A DNA stretch of 32,000 nucleotides from Pseudothioglobus sp. nBUS_23 (GTDB lineage Bacteria; Pseudomonadota; Gammaproteobacteria; PS1; Pseudothioglobaceae): positions 1,650,001 through 1,682,000 of the forward strand of contig NZ_CP179200.1 in the NCBI RefSeq assembly GCF_051201565.1, written 5' to 3'. Made by a program: the position numbers and the translations under genes. The number at the start of each line of letters is the position of its first letter. Positions within the stretch are counted from its first letter, which is position 1. Shown piece by piece: positions 1 through 32,000 of this stretch. Below the pieces are notes generated by a model that saw only the letters and a list, made by a program, of their open reading frames with translations, was not told the DNA's origin and did not search any database.

Positions 1-85
1 CTGAAGTTTCTGCAGCGCTGAGGGCAATCTTCATTTCAATTCATTAATGCAAGGGCATATTTATCTTTGTTACACTCTTAAAATA

Positions 86-385
86 TTAAGATCTAGGTAA
101 GATAATATCAGGGTTATCATCAAAAGGCCTGTAAATAACAAGAACCCCGCCGATAACTTGAACTAATTGTGAGTGAGAAAATTCCATAATTCGCTCAATG
201 ATGTTTTGTTTCACATCACGATCATCCACTCTTAACTTAATCTTTATTAGCTCATGCTTTTGCAATGTAGAGTCAATTTCTGCCAATACTGAATCACTTA
301 AGCCATTTTGACCAACCATCACAAAAGGCTTCAAATCATGAGCAATTGATCTTAAATATTTTTTTTGATTATTAGTCAATTTCAT
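86..385 (-). CDS. yhbY: YhbY/CRM-domain RNA-binding protein (ribosome assembly factor)
   Basis: Track ORF is 86..460. I trim it to the ATG at 383-385, giving MKLTNNQKKYLRSIAHDLKPFVMVGQNGLSDSVLAEI...HELIKIKL...VQVIGGVLVIYRP. This product is collinear from residue 1 with E. coli YhbY as I recall it. The longer ORF would add 25 aa lying over the lysA 3' end. Confidence 0.75.
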   Translation of the reverse strand: MKLTNNQKKYLRSIAHDLKPFVMVGQNGLSDSVLAEIDSTLQKHELIKIKLRVDDRDVKQNIIERIMEFSHSQLVQVIGGVLVIYRPFDDNPDIILPRS

Positions 386-1625
386 CTTCAAATAAACTCT
401 CATTCTCATAAAGGGAATCAATTGTTTCTCTTTTTCTAATCGTGCTATGTTTATTGCCACTAACCATTATCTCCGGAACCCTTGGCCTAGAATTATAGTT
501 AGAGCTTAGGACAAATCCATATGCGCCAGCTGTCATGATAGCAATATAATCTCCTTTTTCTAAAGTAAGATTTCTATCTTTCGCTAAGAAATCTGTAGAC
601 TCACAAACAGGGCCAACAATGTCCCAAGTATCATTAATACCCTTCGAGTTATCGTCAATCAAGACAGCTTGATGATAGGACTGATACAATGAAGGCCTAA
701 TTAAATCATTCATAGCACCATCAACAATTGCAAACGACTTTAGATTATTTTGCTTTAAGTATTCTACTTTTGTTACAAATATTCCTGCATTGCCAACAAT
801 TGAACGTCCAGGCTCAACTAATATCTTGATCTGATCAACTCTATTAGTAACAGAATTCAAATAGTCCTCAATATTGATTGTTTCCTCTTGGTCATAGCTA
901 ACTCCAATACCTCCACCAATATCAAGATGGTCGATCAAAATGTTTTCAGTTTTTAGCTTTTCAACAAGCTCTAATGCTCGATCTAGCGCCTCTATAAAAG
1001 GAGACACATCAGTTATTTGTGAACCTATATGATAATCAAGCCCACAAACTTTTAAATTTTCTGATAAAGCTGCTTTTTTAAACATTGAGAAGGCAATATC
1101 AGCGCCAACGCCAAACTTATTTTCTGCTAGGCCTGTTGAAATATAAGGATGAGTATTTGCATCTACATTCGGATTTACCCGAATCGAAATAGGTGCAGTC
1201 ATATTCAATGATGAAGCCACTGAATCAATGCAATCTAGCTCTCCTTCAGACTCGACATTAAAGCAATAGATGCCATATTCAAGAGCTTTTTGTATTGAGT
1301 ATTCATTTTTAGCAACTCCCGAATAAACGCATTTGCTTGGATTTCCTCCTGCAGCAATTACCCTTTCAAGTTCTCCAAGTGATACGATGTCAAAGCCAGA
1401 ACCGAGTTTTGCTAGAGTATTTAAGACTGCAATATTAGAGTTCGCCTTGACCGCATAACAAATTAAATGCGGATGATCTCCAAAAGATTTTTTGAATAGA
1501 TTCCAATTGAACTCTATTTGACTTTTTGAATAAATATAAAGCGGCGAACCATAAGATTTAATTAAGTCTTTAACAAGTAAAGACTCAGCATAAAGACAAT
1601 TATTTTGAAAATTGAATGCGTTCAA
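372..1625 (-). CDS. lysA: Diaminopimelate decarboxylase
   Basis: 417-aa ORF with PLP-decarboxylase signatures: CYAVKAN (PLP lysine), YHIGSQ, DIGGGIG, EPGRS, CESTD. The N-terminus MNAFNF... is collinear with Pseudomonas LysA. The start codon read from the sequence is TTG (+ strand caa at 1623-1625). Confidence 0.93.
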   Translation of the reverse strand: MNAFNFQNNCLYAESLLVKDLIKSYGSPLYIYSKSQIEFNWNLFKKSFGDHPHLICYAVKANSNIAVLNTLAKLGSGFDIVSLGELERVIAAGGNPSKCVYSGVAKNEYSIQKALEYGIYCFNVESEGELDCIDSVASSLNMTAPISIRVNPNVDANTHPYISTGLAENKFGVGADIAFSMFKKAALSENLKVCGLDYHIGSQITDVSPFIEALDRALELVEKLKTENILIDHLDIGGGIGVSYDQEETINIEDYLNSVTNRVDQIKILVEPGRSIVGNAGIFVTKVEYLKQNNLKSFAIVDGAMNDLIRPSLYQSYHQAVLIDDNSKGINDTWDIVGPVCESTDFLAKDRNLTLEKGDYIAIMTAGAYGFVLSSNYNSRPRVPEIMVSGNKHSTIRKRETIDSLYENESLFEDEID

Positions 1626-1637
1626 TTGTTTATTCTA

Positions 1638-1769
1638 TTAGCTACTAGTAGATGCTTCAATTGAACCAGCTTGTGACTCATCGATTGGAACCAAATCGCC
1701 CATTCGGCCACACGCAGCTAGAGTAATAACAAGCGAAACAAGTAAAAAAAGTTTAATTTGGTTTCTCAT
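1638..1769 (-). CDS. Small lipoprotein, LptM(YifL)/LppL-like; not in ORF track
   Basis: Hand translation of the minus strand gives ATG (cat 1767-1769) ... TAA (tta 1638-1640): MRNQIKLFLLVSLVITLAACGRMGDLVPIDESQAGSIEASTSS (43 aa). It has a signal peptide plus lipobox L-A-A-C. The CG(R/K)xGxLxxP pattern after the lipidated Cys resembles YifL/LptM. It sits 12 nt upstream of lysA, as lppL-lysA does in Pseudomonas. Confidence 0.6.
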   Translation of the reverse strand: MRNQIKLFLLVSLVITLAACGRMGDLVPIDESQAGSIEASTSS

Positions 1770-1801
1770 GGCGTCACCATCACTTTATCAAAGGTATCAT
1801 T

Positions 1802-2461
1802 TTACACAAAGGCTTTAAGCTGTTGTATAAACAAATCTCTAGGCATATTAAAAGCACCTAGACTTTCAAGATGCTTATTTTCCACCTGACAGTCTATCAA
1901 TTTATAATCACTATTTTGGAGAAGGTAAGCAAAGGCAACTTTTGAAGCATTGCTAACGAGTGAAAACATTGACTCTCCAAAAAAAACACCTCCTAACGCA
2001 ACTCCATATAAACCGCCCACCAGCTTTTTATCCAAAAAAACTTCGTAGGAGTGCGCATATCCTGCATCATAAAGATTACAGTAAGCTGAAATCATCTCAT
2101 CACTTATCCAGGTTCCAGACTGTCCAGCTCTAGGGACATTTTGACACTGGTGCATTACTTCAGGAAAAACAGTATTCACTGAGACATTAAATCTTGATGA
2201 GTTAATAGTCTTTCTTAAGCTTTTTGAAAGATGAAAAGCCTCAGGCGTAATGACCATTCTAGGGTCAGGAGAATACCACAATATTGGCTCATCTTTTCCA
2301 TACCAAGGAAAGATTCCATTTGAATAAGCATGTAATAATCTTTCAACAGATAAATCACCACCTATTCCTATTAGGCCATTTGGTTCTTTGAGAGCTAATT
2401 TTATATCTGGAAATTTTATTTCATCAGCATTAAGCCAAAAGGATGAGGGGATTTGAATCAC
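1802..2461 (-). CDS. aat: Leucyl/phenylalanyl-tRNA--protein transferase
   Basis: 219-aa ORF with the GIFPWY and FFGESMFS motifs characteristic of L/F-transferase. The start is GTG (cac 2459-2461) and overlaps the nudE stop (GTGA). Confidence 0.9.
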   Translation of the reverse strand: MIQIPSSFWLNADEIKFPDIKLALKEPNGLIGIGGDLSVERLLHAYSNGIFPWYGKDEPILWYSPDPRMVITPEAFHLSKSLRKTINSSRFNVSVNTVFPEVMHQCQNVPRAGQSGTWISDEMISAYCNLYDAGYAHSYEVFLDKKLVGGLYGVALGGVFFGESMFSLVSNASKVAFAYLLQNSDYKLIDCQVENKHLESLGAFNMPRDLFIQQLKAFV

Positions 2462-3015
2462 TCTTTTCGATTATTGATAATATCCCTTGCCATGTAGAGT
2501 GCAAGTATACTTCTAGCCTCGGTTAAATCCTCTGAATATGTTAACTGCTCTATATCTGAAAGTTTTTTAGGAACAATTTCTAACGGTTCTGGCTCATCAC
2601 CTTCTGCAGTCTCTTCGTAAAGCTCTTCAGCCAAAACAATATGCGTTTCGCTAGACTGATAGCCTGGAGCAAGGGTGATTGTTTTTAAAAAAGTTAATTT
2701 GTTTGCGCCGTAACCAATTTCTTCTTTAAGCTCCCTCCCAGCAGCCTCAACTGGGGTTTCTCCTTTATCAATTTTGCCCTTAGTCAAACCTAACTCATAT
2801 CTTTCAGTTCCACCAGAAAACTCATATATCATTAAAACTGTTTCATCATCAATCATTGGGATAACTAGAACAGCTCCATTACCTCTTGACATTAATCTTT
2901 CATAAACCCGAGTTGCTCCATTTGAAAACTCAACATCCATGGATTCAAGATTAAAAATTCGACTCTGAGCGACAGTGTGAATATTGGTAAGTTTGGGCAT
3001 TTTCCTCATAGTCAT
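2458..3015 (-). CDS. nudE: Nudix hydrolase, NudE-like (ADP-ribose/adenosine nucleotide pyrophosphatase)
   Basis: 185-aa ORF with Nudix box GKIDKGETPVEAAGRELKEEIGY. Similarity to E. coli NudE as recalled runs end to end (..VAQSRIF.LESMDVEFSNG..RVYERL...EGDEPEPL..). Confidence 0.8.
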   Translation of the reverse strand: MTMRKMPKLTNIHTVAQSRIFNLESMDVEFSNGATRVYERLMSRGNGAVLVIPMIDDETVLMIYEFSGGTERYELGLTKGKIDKGETPVEAAGRELKEEIGYGANKLTFLKTITLAPGYQSSETHIVLAEELYEETAEGDEPEPLEIVPKKLSDIEQLTYSEDLTEARSILALYMARDIINNRKE

Positions 3016-3096
3016 ATTATGCCATTGCTTGTAATTTAGAATAAATTAATGATTGATTATTTTTCAATAGTAAAGGAAAAATAATCATTCAATTTA

Positions 3097-3984
3097 TTAC
3101 TTTCGATTCAGCTCATCAAAGACCATTAATGCTGATGTATCACTATATGTATGGCCTTTATCCATTAGGTTAATGTATCTATCATAAACCTCTTGAGTAA
3201 AAGTTAAATTAGTTGCATTTCCTTGAGCTTGATCCAAACAATACCCTAAATCTTTCACCATCCACTTAATTGCAAAACCAAAATCAAACTCCCTTTGATG
3301 CATCGTTTTGCCCCTATTCACCATTTGCCATGATTGGGCAGCGCCTCCAGATATAGCAGATAATAATTTATCCATATCTAGATTTTCAGCCTCGGCAAAA
3401 AGCAAACCCTCTGATAGTCCTTGCAATAGTCCAGCAATACAGATTTGATTAACCATTTTCGCTAATTGACCTGACCCAGCCTCCCCCATTAAAGTAATAC
3501 TCTTTGAATATGTATTAATAATAGATTCACATGACTCTAAAACAGCCTGATCTCCTCCTGCCATAACACTTAGAACACCATTTATAGCGCCAGCTTCGCC
3601 ACCACTAACCGGTGCATCAATAAAGTCAATTTCTTTAGCACCCAGAGATTCATTTAAGTGCTTTGCGAGTTTGCAAGATGTCGTCGTGTGGTCAATAAAT
3701 ACAGAGCCACTTTTTAGAAAGGACAACATCCCACCTTTCGAAAATACAATTTCCATCATATCTTCGTCCCTGCCAGTACATGTGATAACTACATCAGCAT
3801 CTGAGACAGCTTCTTCAATTGTTTGAGCAACTTTACCTTGGTATTCATTACCCCACTTAGCAGATTTTTCTAATGATCGATTAAAAACACAGACGTTGAA
3901 AAGTCCAGAATTTGATAAATGTCCTGCCATTGGATATCCCATTGTGCCTAGACCGATGAAAGTTACATTTTTTTTACTGCCCAT
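3097..3984 (-). CDS. NAD(P)-dependent beta-hydroxyacid dehydrogenase (3-hydroxyisobutyrate dehydrogenase family)
   Basis: 295-aa ORF with N-terminal Rossmann motif FIGLGTMGYPMAGHL. Its length and layout are typical of the MmsB/GarR family. The substrate cannot be assigned from sequence. Confidence 0.75.
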   Translation of the reverse strand: MGSKKNVTFIGLGTMGYPMAGHLSNSGLFNVCVFNRSLEKSAKWGNEYQGKVAQTIEEAVSDADVVITCTGRDEDMMEIVFSKGGMLSFLKSGSVFIDHTTTSCKLAKHLNESLGAKEIDFIDAPVSGGEAGAINGVLSVMAGGDQAVLESCESIINTYSKSITLMGEAGSGQLAKMVNQICIAGLLQGLSEGLLFAEAENLDMDKLLSAISGGAAQSWQMVNRGKTMHQREFDFGFAIKWMVKDLGYCLDQAQGNATNLTFTQEVYDRYINLMDKGHTYSDTSALMVFDELNRK

Positions 3985-4014
3985 AGATGTATCCTAATTT
4001 TTTGTTCAATTACT

Positions 4015-4698
4015 ATGAATTATACGACAATGTCTTCTATACTAAATCGCCACTTAATTCAAAAAATCTTCCATATGACTGAACCCAAATACTGGCAACA
4101 ATCCAAAGAATTTTTATCTAAAGTTGACCCTAGCCTAGAAGGGCTGCTCTTGAAGCACGATGATTACATTATTTCATCTAGGGGTGAGGCATTAGAAACT
4201 TTACTTAGGGCAATAGTTGGTCAGCAGATATCTGTCCAAGCAGCTGCGAGTGTATGGGGAAAGTTGGCAAATAAAATTGGACAAATAAAGCCAGAAAATG
4301 TACTTTCATTAAGTTTTGATGATCTCAAGGCCTGTGGCCTATCAAAACAAAAGACTCAATATCTTATTAATATATGTAATCATTTTATTTCTTTCTCAAT
4401 CAAAGATCATTCACACTGGGAGGACCGGTCATTTGAGAGCGTCTATCAAGAATTAATAACCATTAAAGGAGTGGGTCCTTGGACTGCTGAAATGTTTGGT
4501 ATGTTTTATTTACTCGAAAAAGACATCTTTCCAATAAAAGATATTGGAATTATTAGAGCTATGAATCAGATTTATGGCGACGGAAATATTCTTAGCAAGA
4601 ATCAGATTATAGAAATTTCTGAACAATGGAAGCCTTATAGAAGCGTTGCGTGCTGGTTTCTATGGAAATCTATTGACAGTGAAGATGTTCAATACTAA
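4015..4698 (+). CDS. DNA-3-methyladenine glycosylase II family protein (HhH-GPD, AlkA-like short form)
   Basis: The HhH-GPD region [12 protein letters not shown]...D is typical of the AlkA/Mag family. The start is uncertain: ATGs at 4015, 4030 and 4075 are all possible, and 4075 (MTEPKYWQQ...) matches short family members best. Confidence 0.7.
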
Positions 4699-5768
4699 GA
4701 CTCTAAAGCCTTAACAACAAGATCACCCATTTCTTCTGTTCCAACTACTTTTTGACTGTCGCCAGCAATATCCTTTGTTCTGTATCCTTGATCCAAGACA
4801 TCGCTTACCGCAGAATCAATTTTTTCAGCCAGCTCTGCTTGGTTAAGCGAGTATCTCAACATCATAGACACAGACAAGATAGTTGCTAATGGATTTGCAA
4901 TATCTTTACCAGCTATATCTGGGGCAGAACCATGAATAGGCTCATACATACCAAAGTTATTTTTATCTAATGATGCTGAGGGCAGCATACCGATCGAGCC
5001 AGTTAGCATTGCTGCACAATCAGAAAGAACATCTCCAAAAAGATTACTAGTAACCATGACATCAAACTGCTTAGGATCTCTCACGAGCTGCATAGCTGCA
5101 TTATCAACGTATAAATGAGAAAGTTTTACATCTGAATATTCTTTTGATACTTCCTCCATCACATCTCTCCAAAGCTCAGAAACCTCAAGAACATTTGCTT
5201 TATCAACAGAACAGACTCGACCATTCCTCTTTTGAGCTATCTGAAAAGCAGAATGTCCAATTCTTGCAATCTCAGATTCATAATAGGTCGCAGAATTGAC
5301 TCCAAAGCGCTCACCATTTTTGATTTCAACTCCTCTTGGCTCTCCAAAATAGATACCTCCAACAAGCTCGCGAACAATCATTAAGTCAAGACCAGATACA
5401 ATCTCATTTTTAAGGCTGGATGCAGAAGCTAGTTGTGGATATAGGATTGCTGGCCTTAGATTTGAAAAAAGCTCAAGCTCAGAACGTATGCCCAATAAAC
5501 CTCTTTCTGGCCTTAAACTTCTTTCGAGTGACTCCCATTTAGGACCCCCAACAGCTCCCAGCAAAATTGAGTCGCACTCTTTTGCAATCCTAATCGTCTC
5601 ATCAGGAAAAGGCGAACCTGTTTCATCATAAGCTGCTCCACCAAGGAGTCCATTGACAAGAGTCATCTCCATTGCATGATTCCTATTTAATGAATCAATG
5701 ACTTTAACGGCTTGAGCCACAATTTCTATCCCTATGCCGTCGCCAGGCAGAATCAGTATTTTTGACAT
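4695..5768 (-). CDS. leuB: 3-isopropylmalate dehydrogenase
   Basis: 357-aa ORF with N-terminal [11 protein letters not shown] and the isocitrate/isopropylmalate dehydrogenase signature [26 protein letters not shown]. Confidence 0.93.
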
Positions 5769-5805
5769 TTTAGTTTCCTAATATACGTTTATAAATTAGA
5801 TGTAG

Positions 5806-5970
5806 TTATATTTCAACCATATCGAAATCTTCCTTGCCTGATCCACAAACTGGACACTCCCAGTCTTCAGGAACATCGGACCAGGTCGTTCCAGGATCAA
5901 TTCCTTCATCTGGAGCCCCTTTCTCTTCGTCATAGATCCATCCACACATGGTGCATTGAAATTTTTTCAT
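5806..5970 (-). CDS. Rubredoxin; not in ORF track
   Basis: Hand translation of the minus strand, codon by codon, gives MKKFQCTMCGWIYDEEKGAPDEGIDPGTTWSDVPEDWECPVCGSGKEDFDMVEI (54 aa). ATG is cat at 5968-5970 and TAA is tta at 5806-5808. It has the two CxxCG iron-binding knuckles and the canonical rubredoxin core. Confidence 0.9.
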   Translation of the reverse strand: MKKFQCTMCGWIYDEEKGAPDEGIDPGTTWSDVPEDWECPVCGSGKEDFDMVEI

Positions 5971-6128
5971 AATAAGTTTTTAACAGGAAAAGTTATTAAT
6001 GCTGGTCAATTCCTTTGCAAGGTGATTATACATTTTGTTAATCATAAATTGATAATCAAAATTGATAGCTACTTTCAACATCAAAACTAATATAAGTGAT
6101 ATTACAAAATACAGTATAAAATATTGCA

Positions 6129-7511
6129 ATGCTCAAAATTTATAACACCCTCAGCAATCAAAAGGAAGAGTTTCAACCTATTGATGCGAACCAAGTTGGA
6201 ATTTATGTTTGTGGTATGACCGTTTATGACCTATGCCATATGGGTCATGCTAGAGTCATGGTGATGTTTGATGTCATAACAAGGCATTTGAGACGAAACT
6301 TTCCTAATGTAAAGTATGTCAGGAATATCACGGATATTGATGACAAGATCATCACAAGGGCTATTGAAAATAATGAGGATATTTACTCCTTAACTAATAG
6401 GTTTATTGATGCGATGCATGAAGATGAACAGTCTTTGGGTGTCCTGAGTCCAGATATTGAGCCTAGGGCTACTGATTCGATTGACAAGATGATTGATATG
6501 ATTGAATCTTTATCAAAAAAAGGATTGGCATATCAAGGAACCAATGGTGACGTATTTTATTCAGTAAGAAAATTTAAAGAATACGGGAAACTATCTGGAA
6601 AAAACTTAGATGACCTGGTAGCTGGTGCAAGGGTTGATGTTGAAAACCATAAAAAAGATCCTCTTGATTTTGTTCTTTGGAAAAAAGCTAAATCTGGCGA
6701 ACCCAGCTGGCCGTCACCCTGGGGTAACGGTAGGCCTGGTTGGCATATTGAGTGCTCTGCAATGTCTAATCATTTTATTTCGAATCATTTCGACATACAT
6801 GGTGGCGGCATGGACTTGACATTTCCGCATCATGAAAATGAAATTGCCCAATCTGAAGGCGCTAATAATTGTACATTTGTAAATACTTGGATGCATGTTG
6901 GTTTTGTTAATATTGATGACGAAAAGATGAGCAAATCTCTCAATAATTTTTTTACTATTCGTGATGTATTAAAAAAATATGATGGAGAGGCCCTAAGATA
7001 TTTTCTTATAAGTAGCCACTACCGTTCGCCTTTAAACTATAGTGAAACAAACATTGAGAGCGCTCAATCAGCTTTAATTAGACTTTATAACGCCATAAAA
7101 GGCCTAAATCATAATTCTGTAGATTCGTCACTTCTTGAGTTTGACTATGAAGCAAGATTTAATGCAGCTTTAAATGATGATTTCAATACACCTATGGCCC
7201 TAAGTGTACTTTTTGAAATTGCTAAACAAATCAATATTGAACGAGCAGCTAACCCAAATAAAGCGAACACACTATCGAGTCAACTTGTCCAGCTCGGAAA
7301 TAACCTTGGCATTCTTAATTATAATGCTGATGAATACTTGAAACGAGGATCGGAGTTGTCTGAATCTGAAATCTCTAAAAAAATTAACCAAAGAGAGGCT
7401 GCAAGAAACTCTAAAGACTTTACAATGTCAGACCAAATCAGAGATGAGCTTTTGGAGCTTGGTATTATCCTCGAAGACAGCATAAATGGAACAACTTGGC
7501 GAAGAAAATAA
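6129..7511 (+). CDS. cysS: Cysteine--tRNA ligase
   Basis: 460-aa ORF with the class I HIGH motif (CHMGHA), the KMSKS motif and WHIECS typical of CysRS. Confidence 0.95.
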   Translation: MLKIYNTLSNQKEEFQPIDANQVGIYVCGMTVYDLCHMGHARVMVMFDVITRHLRRNFPNVKYVRNITDIDDKIITRAIENNEDIYSLTNRFIDAMHEDEQSLGVLSPDIEPRATDSIDKMIDMIESLSKKGLAYQGTNGDVFYSVRKFKEYGKLSGKNLDDLVAGARVDVENHKKDPLDFVLWKKAKSGEPSWPSPWGNGRPGWHIECSAMSNHFISNHFDIHGGGMDLTFPHHENEIAQSEGANNCTFVNTWMHVGFVNIDDEKMSKSLNNFFTIRDVLKKYDGEALRYFLISSHYRSPLNYSETNIESAQSALIRLYNAIKGLNHNSVDSSLLEFDYEARFNAALNDDFNTPMALSVLFEIAKQINIERAANPNKANTLSSQLVQLGNNLGILNYNADEYLKRGSELSESEISKKINQREAARNSKDFTMSDQIRDELLELGIILEDSINGTTWRRK

Positions 7512-8169
7512 TATTAGCCTGGATTGGAATCAAATTGATACAATCTTGCTAGACCTTGACGGAACTATCTTAGATTTAAACTTTGATTTAGAGTTTTGGT
7601 TGGAATATATTCCCCAGGTTTACTCAAAACAAAATCACATCGACTTTAAGACAGCTAAAGAAATAATCATATCAAAGATTAATTCTCAAGAAGGGAAGCT
7701 TACCTGGTATTGCTTGGATTATTGGGAAAAACAACTTGAATTAGATATTATGAAACTAAAAACTGACATCTCACATCTGATTCAAGTTCATGATCATGCC
7801 TTAACTTTTCTTCAACGTGCAAAAGATAAAAATAAGCGTATTTATTTAGTTACAAATGCCCATAGAAAAGGCATTAAACTTAAAATGAAAATGTCTAAAA
7901 TCGAAGGTTTTTTTGATGAAATTATTTCATCACATGACTTTGGAGTTCCAAAACAACAGCAAAAATTTTGGAAAGAGCTAGACAAGCAAATCGATTTCAA
8001 TAAAGAAAGGTCAATTTTCTTTGATGATTCTTTAGATGTTTTAGAGGCGGCTGCCAAATTTAAAATTCAAAATGTTATTGCAATCAGTAAGCCAAGTACT
8101 AAGATTGTGAAAAAAAATGTGCCAGGCTTTAGGAATATTGAAAACTTTGGTGAGGCTATGCCACATTAA
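7486..8169 (+). CDS. yrfG: HAD-superfamily hydrolase, YrfG-like (GMP/IMP nucleotidase family)
   Basis: HAD motif I is LLDLDGT. The stretch WYCLDYWEKQLELDI, and the overall collinearity, match E. coli YrfG as recalled. The ATG at 7486 overlaps the cysS 3' end by 26 nt. Confidence 0.75.
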   Translation: MEQLGEENNISLDWNQIDTILLDLDGTILDLNFDLEFWLEYIPQVYSKQNHIDFKTAKEIIISKINSQEGKLTWYCLDYWEKQLELDIMKLKTDISHLIQVHDHALTFLQRAKDKNKRIYLVTNAHRKGIKLKMKMSKIEGFFDEIISSHDFGVPKQQQKFWKELDKQIDFNKERSIFFDDSLDVLEAAAKFKIQNVIAISKPSTKIVKKNVPGFRNIENFGEAMPH

Positions 8170-8410
8170 GTAATCGTCATTTTAATTACCATTTCCTATG
8201 AAACAATTTGTAACAATCTCCTCCAGCTTACATTCTAAAATATTTTTTTTAACCAGAAAATTCTAACTTAATATAATTAAACAATACTTTAGAATTATTG
8301 AATACTGGATCCATACCAAATGTTATACTTTTTTAATAACTCTGAAGTGCATCTGTATGCGATAGTCAAATTTGCATACTTGAATCTTAACCTTTAATAA
8401 CTAAATTATT

Positions 8411-9655
8411 ATGAAAAATGCTTTTTATGCTCAATCTGGAGGAGTAACTGCTGTAATTAATGCTTCAGCCAGTGGAGTGATTGAAACAGCTCGAAAACAT
8501 TCTGACAAAATTGGTACAGTTTACGCTGGAGAGAATGGAATTATTGGGGCTTTAACTGAAAACCTAATTGACACCTCATTGGAATCGGATGCTGATATTG
8601 CGGCACTTAATCACACACCGTCAGGTGGTTTTGGGTCTTGTCGGTATAAGATGAAATCACTCGAGGCCAATAGAGCTGAATATGAGCGCTTAATAGACGT
8701 CTTTAAAGCTCATAATATCGGTTATTTTTTTTATAATGGCGGGGGTGACTCAGCAGATACTTGCTTAAAAGTTTCTCAATTATCTGAAAGTATGGGGTAT
8801 CCGATTCAGGCAATTCATATACCCAAAACTGTAGACAATGACCTTCCAGTAACTGACAACTGCCCTGGATTTGGTTCAGTAGCAAAATATATTGCCGTTT
8901 CAACAATGGAGGCAAGTTTTGATGTAGCATCAATGGCAGCAACTTCAACAAAAATCTTTGTATTAGAAGTCATGGGCCGCCATGCTGGCTGGATTGCAGC
9001 AGCTGGAGGGTTAGTAGACTCCTCAATACCAGTAGTAATTTTGTTTCCTGAGGTTGACTTTAACGAAGAGAAATTTTTAGCCAAGGTTGACAAAAATGTA
9101 AAAGAATTTGGATATTGCACCATAGTTGTATCTGAAGGAACAAAGTGGCCTGATGGCTCTTTCCTAGCAGAACAGGGTACTCGAGACGACTTTGGACATG
9201 CTCAACTTGGCGGAGCAGCGCCTGTTGTTGCGAATATCATTAAAAAATCTCTGGGCTATAAGTTTCACTGGGCTGTTGCTGACTATCTGCAGCGTTCAGC
9301 AAGACATTTAGCTTCTAACTCTGATGTAGAACAAGCCTACGCTCTTGGAAAAGCTGCGGTAGAAATGGCCCTAGATGGGAAGAATTCAATCATGCCTTCT
9401 ATTGTTAGAAAATCAAGTAACCCATACCAATGGGAAATTGGCTATGGCGAATTAAAGGACATAGCAAATGTGGAAAAAATGATGCCTGAAAATTTTATTT
9501 CAAATGATGGATTTTCTATAACTGATTCATGTCGCGAATATTTACTTCCACTTATTGAAGGTGAGAATTATCCACCGTATAATAATGGTTTGCCAGAATA
9601 TGTCGTAATGAAAAAAACAAAGGTAAGCAAAAAGTTGCCCCCCTTTGAAGTGTAA
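8411..9655 (+). CDS. pfp: 6-phosphofructokinase, probably of the pyrophosphate-dependent (Pfp) clade
   Basis: 414-aa PFK-family ORF with YAQSGGVTAVINAS, NGGGDSAD, PKTVDNDL and MGRHAG motifs. Its length and N-terminus resemble the PPi-PFKs of Methylococcus/Xanthomonas type. The phosphoryl donor cannot be settled from sequence alone. Confidence 0.7.
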   Translation: MKNAFYAQSGGVTAVINASASGVIETARKHSDKIGTVYAGENGIIGALTENLIDTSLESDADIAALNHTPSGGFGSCRYKMKSLEANRAEYERLIDVFKAHNIGYFFYNGGGDSADTCLKVSQLSESMGYPIQAIHIPKTVDNDLPVTDNCPGFGSVAKYIAVSTMEASFDVASMAATSTKIFVLEVMGRHAGWIAAAGGLVDSSIPVVILFPEVDFNEEKFLAKVDKNVKEFGYCTIVVSEGTKWPDGSFLAEQGTRDDFGHAQLGGAAPVVANIIKKSLGYKFHWAVADYLQRSARHLASNSDVEQAYALGKAAVEMALDGKNSIMPSIVRKSSNPYQWEIGYGELKDIANVEKMMPENFISNDGFSITDSCREYLLPLIEGENYPPYNNGLPEYVVMKKTKVSKKLPPFEV

Positions 9656-9670
9656 ATAAAAGGCGTTCAT

Positions 9671-10324
9671 ATGAATATTATTTTATTAGGACCCCCTGGT
9701 GCTGGAAAAGGCACTCAGGCGGCACATATTTGTGAAAAGTTTAATATACCTCAGATTTCGACTGGTGATATGCTGCGTGCAGCAGTCAATGCTGGCTCAC
9801 CGATAGGCCTGGAAGCAAAAAAAACAATTGATGCTGGGAATCTTGTATCTGATGAATTGATTATTTCTTTGGTTAAAGAAAGAATTCATTTACCTGATTG
9901 TCACAATGGTTATTTACTTGATGGATTTCCTAGAACCATTAATCAAGCCAATGCTCTTAAACTTGAAGGCATAAAAATCAACTATTGTGTTGAAGTGAAA
10001 GTTCCTGACGATGATATCGTCGAGCGAATGTCTGGTCGTCGTGTTCACTTATCTTCCGGAAGGACATACCACATTAAATTTAATCCACCTCAAGAACCCA
10101 ACAAAGATGACATTACTGGAGGTGATCTAATTCAGCGTGTTGATGATAATGAAGAGATCGTCAGAGGTCGACTTAAAATTTACCATAAACAAACTGAACC
10201 ATTAGTCAAGTACTATCGGACTGACGCAGATAATCCCGAAACTGGCACTAAATTCATTGCTATTAATGGCGTTGGCACTCTGGAAGAGGTTAAAGATAGA
10301 ATTTCAACCGCATTAGTAAGTTAA
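9671..10324 (+). CDS. adk: Adenylate kinase
   Basis: 217-aa ORF with P-loop [10 protein letters not shown] and a long LID segment ([13 protein letters not shown]) lacking Zn cysteines. It lies 15 nt after the PFK gene. Confidence 0.95.
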
Positions 10325-10333
10325 CAAACGACT

Positions 10334-10819
10334 CTATAAGTCAATCTTAAACTTGACTCTTTTAGTCCCATCTTCAGAGCCTTTAACTAGGACTTTATCA
10401 TTATTGATGTCATATGTTAAAGAATCCCCACTGAATGAATCAAAGCCTTGGACTAGATATGCATCACCAACTAGAAAGATCATGCCCTCATTAACATCAT
10501 AAGTAATTAAAGTTGCAGTAGCCTCAATGAATCGCGCCTGATTTTCTTGACTTTGAATATACTTTGCAGGTTTGTCAAGAGTACCTTTAGCAATCATGGT
10601 CTCCACTCCATCAGCATTGGTCTGAACTTGAATGATGTCAGCTGTCATTACCAAAGAGCCTTGCTTTACTTCAGCATCGCCAATGAACTCATTAAATCCA
10701 GTTGTCTCATCAACCATAACTGATTCAGCCTCAATTTCAATTGGCTGTTCAGCATCCTCAGACAAAGCAAATACAAAAGTTGAGCAAAATATAGCCATTA
10801 GTAAAATCAATTTATTCAT
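10334..10819 (-). CDS. lptA: LPS transport periplasmic protein LptA (OstA-like)
   Basis: The track ORF runs to 10837. I prefer the ATG at 10817-10819, which gives a clean signal peptide MNKLILLMAIFCSTFVFA/LSED and a 2-nt gap after the lptC stop. The product is a beta-rich OstA-like repeat sequence sitting directly downstream of lptC. Confidence 0.7.
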   Translation of the reverse strand: MNKLILLMAIFCSTFVFALSEDAEQPIEIEAESVMVDETTGFNEFIGDAEVKQGSLVMTADIIQVQTNADGVETMIAKGTLDKPAKYIQSQENQARFIEATATLITYDVNEGMIFLVGDAYLVQGFDSFSGDSLTYDINNDKVLVKGSEDGTKRVKFKIDL

Positions 10820-11762
10820 AAACAGCAACAACCTCATCCATTAATTTAAGTTTCTTTGAAATAGCATCATAATGCATTTTTTTTGACTTTATGTCAACAG
10901 TGCTAGATTTAAAACGGCTTGGCGAATCAGACATAAAAATTTCACCTCCATTTGACTGATCAATTATCAAATCATAGCTCTTAAGTGAACTTCCTGAACC
11001 GTCCAAAATATCAACATTCCCAAGAAGTTTTGTTAATTTTGAATTCATATCTACATCTATGCCCTTGTCTGCATTTACAATATTTTGATTTGATCGGTAG
11101 ACAGTAGGCTCCTTGCTAACATATTTTTTGACGCCGCCTTCCTGATTGATTAATAAATCCTTAGTATCAATTATTGCACCTGTATCCTGGAGAATTTGAA
11201 CTTCACCATTTAAATTCATTATATCTCTATCAAGATCCATATCCATACCCTCTGCAATAATTTTTGCAGTCTCACCTAAATACACAATTCTGCGGTTGCT
11301 ATTAATTTGCCCATCTTTAACAATTAAAAGCTCGGTATCAATCTCATGAGAAATGCCGCTCATAGTTTTAATTTCTACCTGGTCTATAAAATGAATCGCA
11401 CCTGATTTAAAAATAACTGCACGATCAGACTTCAAAGTTAGATTTTTATTTTGCAATTCATCAAAAGTAGTTACTTTTACAGTTTCAAGCTGAACAGGGG
11501 CATTCTTAAAACTTTTATAAACGTCTGCTTCAATAGTATGCAATAAAACCTGGTTATTTGAATACTCCTTGATAATAAAATTATCTATTTTTTCAAGATA
11601 GGGTATGTCTGTATTCTGAGATTCAACAACTTCTTCATTGGGGGGCGGTTGACTAAAAACAAAGATATTCATCAAATTTTTTTGAAATATCCAAAGAATC
11701 GCCACCACGGCTATAATGAAAATCAGAAGTGATTGAATTTTCTTAGATCGAAAAAGTCCCAT
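10812..11762 (-). CDS. lptC: LptC-like membrane-anchored protein, unusually long (316 aa)
   Basis: It has a single N-terminal TM helix (IQSLLIFIIAVVAILWIF) followed by a beta-rich periplasmic region. Its position immediately upstream of lptA supports the call. The length is about 1.6x E. coli LptC (191 aa). Confidence 0.55.
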   Translation of the reverse strand: MGLFRSKKIQSLLIFIIAVVAILWIFQKNLMNIFVFSQPPPNEEVVESQNTDIPYLEKIDNFIIKEYSNNQVLLHTIEADVYKSFKNAPVQLETVKVTTFDELQNKNLTLKSDRAVIFKSGAIHFIDQVEIKTMSGISHEIDTELLIVKDGQINSNRRIVYLGETAKIIAEGMDMDLDRDIMNLNGEVQILQDTGAIIDTKDLLINQEGGVKKYVSKEPTVYRSNQNIVNADKGIDVDMNSKLTKLLGNVDILDGSGSSLKSYDLIIDQSNGGEIFMSDSPSRFKSSTVDIKSKKMHYDAISKKLKLMDEVVAVYE

Positions 11763-11765
11763 ACT

Positions 11766-12338
11766 ATGCTAAATCAAAGAATACAAGGATTGTACGGAAT
11801 TACACCAGACAAAAACCTTAACATAGACATTATTGAGAATGCCATAAAAAAACATCATATCAATATTCTCCAGTATCGCAGAAAAGCAGTCAACATAGAA
11901 CACAAGGTCGAAGAAGCAAAAAAACTACTTAATCTATGCAAAGAACATAATACTTTATTTATAGTCAATGATGATGTGAACCTTTGTGAGAATATAGGTG
12001 CTCATGGCATTCATCTTGGCCAAAATGATATGGATGCAAAATCTGCCAGAGAGAGACTGGGCAATCATTTTATTATTGGTGTGACATGCCATAATAGTTT
12101 GGAGCTTGCAATTAAAGCAGAACAAAATGGTGCTGACTACGTTGCACTAGGCGCTATCTTTAAATCAAGCACTAAGCCCAATGCTACTCATTGCCCTCTC
12201 ACTAAAGTTGAAGAAATCAAAAAATTTATTAGTATTCCGATCGTAGGTATTGGTGGCATCAACCTAACAAATCAACATGTCGTATACCAATCTGGATGCA
12301 GCTCGGTTGCAATGATTGAAGGTCTATTTATGGATTAA
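11766..12338 (+). CDS. thiE: Thiamine-phosphate synthase
   Basis: The product is collinear with E. coli ThiE: LYGITPD..., GIHLGQNDM, ADYVALGAIF.S.TKP, IVGIGGI. The track start at 11733 is a TTG. The ATG at 11766 (MLNQRIQGLYGITPD) fits the family N-terminus. Confidence 0.85.
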   Translation: MLNQRIQGLYGITPDKNLNIDIIENAIKKHHINILQYRRKAVNIEHKVEEAKKLLNLCKEHNTLFIVNDDVNLCENIGAHGIHLGQNDMDAKSARERLGNHFIIGVTCHNSLELAIKAEQNGADYVALGAIFKSSTKPNATHCPLTKVEEIKKFISIPIVGIGGINLTNQHVVYQSGCSSVAMIEGLFMD

Positions 12339-13464
12339 GTCTGTGGGCGTTTTGATATGAGTAGCCACCTTTTAAACCTTTTTTTGACAGAACTAATTGC
12401 CATAACTGATTTCTTCTAGAGCGAAATGTACCTGCACACATCAAGAGGTAATACTCCCACATCCGCTTGAATCTTTCATCGTATTTATCCTTCAAACCAT
12501 CATAGTTTTTTTGAAAATTTTCATTCCAAGCCATAAGGGTTGGATCATAGTCTTGCCCAAAATTATGCCAATCTTCTATAACAAACAACCCTTGAGCAGA
12601 TTTACTTATCTGTGCTGGTGATGGAATCATACCATTTGGGAATATGTATTTATTGGTCCATGGGTCTGTCGATCTTGAAGGTGTGTTCCTGCCAATTGTA
12701 TGTAGCAAAAAAAGCCCGTTATCGTCTAAACATCTTCGAGCAACCTGCATATAATCTCTGTAGTTTTTATATCCCACATGCTCAAACATTCCTATTGAAA
12801 CTATTGCATCATAGGTGCCATATAAATCCCTATAGTCTTTTAATTCAAATGAGGTGTCTAAACCCTTGCAAGATTCTTGTGCATATTCCATTTGCTCCTT
12901 GGACACTGTTACTCCATGGACACTCACGCCATAGTTTTCAGCTGCATACTTCGCAAAGCCTCCCCATCCAGAGCCAATTTCGAGTACTTTCATTCCTGCC
13001 TTTAGATGCAGTTTTCTGCAGACGAGGTCTAATTTATTGACCTGTGCTTGATCCAAATTATTTGCACCATCCCAATAACCACAAGAGTAAATCATTCTTT
13101 GGTCAAGCATTAAAGCAAATAAATCATTGCCAGTATCATAATGCTCTTTGCCAACAATATAGGCACGCTTTTTTGACTGAGCATTTAAAAAATAAGCTCT
13201 TAAAACATGTAAAAGAAAGGCTGGATTTTTAATTTTTATTTGTTTATCAATCCGGCCCCATAGCATCTGATAACAAAATTGGTCTAATGCCTCACAGTCC
13301 CACCAACCATCCATATAACTTTCCCCAAGCCCCAACGACTTGCCAGATAAGACTCGGGAATAGAAAAGTTTATTGTGTACTTGGATATCAAATGGACGAG
13401 TGCCGTTGACCTGAATATCAACTGACTCTAATAGCGTGCTTACTGTTTCTTTAAAATCAGCCAA
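12328..13464 (-). CDS. cfa: Cyclopropane-fatty-acyl-phospholipid synthase
   Basis: Similarity to E. coli Cfa as recalled is strong across the full length: LGLGESYMDGWW, QSKKRAYIVGKEHYD.GNDLF, SAM motif VLEIGSGWGG, GMFEHVG, KYIFPNG. The only available start is TTG (caa 13462-13464), with an in-frame stop two codons upstream. Confidence 0.9.
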   Translation of the reverse strand: MADFKETVSTLLESVDIQVNGTRPFDIQVHNKLFYSRVLSGKSLGLGESYMDGWWDCEALDQFCYQMLWGRIDKQIKIKNPAFLLHVLRAYFLNAQSKKRAYIVGKEHYDTGNDLFALMLDQRMIYSCGYWDGANNLDQAQVNKLDLVCRKLHLKAGMKVLEIGSGWGGFAKYAAENYGVSVHGVTVSKEQMEYAQESCKGLDTSFELKDYRDLYGTYDAIVSIGMFEHVGYKNYRDYMQVARRCLDDNGLFLLHTIGRNTPSRSTDPWTNKYIFPNGMIPSPAQISKSAQGLFVIEDWHNFGQDYDPTLMAWNENFQKNYDGLKDKYDERFKRMWEYYLLMCAGTFRSRRNQLWQLVLSKKGLKGGYSYQNAHRLNP

Positions 13465-13546
13465 ATCTTAAAAATAACTTACCCCACTTCCTACAAATCT
13501 TACCATAGAATAAATCAATTTGGAAATGCGTAATACTTACAGAAAT

Positions 13547-14059
13547 CTAAGTTGAAGCTTTTGATTTAATAAAAGATGAAAGGCTCAAAAAGAATATGAT
13601 TACAAACCAAACGAGAGACCATCCAGCCATACTTAGACCAAAAAACTCCCAAGGTATCTCTGCACAATTTCCATCGCCCATAAATAAGGCATTTATTACA
13701 TCAGCAAAAGGAAACACGTCAATAATATATTCTAAAGGGGGTCCGCACAATGGCACCTCGTCTTCAGGTAGGCCTTGAAGCCATACTTGACGACCAGAAA
13801 TCCAAATACCTGCTAGTGCGAAAAGAGATAAAAAAAACGAATAAACTCTGCTGACTTTGAAGCCTGGGTTGTGCAAAAAAGAAACAAAAGAGCTTAATCC
13901 GATTAGGCTATAAAAAAACTGCTGAGTAATACACAGGGTACATGGCTCAAGCCCTAAAATTTTCATACTGTAAGCAGCATAGCCAAGTAGAGATCCAACA
14001 ATCAAGAAAATGATTAAATGGATTTGACGTGCTGAAAAGTTACTTATTAATAAATTCAT
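13547..14059 (-). CDS. dsbB: Disulfide bond formation protein B
   Basis: Four-TM protein with the first-loop CxxC (EPCTLCITQ) and a second Cys pair (LCGPP ... GNCAEI). I prefer the ATG at 14057-14059 over the track's TTG at 14062. Confidence 0.85.
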   Translation of the reverse strand: MNLLISNFSARQIHLIIFLIVGSLLGYAAYSMKILGLEPCTLCITQQFFYSLIGLSSFVSFLHNPGFKVSRVYSFFLSLFALAGIWISGRQVWLQGLPEDEVPLCGPPLEYIIDVFPFADVINALFMGDGNCAEIPWEFFGLSMAGWSLVWFVIIFFLSLSSFIKSKAST

Positions 14060-14074
14060 CAATATTTCTCTGCT

Positions 14075-14668
14075 TTATTCCTGACCAAACCTGGCAACTC
14101 TCTCTGGGTCATCGAGCTTAGGTCGTGAAAAAAACTCATTTACCATAGGTATAAAAAACTCCAATGTCTTTGAATCGTAATTGGGATCAAAACAGTTTTG
14201 ATCATAATCATGACAAAACCTTACTGCCTCAGCATACCAAGGGTGGTCAATAAATGCCTCTCTGGCATTTCTATCACCGCCTGAGTGATGAGCGTAATAG
14301 TACATCTGAAATACTCCATGATGCTTAATAATCCAATATATTTTCTCTGAAACAAATGGCCTTAGAATAGCAGCGGCCATTTCAGAATGCGAGTATGGTG
14401 CAAGAGAGTCACCAATATCATGAAATAAAACTGCCATCACCATTTCTAAATCCTCTTTAGCTAATAGTGCTCTAGTTGCACCTTGGAGAGAGTGTTCTAA
14501 TCGACTAATTTGATAGCCTGATAGACTTGAATCCAAAGCCTTTAGAGCATCAATAAGCCTAGAAGGTAAGTCTTGAACATATTGAGATTCTAGTGTATCA
14601 AGGAAGGCATACTCTTCCGCTGTGCCATCCTCCATGCAAATAAAATTGACTTTATCCATGGCTAACAT
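14075..14668 (-). CDS. HD-domain protein with PhnZ/MIOX-like ligand pattern (possible mixed-valent diiron oxygenase)
   Basis: 197-aa ORF with ordered H...HD...H...H(H)...D residues: LEHSLQ (H59), FHDIGD (H83/D84), SHSE (H94), KHHG (H116/117), CHDYD (D154/156). The local motifs resemble PhnZ (..QLEHSLQ.., ..LLHDLGH..) as recalled. Function is not established. Confidence 0.55.
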   Translation of the reverse strand: MLAMDKVNFICMEDGTAEEYAFLDTLESQYVQDLPSRLIDALKALDSSLSGYQISRLEHSLQGATRALLAKEDLEMVMAVLFHDIGDSLAPYSHSEMAAAILRPFVSEKIYWIIKHHGVFQMYYYAHHSGGDRNAREAFIDHPWYAEAVRFCHDYDQNCFDPNYDSKTLEFFIPMVNEFFSRPKLDDPERVARFGQE

Positions 14669-14686
14669 CTTACAGTAATATTGGCC

Positions 14687-15283
14687 CTAAATTCTTTTAG
14701 CGCTGTCCTTTAATAATCCGGCGACATAGTGTGAAAATGAATGTCTGATCATCATAAATATATTCTTTTTTTCACGATAGACAAAAACTGGTGCTTGTCC
14801 AAAAGTAGTTGAAACAGCTTTTCCATCTTGAAGGGACCCTTCGAGATCATAACTCATCCATCGACTCAATAGGTCAGTGGTTTTATCGCCTCTAAACTCA
14901 AGAGTTCCATATGCAGCTGAATTGTTTGTGATAGAAATACCAAGAGGAAGTTTATTAGTCTTCTCTTCAATTTCCAACATTTGTTGAGCGCTTAGGGAGA
15001 TCCAAAATTCATCTGGACTGACCCAAAAGCATTTTAAATCTGAATCGCCAAAGGTCGCTAGTAATGGCCCAGGAAGCTCTATATTAAAAATATCTTTTGC
15101 TACTTTGATATTCATTTTAGAGTCTTTAGATGTTCTTAAAATGAGTAGAGATTGATCTATCACTTCTTGACAACTGACGCCTTCCTGGTTGACTAAAAAG
15201 CCTTCTTCGTCAATTAGTGTATTGAAAGTTGATCTGAATTCTGGTTCCATATTCTCATGACTACTATTTTTACTCATTGCCAT
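14687..15283 (-). CDS. soxG: Sarcosine oxidase, gamma subunit
   Basis: 198-aa ORF in the canonical last position of soxBDAG, overlapping the soxA stop by 14 nt. The call rests mainly on context and size. Confidence 0.8.
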   Translation of the reverse strand: MAMSKNSSHENMEPEFRSTFNTLIDEEGFLVNQEGVSCQEVIDQSLLILRTSKDSKMNIKVAKDIFNIELPGPLLATFGDSDLKCFWVSPDEFWISLSAQQMLEIEEKTNKLPLGISITNNSAAYGTLEFRGDKTTDLLSRWMSYDLEGSLQDGKAVSTTFGQAPVFVYREKKNIFMMIRHSFSHYVAGLLKDSAKRI

Positions 15284-18200
15284 CTACCTTTTCTCCATTA
15301 GTATCATAAAAGACACTACTTGAAACTTCACAAGGTATCTCCTTAAGGCCCTGCTTTTCCTGAACAATCTTCACAAGGACAGTCTCAGACATTTTTGAAA
15401 GTCCACCTTTAAGTTGAGCTAATGCGATTGATCTTCCAAGAGCTGGGCTGTAGTAGCTTGAAGTTACATAACCAACAGAGACGCCCTTATTATTAATAAT
15501 ATGTGCTCCCTCAGGAAGCACAACCTGATCATCTTTGGTTAGAAGGCCAACTAATTGCAATCTATCTTCCGATTTTAGTGCGGATATACTAAATGAACGA
15601 CGCCCAATATAAGAAAAAGGCTTATTCTTTGCTAGAATCCAGTTCATATTAACATCCATCGGCGTCATTGAACCGTCTGTATCCTGCCCCACTATAATGA
15701 AGCCTTTTTCAGCCCGCAAAACATGCATTGATTCAGTTCCATATGGGGTGATGTTCCATTCCTTACCTTCACGAGCAACCTCATCCCATATAAAACGCCC
15801 AAAGTTTGCTTCAATATTTATTTCATAAGCCAGCTCACCAGAAAAGCTGATTCTCATAATTCTTGCTTTAACACCACAGACAGTTCCCGGGCGCCACTGC
15901 ATAAACTTAAAATTTTTGCTGTCAAAATCAACATCTGAACATAACTTTTTCATCAATTTGCGCGCATTCGGCCCAACCACAGCAACTGTTGAAAACTGAT
16001 CTGTTACACTACTTAGATGCACATCTAAATGACTCCACTCAGTTTGAAGCCACATTTCTAGTGTCGAATATACACTTGCAGCACCACCTGTTGTAGTTGT
16101 CATAATAAAATGGTTATCATTAATGCAAGTTGAAACACCATCATCAATAATCATTCCTTTCTCATTGCACATGAGCCCATAGCGACAGCTACCTGGTGCT
16201 AACTTCATCCATGCATTGGTGTAGACTCTTGATAAAAATTCTCTAGCATCCTTACCTTGAATATCGATTTTTCCAAGAGTTGAAGCATCCATCATTCCGA
16301 GTGAAGTTCTAACAGCACGACACTCTCTATTAACGGCTTGATGCATGTCCTCACCATCTTTTGGATAATACCATGGCCTATACCACTGCCCAACCACTTC
16401 AAATTCAGCACCACTATTGACATGTGAGTCGTGAATTGTTGTGAACCTTTGTGGATCGAAAAAATCCCCTAATTCTCTTCCAGCCATTGCTCCAAAATCA
16501 ACACCTGTATAAGCTGGTCTAAATGTAGTCGTGCCAACTTCAGACATAGGGGCATCAAGAAATTCTGCGGCTACAGCAATACCATTAATATTTCCAGTTT
16601 TTCCTTGGTCAGTTCCAAAGCCCATTGCAGTATATCTCTTAATATGCTCTATTGATTGGTATCCCTCTCTAATAGAAAGTGAAACGTCCAAAGTAGTGAC
16701 GTCGTTTTGAAGATCAATAAAAACTTTTGGCTTATTGAGAATTTCAAGTGGAGTAAAAAACTGATCAACATTGAAATAATTGCGGCTTTGGTTAGTGAGT
16801 TCTTGTGGATTGACTTTATTATCTTCACCCAGAGAGAGCAGAGTTAATTGTGCTTTATTCTTTGCATCAGCTATTGCATCTTTCCAGAACCCTATAGAGT
16901 TTACAGCTCCACATAACTGTCTATTCTTGCGATCTTTTTGTGCCAAGAATGATTGTGAATTTTCATCAAAATATGTTTTTCCACCGCAATGACAATCTAA
17001 ATGCACTACCGGATTAAATCCTCCTGACGTTGCTAATAAATCGCAATTTAAAGTTTGAGTATCTCCAGTCAACCTCCATTTTGACTTCCAATGTGGAGGT
17101 TTAGCTTGCATTTCCACCTTAGAGATTTCAATACCAGTAACTCTACTTTTGCCTTTTGCTTTAAGAATAGCAAAACCTTGAAAAACTTCTATTCCTAAAT
17201 TTCTTGCCTCTAAAACAATGTCACTTTCGACGCCAGATGCTCTAACGTCAATGACCTTAGACTCAACATTATGTTTTCTTAAATCAATTGCGGTATTGTA
17301 AATACTGTCATTATTACCATATAAAACAATTTCTTTTCCTGCAACTACATTGAATTCGTTTACGTATCGTCTTACAGACTGACTTAACATAATATTTGCC
17401 AAATCATTTGTCTCAAACAACATAGGGCGCTCATGCGCACCTGTCGCCAAGATGACTTCTTTAGTCCTAATCTTATGAAGTACTTTTCTTGCAGACTGAA
17501 CGCCCTCTTGAATCATTGACTGGCCAGTTCCAATAGTCTGCAATACTTCAATATAGTTATGGTCATACCATGCATAAGCAGTTGCAGATGTTAGAATTTT
17601 TAGCCTAGAGCCTGCTTCATCTCTATACTTTAAAAGTCTTTCTTTAGTTTCTTGATACCAAAGAGTTGCAGTTTGATCAGTTGTAAATTCATTGGTTAAT
17701 TCACCACCTAAATTCTCTCGCTCATCTACCAAGATAACTCTGGCTTTCTTTGAACTAGAAAGAACCTCAAGTGCGGCGCTCATTCCTGCAGCACCACCGC
17801 CGATTACGAGCACCTCGGTATGTTGAAAAATATGATCATAAACATCTTCGTCAATCTCTGAAGGCGCTTTTGAGAAGCCTGATAATGACCTGAGACGATC
17901 CTCAACAATTGACCAAACCTTCTGCTTGATAAAGGTTTTATAGTAGAAACCAGCTGGCATAAAACGATGCAGTGGCTTAATCATTGCACGAAAGTCAATC
18001 GAATGCGGGTTGCTTGAACTGACCGCACTTAAGCCATCATAAAGCATGATTTCAGTTGCCTTCATATTAGGCGTATATCTGCCACCAATTTCAAGCGAAA
18101 CTAGGGCGTTTGGCTCCTCAACTCCAGCACCAATAATGCCTCTCTTTCGTCCGTATTTGAAACTTCTTGCATAATATAAAACATTGTTGGCAATTAGGGC

Positions 18201-18308
18201 TGACGCTAAAGTATCGCCTTTGAAACCCTTATAGGCTTTATTGTTAAAAACGAAGCTTAAGGGCTGGTTGTAATCGATAAGGCTGTTTGAATGTTTCTCT
18301 ATTCTCAT
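15270..18308 (-). CDS. soxA: Sarcosine oxidase, alpha subunit
   Basis: 1012-aa ORF with a dinucleotide fold (VLVIGGGAAGMSAALE) and a C-terminal GcvT-like folate-binding/aminomethyltransferase domain. The ATGA overlap with soxD is seen in the sequence. Confidence 0.93.
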   Translation of the reverse strand: MRIEKHSNSLIDYNQPLSFVFNNKAYKGFKGDTLASALIANNVLYYARSFKYGRKRGIIGAGVEEPNALVSLEIGGRYTPNMKATEIMLYDGLSAVSSSNPHSIDFRAMIKPLHRFMPAGFYYKTFIKQKVWSIVEDRLRSLSGFSKAPSEIDEDVYDHIFQHTEVLVIGGGAAGMSAALEVLSSSKKARVILVDERENLGGELTNEFTTDQTATLWYQETKERLLKYRDEAGSRLKILTSATAYAWYDHNYIEVLQTIGTGQSMIQEGVQSARKVLHKIRTKEVILATGAHERPMLFETNDLANIMLSQSVRRYVNEFNVVAGKEIVLYGNNDSIYNTAIDLRKHNVESKVIDVRASGVESDIVLEARNLGIEVFQGFAILKAKGKSRVTGIEISKVEMQAKPPHWKSKWRLTGDTQTLNCDLLATSGGFNPVVHLDCHCGGKTYFDENSQSFLAQKDRKNRQLCGAVNSIGFWKDAIADAKNKAQLTLLSLGEDNKVNPQELTNQSRNYFNVDQFFTPLEILNKPKVFIDLQNDVTTLDVSLSIREGYQSIEHIKRYTAMGFGTDQGKTGNINGIAVAAEFLDAPMSEVGTTTFRPAYTGVDFGAMAGRELGDFFDPQRFTTIHDSHVNSGAEFEVVGQWYRPWYYPKDGEDMHQAVNRECRAVRTSLGMMDASTLGKIDIQGKDAREFLSRVYTNAWMKLAPGSCRYGLMCNEKGMIIDDGVSTCINDNHFIMTTTTGGAASVYSTLEMWLQTEWSHLDVHLSSVTDQFSTVAVVGPNARKLMKKLCSDVDFDSKNFKFMQWRPGTVCGVKARIMRISFSGELAYEINIEANFGRFIWDEVAREGKEWNITPYGTESMHVLRAEKGFIIVGQDTDGSMTPMDVNMNWILAKNKPFSYIGRRSFSISALKSEDRLQLVGLLTKDDQVVLPEGAHIINNKGVSVGYVTSSYYSPALGRSIALAQLKGGLSKMSETVLVKIVQEKQGLKEIPCEVSSSVFYDTNGEKVDGNE

Positions 18309-18589
18309 GACGCGTTCTCGCTATCTATTTCCTCAAAAGTCGCAACCTCGATAACTTCGTGACTAATGGTAGATCTTTTAACTAAAAAATATTTTCGACA
18401 CCCAGAAGTATGTACCCATTGCTCCCAGTGGTCACCTTTTAAATTAGTCCTATAAAATACATAATCAGCCCATTCTTCATCACCTAAGGCTTCAGGATTT
18501 TCAGGTCTTGCTATAAACGCTTCTCCTGCAGGTGAAAATTCATTTTGGTCTCTAGGTTCTTTGCAATATGGACAGTGAATTGAAAACAT
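18305..18589 (-). CDS. soxD: Sarcosine oxidase, delta subunit
   Basis: 94-aa ORF with zinc-ligand pattern CPYC...HTSGC. Its size and position between soxB and soxA are canonical. Confidence 0.9.
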   Translation of the reverse strand: MFSIHCPYCKEPRDQNEFSPAGEAFIARPENPEALGDEEWADYVFYRTNLKGDHWEQWVHTSGCRKYFLVKRSTISHEVIEVATFEEIDSENAS

Positions 18590-18608
18590 AATATTACCTT
18601 CAAATAAA

Positions 18609-19859
18609 CTAGTGGGCTACGCCAGCAGCGCCATGCTCATCAATCAGAGCACCCGTTGTAAAGCGATCAATATGAAATGGCACAGCTAAATCATGCTGCT
18701 TGTCTTGAGCAATTGTATGAGCAAAAACATTGCCTGACCCAGGAGTGGCCTTAAAGCCCCCTGTACCCCAACCGCAGTTGAAATAAAGCCCCTGAACCTT
18801 TGTTGGGCTAATCACAGGACAGGCATCAGGACAGACATCCACAATTCCTCCCCACTGACGATTCATACGAACTCTAGAAAAAATTGGAAATAATTCAAGA
18901 ATTGCTGCAGCACAATGTTCGACTATTTTCGCACTGCCACGTTGAGCATAAGAATTATAACCATCAATACCAGCGCCAATAACTAGGTCGCCCTTGTCGC
19001 TCTGACTAACATACCCATGAACAGCATTGGACATGACAACAGTATGGAGAATTGGCTTCATTGCCTCCGAAACAAAAGCTTGTAATGGATGACTTTCTAC
19101 AGGTAATCTCAATCCAGCCATTCTTGCTATGACAGATGAGTGGCCAGCACTAACGCATCCTACACGGTCTGCTAATATATCGCCCTGAGTAGTTTTAACT
19201 CCTTTGACGCGACCCTCTTCAACTTCAATATCAATTACTTCACAGTTTTGAATAATATCGACACCAAGGTTTGATGCAGCGCGAGCAAACCCCCAGGCTA
19301 CGCCATCATGTCGAGCAACCCCTGCACGAGCCTGAAAAGAAGCACCCATAATTGGATACCTGACATTTTTCGATGTATTAATTATTGGAATTTGTTCTTT
19401 GATTTCTTTGTGGTCAACAACTACAGCATCGACACCATTTAAAACATTTGCATTGACTCTTCTTTCAATATCCCTCATGTCCTGGAGTGTATGTCCAAGA
19501 TTGTATACACCTCTTTGACTAAACATAACATTGAAATTTAAATCCTCACTTAATCCCTCCCAAAGTCTCATTGAGTGCTCATAAAGACTGGATGCTTCAT
19601 CTCTCAAGTAATTGGATCTAATAATTGTCGTATTTCTTCCAGTATTACCTCCACCTATATAACCCTTCTCAACTACAGCTACATTAGTAATACCGCACTC
19701 TTTAGCCAAATAGTAAGCTGTAGCAAGACCATGTCCGCCACCGCCAATAATAATGACATCATATTTTGATTTAGGCTTTGATGATGGTATCGCCTTATCC
19801 CAGTCCTGGTTAGCTAATCCTGCTTTTAATAGCGAATACCATGAATATTTTTTTTGCAT
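18609..19859 (-). CDS. soxB: Sarcosine oxidase, beta subunit
   Basis: 416-aa ORF with FAD fold [19 protein letters not shown] and DAO-family layout. It ends in ...HGAAGVAH, typical of heterotetrameric SoxB. Confidence 0.93.
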
Positions 19860-19880
19860 AACGTTAACTCAACTAATAAT

Positions 19881-20987
19881 CTATAAATCAAGCACAATAT
19901 CACTTGTTGGATAAGAGCAACAAGTCAAAATATATCCCTCTTGTTCATGCGACTTTAAAAGTCCGCCTTGAGCATCCATTTCAACAGTTCCATCTAGCAT
20001 TTTTGTTCGACAAGTTCCACACAAACCTTGTGAGCATGCAAATGGAACAGTAATACCTTGTTTTTGAATAGAAACTAAGATACTTGTATTGCTTCCACAA
20101 GGCAAAACATCGCCGCTCTTTTTAAGCGTGACATTATATTCATTTATTTCACTTTTTGTAACTTTATGTTCCGGCAATTCGGCATTGATTGCCATATTTT
20201 TTTGAGCAGTTGAACTCTCTATATCAAAGCTCTCTTGGTGGTAGAAATTCATATCAAAAGCAGCTGATTCAAGTATTTTTTTCACATTCTGCATATAAAG
20301 CTCTGGTCCACAACAATAGATTTCTCTTTGCACAAAATCTGGAACAAGCTTGAGGAGCATCTCGTGGCTCAAAAAACCAGTGGGTCCTTGCCAACCCTCA
20401 CTAGAAACATCACAAACATAATGGCTTTTCAAATCACTTTGGTTTGATTCATAAAATTCAAGCTCGTCTTTTGAAATCAAATCCTTTTCAGATTGTGCAT
20501 TATGAACAAATGCAATATCCACATCGATTGAAAGATCATAAAAATATCTTATCATCGAGAGCATTGGAGTAATGCCACTTCCCCCTGATAAAAACAAAAT
20601 TTTAGGCTTTGGCTTATCTAGTGCTACGCTGAAAGAACCACCGATATCAAGAGCATCAACACAGTCACCAACTTTCAAATTATCGTGCATCCAGTTTGTC
20701 ACAACACCCTCAGCCATTCGTTTGTTTGTAATAGTAATGGTGTTAGGTCTTGTTGGAGTTGATGCAATAGTGTAAGTTCGCATCACATCATTTCCATCAA
20801 TTTTCAGAAAAAGGGTTGTGTGCTGCCCTGGTAAAAATTGAAACCAAGCATCCTTCTTCGATTTAAAGGTAAAACTTTTTACATTATGTGTTTCATCTTT
20901 TATATGAATACATTCCAGCGGAGAAACATCTCCCGTCCATCGAGCAAGGCCCTCTATATTAATGTTTGGAAAGACTAATTCGTTCAT
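19881..20987 (-). CDS. FNR-type flavin reductase fused to a C-terminal plant-type 2Fe-2S ferredoxin (GbcB/BmoB-like oxygenase reductase)
   Basis: 368-aa ORF with flavin-binding RTYTIAS, NAD(P)H motif LSGGSGITP and a C-terminal CSQGLCGTCRTK....C 2Fe-2S cluster motif. It lies 21 nt upstream of soxB on the same strand. Confidence 0.8.
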   Translation of the reverse strand: MNELVFPNINIEGLARWTGDVSPLECIHIKDETHNVKSFTFKSKKDAWFQFLPGQHTTLFLKIDGNDVMRTYTIASTPTRPNTITITNKRMAEGVVTNWMHDNLKVGDCVDALDIGGSFSVALDKPKPKILFLSGGSGITPMLSMIRYFYDLSIDVDIAFVHNAQSEKDLISKDELEFYESNQSDLKSHYVCDVSSEGWQGPTGFLSHEMLLKLVPDFVQREIYCCGPELYMQNVKKILESAAFDMNFYHQESFDIESSTAQKNMAINAELPEHKVTKSEINEYNVTLKKSGDVLPCGSNTSILVSIQKQGITVPFACSQGLCGTCRTKMLDGTVEMDAQGGLLKSHEQEGYILTCCSYPTSDIVLDL

Positions 20988-21206
20988 TCAACTTACGCCC
21001 ATTCTAAAACACTCAATTGTAGCATCAGAGTCTATTAATAACTCTATAAACGCTGGTTCATGTAGGTAATTATTAATTACGAAAAATGTAAATATATCTA
21101 ATTAATTATTGAATTGTTATTAGATAAAAATGTGGGAATTTTAACAATTAAAGCTTGCTAAAGCAATCTTTCATTCAAAACAAAAAAACACAGTTAATAC
21201 AGTAGT

Positions 21207-22103
21207 TTATGGCATTGGAATGTGGTGTTTTTTTCGAGCATAGACTCCCTGCATAATGATCGCAAATAAAATTGCTAACCCTCCAATCAACGTATTTCTT
21301 GTTGGGACTTCATGAATTCCAAGAACTGGAAGCCATGCCCAAAAAATACCCAATACAACTTCAAGCAGAGAGAGCATGACGAGCTCTCCACTAGGCAGGT
21401 ATTTTGCACCCAGCCCATACAATATTAGACCAATACCAACAACAAGACCGTGTGTCATGCTGATACCAATATTAGCTGATGGCATCTCAAAGCCACTACC
21501 AGTTAAAAGAATAAGAATTGTTGCCCAGATCATACAAAAGAATCCAGCAAGAGCAGGGGTTAATAACTTAGGAACCTCAGGGTTCTTTCTGATCGTAATG
21601 GTATATATAGCAAAACCTAGAGCTACAAAAAATCCGTAGATAACGCCGATGATGGTTGCTGACTTATCAGTATCCCAAACCATTATGGTAATGCCTATCG
21701 CTACAATGAGCATATTAAGTAGTGTGCTTTTACTCAGTCTCTCGCCAAGAATAAGGTATCCCAAAAATGCTGACAAAACTGGGGACACGGCAAGCATGAG
21801 CAGAGTGATTGCGACTGTGGTTGTAGTTAATGCATAAATCCAACCAAAGAATGTAACAGACATAACAAGACTACCAATAAGGCTCCATGAATCTATTCTC
21901 TTGAAGGTCTGGAAAAAGTTCCTTCCTTCCCTAAAAAGAACAAATATGAGTATGACTGAAGTTATGATTAAACCTCTGTATAGCAAATACTGCAGCCTAA
22001 AACTTTCGGCATCTTCGAGATATCTTACGAGTGGCGCTCCAAAGCTCCAGATAACACCGCTTACAACAACAAGAAAAAAACCCAGTAAATAGCTATTCTT
22101 CAA
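21207..22103 (-). CDS. DMT-superfamily (EamA-type) permease
   Basis: 298-aa, roughly 10-TM hydrophobic protein with the duplicated EamA-like layout. The start read from the sequence is TTG (caa 22101-22103), so its exact position is uncertain. It is divergent from the hydantoinase gene. Confidence 0.8.
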   Translation of the reverse strand: MKNSYLLGFFLVVVSGVIWSFGAPLVRYLEDAESFRLQYLLYRGLIITSVILIFVLFREGRNFFQTFKRIDSWSLIGSLVMSVTFFGWIYALTTTTVAITLLMLAVSPVLSAFLGYLILGERLSKSTLLNMLIVAIGITIMVWDTDKSATIIGVIYGFFVALGFAIYTITIRKNPEVPKLLTPALAGFFCMIWATILILLTGSGFEMPSANIGISMTHGLVVGIGLILYGLGAKYLPSGELVMLSLLEVVLGIFWAWLPVLGIHEVPTRNTLIGGLAILFAIIMQGVYARKKHHIPMP

Positions 22104-22260
22104 CTGATTAACCCCTTTTAATATTTGACTAAAACTAATTCCCGCATTTTGTTCCTAAAATAATTTCATGTCAATCATTTTTTAATACTCAAGTTAAGAA
22201 AATCACAATAATTTTTTGCCTATATAATTCATGTATCGAGTCAATTGATTTAAGTTTTTG

Positions 22261-25200
22261 ATGAATATTAGTGAAAAACCAAAGTGGCAATTCTGGATTG
22301 ATAGAGGTGGAACATTTACTGATATCATCAGTAAAAATCCAGATGGTGAGCTTTCAAGCCACAAGCTGTTATCTGAAAACCCTCTGCACTATAAGGATGC
22401 TGCAATTCAGGGCATTAGAGACTTGTTATCGTTAAAAGATAAAGAAGCTATTCCAATTCATCAAATTGAGTCTATCAAAATGGGCACTACAGTTGCTACC
22501 AATGCACTCCTTGAAAGAAAAGGAGAAAAAACACTATTGGCAACCACGAAAGGGTTTGCAGATATTTTAAGAATTGGATACCAACAAAGACCTAAATTAT
22601 TTTCTTTAGATATTCAGCTCCCTGAAATGCTATATTCTGAAGTGGTTGAGATTGATGAACGAGTTGATAAGGCAGGGAAAGTATTAAAACAGCTTAACAC
22701 TATAGATACAAAAAAAATATTAACCGAGGCCTTTATTAAGGGCTTTAGATCTATTGCAATTGTGTTGTTGCATGGATACCGATATCAAGAGCATGAAAGG
22801 CAAATTAGCTTAATTGCTGAAGAAATTGGGTTTACCCAAATTTCTGTAAGTCATCAAATAAGTCCACTAATGAAAATCATACCTCGAGGAGATACCACAG
22901 TAGTCGATGCCTACTTGTCTCCTATTCTGCGTCGCTATGTTGATCAAGTGAGAGCTGAACTTGGACCCAGCCAATCGAACTATGGTCGATTAATGTTTAT
23001 GCAATCCAATGGCGGTTTAACCGATGCCAATTATTTTCAAGGGAAGGATGCTATTCTTTCAGGTCCAGCAGGCGGCGTGGTTGGAATGGTCAAAACTGGA
23101 GAAACAATTGGACTAAGAAAACTGATAGGTTTTGACATGGGAGGCACCTCAACTGATGTATGTCACTACAGCGGAGAATATGAGAGAACTCTTGAGACTG
23201 AGGTTACCGGTGTCCGACTCAAATCGCCAATGATGCTCATCAATACTGTTGCAGCAGGTGGAGGCTCTATTCTTCATTTCGATGGAGCGAGGTATCGCGT
23301 CGGTCCAGAATCAGCTGGAGCTTTTCCTGGTCCAGCCTGTTATCGCAACGGTGGTCCTTTGACAGTCACAGATTGTAACGTGATGCTTGGCAAGTTAAAC
23401 CCAGATTACTTTCCAAACGTATTTGGCCCTAATGGCAATCAAAAACTTGATATTGATATTGTTAAAAGAAAATTTACCTCTCTAGCTACAGAAATTTCAT
23501 CAAGCACTAAGACAACTGTTACTCCGCTCGAAGTTGCCGAAGGCTTTTTATCCATTGCTATTGATAGCATGTCAAATGCAATCAAAAAAATATCAGTTCA
23601 GCGTGGTTATGATGTCAGCGACTACACACTCTCTTGTTTTGGCGGGGCTGGAGGACAACATGCGTGCATGGTAGCAGACAAATTAGGCATCAAAAAAATA
23701 CACCTCCATCCCTATGCAGGGGTTTTATCTGCCTACGGTATTGGACTTGCTGATAGCCGCACAATCAATGATTTAGCAGTTGAATTACCTTTAGAGGCAA
23801 GCTTAATAGATCTATTGAATAAGGACTTTAAAAAGCTTCATGCCAATGGTCGACAAGAGCTAGTTTCTCAAAACTTAAACGAAAAACTATTCCAATATAC
23901 TGATCGAGTCTATCTAAGATATAAAGATTCGGACACATCCTTACCAGTTACATTTGCTAACTTTTCAGTCATGAAATCAAACTTTGAGAGGACTCATATT
24001 TCAAGGTTTGGATTCATATCGCCAGAAAAGGCCATCATCATTGAATCAATTCAGACAGAGGTGGCATGTCAAAGTGGGCAATTGAATTCTCAGGTAAATT
24101 CTCACAATACATTAATCACTGAGTCTCTAACAACTCAAGATGTATTTATGAATGGGAAACTCGAAAAAACTATTTTTTATAATCGAGACAACATCAAACC
24201 AAATGAAAAAATCTCTGGACCTGCTGTCATTATTGAGCCAACCTCAACATTCATAATTGAACCAGGCTGGGAGGCAATCCTCAAAGACAGTAAGGATTTA
24301 ATTTTAACTCGTACACAAAAAGCTCTGAGGCAGAATGCAATTGGAACAAGTGTAGACCCTATCATGTTAGAAATTTTTAATAACTTATTTATGAATGTTG
24401 CAGAACAAATGGGTATGGTTCTTGAGAATACGGCCTCATCTGTGAACATCAAAGAGCGTCTAGACTTTTCCTGTGCAATATTCTCTCCGACAGGTGAGCT
24501 CGTTGCAAATGCACCTCATGTGCCAGTTCATTTAGGTTCGATGAGTGAATCCATCAAAACTATTATTCGTGAAAATTCACTGACTATGAGTTCTGGAGAC
24601 GCCTTTCTAATTAATGCGCCTTACAATGGTGGCACTCATTTGCCAGATATCACCCTAATAAAGCCTGTATTTGATGACTCGAATGAGGAGGTGATTTTCT
24701 ATGTTGCAACAAGAGGGCATCATGCCGATATAGGAGGGACAGTTCCGGGCTCAGCCCCAGCAAATTCAACTCATATTAAGGAGGAGGGTGTTTTAATCGA
24801 CAACTTTACGATCGTCTCTAAAGGTATATTCCTTGAAGATGAAATAACTGACTTATTGACTCAAGCGGACTACCCTGCAAGAAACATAGTTCAAAATATT
24901 GCGGATTTAAAGGCTCAAGTTGCAGCGGCAGAAAAAGGCTCTCAAGAGCTTCAAAAAGTCATTGAGCAATATGGAATAAAGGTCGTTCATGCCTATATGG
25001 GTCACGTACAAGACAATGCAGAGGAATCGGTTCGACGTGTGCTAGATGTTCTCAGTGACTCAAGTTTTACCTACCAGATGGATGATGGTCATCAAGTCTC
25101 AGTATCTATCAGAGTAGATAAATTGAATCGATCTGCAACTATTGACTTTACAGGTACTAGCGACCAACACCCAGGAAACTATAATGCACCCAGCGCAATT

Positions 25201-25884
25201 TGTTATGCAGCAGTACTCTATGTTTTTCGCTGCCTAGTCGATGATGATATCCCCCTAAATTCGGGATGCTTAAAACCTTTAAATTTAGTCATTCCCAAAA
25301 AATCAATGATTAACCCTGAATACCCTGCTGCAGTTTTTTCAGGCAATGTGGAAACATCTCAATACATTGTTGATACCTTGCTTGGTGCTCTTGGAAATTA
25401 TGCAGCTTCACAAGGAACAATGAATAACTTTATTTGGGGTAACGACAAAGTTCAAAATTACGAAACTATCTGTGGTGGCTCAGGGGCTAGTATCAATCAG
25501 CCAGGTTGTAGTGCAGTTCATACCCATATGACTAACTCAAGACTCACTGACCCTGAGGTTTTGGAATGGCGCTTCCCAGTGAAACTGGAATCCTTTAGTA
25601 TCAGGCAAAGTTCAGGTGGCAAAGGTTTGCACCCTGGGGGAAATGGAGTAGATCGAAGGCTGCGCTTTCTTGAACCAATGACAGTTAATGTCATCGCGGG
25701 TCATAGAAAAATACCGCCATATGGCTTATCTGGAGGAGGGTCAGGTGCTCTTGGTGAAAACTATGTCATTCATTCTGATGAGAGCGTGACACATCTTGAA
25801 ACTAAAGGACAAATTGAAGTAGGTAAAAATGATCTCTTTATACTTAAAACGCCTGGAGGTGGTGGTTTTGGAAAAACCATATAA
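22261..25884 (+). CDS. Fused hydantoinase A/hydantoinase B family enzyme (ATP-dependent 5-oxoprolinase/N-methylhydantoinase-type)
   Basis: The N-terminus WQFWIDRGGTFTD and DMGGTSTD (actin-like ATPase, HyuA half) are followed by a HyuB-like half (DPIMLEIFNN...ERLDFSCA...GGTHLPD). The two halves are fused as in eukaryotic-type oxoprolinases. I prefer the ATG at 22261 over the TTG at 22258. Confidence 0.85.
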   Translation: MNISEKPKWQFWIDRGGTFTDIISKNPDGELSSHKLLSENPLHYKDAAIQGIRDLLSLKDKEAIPIHQIESIKMGTTVATNALLERKGEKTLLATTKGFADILRIGYQQRPKLFSLDIQLPEMLYSEVVEIDERVDKAGKVLKQLNTIDTKKILTEAFIKGFRSIAIVLLHGYRYQEHERQISLIAEEIGFTQISVSHQISPLMKIIPRGDTTVVDAYLSPILRRYVDQVRAELGPSQSNYGRLMFMQSNGGLTDANYFQGKDAILSGPAGGVVGMVKTGETIGLRKLIGFDMGGTSTDVCHYSGEYERTLETEVTGVRLKSPMMLINTVAAGGGSILHFDGARYRVGPESAGAFPGPACYRNGGPLTVTDCNVMLGKLNPDYFPNVFGPNGNQKLDIDIVKRKFTSLATEISSSTKTTVTPLEVAEGFLSIAIDSMSNAIKKISVQRGYDVSDYTLSCFGGAGGQHACMVADKLGIKKIHLHPYAGVLSAYGIGLADSRTINDLAVELPLEASLIDLLNKDFKKLHANGRQELVSQNLNEKLFQYTDRVYLRYKDSDTSLPVTFANFSVMKSNFERTHISRFGFISPEKAIIIESIQTEVACQSGQLNSQVNSHNTLITESLTTQDVFMNGKLEKTIFYNRDNIKPNEKISGPAVIIEPTSTFIIEPGWEAILKDSKDLILTRTQKALRQNAIGTSVDPIMLEIFNNLFMNVAEQMGMVLENTASSVNIKERLDFSCAIFSPTGELVANAPHVPVHLGSMSESIKTIIRENSLTMSSGDAFLINAPYNGGTHLPDITLIKPVFDDSNEEVIFYVATRGHHADIGGTVPGSAPANSTHIKEEGVLIDNFTIVSKGIFLEDEITDLLTQADYPARNIVQNIADLKAQVAAAEKGSQELQKVIEQYGIKVVHAYMGHVQDNAEESVRRVLDVLSDSSFTYQMDDGHQVSVSIRVDKLNRSATIDFTGTSDQHPGNYNAPSAICYAAVLYVFRCLVDDDIPLNSGCLKPLNLVIPKKSMINPEYPAAVFSGNVETSQYIVDTLLGALGNYAASQGTMNNFIWGNDKVQNYETICGGSGASINQPGCSAVHTHMTNSRLTDPEVLEWRFPVKLESFSIRQSSGGKGLHPGGNGVDRRLRFLEPMTVNVIAGHRKIPPYGLSGGGSGALGENYVIHSDESVTHLETKGQIEVGKNDLFILKTPGGGGFGKTI

Positions 25885-25925
25885 ACTAGAGACAACAAAT
25901 TTAGCTCTATTAATAGGAGACAACT

Positions 25926-26789
25926 ATGAAAACAATTAACCTAAGCCCAGAACCCAATGACGCTGAAATTAGACGAGCAATGAAGCCAGTCATTTCTTAT
26001 CCTATTGATAATCTGCCAGCCTTTGATCAAGATTTTTATATAAATGCCAGTTCAAATATGGATCTCGTGGAGTCCATCATTATTCCCCCAAGAGATGCAA
26101 AAACTTTTGAAGTTCCGGCTGGATACTTTTTTCGAATTATTAGTCGAGAAGGCCCACAGGTCGGTGATTTAAATCTATGGCATAAGAATAATATGAATGA
26201 ACGATTCTTCAGTGGCAAAACACGAGCGCTTTACGGGACTCATGTAAGCACTGGTGATAGACTTTATTCAAACCTGCCATTTCTAAGACCGATGGCCACT
26301 ATTACTCATGACACTTTGGATTGGTATGGTTACGATGATGATGGTGGTAGCGTCCATGATGTCATTGGAACTCGTTGTGACCCTTATACCCATGTTGCTC
26401 TTAATAGTGAGGAGTACCATTACTGTTGTCACTCTAACTTATGCAGGGCACTTTCATCTCATCAACAAAAACCAATTAATGAAATTGAGCATCTTGTTCA
26501 TGATGTACTTAACGTCTTTATGTGCACTGGATTTACCAAAGATACGCATCAGTATTTTATGAAAGCTAGTCCAGTTCGCCCCGATGACTATATAGAATTC
26601 TTTGCCGAAATTGATCTTGTTTGCGGGTTGTCAGCATGTCCAGGTGGTGATTGCAGCTCCAGTCACTCGAGTGATGCGGCTGCATGCTATCCCCTGCAAG
26701 TTGAGATTTTTAAACCAGTTGAAGGGGCAGTAAAACAATGGTCACCCCAAGCAATAAATAAGTACTCAAGAAATCACGGCTCCAGTTAA
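25926..26789 (+). CDS. DUF1989-family protein (family of urea-carboxylase-associated proteins / carboxyguanidine deiminase subunits)
   Basis: 287-aa ORF with DUF1989-like blocks IPPRDAKTFEVPAGYFFRII..EGPQVGDLNLW, HDVIGTRCD, CHSNL, LNVFM and DYIEFFAEIDLVCGLSACPGGD. An AGGAG sits 6 nt upstream of the ATG. The gene starts 41 nt after the hydantoinase stop. Confidence 0.75.
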   Translation: MKTINLSPEPNDAEIRRAMKPVISYPIDNLPAFDQDFYINASSNMDLVESIIIPPRDAKTFEVPAGYFFRIISREGPQVGDLNLWHKNNMNERFFSGKTRALYGTHVSTGDRLYSNLPFLRPMATITHDTLDWYGYDDDGGSVHDVIGTRCDPYTHVALNSEEYHYCCHSNLCRALSSHQQKPINEIEHLVHDVLNVFMCTGFTKDTHQYFMKASPVRPDDYIEFFAEIDLVCGLSACPGGDCSSSHSSDAAACYPLQVEIFKPVEGAVKQWSPQAINKYSRNHGSS

Positions 26790-26818
26790 AATTCAACTTT
26801 GAATTAGGATGAATTAAG

Positions 26819-27685
26819 ATGGAGAACTTAAAGGGCATTTTATTTATGATTCTCGCTATGGCAGGTTTTGCATTTGAGGATCTTTTTATTAAATTGCTCT
26901 CAACTTATTTTCCAATATCAGAAGTAATAATAATTCTTGGGTTTACTGGTACATTTATATTCTTCATTATTGCACTTCTACAGAATGCACCAATTATTCA
27001 TAAAGATTTATTAAATAAACACGTAATAATTCGAACAATTTGTGAACTCTTAGGAGCAGTTTTTTTTGTTACAGCAATCGCTTTAACACCTCTTTCATCT
27101 GCCACAGCAATTCTACAAATATCGCCATTATTAGTAACAATTGGTGCTGTAGTATTTTTTAAAGAAAAAGTAGGTTGGAGGCGTTGGACAGCTGTATTTA
27201 TTGGCTTTATAGGTGTATTATTGATTGTTCGTCCTGGCTTCGAGGGATTTATGCCAGCATCAATATTTGCAATACTTGGATCCGTCTTTCTTGCAGCTCG
27301 AGATTTAGCAACTCGCGCTATGCAAGTTAAACTTCCTTCGGTAACAATAGCACTATATGCCTTCATAGCTTTTGGAATCTCAGGCATTCTAATCATTCCA
27401 TTTAACTCGCCAATGGTACTTCCTACATCTAATCAAATTATTTATTTTATTGGCGCATCTGCCTTTGGTGTAATTGCTTATTACTCTCTTGTTATCTCTT
27501 CAAGAATTGGTGAAATGTCAGTTATATCTCCTTTTAGATATTCAAGGATAGTTTTTGCTATGTTGCTTGCAATTATCATTCTTGATGAGAATCCAGATGG
27601 CTTAACTCTAATTGGAGCTTCGATTGTAGTAGCCTCAGGACTTTATACATTCGTTCGTGAAACTGTTTTAAAAAAATCACAATAA
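26819..27685 (+). CDS. DMT-superfamily (EamA-type) permease
   Basis: 288-aa, roughly 10-TM protein with two EamA-like halves. It starts 29 nt after the DUF1989 stop on the same strand. Confidence 0.8.
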   Translation: MENLKGILFMILAMAGFAFEDLFIKLLSTYFPISEVIIILGFTGTFIFFIIALLQNAPIIHKDLLNKHVIIRTICELLGAVFFVTAIALTPLSSATAILQISPLLVTIGAVVFFKEKVGWRRWTAVFIGFIGVLLIVRPGFEGFMPASIFAILGSVFLAARDLATRAMQVKLPSVTIALYAFIAFGISGILIIPFNSPMVLPTSNQIIYFIGASAFGVIAYYSLVISSRIGEMSVISPFRYSRIVFAMLLAIIILDENPDGLTLIGASIVVASGLYTFVRETVLKKSQ

Positions 27686-27751
27686 ATTTAAATCTTTTAA
27701 AAAACCATCACTTCATGTATAAAAACTTAAAATATTTTGTTTATAAAAAGC

Positions 27752-27780
27752 TTGCTATACTTAGCGAAATTGTCTAACAT
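27752..27780 (+). promoter_or_regulatory. Candidate sigma70-type promoter for the creatinase gene
   Basis: TTGCTA (27752-27757), a 17-nt spacer, then TAACAT (27775-27780), 33 nt upstream of the creatinase ATG. AGGAG lies at 27803-27807. Hexamer matches arise easily by chance in AT-rich DNA. Confidence 0.3.
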
Positions 27781-27812
27781 CCGCACAAATTAACGCAAAC
27801 ACAGGAGTTACT

Positions 27813-29018
27813 ATGAACATGCCAAGAACAATTCACATTCCTAATGGTGAGAATATAGTTCACACATTTAGTGATGAAGAATACCAAAATAGACAAAGAA
27901 AACTAAGGGCACATATGGCTCAAAGCAATATAGACACAGTAATCTTTACCTCTATACATGGCATCAATTACTACAGTGACTTCCTTTACTGTTCTTTTGG
28001 GAGGCCATACGCACTGGTTGTTACTCAAGATAAAGTAACTTCGGTGACAGCAAATATTGATGGTGGTCAGCCATTCAGAAGAACGTTTGGAGACAACCTG
28101 GTTTATACAGACTGGCAAAAGGATAGCTTTTTTTACGCACTACAGCAGATTGTGAATAATGGTGGAAAAATCGGGATTGAGTTTGATCATATCACCAAGG
28201 AGCGTCTAGATAAACTCCAGGCTGCATTTGACCAATCACAATTTATTGATATTTCTGTTGACTGCATGAAAATGCGATCAGTTAAATCAGATGAAGAAAT
28301 AGCTCACATTATTCAGGGTGCTAACGTTTGTGATATTGGTGGGGCGGCTCTTGTTGAAGCGATTAAAGAGGGCGTTCCTGAGCACGAAGTGGCTCTTCAC
28401 TCTACTCAAGCTATGGTTCGAGAAATTGCTAAACGCTATCCTCACTCAGAGCTCATGGATACCTGGACTTGGTTTCAGTCTGGAATCAATACTGATGGTG
28501 CGCATAACCCTGTGACAACAAGAAAAGTTCAAAAAGGAGACATCCTCAGTCTTAACTGTTTTTCAATGATTGCGGGCTACTATGTTGCACTTGAAAGAAC
28601 CCTGTTTTATGACCATGTTGATGATGAGTCATTGAGGCTTTGGGAGATCAATGTAAAAGTTCATGAAGAGGGGATGAAACTAATCAAGCCAGGGGTTGCT
28701 TGCAAAGATATAGCTCTTGAACTTAATAAAATTTTTGAAGAGTATGGCTTGCTTGAAAGTAGAACATTTGGCTATGGCCATTCATTTGGTGTTCTATCTC
28801 ATTACTATGGCCGTGAAGCAGGCGTAGAACTGAGAGAAGATATCGATACCGTCCTTCAAAAAAATATGGTCGTATCCATGGAGCCTATGATCATGATTCC
28901 TGAAGGTAAACCTGGTGCCGGAGGCTACAGAGAGCATGATGTGATGGTTTTGACTGAGGACAGTGCATATGACATCACTAAGTTTCCGTTTGGGCCAGAG
29001 CATAACATTATCAAGTAG
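27813..29018 (+). CDS. Creatinase (creatine amidinohydrolase), M24 pita-bread fold
   Basis: 401-aa ORF nearly collinear with Pseudomonas putida creatinase as recalled: YSDFLYCSFGRPYALVVT, ANIDGGQP, MDTWTWFQSGINTDGAHNPVTTRKV.KGDILSLNCF.MIAGYY.ALERTLF, RTFGYGHSFG.LSHYYGREAG.ELREDIDTVL, GAGGYREHD. Confidence 0.92.
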   Translation: MNMPRTIHIPNGENIVHTFSDEEYQNRQRKLRAHMAQSNIDTVIFTSIHGINYYSDFLYCSFGRPYALVVTQDKVTSVTANIDGGQPFRRTFGDNLVYTDWQKDSFFYALQQIVNNGGKIGIEFDHITKERLDKLQAAFDQSQFIDISVDCMKMRSVKSDEEIAHIIQGANVCDIGGAALVEAIKEGVPEHEVALHSTQAMVREIAKRYPHSELMDTWTWFQSGINTDGAHNPVTTRKVQKGDILSLNCFSMIAGYYVALERTLFYDHVDDESLRLWEINVKVHEEGMKLIKPGVACKDIALELNKIFEEYGLLESRTFGYGHSFGVLSHYYGREAGVELREDIDTVLQKNMVVSMEPMIMIPEGKPGAGGYREHDVMVLTEDSAYDITKFPFGPEHNIIK

Positions 29019-29036
29019 CATCACTCCTATTAAGAA

Positions 29037-29807
29037 ATGCTAAACATAGAATATTCCGAACTACTCACTGAATTGCGAGAAGTGGCTAGAGACGCTGGCA
29101 GTGAAATAATGAAGATCTATGAAAGTTCTATTGATGTTAACTATAAGCATGATGGATCGCCGGTTACTCTTGCAGATGAGGCTGCTGAAAAAGTCATCTT
29201 AAGTAGACTCAAAAAAATCACTCCTGACATCCCAATAGTATCTGAAGAGAATACCAATAGCCATAAATTAGAGGCTAGTAATCAATTTTTTCTGATTGAT
29301 CCGCTTGATGGAACAAAAGAGTTTCTAAAGAAAGATGGCCTTGGTTCTTTTACTGTGAATATTGGCCTTATTGAAAATGGCATCCCAACTTTAGGGGTTG
29401 TTTTTGCACCAGCACTTAATCGTATGTTCTTTGCATCAATCTCGACAGGCGCTTTTGAGGAGTCAGCGAGTGACACTAAGGAGATTAAAATAAGAGCGGT
29501 TCCAAATTCTGGCCCTGTAGCCGTTGCGAGTGTATCTCATCGTGATGAGACCACAGATGAATGGCTAACAATTAACAATGTCAACAAAACCATTTCAATA
29601 GGCTCATCATTGAAATTTTGTCTGGTGGCCTGTGGTGAAGCAGATGTATATCCTAGATTTGGCCCAACAATGGAGTGGGATACTGCAGCGGGAGATGCTG
29701 TATTAAGGTCCGCAGGTGGCAAAGTCTTAATGCCGAATAGCGAACCATTCAATTATGGCAAACAAAGCTATAGAAATAGCGCTTTTATTGCACATGGAAA
29801 TTTTTAA
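29037..29807 (+). CDS. cysQ: 3'(2'),5'-bisphosphate nucleotidase (inositol monophosphatase family)
   Basis: 256-aa ORF with motifs VSEEN, LIDPLDGTKEF and WDTAAGDAVL. It lies 18 nt downstream of creatinase on the same strand. Confidence 0.8.
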   Translation: MLNIEYSELLTELREVARDAGSEIMKIYESSIDVNYKHDGSPVTLADEAAEKVILSRLKKITPDIPIVSEENTNSHKLEASNQFFLIDPLDGTKEFLKKDGLGSFTVNIGLIENGIPTLGVVFAPALNRMFFASISTGAFEESASDTKEIKIRAVPNSGPVAVASVSHRDETTDEWLTINNVNKTISIGSSLKFCLVACGEADVYPRFGPTMEWDTAAGDAVLRSAGGKVLMPNSEPFNYGKQSYRNSAFIAHGNF

Positions 29808-29826
29808 TTGAAGTTCTAGAGCTGAC

Positions 29827-30345
29827 CTAGCTCTCGTATGAATAAATCTCTACCATCATCTCATCAGCTATAAGCTCGAGCTTGTCTCTGACAAGATGCT
29901 CATCAAGATCACTAGGTATATGAAGTGTAATTTGAGCCTTAAAAAGCTGCTCTCCTGACATCGAGGCATCAATAATTTCAGTCTTTAACTCTTCAACATT
30001 AGCTTTCAACTCGTCCGCCAAAACGTGGGAAAGTTTATTAATAATTCCAACATGATTTTGCCCAATAAGCTCGATGCTATAACTTTTAACATTACTCAGC
30101 TCATCAATTGGCAGAGTTTCCTCACAAGCAATTTGAAGACCTAAAGATGCGGAAGTTAAATCTTTTTTTAGTTTAGAAGCGTCACTTGATGGCACGTTGA
30201 CTTTAAGAATTCCAGCGAATTTGCCTTCAAAACTAGACATATTGCTCTCAATCCAGTCACCATTGTTTGAAACAATAATCTTTGACAGGCCGTCAACAAG
30301 CCCAGGCTTATCGTCTCCCAAAACGCTAATCAAAAATGATTTCAT
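29827..30345 (-). CDS. gcvR: Tandem-ACT-domain protein, GcvR-like (glycine cleavage system regulatory protein)
   Basis: 172-aa ORF with two ACT-like halves beginning LISVLGDDKPGLV and IELIGQNHVGII. It sits 6 nt downstream of gcvP on the same strand. The layout resembles E. coli GcvR. Confidence 0.55.
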   Translation of the reverse strand: MKSFLISVLGDDKPGLVDGLSKIIVSNNGDWIESNMSSFEGKFAGILKVNVPSSDASKLKKDLTSASLGLQIACEETLPIDELSNVKSYSIELIGQNHVGIINKLSHVLADELKANVEELKTEIIDASMSGEQLFKAQITLHIPSDLDEHLVRDKLELIADEMMVEIYSYES

Positions 30346-30351
30346 AAAAGT

Positions 30352-32000
30352 CTACTTATAATCTTCAATACTTGGACAAGAACAAACTAAATTCTTATCA
30401 CCATAGACATTATCCACTCTAGAAACTGGCGGCCAGTACTTCACTCGCCTTAAACTCTCGACAGGATATGCTGCCTCTTCCCTGGAATACGAAAACTCCC
30501 ATTGGGTTGATGTTACCATTTCTAAAGTGTGTGGCGAATTAATTAATGGATTATCTTCTGTAGAATATTCACCCGACTCAACCTTCTTGATTTCTTTTCT
30601 TATTTGAATCATTGCCTCACAGAACCGATCAAGCTCATCCAAAGACTCAGACTCTGTTGGCTCAATCATCAACGTTCCAGCAACTGGAAAAGACATTGTA
30701 GGGGCATGAAAACCAAAATCTATTAGACGCTTAGCGACATCATCAACGCTTATTCCTACTGAGTCTTTAATCGGTCTAATATCAATAATACACTCGTGTG
30801 CGATCCGTCCATTCTCATCACTATAAAGAATCGGATAGTGCTCCCCGAGTCGCTTAGCGATATAGTTTGCATTTAGGATAGCGTTGCATGTTGACTCATA
30901 AAGGCCATCTTTTCCGAGCATTGCGATGTACATCCAACTTATAGGGAGGATACTGCCTGATCCCCAAGGGGCACCTGAAATACTACCAACATCAGTATTA
31001 TTGAGTGGCGTTCTTGGTAAAAAATCTATAAGATGTTCTTTCACTCCAATTGGGCCGACACCCGGACCCCCTCCACCGTGAGGTATAGCAAACGTTTTGT
31101 GAAGATTCAGGTGAGAAACATCCCCGCCAAACTCCCCTGGAGCAGAGAGCCCAACCATAGCATTCATATTCGCGCCGTCAATATATACTTGGCCGCCTGC
31201 ATCATGAACAATATCACATACCTCTCTCACATCTTTTTCAAAAACACCATGAGTAGAAGGATATGTAATCATTATTGCAGCTAGATTTTCTTCATGCTCT
31301 TTCGTTTTTGCTCTTAAATCATCAAGATCAATATTGCCATCATCTGTACTATCAATCACTATAACTTTCATTCCAGCCATCTGAGCAGAAGCAGGATTTG
31401 TGCCATGAGCTGATGATGGAATCAAACAGATATTTCGATTTTCATCACCCCTGCTTCGATGATATCCTCTTATTGCAATTAATCCAGCATACTCTCCTTG
31501 CGCACCAGAGTTGGGCTGAAGTGAAATTGCTGAATAACCAGTCGCCTCACACAACATCTCCTCAAGCTCACTAATCATTTGCTGGTAACCAATCACCTGG
31601 TTCATAGGAACAGCGGGATGAATTTGAGAAAATTCTGGCCAACTCACTGGAATCAATTCTGCTGCTGCGTTCAGTTTCATTGTGCAAGAGCCCAACGGAA
31701 TCATAGAACGATCGAGTGCGATATCTTTATCTCCCAGATAACGAATATATCTCATCATGTTGGTTTCCGAGCGATAAGTATTAAAAACATCATGCGTCAG
31801 AAAATCAGATTCCCTCTTTAAATTCTTTTTGATTTTTGATTTATTTTTTTCAAATAATAACTGTGCGCTCAATTCAGACTCAGTATTGAAAATTCTCCAT
31901 AAGAACTCTATGTCTTCAGGAGTACTGAGCTCATCAAATGAAACTGAGACAAGGGTTTTACTGAATACATTAATGTTGTAGCCATTTTTTTCAGCTTGCA
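30352..32000 (-). CDS. gcvP: Glycine dehydrogenase (decarboxylating), single-chain P-protein; 5'-truncated by window edge
   Basis: PLP-lysine motif [19 protein letters not shown] is present. The track starts this ORF at a TTG (31872). I translated the same frame upstream, and it stays open to position 32000 (...[47 protein letters not shown]...). That sequence reads like the linker/N-terminal half of a roughly 950-aa GcvP. Confidence 0.9.

Follow-up and report, generated by a model that had tools for sequence, protein, structure and literature searches.

The question raised by this locus is whether four consecutive genes, encoding a fused HyuA-HyuB protein (HyuAB), a DUF1989 protein, an EamA permease (EamA_dn) and a creatinase, form one pathway, as proposed in an earlier note on the 32-kb window (the whole stretch of DNA analysed), which read them as a single creatinine/N-methylhydantoin module. 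Coordinates and Pfam domains agreed with the anatomy described there: HyuAB is fused, and all four ORFs lie on the plus strand with intergenic gaps of 41, 29 and 127 nt.

22261..25884, plus strand: fused HyuA-HyuB of OPLAH type, predicted ATP-dependent lactam hydrolase (1207 aa, four Pfam domains)
25926..26789, plus strand: DUF1989 protein, 3DI4 orthologue with a predicted Zn-Cys3 site (287 aa; PF09347, E = 1.6e-44)
26819..27685, plus strand: EamA_dn, EamA/DMT permease (288 aa; two EamA (PF00892) stretches)
27813..29018, plus strand: creatinase (creatine amidinohydrolase; 401 aa; Creatinase_N + Peptidase_M24; 1CHM match)

The short gaps are little evidence of linkage, since the window is ~94% coding and its median same-strand gap is ~20 nt even for unrelated genes (creatinase and the following CysQ gene, for example, are 18 nt apart). 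The signal beyond chance is not gap length but conservation of linkage: HyuAB, DUF1989 and creatinase have stayed linked in ~35 Thioglobaceae contigs despite rearrangements, so that the expectation of a cluster conserved in related genomes was confirmed. Operon boundaries could not be drawn from a promoter/terminator scan of 20900-30400, where promoter-like sites were fewer (18) than in shuffles (28.9). Rfam yielded no riboswitch clue, with no match at the gathering threshold in the window and seven related loci, or at E up to 1 in 18000-30500. A literature search found nothing relevant on Thioglobus with creatine or sarcosine.

The identity of the creatinase was examined by alignment to solved structures. 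End-to-end alignment with 1CHM, the creatinase of P. putida, gave E = 1.8e-188 and 629 bits and covered the stretch SGINTDGAHNPVTTRKV with the catalytic-His motif GAHNP, which is identical in that alignment; the assignment as an unambiguous creatinase therefore holds. Full-length matches were also obtained to 7YTO (E = 4.6e-170) and 1KP0 (E = 5.9e-156), the next class being Xaa-Pro dipeptidases at E = 1.7e-20, and the protein is 70-72% identical to plasmid-borne creatinases. EamA_dn, probably a creatine importer paired with creatinase, lies directly upstream of it also in contigs that have neither HyuAB nor DUF1989. Six such contigs (L097, L102, L104, L105, L106 and L122) read EamA_up / EamA_dn-creatinase-CysQ-ACT-gcvP, with sox likewise adjoining. 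Judged by this synteny, EamA_dn and creatinase are a self-sufficient creatine unit; the anatomy and creatinase described for the proposed four-gene module stand, but its singleness is not supported. Among 49 creatinase loci outside Thioglobaceae, none had HyuAB or DUF1989 nearby, and the usual partners were a GATR/AraC regulator and an MFS transporter.

The genes on either side supply the rest of the predicted creatine route, together with elements of less certain bearing:

14687..19859, minus strand: heterotetrameric sarcosine oxidase genes soxBDAG, predicted to take creatinase-released sarcosine
18609-19859, minus strand: soxB (TIGR01373, 676.7 bits, above cut-off)
18305-18589, minus strand: soxD (assigned by position and size only)
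15270-18308, minus strand: soxA (TIGR01372, 1141 bits, just under the 1164-bit cut-off)
14687-15283, minus strand: soxG (42.7 bits, under the 143.95-bit cut-off)
19881..20987, minus strand: GbcB-like FNR/2Fe-2S reductase (NF058606, 340 bits, below the cut-off of 500; FAD_binding_6, NAD_binding_1, Fer2)
21207..22103, minus strand: EamA_up, a second EamA/DMT permease, divergent from HyuAB (EamA domain search)
22146..22174, minus strand: promoter-like site TTGACA-17-CAAAAT for EamA_up (promoter scan)
30352..32000, minus strand, running off the window end: gcvP (glycine dehydrogenase), C-terminal part (TIGR00461 model positions 434-939)

The sox genes had been placed ~1.3 kb upstream; the soxB start is instead 2.4 kb from HyuAB, with the reductase and EamA_up in between. 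No Rieske oxygenase partner for the reductase was found in the window. EamA_up is not close kin of EamA_dn; its position is conserved in most Thioglobaceae loci, and the intergenic block around its promoter-like site is conserved across the variants L002, L097 and L105. A conserved transporter-HyuAB pair was considered and rejected, EamA_up being no orthologue of the EamA near Parvibaculaceae HyuAB. At the other end, the interval from creatinase to gcvP holds CysQ and a gene with an ACT domain, an addition to the earlier description, and the gcvP frame is open to base 31998 (relatives are 921-955 aa).

We asked to which characterised enzymes HyuAB is closest. Hydant_A_N, Hydantoinase_A, Hydant_A_C and Hydantoinase_B are joined in one 1207-aa polypeptide, as in OPLAH proteins (~1200-1290 aa); the likely start is ATG 22261, with TTG 22258 (1208 aa) in the ORF list. 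Placement was by a three-way bit-score comparison rather than a rooted tree, since the full N-methylhydantoinase sequence was not retrievable. HyuAB scored 998 bits (44% identity) against a Euwallacea (animal) 5-oxoprolinase, so named by annotation, 444 bits against the solved N-methylhydantoinase 7HK5, and 213 and 122 bits against two caprolactamase subunits, and is thus closer to eukaryotic 5-oxoprolinases than to the other characterised members. The animal OPLAH itself scored only 379 bits to N-methylhydantoinase, which makes the latter an outgroup to HyuAB plus OPLAH and not a HyuAB orthologue. These scores place HyuAB with the 5-oxoprolinases of eukaryotic (OPLAH) type, at an identity (44%) that leaves the substrate unfixed. 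In a homologue search its closest relatives were in Thioglobaceae (82-99% identical). Wider relations, taken from a search of representative sequences, were proteobacterial fused homologues at 55-58% identity, some alone among housekeeping genes (the Parvibaculaceae orthologue is a stand-alone gene), others in LysR / D-Glu-cyclase-family - transporter - HyuAB operons. Creatinase never adjoined HyuAB in the loci checked outside Thioglobaceae. In deeper Thioglobaceae lineages the HyuAB-DUF1989 cassette also includes an HTH_27 regulator and a DoeA-like hydrolase of the M24 type; the regulator shares 49% identity with the one that lies divergent from Rhizobium HyuAB and, on that similarity, belongs with HyuAB.

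The DUF1989 protein matched PDB 3DI4 over residues 9-285 (E = 1.1e-123). Orthology to this structural-genomics DUF1989 protein extends over nearly the full length, but 3DI4 is itself a functional orphan, and the match thus provides a name and no explanation. Across 66 orthologues 89 of 287 positions were at least 98% conserved, including C151, C167 and C238 (for the zinc cysteines of DUF1989 structures, see PMC12560246). The C151-C167 spacing equals the first interval of the TMAO demethylase Tdm (16 residues); the second is 71 residues versus 64 in Tdm. Carboxyguanidine deiminases had been named as the only characterised DUF1989 members, which is incorrect, Tdm also carrying the domain. Against the models for the two subunits of carboxyguanidine deiminase (CgdAB) the window protein scored 40 bits (TIGR03424, cut-off 284.7) and 21 bits (TIGR03425, cut-off 205.95), and there is one gene only, not the paralogous pair UAAP1 and UAAP2; the window also lacks genes for a urea/guanidine carboxylase and an allophanate hydrolase. 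Similarly, the 287-aa protein reached 25.9 bits against the Tdm cut-off of 1100 and lacks the fused GcvT-like domain.

Outside Thioglobaceae, 69 immediate neighbours of DUF1989 orthologues fell into 92 Pfam families, none seen more than twice, and no neighbour was creatinine-related except one Leucothrix creatinase. A general DUF1989-M24 link was discarded, having been seen only in Thioglobaceae, Leucothrix and Shinella. Ectoine genes (Ehu transporter, DoeA/DoeB-like, EctC) were likewise considered as general partners, but the link was confined to Rhizobiales plasmids and the Thioglobaceae DoeA-like gene, and is kept as a lead only. Klebsiella plasmids carrying creatinase and a DUF1989 paralogue were set aside, the two genes not being adjacent in the plasmid checked.

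Is DUF1989 then a partner of HyuAB? In most Thioglobaceae contigs the two are together present or together absent. On a plasmid of Rhizobium sp. NZLR1, DUF1989 is inserted beside fused HyuAB and HTH_27, and on four other Rhizobium plasmids it ends a PxpA - PxpBC-like - biotin carboxylase operon; these orthologues form one tight group (78-83% identical), those that end the Pxp-type operons being 79-83% identical to the NZLR1 protein. In Gemmobacter, pxpA/pxpBC are divergent from DUF1989. The Rhizobium arrangements support the suggestion that DUF1989 may act together with an enzyme that opens rings at the expense of ATP, and HyuAB and DUF1989 may be a working pair whose substrate is a cyclic amidine or a five-membered lactam. 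Against the pair count the rarity of the HyuAB-DUF1989 adjacency outside Thioglobaceae (1/88 plasmids sharing that junction), the single case among ~55 genome loci with Pxp genes beside DUF1989, a clean HyuAB deletion that leaves DUF1989 intact (L002), and three contigs (L042, L110, L113) with DUF1989-GMC-EamA-creatinase and no HyuAB upstream. The pair, separable from the creatine unit, is a new lead; its tie to creatinine is unsupported.

We tentatively favour, with somewhat less than even confidence, a reading as two units and not one pathway: the segment would be a composite piece of an island for nitrogen-osmolyte catabolism, carried by a Candidatus Thioglobus with a streamlined genome. 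In the first unit, creatine would enter through the EamA permease, creatinase would cleave it to sarcosine and urea, and the neighbouring soxBDAG and glycine-cleavage genes would convert sarcosine to glycine and C1 units; homology and synteny establish this predicted route from creatine to glycine and C1. In the second, HyuAB and DUF1989 would be an accessory cassette. The OPLAH-type HyuAB would use ATP for opening a five-membered lactam, with 5-oxoproline or a close analogue as the favoured substrate. DUF1989, a predicted zinc enzyme, would most likely act next to this step; if it resembles the carboxyguanidine deiminases, its reaction could be the hydrolysis of a cyclic amidine or of an activated amide, by which it would either make the lactam or process its activated form. 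The units would not be consecutive steps of creatinine breakdown, and would adjoin through a common niche and probably common regulation.

The two-unit reading has to be weighed against pure juxtaposition, in which HyuAB is a housekeeping or scavenging 5-oxoprolinase, DUF1989 is unrelated, and the proximity of creatinase comes from a compact genome and a nitrogen-scavenging island. The dense coding and short gaps between unrelated genes, the stand-alone Parvibaculaceae orthologue, the want of a conserved DUF1989 neighbour in most lineages, the indels that separate HyuAB, DUF1989 and the creatine genes, and the single Rhizobium plasmid among 88 all agree with it. A tight DUF1989 group beside two non-homologous ATP-dependent oxoprolinase-type systems would, however, be hard to obtain by chance, and HyuAB and DUF1989 are jointly missing in the six contigs above; we consider juxtaposition possible, if rather unlikely. 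DUF1989 might instead go with creatinase and not HyuAB, as a non-homologous creatininase or in guanidino/ureido product processing. This would suit the three contigs that keep DUF1989-GMC-EamA-creatinase without adjacent HyuAB, the outlasting of the HyuAB deletion in L002, and Leucothrix pacifica, where a bona fide creatinase gene stands convergent to DUF1989. The adjacency occurs in only two lineages, and six Thioglobaceae contigs and 49 other loci have a creatinase but no DUF1989 with it, which makes such a role very improbable.

The earlier note's own model extends the creatine unit to creatinine by one of three routes: (a) DUF1989 deiminates creatinine to N-methylhydantoin, which HyuAB opens; (b) DUF1989 hydrolyses N-carbamoylsarcosine; or (c) HyuAB, as a creatinine lactamase driven by ATP, supplies creatinase with its substrate. 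The conversion of creatinine to N-methylhydantoin is acyl-guanidine to acyl-urea chemistry, as in the carboxyguanidine deiminase reaction, a likeness in the model's favour. The cassette is also an indel relative to the backbone of sox arm and creatine unit, placed precisely where these two meet, and the closest solved structure to HyuAB is N-methylhydantoinase. The absence of canonical creatinine enzymes, which again favours the model, was borne out by family searches of the ORFs of the whole 32-kb window: no ORF encodes a creatininase (no PF02633 domain), a CodA-type creatinine (cytosine) deaminase, or an isochorismatase-type amidase such as N-carbamoylsarcosine amidase. The same absence leaves routes (a) and (b) each one enzyme short in the window. 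Further, HyuAB is much nearer 5-oxoprolinases than N-methylhydantoinase, the link recurs in 0/49 other creatinase loci and in none of the HyuAB loci examined outside Thioglobaceae, and the Rhizobium DUF1989 partners lie among amino-acid and ectoine-type genes. Extension to creatinine is accordingly very unlikely. A broader conjecture, which we regard as doubtful, is that 3DI4-type DUF1989 proteins are zinc-dependent deiminases/hydrolases of cyclic amidines or guanidines that pass a five-membered lactam or hydantoin to an ATP-dependent ring opener (HyuAB in Thioglobus; PxpA/PxpBC-like/biotin carboxylase in Rhizobium); the Thioglobaceae pair, next to the creatine unit, would then convert creatinine, or a cyclic amidine derived from ectoine or glutamine, to an amino acid.

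The creatine part is ordinary, yet it shows that the heterotrophic SUP05/Thioglobus bacteria, abundant in the ocean, possess a predicted pathway from creatine to glycine that is compact and has a putative importer of EamA type. The 3DI4 subfamily, with its solved orphan structure and thousands of marine homologues, gains a testable candidate partner class, ATP-dependent oxoprolinase-type enzymes from two unrelated families. If the pairing is true, it would point to a step, so far unrecognised, by which cyclic nitrogen compounds (5-oxoproline relatives, creatinine, ectoine-like solutes) are turned over; if the cyclic-amidine reading is true, it would be a previously undescribed two-enzyme route and give a function to an orphan family widespread in marine metagenomes. 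The locus is also a warning against inferring pathway membership from adjacency in streamlined genomes.

Comparison with known systems follows the same division. The known bacterial creatine unit of Pseudomonas putida and Corynebacterium is a transporter plus CreA, feeding sarcosine oxidase (PMC8864220; bioRxiv 10.1101/2021.11.02.466972). As there, the window creatinase directly follows a permease and stands beside soxBDAG (creatine to sarcosine plus urea, then glycine), but the permease is of EamA/DMT rather than MFS CreT type and the window has no GATR/AraC regulator. With OPLAH (EC 3.5.2.9) HyuAB shares the four-domain fused architecture and length class; unlike the known 5-oxoprolinase system, Thioglobaceae HyuAB travels with DUF1989, the DoeA-like hydrolase and the HTH_27 regulator. 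N-methylhydantoinase (EC 3.5.2.14; PDB 7HK5/9H03) is of the same superfamily, fused, and the best solved-structure match, but no creatinine deaminase or N-carbamoylsarcosine amidase accompanies HyuAB in the window as its route would have it. Guanidine carboxylase works with carboxyguanidine deiminase CgdAB, both subunits of which are DUF1989 proteins (Schneider et al. 2020, cited from PMC12623156). The window differs in having a single DUF1989 protein and in its partner, HyuAB and not a biotin carboxylase; the likeness lies in the pairing of an ATP-dependent activating enzyme with a DUF1989 hydrolase, and the Rhizobium operons, which pair 3DI4-type DUF1989 with a split urea-carboxylase-like enzyme, resemble it too.

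The four genes that the earlier note had joined into one creatinine/N-methylhydantoin module were present as it described them according to the ORF calls, and its domain reading of the four products agreed with the Pfam domains. They lie in the following order.

upstream, − strand: soxB-soxD-soxA-soxG (sarcosine oxidase genes, sox)
19881–20987, − strand: GbcB-like FNR/2Fe-2S reductase, adjoining soxB
21207–22103, − strand: second EamA permease (EamA_up), unrelated to EamA_dn
22261–25884: fused HyuA-HyuB protein (HyuAB)
25926–26789: DUF1989 protein
26819–27685: EamA permease (EamA_dn)
27813–29018: creatinase
downstream of creatinase: CysQ, an ACT-domain gene and gcvP
30352–32000, − strand: gcvP, cut by the window end

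For gcvP, the ORF listing began a 506-aa ORF at a TTG; as the frame actually stays open as far as the window end, the gene is merely cut there. The creatinase call was borne out: the protein aligned end to end with 1CHM (E = 1.8e-188) and two further solved creatinases, and structure-database comparison set it well apart from prolidases and ectoine hydrolases. The 32-kb window (G+C ~37%, coding ~94%) contained no creatininase, CodA-type deaminase or isochorismatase-type amidase, and no Rieske oxygenase partner for the GbcB-like reductase, a gene missing in some relatives (L017, L018, L019, L029). With a median same-strand gap of ~20 nt across the window and unrelated genes packed just as closely (creatinase-CysQ gap, 18 nt), the close spacing of the four genes is uninformative, and comparative evidence is what counts. 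Promoter, terminator and Rfam scans yielded nothing useful.

The nearest relatives of the window are contigs of Candidatus Thioglobus and other Thioglobaceae, which share the entire gene order at 83–99% protein identity. One MAG contig labelled 'PS1 clade' (Alphaproteobacteria; L001) is probably mis-binned, since its gene order matches that of Thioglobus contigs throughout, at 88–99% protein identity. We compared 25 genome loci anchored on DUF1989 and ~30 metagenome loci anchored on creatinase, with 20 kb visible per locus. The shared Thioglobaceae backbone consists of two arms, sox-(GbcB-like)-EamA_up and (EamA_dn)-creatinase-ACT-gcvP, the sox arm lying on the opposite side in some lineages, and the gene content between them is variable. 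In deeper lineages this stretch holds HyuAB and DUF1989 along with a DoeA-like M24 hydrolase, an HTH_27 regulator and a choline-dehydrogenase-like GMC oxidoreductase; the window has a reduced form with only the first two. Both HyuAB and DUF1989 are missing from six contigs (L097, L102, L104, L105, L106, L122), with EamA_dn-creatinase directly after EamA_up and the flanking intergenic sequences still recognisable. A clean natural deletion (L002 9750–10001 versus window 22103–25926) has removed nearly the whole of HyuAB, leaving a 17-codon ORF in which the first codons are fused to the last, with the upstream promoter region and downstream DUF1989 both intact. Three further contigs (L042, L110, L113) have DUF1989-GMC-EamA-creatinase behind unrelated upstream genes (trpF, trpB and sbmA in L042). 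From these arrangements, EamA_dn and creatinase form a self-sufficient unit, to which HyuAB and DUF1989 are separable accessories. We read the segment as two units, a creatine unit and a HyuAB-DUF1989 cassette.

The EamA_dn of the window was 84–95% identical to the copies of L097-type, L009 and L121 contigs and only 72–75% identical to those of L001, L006, L008 and L093, the closest relatives for all other genes; this mismatch suggests recombination inside the island.

The best solved-structure match of HyuAB was N-methylhydantoinase (444 bits); we know of no solved structure of OPLAH, the eukaryotic-type fused 5-oxoprolinase, to rival it. Against 1.8 billion representatives, HyuAB fell into a very large fused family (40–57% identity) that includes an aphelid protein and an animal protein named 5-oxoprolinase by annotation (998 bits, 44%), the latter scoring only 379 bits against N-methylhydantoinase. 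Judged by these bit scores, which are unrooted and rely on a reference named by annotation, HyuAB and OPLAH group together with N-methylhydantoinase outside. Plasmid homologues (55–58%) occur in operons of a D-glutamate-cyclase-family gene, a TRAP or MFS transporter and HyuAB next to a LysR gene, which suggests an uncharacterised D-glutamate/5-oxo-D-proline-type route. The host plasmids belong to Sulfitobacter, Burkholderia, Acidovorax and Paraburkholderia (L081, L082, L085, L086), and the cyclase-family gene is annotated 'putative hydro-lyase'. Other homologues adjoin a divergent TRAP transporter operon (Qingshengfaniella) or a divergent HTH_27 regulator (Rhizobium), or stand alone among housekeeping genes (a Parvibaculaceae genome contig, 57%). 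With 49% identity between the Rhizobium and Thioglobaceae regulators, regulator plus HyuAB is an old unit. None of these plasmid and Parvibaculaceae contexts contained a creatinase.

The DUF1989 protein is an orthologue of the orphan structural-genomics structure 3DI4 (E = 1.1e-123) and scored far under the cut-offs of the models for the carboxyguanidine deiminase subunits and for Tdm, a TMAO demethylase with a DUF1989 domain. In a set of 66 orthologues drawn from several phyla, conservation reached at least 98% at 89 of the 287 positions, C151, C167 and C238 among them. The spacing of C151 and C167 (16 residues) is that of the first interval in the Tdm zinc triad, whereas the second interval is 71 against 64 in Tdm.

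Immediate DUF1989 neighbours outside Thioglobaceae (n = 69) matched 92 Pfam families, each at most twice. In Rhizobium sp. NZLR1, DUF1989 has been inserted with an SDR gene on one side and a fused HyuAB plus its HTH_27 regulator on the other; of the 88 plasmids having that junction, this is the only one with the insertion. Four other Rhizobium plasmids (L177, L178, L179, L180; ~1880–6860 per locus) carry, next to a GntR gene, PxpA, a fused PxpB/PxpC-like protein, biotin carboxylase/BCCP and DUF1989, with genes ~50 nt apart and DUF1989 proteins 79–83% identical to that of NZLR1. Thus, a single tight orthologue group adjoins two non-homologous ATP-dependent oxoprolinase-type systems, a double association that we regard as the strongest indication of a functional basis for the adjacency of HyuAB and DUF1989 in the window. 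Similarly, pxpA and pxpBC-like genes are divergent from DUF1989 in Gemmobacter, and a 50% DUF1989 paralogue lies near a PxpA, D-Glu-cyclase-family, PxpBC-like and biotin carboxylase cluster on Klebsiella plasmids. That paralogue occurs in 41 plasmid records in the arrangement ABC transporter-GntR-DUF1989; on the one Klebsiella plasmid examined, it was not adjacent to creatinase. The four-plasmid Rhizobium operon also resembles a split urea-carboxylase-like enzyme with LamB/YcsF and DUF1989.

Weaker recurrences near DUF1989 came from Pseudolabrys (a GMC oxidoreductase), Leucothrix (a genuine creatinase), Shinella (DoeA-like and DoeB-like hydrolases) and Rhizobiales (Ehu-type transporters). On the Shinella plasmid (L087 10001–13274), the genes that follow DUF1989 on its strand encode a close DoeA paralogue, which at 444 bits stays under the cut-off of the ectoine hydrolase model, and a DoeB2-like M20 amidohydrolase, and DUF1989 of Rhizobium sp. 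CB3060 (L177) adjoins a true ectoine synthase gene; a link to ectoine-like cyclic amidines is possible from these two contexts. Five SAR116 contigs (L047 8117–15187; L060, L061, L065, L069) hold an orthologue (62–66% identical) within a protocatechuate/beta-ketoadipate cluster, between pcaD and pcaC-pcaH-pcaG, followed by CoA-transferase-like genes and pcaF; pcaB (carboxymuconate cycloisomerase) was not among the annotated cluster genes.

HyuAB and DUF1989 are probably a working pair acting on a five-membered lactam or cyclic amidine, in which HyuAB would open the ring at the expense of ATP. Its OPLAH-type placement leads us to favour 5-oxoproline or a close analogue as the putative substrate. 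The evidence for the pair outside Thioglobaceae is thin, and DUF1989 outlasts HyuAB in some contigs; pure juxtaposition of the two genes is accordingly a serious rival, if a somewhat unlikely one. The module proposed in the earlier note, in which HyuAB and DUF1989 extend the creatine unit to creatinine, involves reasonable chemistry and fits the cassette's position beside creatinase. However, HyuAB is not N-methylhydantoinase-type, the third enzyme is missing from the window, and no other lineage among the loci compared has the creatinine link, so we consider that proposal improbable.

For the favoured working pair, a known parallel is guanidine catabolism, where an ATP-dependent carboxylase acts with a DUF1989 deiminase (PMC12623156); by this analogy DUF1989 would be a zinc hydrolase or deiminase beside the HyuAB step. 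For the creatine unit, 49 creatinase loci of other lineages (65–72% identity) were compared, and HyuAB/DUF1989 lay within 10 kb in none of them. Creatinase genes were also present on 264 Klebsiella and 103 Acinetobacter records of the plasmid collection. The 119 neighbouring proteins of the 49 loci included 18–22 GATR-type AraC regulators and 13 MFS transporters, in agreement with the creatine units known from Pseudomonas and Corynebacterium (PMC8864220). Judged by strong homology and by its persistence on its own, the Thioglobus creatine unit is of this known kind, but its permease is EamA.

Follow-up and report, generated by a model that had tools for sequence, protein, structure and literature searches.

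Two chemistries are known for proteins of the DUF1989 family, namely the deimination of carboxyguanidine and the demethylation of TMAO. The enzyme of the first, CgdAB, is named carboxyguanidine deiminase, acts downstream of an ATP-dependent carboxylase and is often controlled by guanidine riboswitches. Its reaction is the hydrolysis of carboxyguanidine to allophanate and ammonia. TMAO demethylase (Tdm) is the further characterised DUF1989 enzyme (PMC12560246). A third group is represented by SPO0365 of Ruegeria (Silicibacter) pomeroyi DSS-3, for which a crystal structure has existed since 2008 (3DI4, a structural-genomics entry titled 'DUF1989 family protein'). The members of this subfamily number in the thousands and occur in marine and soil bacteria. 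No functional study or biochemical data on it were found in the searched literature, where SPO0365 comes up only as a candidate from comparative genomics that is unconfirmed (PMC8319176).

The window (the whole 32 kb stretch of DNA that was analysed) contains one DUF1989 gene, which starts with ATG, ends with TAA and is preceded by a good ribosome-binding site (Table 1). DUF1989 is the sole Pfam domain of the encoded protein. In a Pfam scan, the match to PF09347 covers positions 2–168 of the 168-position profile (E = 1.6e-44) and scores 152 bits against a gathering score of 27, so that the ORF is a real family member. Searches of the window by tblastn with five DUF1989-type queries (the ORF itself, UAAP1, UAAP2, a Tdm-like protein and a sister protein from Klebsiella) gave matches at 26025–26786 only, and no second copy was found. 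Pfam scans covered 28 of the 32 listed ORFs of at least 100 aa, the 4 omitted ORFs falling within or overlapping others, and detected no biotin carboxylase, carboxyltransferase, biotin-lipoyl, PxpA or amidase-signature protein. Urea carboxylase, biotin carboxylase, carboxyltransferase and PxpA queries likewise gave no tblastn match in the window. No allophanate hydrolase occurs within the 32 kb, and there is no guanidine riboswitch, as a scan of the whole window against Rfam gave no match at or above a gathering score. The first-pass annotation had reported a DUF1989 singleton with no carboxylase, biotin carrier or allophanate hydrolase in the 32 kb, and this observation is confirmed.

Table 1. 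Features of the DUF1989 gene and its surroundings, in positions of the window.
Feature	Position	Strand	Basis
Heterotetrameric sarcosine oxidase genes	14687..19859	-	TIGR01373, Pfam
soxG	14687..15283	-	Sarcosine oxidase Pfam domains (SO_alpha_A3, GCV_T, SoxG across the sox genes)
soxA	15270..18308	-	Sarcosine oxidase Pfam domains (SO_alpha_A3, GCV_T, SoxG across the sox genes)
soxD, 94 aa	18305..18589	-	Counterpart of SoxD in relatives
soxB	18609..19859	-	TIGR01373, 676 bits, above cut-off
FNR-type flavin/[2Fe-2S] reductase, GbcB-like	19881..20987	-	NF058606, 340 bits; Pfam domains
Further EamA transporter, gene divergent from HyuA/B	21207..22103	-	PF00892
Fused hydantoinase A/hydantoinase B (HyuA/B), 1208 aa	22258..25884	+	Pfam Hydant_A_N, Hydantoinase_A, Hydantoinase_B
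Ribosome-binding site AGGAG, 6 nt 5' of the DUF1989 ATG	25915..25919	+	Direct sequence reading
DUF1989 protein, 287 aa, SPO0365/3DI4 subfamily	25926..26789	+	PF09347, PDB 3di4_A match
EamA/DMT-family transporter, 29 nt 3' of DUF1989	26819..27685	+	PF00892
Creatinase (creatine amidinohydrolase)	27813..29018	+	PDB 1chm_A; Pfam Creatinase_N and Peptidase_M24

The window protein is a member of the SPO0365/3DI4 subfamily. It matches 3di4_A with 65% identity over 277 residues (E = 1.1e-123), the alignment being ungapped over residues 9–285, and it has the N- and C-terminal extensions and the GGDCSxxHSSD segment of this type. SPO0365 equals the window protein in length and architecture and keeps all of the motifs described below, although it comes from another organism and another gene neighbourhood. 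In a tree the window protein clusters with 100 orthologues. Identity across phyla is 61–70%, and almost every one of the 100 loci examined holds a single orthologue. Since single-copy proteins of the SPO0365/3DI4 type form a large family, the singleton status of the gene is ordinary. The premise that characterised DUF1989 proteins come as paralogue pairs beside a carboxylase is correct for CgdAB but incomplete, given Tdm (PMC12560246) and the single-copy 3DI4 family. A more distant structure, TM1040_0329 (3ORU/3SIY, 234 aa), has the same fold and Cys positions at ~22% identity, but is without the extensions at the N-terminus (~50 aa) and the C-terminus (~45 aa). A separate copy of the 3DI4 type is present on the megaplasmid of strain TM1040.

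The Cys/His motifs singled out in the first-pass annotation (HDVIGTRCD, HYCCHSNLC and LSACPGGDCSSSH) are all found in the translation, and hold residues that are invariant in 38 homologues. The predicted zinc ligands are C151, C168 and C238, each invariant in this set, and D81, D129, H144, D145, N171 and N196 are further conserved. All of these positions align with UAAP2 and the Tdm-like protein, while in the alignment UAAP1 lacks the three zinc-site cysteines. H165 is common to the Tdm-like protein and aligns with H276 of Tdm, a residue described in PMC12560246, and the same work reports zinc-binding cysteines common to 3DI4, 3ORU and 3SIY. An alignment-based structure model is mediocre (pLDDT 63.6), and a single-sequence AlphaFold2 model reached a pLDDT of 36.7. 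With the former, Foldseek returned 3di4 as the top match and also recovered 3ORU and 3SIY; no remote fold relatives were found with this model. The DUF1989 fold may have a cyclophilin-like relationship to PxpB/PxpC.

The window protein scores 40 bits against the UAAP2 model TIGR03424 (cut-off 284.7), 21.1 bits against the UAAP1 model TIGR03425 (cut-off 205.95) and 25.9 bits against the Tdm model NF053776 (cut-off 1100). Its identity to UAAP2 is 26% and to UAAP1 18%. Because these scores lie far under the curated cut-offs, the protein is, judged by sequence, neither a CgdAB subunit nor a TMAO demethylase. The earlier claim that it differs from CgdAB-type carboxyguanidine deiminases is borne out by these scores, as well as by the lack of a paralogue, carboxylase or riboswitch nearby.

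The DUF1989 gene starts 41 nt after the stop codon of the HyuA/B gene, and no terminator-like site lies between HyuA/B, DUF1989 and the downstream EamA gene. The short gaps (41 and 29 nt) and the lack of such a site suggest that the three are co-transcribed. The EamA gene, the position of which is conserved in close relatives, is probably in the same transcript as DUF1989. The second EamA gene is also kept in relatives, with two or three tandem copies in some. The HyuA/B–DUF1989 pair is flanked by creatinase, sarcosine oxidase and glycine-cleavage genes, and the creatinase matches 1chm_A over its full length (E = 1.8e-188). The GbcB-like reductase falls under the cut-off of its model (500 bits), and the window holds no Rieske oxygenase partner for it. 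No N-carbamoylsarcosine amidase or creatinine deaminase is encoded in the window, and profile scans detected no amidohydrolase-type deaminase or isochorismatase-type amidase there. The neighbourhood is a small organic-nitrogen catabolic island.

The fused HyuA/B protein is most likely, from its sequence and the company of its orthologues, an ATP-dependent 5-oxoprolinase of the OplAH (eukaryote) type. It is 55–60% identical to orthologues beside pyroglutamate-type TRAP transporters and D-glutamate-cyclase genes. On a Sulfitobacter plasmid, for example, the HyuA/B gene (58% identical) is preceded by a D-glutamate-cyclase-like gene and a TRAP transporter. The TRAP binding protein of one relative (L099) matches DctP7 and DctP6 of B. 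pertussis (2pfy and 2pfz; E = 6e-96 and 3e-85), which were crystallised with pyroglutamate and are encoded near a eukaryote-type 5-oxoprolinase (PMC3454389, PMC13274462). The best PDB match of HyuA/B is a 1288-aa chain named N-methylhydantoinase by its depositors, with ~38% identity in the N-terminal third. An assignment as N-methylhydantoinase was demoted because oxoprolinases typically have the fused form (PMC8453981), because the orthologues keep the company just described, and because members of the orthologous group very often occur where there is no DUF1989 (899 plasmid records, most of them lacking it). The resemblance to 5-oxoprolinases weakens the idea of a route through creatinine, N-methylhydantoin and N-carbamoylsarcosine, at which the first-pass annotation had hinted.

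HyuA/B is followed by DUF1989 throughout the Thioglobus/SUP05 clade, including members with DUF1989 identity as low as 64%. In deep-water relatives the genes lie on one strand in the order (TRAP)–HyuA/B–(MarR)–DUF1989–GMC oxidoreductase–creatinase–reductase–soxBDAG, and the choline-dehydrogenase-like GMC oxidoreductase gene, which is absent from the window, overlaps DUF1989 by 4 nt. A close relative (L002) has cleanly deleted HyuA/B and kept DUF1989. A different arrangement is found on plasmids of Rhizobium and Sinorhizobium, where orthologues with 59–64% identity occupy the final or penultimate position in an operon consisting of PxpA, a carboxyltransferase of the PxpB/C (KipI/KipA) type, biotin carboxylase/BCCP and DUF1989. 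PxpA/PxpBC is the other type of 5-oxoprolinase, non-homologous to HyuA/B, and these loci have no allophanate hydrolase. The description of the gene as standing outside any carboxylase context thus holds for the lineage of the window but not for the family, as the rhizobial orthologues share an operon with biotin carboxylase–BCCP. Clusters of the PxpA–carboxyltransferase type also adjoin the Gemmobacter orthologue and lie ~5 kb from the DUF1989 gene of the Klebsiella sister clade.

Other associations are more scattered. Creatinase is also found next to DUF1989 in Leucothrix (56% identical), and DoeA-like M24 proteins occur beside it in Shinella and in relatives of the Thioglobus clade. In Shinella an M20 amidohydrolase gene follows downstream, and in Bradyrhizobium Ehu-type ABC transporters lie upstream. 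In Rhizobium sp. NZLR1 the HyuA/B and DUF1989 genes are convergent, and a related plasmid carries the locus without DUF1989. An ectC-like neighbour at one Rhizobium locus raised a link to ectoine synthase (EctC), which was rejected since it recurs at no other locus. At approximately 55 of the 80 loci from genomes, HyuA/B is missing within 10 kb and the neighbours are heterogeneous, among them DUF2207, pca genes, GntR with DAO and tRNA-related genes. These loci belong to Sneathiella, Kiloniella, SAR116, Rhizobiales, Desulfobacteraceae and Acidimicrobiales. Neither clustering nor Pfam scans revealed a universal operon partner across the 55 non-Thioglobus loci. As most family members have unrelated neighbours, functional inference from the neighbourhood in a single window is weak.

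A substrate other than carboxyguanidine, namely a different amidino, guanidino or ureido compound, is a reasonable proposal in view of the low CgdAB scores, the lack of a partner, carboxylase or riboswitch in the window, and the island with creatinase and sarcosine oxidase. To this extent the interpretation in the first-pass annotation is supported; its pair-only premise is incomplete, the carboxylase-free context does not extend to the family, and its creatinine hint is weakened. We tentatively propose, as quite possible although somewhat short of an even chance, that the protein is a stand-alone zinc C–N hydrolase which acts on a cyclic or acyl amidine, guanidine or amide, and works together with ATP-dependent lactam opening. 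It would be a catalytically competent zinc-dependent deiminase or amidase that cleaves a C–N bond and, by analogy with CgdAB, releases ammonia by hydrolysis. The compound on which it acts would be small, polar and nitrogen-containing. Co-transcribed with a lactam hydrolase of the 5-oxoprolinase type (the fused HyuA/B) and a DMT transporter, it would serve within an island that may degrade creatine, sarcosine and glycine. Its most likely role would be the conversion of the amidine, guanidine or amide to a lactam and ammonia, with creatinine or else a relative of 5-oxoproline (imino or amide) as candidate substrates. The lactam would then be opened by the neighbouring ATP-dependent HyuA/B. What the analysis shows directly is the family membership, the conserved Cys triad, the gene order with its conservation and the identity of the neighbours; the order of steps and the substrate, like the hydrolytic chemistry, are what we infer. 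A 5-oxoprolinase yields glutamate and requires no helper enzyme, so the link between DUF1989 and 5-oxoprolinase may reflect a shared regulon only.

Possible, though on the unlikely side, is an incidental neighbourhood, in which a self-sufficient enzyme for some common metabolite that has nothing to do with 5-oxoproline, creatine or sarcosine has landed in the island of the Thioglobus lineage. The unrelated and mutually different neighbours at most sampled loci are consistent with this, as is the retention of DUF1989 in the relative that lost HyuA/B, and the identity maintained across phyla is as expected of a context-independent function. However, the tight co-directional linkage lasts across an old clade, rhizobia have independently recruited a second, non-homologous 5-oxoprolinase-type system into an operon with the gene, and M24 amidinohydrolases recur beside it. 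The rhizobial operons, with DUF1989 directly after the biotin carboxylase/BCCP gene, also bear on a distinctly unlikely reading in which the protein acts after the ATP-dependent step, as CgdAB does after its carboxylase. It would then hydrolyse an activated (N-carboxylated or phosphorylated) or ring-opened intermediate supplied by HyuA/B or by PxpA/carboxyltransferase/biotin carboxylase, for example in a step like that of N-carbamoylsarcosine amidase after the opening of N-methylhydantoin, or by coupling ATP use to amide hydrolysis. A caprolactamase from the HyuA/B family depends on bicarbonate, and in a two-component oxoprolinase of Pseudomonas hydrolysis falls to a component of its own (PMC8453981). 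Known creatinine clusters bring hydantoinase, creatinase and sarcosine oxidase together (PMC8864220), and the absence of N-carbamoylsarcosine amidase and creatinine deaminase from the window is also in line with this reading. Against this, fused HyuA/B orthologues overwhelmingly occur without DUF1989 and resemble ordinary 5-oxoprolinases with glutamate as product, and Shinella already has its M20 amidohydrolase after DUF1989.

The theme of methylated amines in the island would fit a Tdm-like lyase or demethylase, which would release an amine and formaldehyde from an N-oxide or from a compound of the N-hydroxymethyl (hemiaminal) type. The zinc triad and H165 are common to the Tdm-like protein, the island includes a sarcosine oxidase with a folate-binding subunit, the partnerless GbcB-like reductase and glycine-cleavage genes, and the overlap of the GMC oxidoreductase gene with DUF1989 in deep-water relatives points the same way. 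This reading is nevertheless very unlikely, as the Tdm model is scarcely matched, a fused GCV_T domain is lacking, the GMC gene is missing from the window and the rhizobial PxpA/biotin carboxylase context does not point to demethylation. There is hardly any probability that the protein is one component of a canonical carboxyguanidine deiminase, with its paralogue and a guanidine/urea carboxylase encoded elsewhere in the genome. It has the Pfam family and zinc site of UAAP2, but this reading is disfavoured by the low identities and sub-equivalog scores, by subfamily-specific extensions and invariant residues absent from UAAP2, by the lack of a guanidine riboswitch in the window, and by orthologues that are nearly always single-copy.

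Should the preferred reading of a stand-alone hydrolase extend to the subfamily, SPO0365-type DUF1989 proteins would constitute a third functional class of the family. In this broader and unlikely proposal they are zinc deiminases or amidases that turn cyclic amidino, guanidino or amide forms of dissolved organic nitrogen into lactams or hydantoins, which are opened by ATP-dependent enzymes of the 5-oxoprolinase type. The gene repeatedly joins both unrelated kinds of 5-oxoprolinase and M24 amidinohydrolases, which narrows the candidate substrates to a short list, with creatinine and an imino or amide relative of pyroglutamate as candidates for the class. In the abundant marine heterotrophs of SUP05/Thioglobus and in rhizobia, such a class would take the place of steps like that of creatinine deaminase without being homologous to that enzyme. 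Its confirmation would reveal a further step in the harvest of nitrogen from small cyclic nitrogen compounds by abundant ocean heterotrophs, and would also clarify the uncharacterised rhizobial PxpA–PxpBC–biotin carboxylase operons. Should the linkage prove incidental, the protein would simply join the other members of a family that is known but uncharacterised. The case is a testable lead, rather than a novel type of system.

Among the described systems, CgdAB shares its Pfam family with the window protein, and UAAP2 has an equivalent Cys triad as well as the counterparts of D81, H144 and D145. Both are associated with an ATP-dependent enzyme. CgdAB, however, consists of two paralogues, one of them without the Cys triad (UAAP1 and UAAP2 lie side by side in a Pantoea locus), and adjoins a urea/guanidine carboxylase, whereas the window protein is single-copy, has no such neighbour, and carries additional N- and C-terminal segments and invariant residues missing from UAAP2. 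Tdm has the same zinc Cys3 site and a similar setting of methylated-amine catabolism. Its DUF1989 catalytic domain is fused to a GcvT-like domain and it is a formaldehyde-releasing lyase, not a hydrolase; the window protein has neither the GCV_T fusion nor the degenerate N-terminal DUF1989-like domain of Tdm. Creatinine-degradation clusters of the N-methylhydantoin route combine creatinine deaminase, a two-subunit N-methylhydantoinase and N-carbamoylsarcosine amidase with sarcosine oxidase. The window holds creatinase and soxBDAG, and its HyuA/B is fused and groups with orthologues from 5-oxoprolinase contexts, although the best PDB match of HyuA/B bears the name N-methylhydantoinase.

The ORF under study matches the whole Pfam DUF1989 profile (E 1.6e-44, 152 bits against a cut-off of 27) and has the good ribosome-binding site described in the first-pass annotation. 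No further DUF1989 copy turned up in the window by tblastn. As the annotation had also stated, no carboxylase or biotin carrier was found in the 32 kb, nor was PxpA or an amidase-signature protein (tblastn, and Pfam scans of all major non-overlapping window ORFs of at least 100 aa). The protein is 65% identical to SPO0365 of Ruegeria pomeroyi (PDB 3DI4) over 277 ungapped residues (E 1.1e-123) and, on this similarity, is a typical member of the SPO0365/3DI4 subfamily. At least 8000 database proteins match this subfamily, and a 50%-identity clustered library contains 176 matching clusters below 1e-30. The sole name in one source is 'uncharacterized protein YcgI (DUF1989 family)', and no functional study of the subfamily was found in the literature searched. 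The window protein adds one ordinary member to a known, uncharacterised subfamily; the analysis is of value for the focused hypothesis it offers, one that can be tested, on a family that has a crystal structure but no assigned function.

Features of the DUF1989 neighbourhood
Feature	Position	Strand	Basis or remark
HD-domain protein	14075..14668	-	directly after soxG
FNR-type flavin/[2Fe-2S] reductase	19881..20987	-	resembles glycine-betaine monooxygenase reductase GbcB, 340 bits, below cut-off of 500
Second EamA gene, soxBDAG			divergently transcribed, like the GbcB-like reductase
Fused hydantoinase A + B (HyuA/B), 1208 aa	ends 41 nt 5' of DUF1989	+	Pfam
Ribosome-binding site AGGAG	25915-25919	+	6 nt 5' of DUF1989 ATG
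DUF1989 protein, 287 aa	25926..26789	+	ATG start, translation
EamA transporter	starts 29 nt 3' of DUF1989	+	Pfam
Creatinase	27813..29018	+	full-length match to Pseudomonas putida creatine amidinohydrolase 1CHM, E 1.8e-188
CysQ	3' of creatinase
Glycine-cleavage genes	far end of window

The window has a G+C content of 37.8%. No terminator-like site was found between HyuA/B, DUF1989 and EamA, and no riboswitch was found in the window. The product of 27813..29018 is a true creatinase and, with soxBDAG and the glycine-cleavage genes nearby, this island can convert creatine to glycine and C1 units. No urea-degrading gene was found in the window. A Rieske oxygenase partner for the GbcB-like reductase occurs neither in the window nor in relatives' collinear clusters. 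The HD-domain protein keeps its position after soxG in distant relatives (e.g. the SUP05-clade locus L096, 20295 onward), a placement that suggests a conserved tie to the sarcosine oxidase operon.

The best PDB match of HyuA/B is a 1288-aa chain that its depositors named N-methylhydantoinase (~38% identity, N-terminal third). Several features nevertheless favour an OplAH-type 5-oxoprolinase. Fused subunits typify oxoprolinases, while hydantoinases have separate ones (PMC8453981). At L099, another SUP05-clade locus, the TRAP binding protein 5' of the HyuA/B orthologue matches DctP7 (E 6e-96) and DctP6 (3e-85) of B. pertussis, which were crystallised with pyroglutamate (KD 0.3 µM) and are encoded close to a eukaryote-type 5-oxoprolinase (PMC3454389, PMC13274462). 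On a Sulfitobacter plasmid a D-glutamate-cyclase-like gene and a TRAP transporter precede a 58%-identical HyuA/B orthologue, and some of the 899 plasmid records that carry orthologues (55–60% identity) are annotated as 5-oxoprolinase.

The closest loci, from single-cell and metagenome genomes of Candidatus Thioglobus/SUP05-type gammaproteobacteria, show 84–90% protein identity and full synteny. HyuA/B followed by DUF1989 occurs throughout this clade (~25 of 80 genome loci), with DUF1989 identity as low as 64%. A fully syntenic locus (75–99% protein identity) lies on the metagenome contig CALKDH010000023.1, whose label, 'uncultured PS1 clade bacterium', is a name from the Alphaproteobacteria; this contig is probably mis-binned or mislabelled. 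Deep-water relatives carry on one strand [TRAP DctPQM]-HyuA/B-[MarR]-DUF1989-GMC oxidoreductase-creatinase-reductase-soxB-soxD-soxA-soxG. There the choline-dehydrogenase-like GMC gene overlaps the DUF1989 stop by 4 nt (L096 10861..12540, L099 7861..9540 and ~20 other deeper-branching SUP05-clade relatives), which suggests translational coupling. The GMC gene is absent from the window, where EamA directly follows DUF1989 instead. A GMC gene also adjoins DUF1989 convergently in Pseudolabrys (L070) and is found at one further locus (L072).

The coupling of HyuA/B and DUF1989 is recurrent but not obligate, since either gene occurs without the other. No HyuA/B lies within 10 kb of DUF1989 at approximately 55 of the 80 genome loci, where the neighbours vary from locus to locus, and the majority of HyuA/B orthologues lack DUF1989. 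In Rhizobium sp. NZLR1 the two genes converge, and on a related plasmid this locus recurs with DUF1989 missing. In L002, a close relative whose DUF1989 is 85% identical, the whole of the 3.6-kb HyuA/B gene has been lost with DUF1989 left intact, preceded by a short fused N- plus C-terminal HyuA/B remnant (MNI...KTPGxxGFGK, ~9890..10000).

Rhizobium and Sinorhizobium plasmids (L084 2881..7861, L085, L089, L091) have an operon of PxpA, carboxyltransferase, biotin carboxylase and DUF1989, governed by a GntR regulator. The carboxyltransferase is of the fused PxpB/PxpC type (CT_C_D + CT_A_B), and the biotin carboxylase has a biotinyl domain; for R. etli NXC12 the plasmid gene table omits the two genes between PxpA and DUF1989, yet both were recovered by tblastn. 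The earlier claim that no carboxylase accompanies DUF1989 therefore stands for this lineage but not for the family. The operon appears to be a biotin-linked, uncharacterised relative of prokaryotic 5-oxoprolinase or of split urea carboxylase, and may be biotin-dependent, because PxpB/C homologues reportedly bind biotinylated BCCP (bioRxiv 10.1101/2025.10.28.685139). An orthologue in Gemmobacter has PxpA and a carboxyltransferase next to it, and on a Klebsiella plasmid an NRAMP-PxpA-D-glutamate cyclase-carboxyltransferase-biotin carboxylase cluster lies ~5 kb from a sister-clade gene. One rhizobial clade of a neighbour-joining tree mixes HyuA/B neighbours, PxpA-operon members and one member with DoeA-like M24 and M20 hydrolases 3'. 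DUF1989 thus switches partners between the two known, non-homologous 5-oxoprolinase-type systems. Ehu-type ABC transporters and M24 amidine/guanidine hydrolases are also recurrent neighbours, the latter including a creatinase homologue in Leucothrix (56% identity) and DoeA-like proteins in Shinella and Thioglobus-clade relatives. In SAR116 (L047, L060, L061, L065, L069) the orthologue lies within a protocatechuate-branch gene set, with an MBL-fold and an alpha/beta hydrolase upstream and a carboxymuconolactone-decarboxylase-family gene and two protocatechuate 3,4-dioxygenase subunits downstream; this setting matches none of the nitrogen-compound hypotheses.

By analogy with CgdAB, we propose that zinc-bound water attacks the carbon of an amidine, guanidine or amide group and that ammonia departs; Cys-ligated zinc deaminases use a similar mechanism. 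The probable substrate is a small molecule, cyclic or acyl, with an amidino, guanidino or amide group, and the product would be a lactam or hydantoin for the neighbouring ATP-dependent enzyme to ring-open. We hold this general picture of a zinc hydrolase with a ring-opening partner tentatively, as somewhat short of an even prospect, and any single named substrate is improbable. The proposal of a substrate other than carboxyguanidine is reasonable, and should be widened towards relatives of 5-oxoproline.

An incidental neighbourhood would fit the dissimilar surroundings of the loci without HyuA/B, but HyuA/B or PxpA systems do recur on context mapping, and we consider it rather unlikely. CgdAB is named in the literature as a deiminase downstream of an ATP-dependent carboxylase; a similar role after the ATP-dependent step, including one like N-carbamoylsarcosine amidase, is less likely again for this protein. 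A Tdm-like lyase releasing formaldehyde would agree with the cysteines common to both proteins, but the TMAO demethylase model (NCBIfam) scores 26 against 1100, and this reading is improbable. The carboxyguanidine deiminase models likewise score far under their cut-offs (UAAP2, 40 against 284.7; UAAP1, 21 against 206), ruling out the window protein as a CgdAB subunit or as Tdm; a canonical CgdAB with partners encoded elsewhere is barely credible.

The zinc-hydrolase reading draws on an alignment of nine sequences: the window protein, orthologues, the 50%-identical sister clade, Pantoea UAAP1 and UAAP2, and an Acinetobacter Tdm-like protein. All nine share D129, H144, D145, N171 and N196, and all except UAAP1 retain D81. 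The Cys/His blocks noted at first pass are present, with residues invariant in 38 homologues of 68–95% identity. C151, C168 and C238, the predicted zinc ligands, are shared with UAAP2 and the Tdm-like protein and correspond to the three zinc cysteines of Tdm, a site common to 3DI4, 3ORU and 3SIY (PMC12560246). D152, H169, H192, D193, C200, D242 and C254 are conserved in the 3DI4 subfamily and sister clade and absent from UAAP2 and Tdm; C167, C243 and H247 are additionally conserved within the 3DI4 clade. Four cysteines besides the predicted triad (C167, C200, C243, C254) are invariant in the 38 homologues, C167 and C243 being replaced in the sister clade. Taken together, the extra residues probably mark out a different pocket or another metal site; the four cysteines may belong to such a site or form disulfides. 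The description of characterised DUF1989 proteins as pairs holds for CgdAB and is incomplete, as Tdm is also characterised. In the Pantoea pair, which is of the CgdAB type, the three cysteines are kept by UAAP2 and missing from UAAP1, and Tdm combines one intact domain with a DUF1989-like domain lacking them. Because each holds just one intact triad, the single copy in the window is plausibly competent alone.
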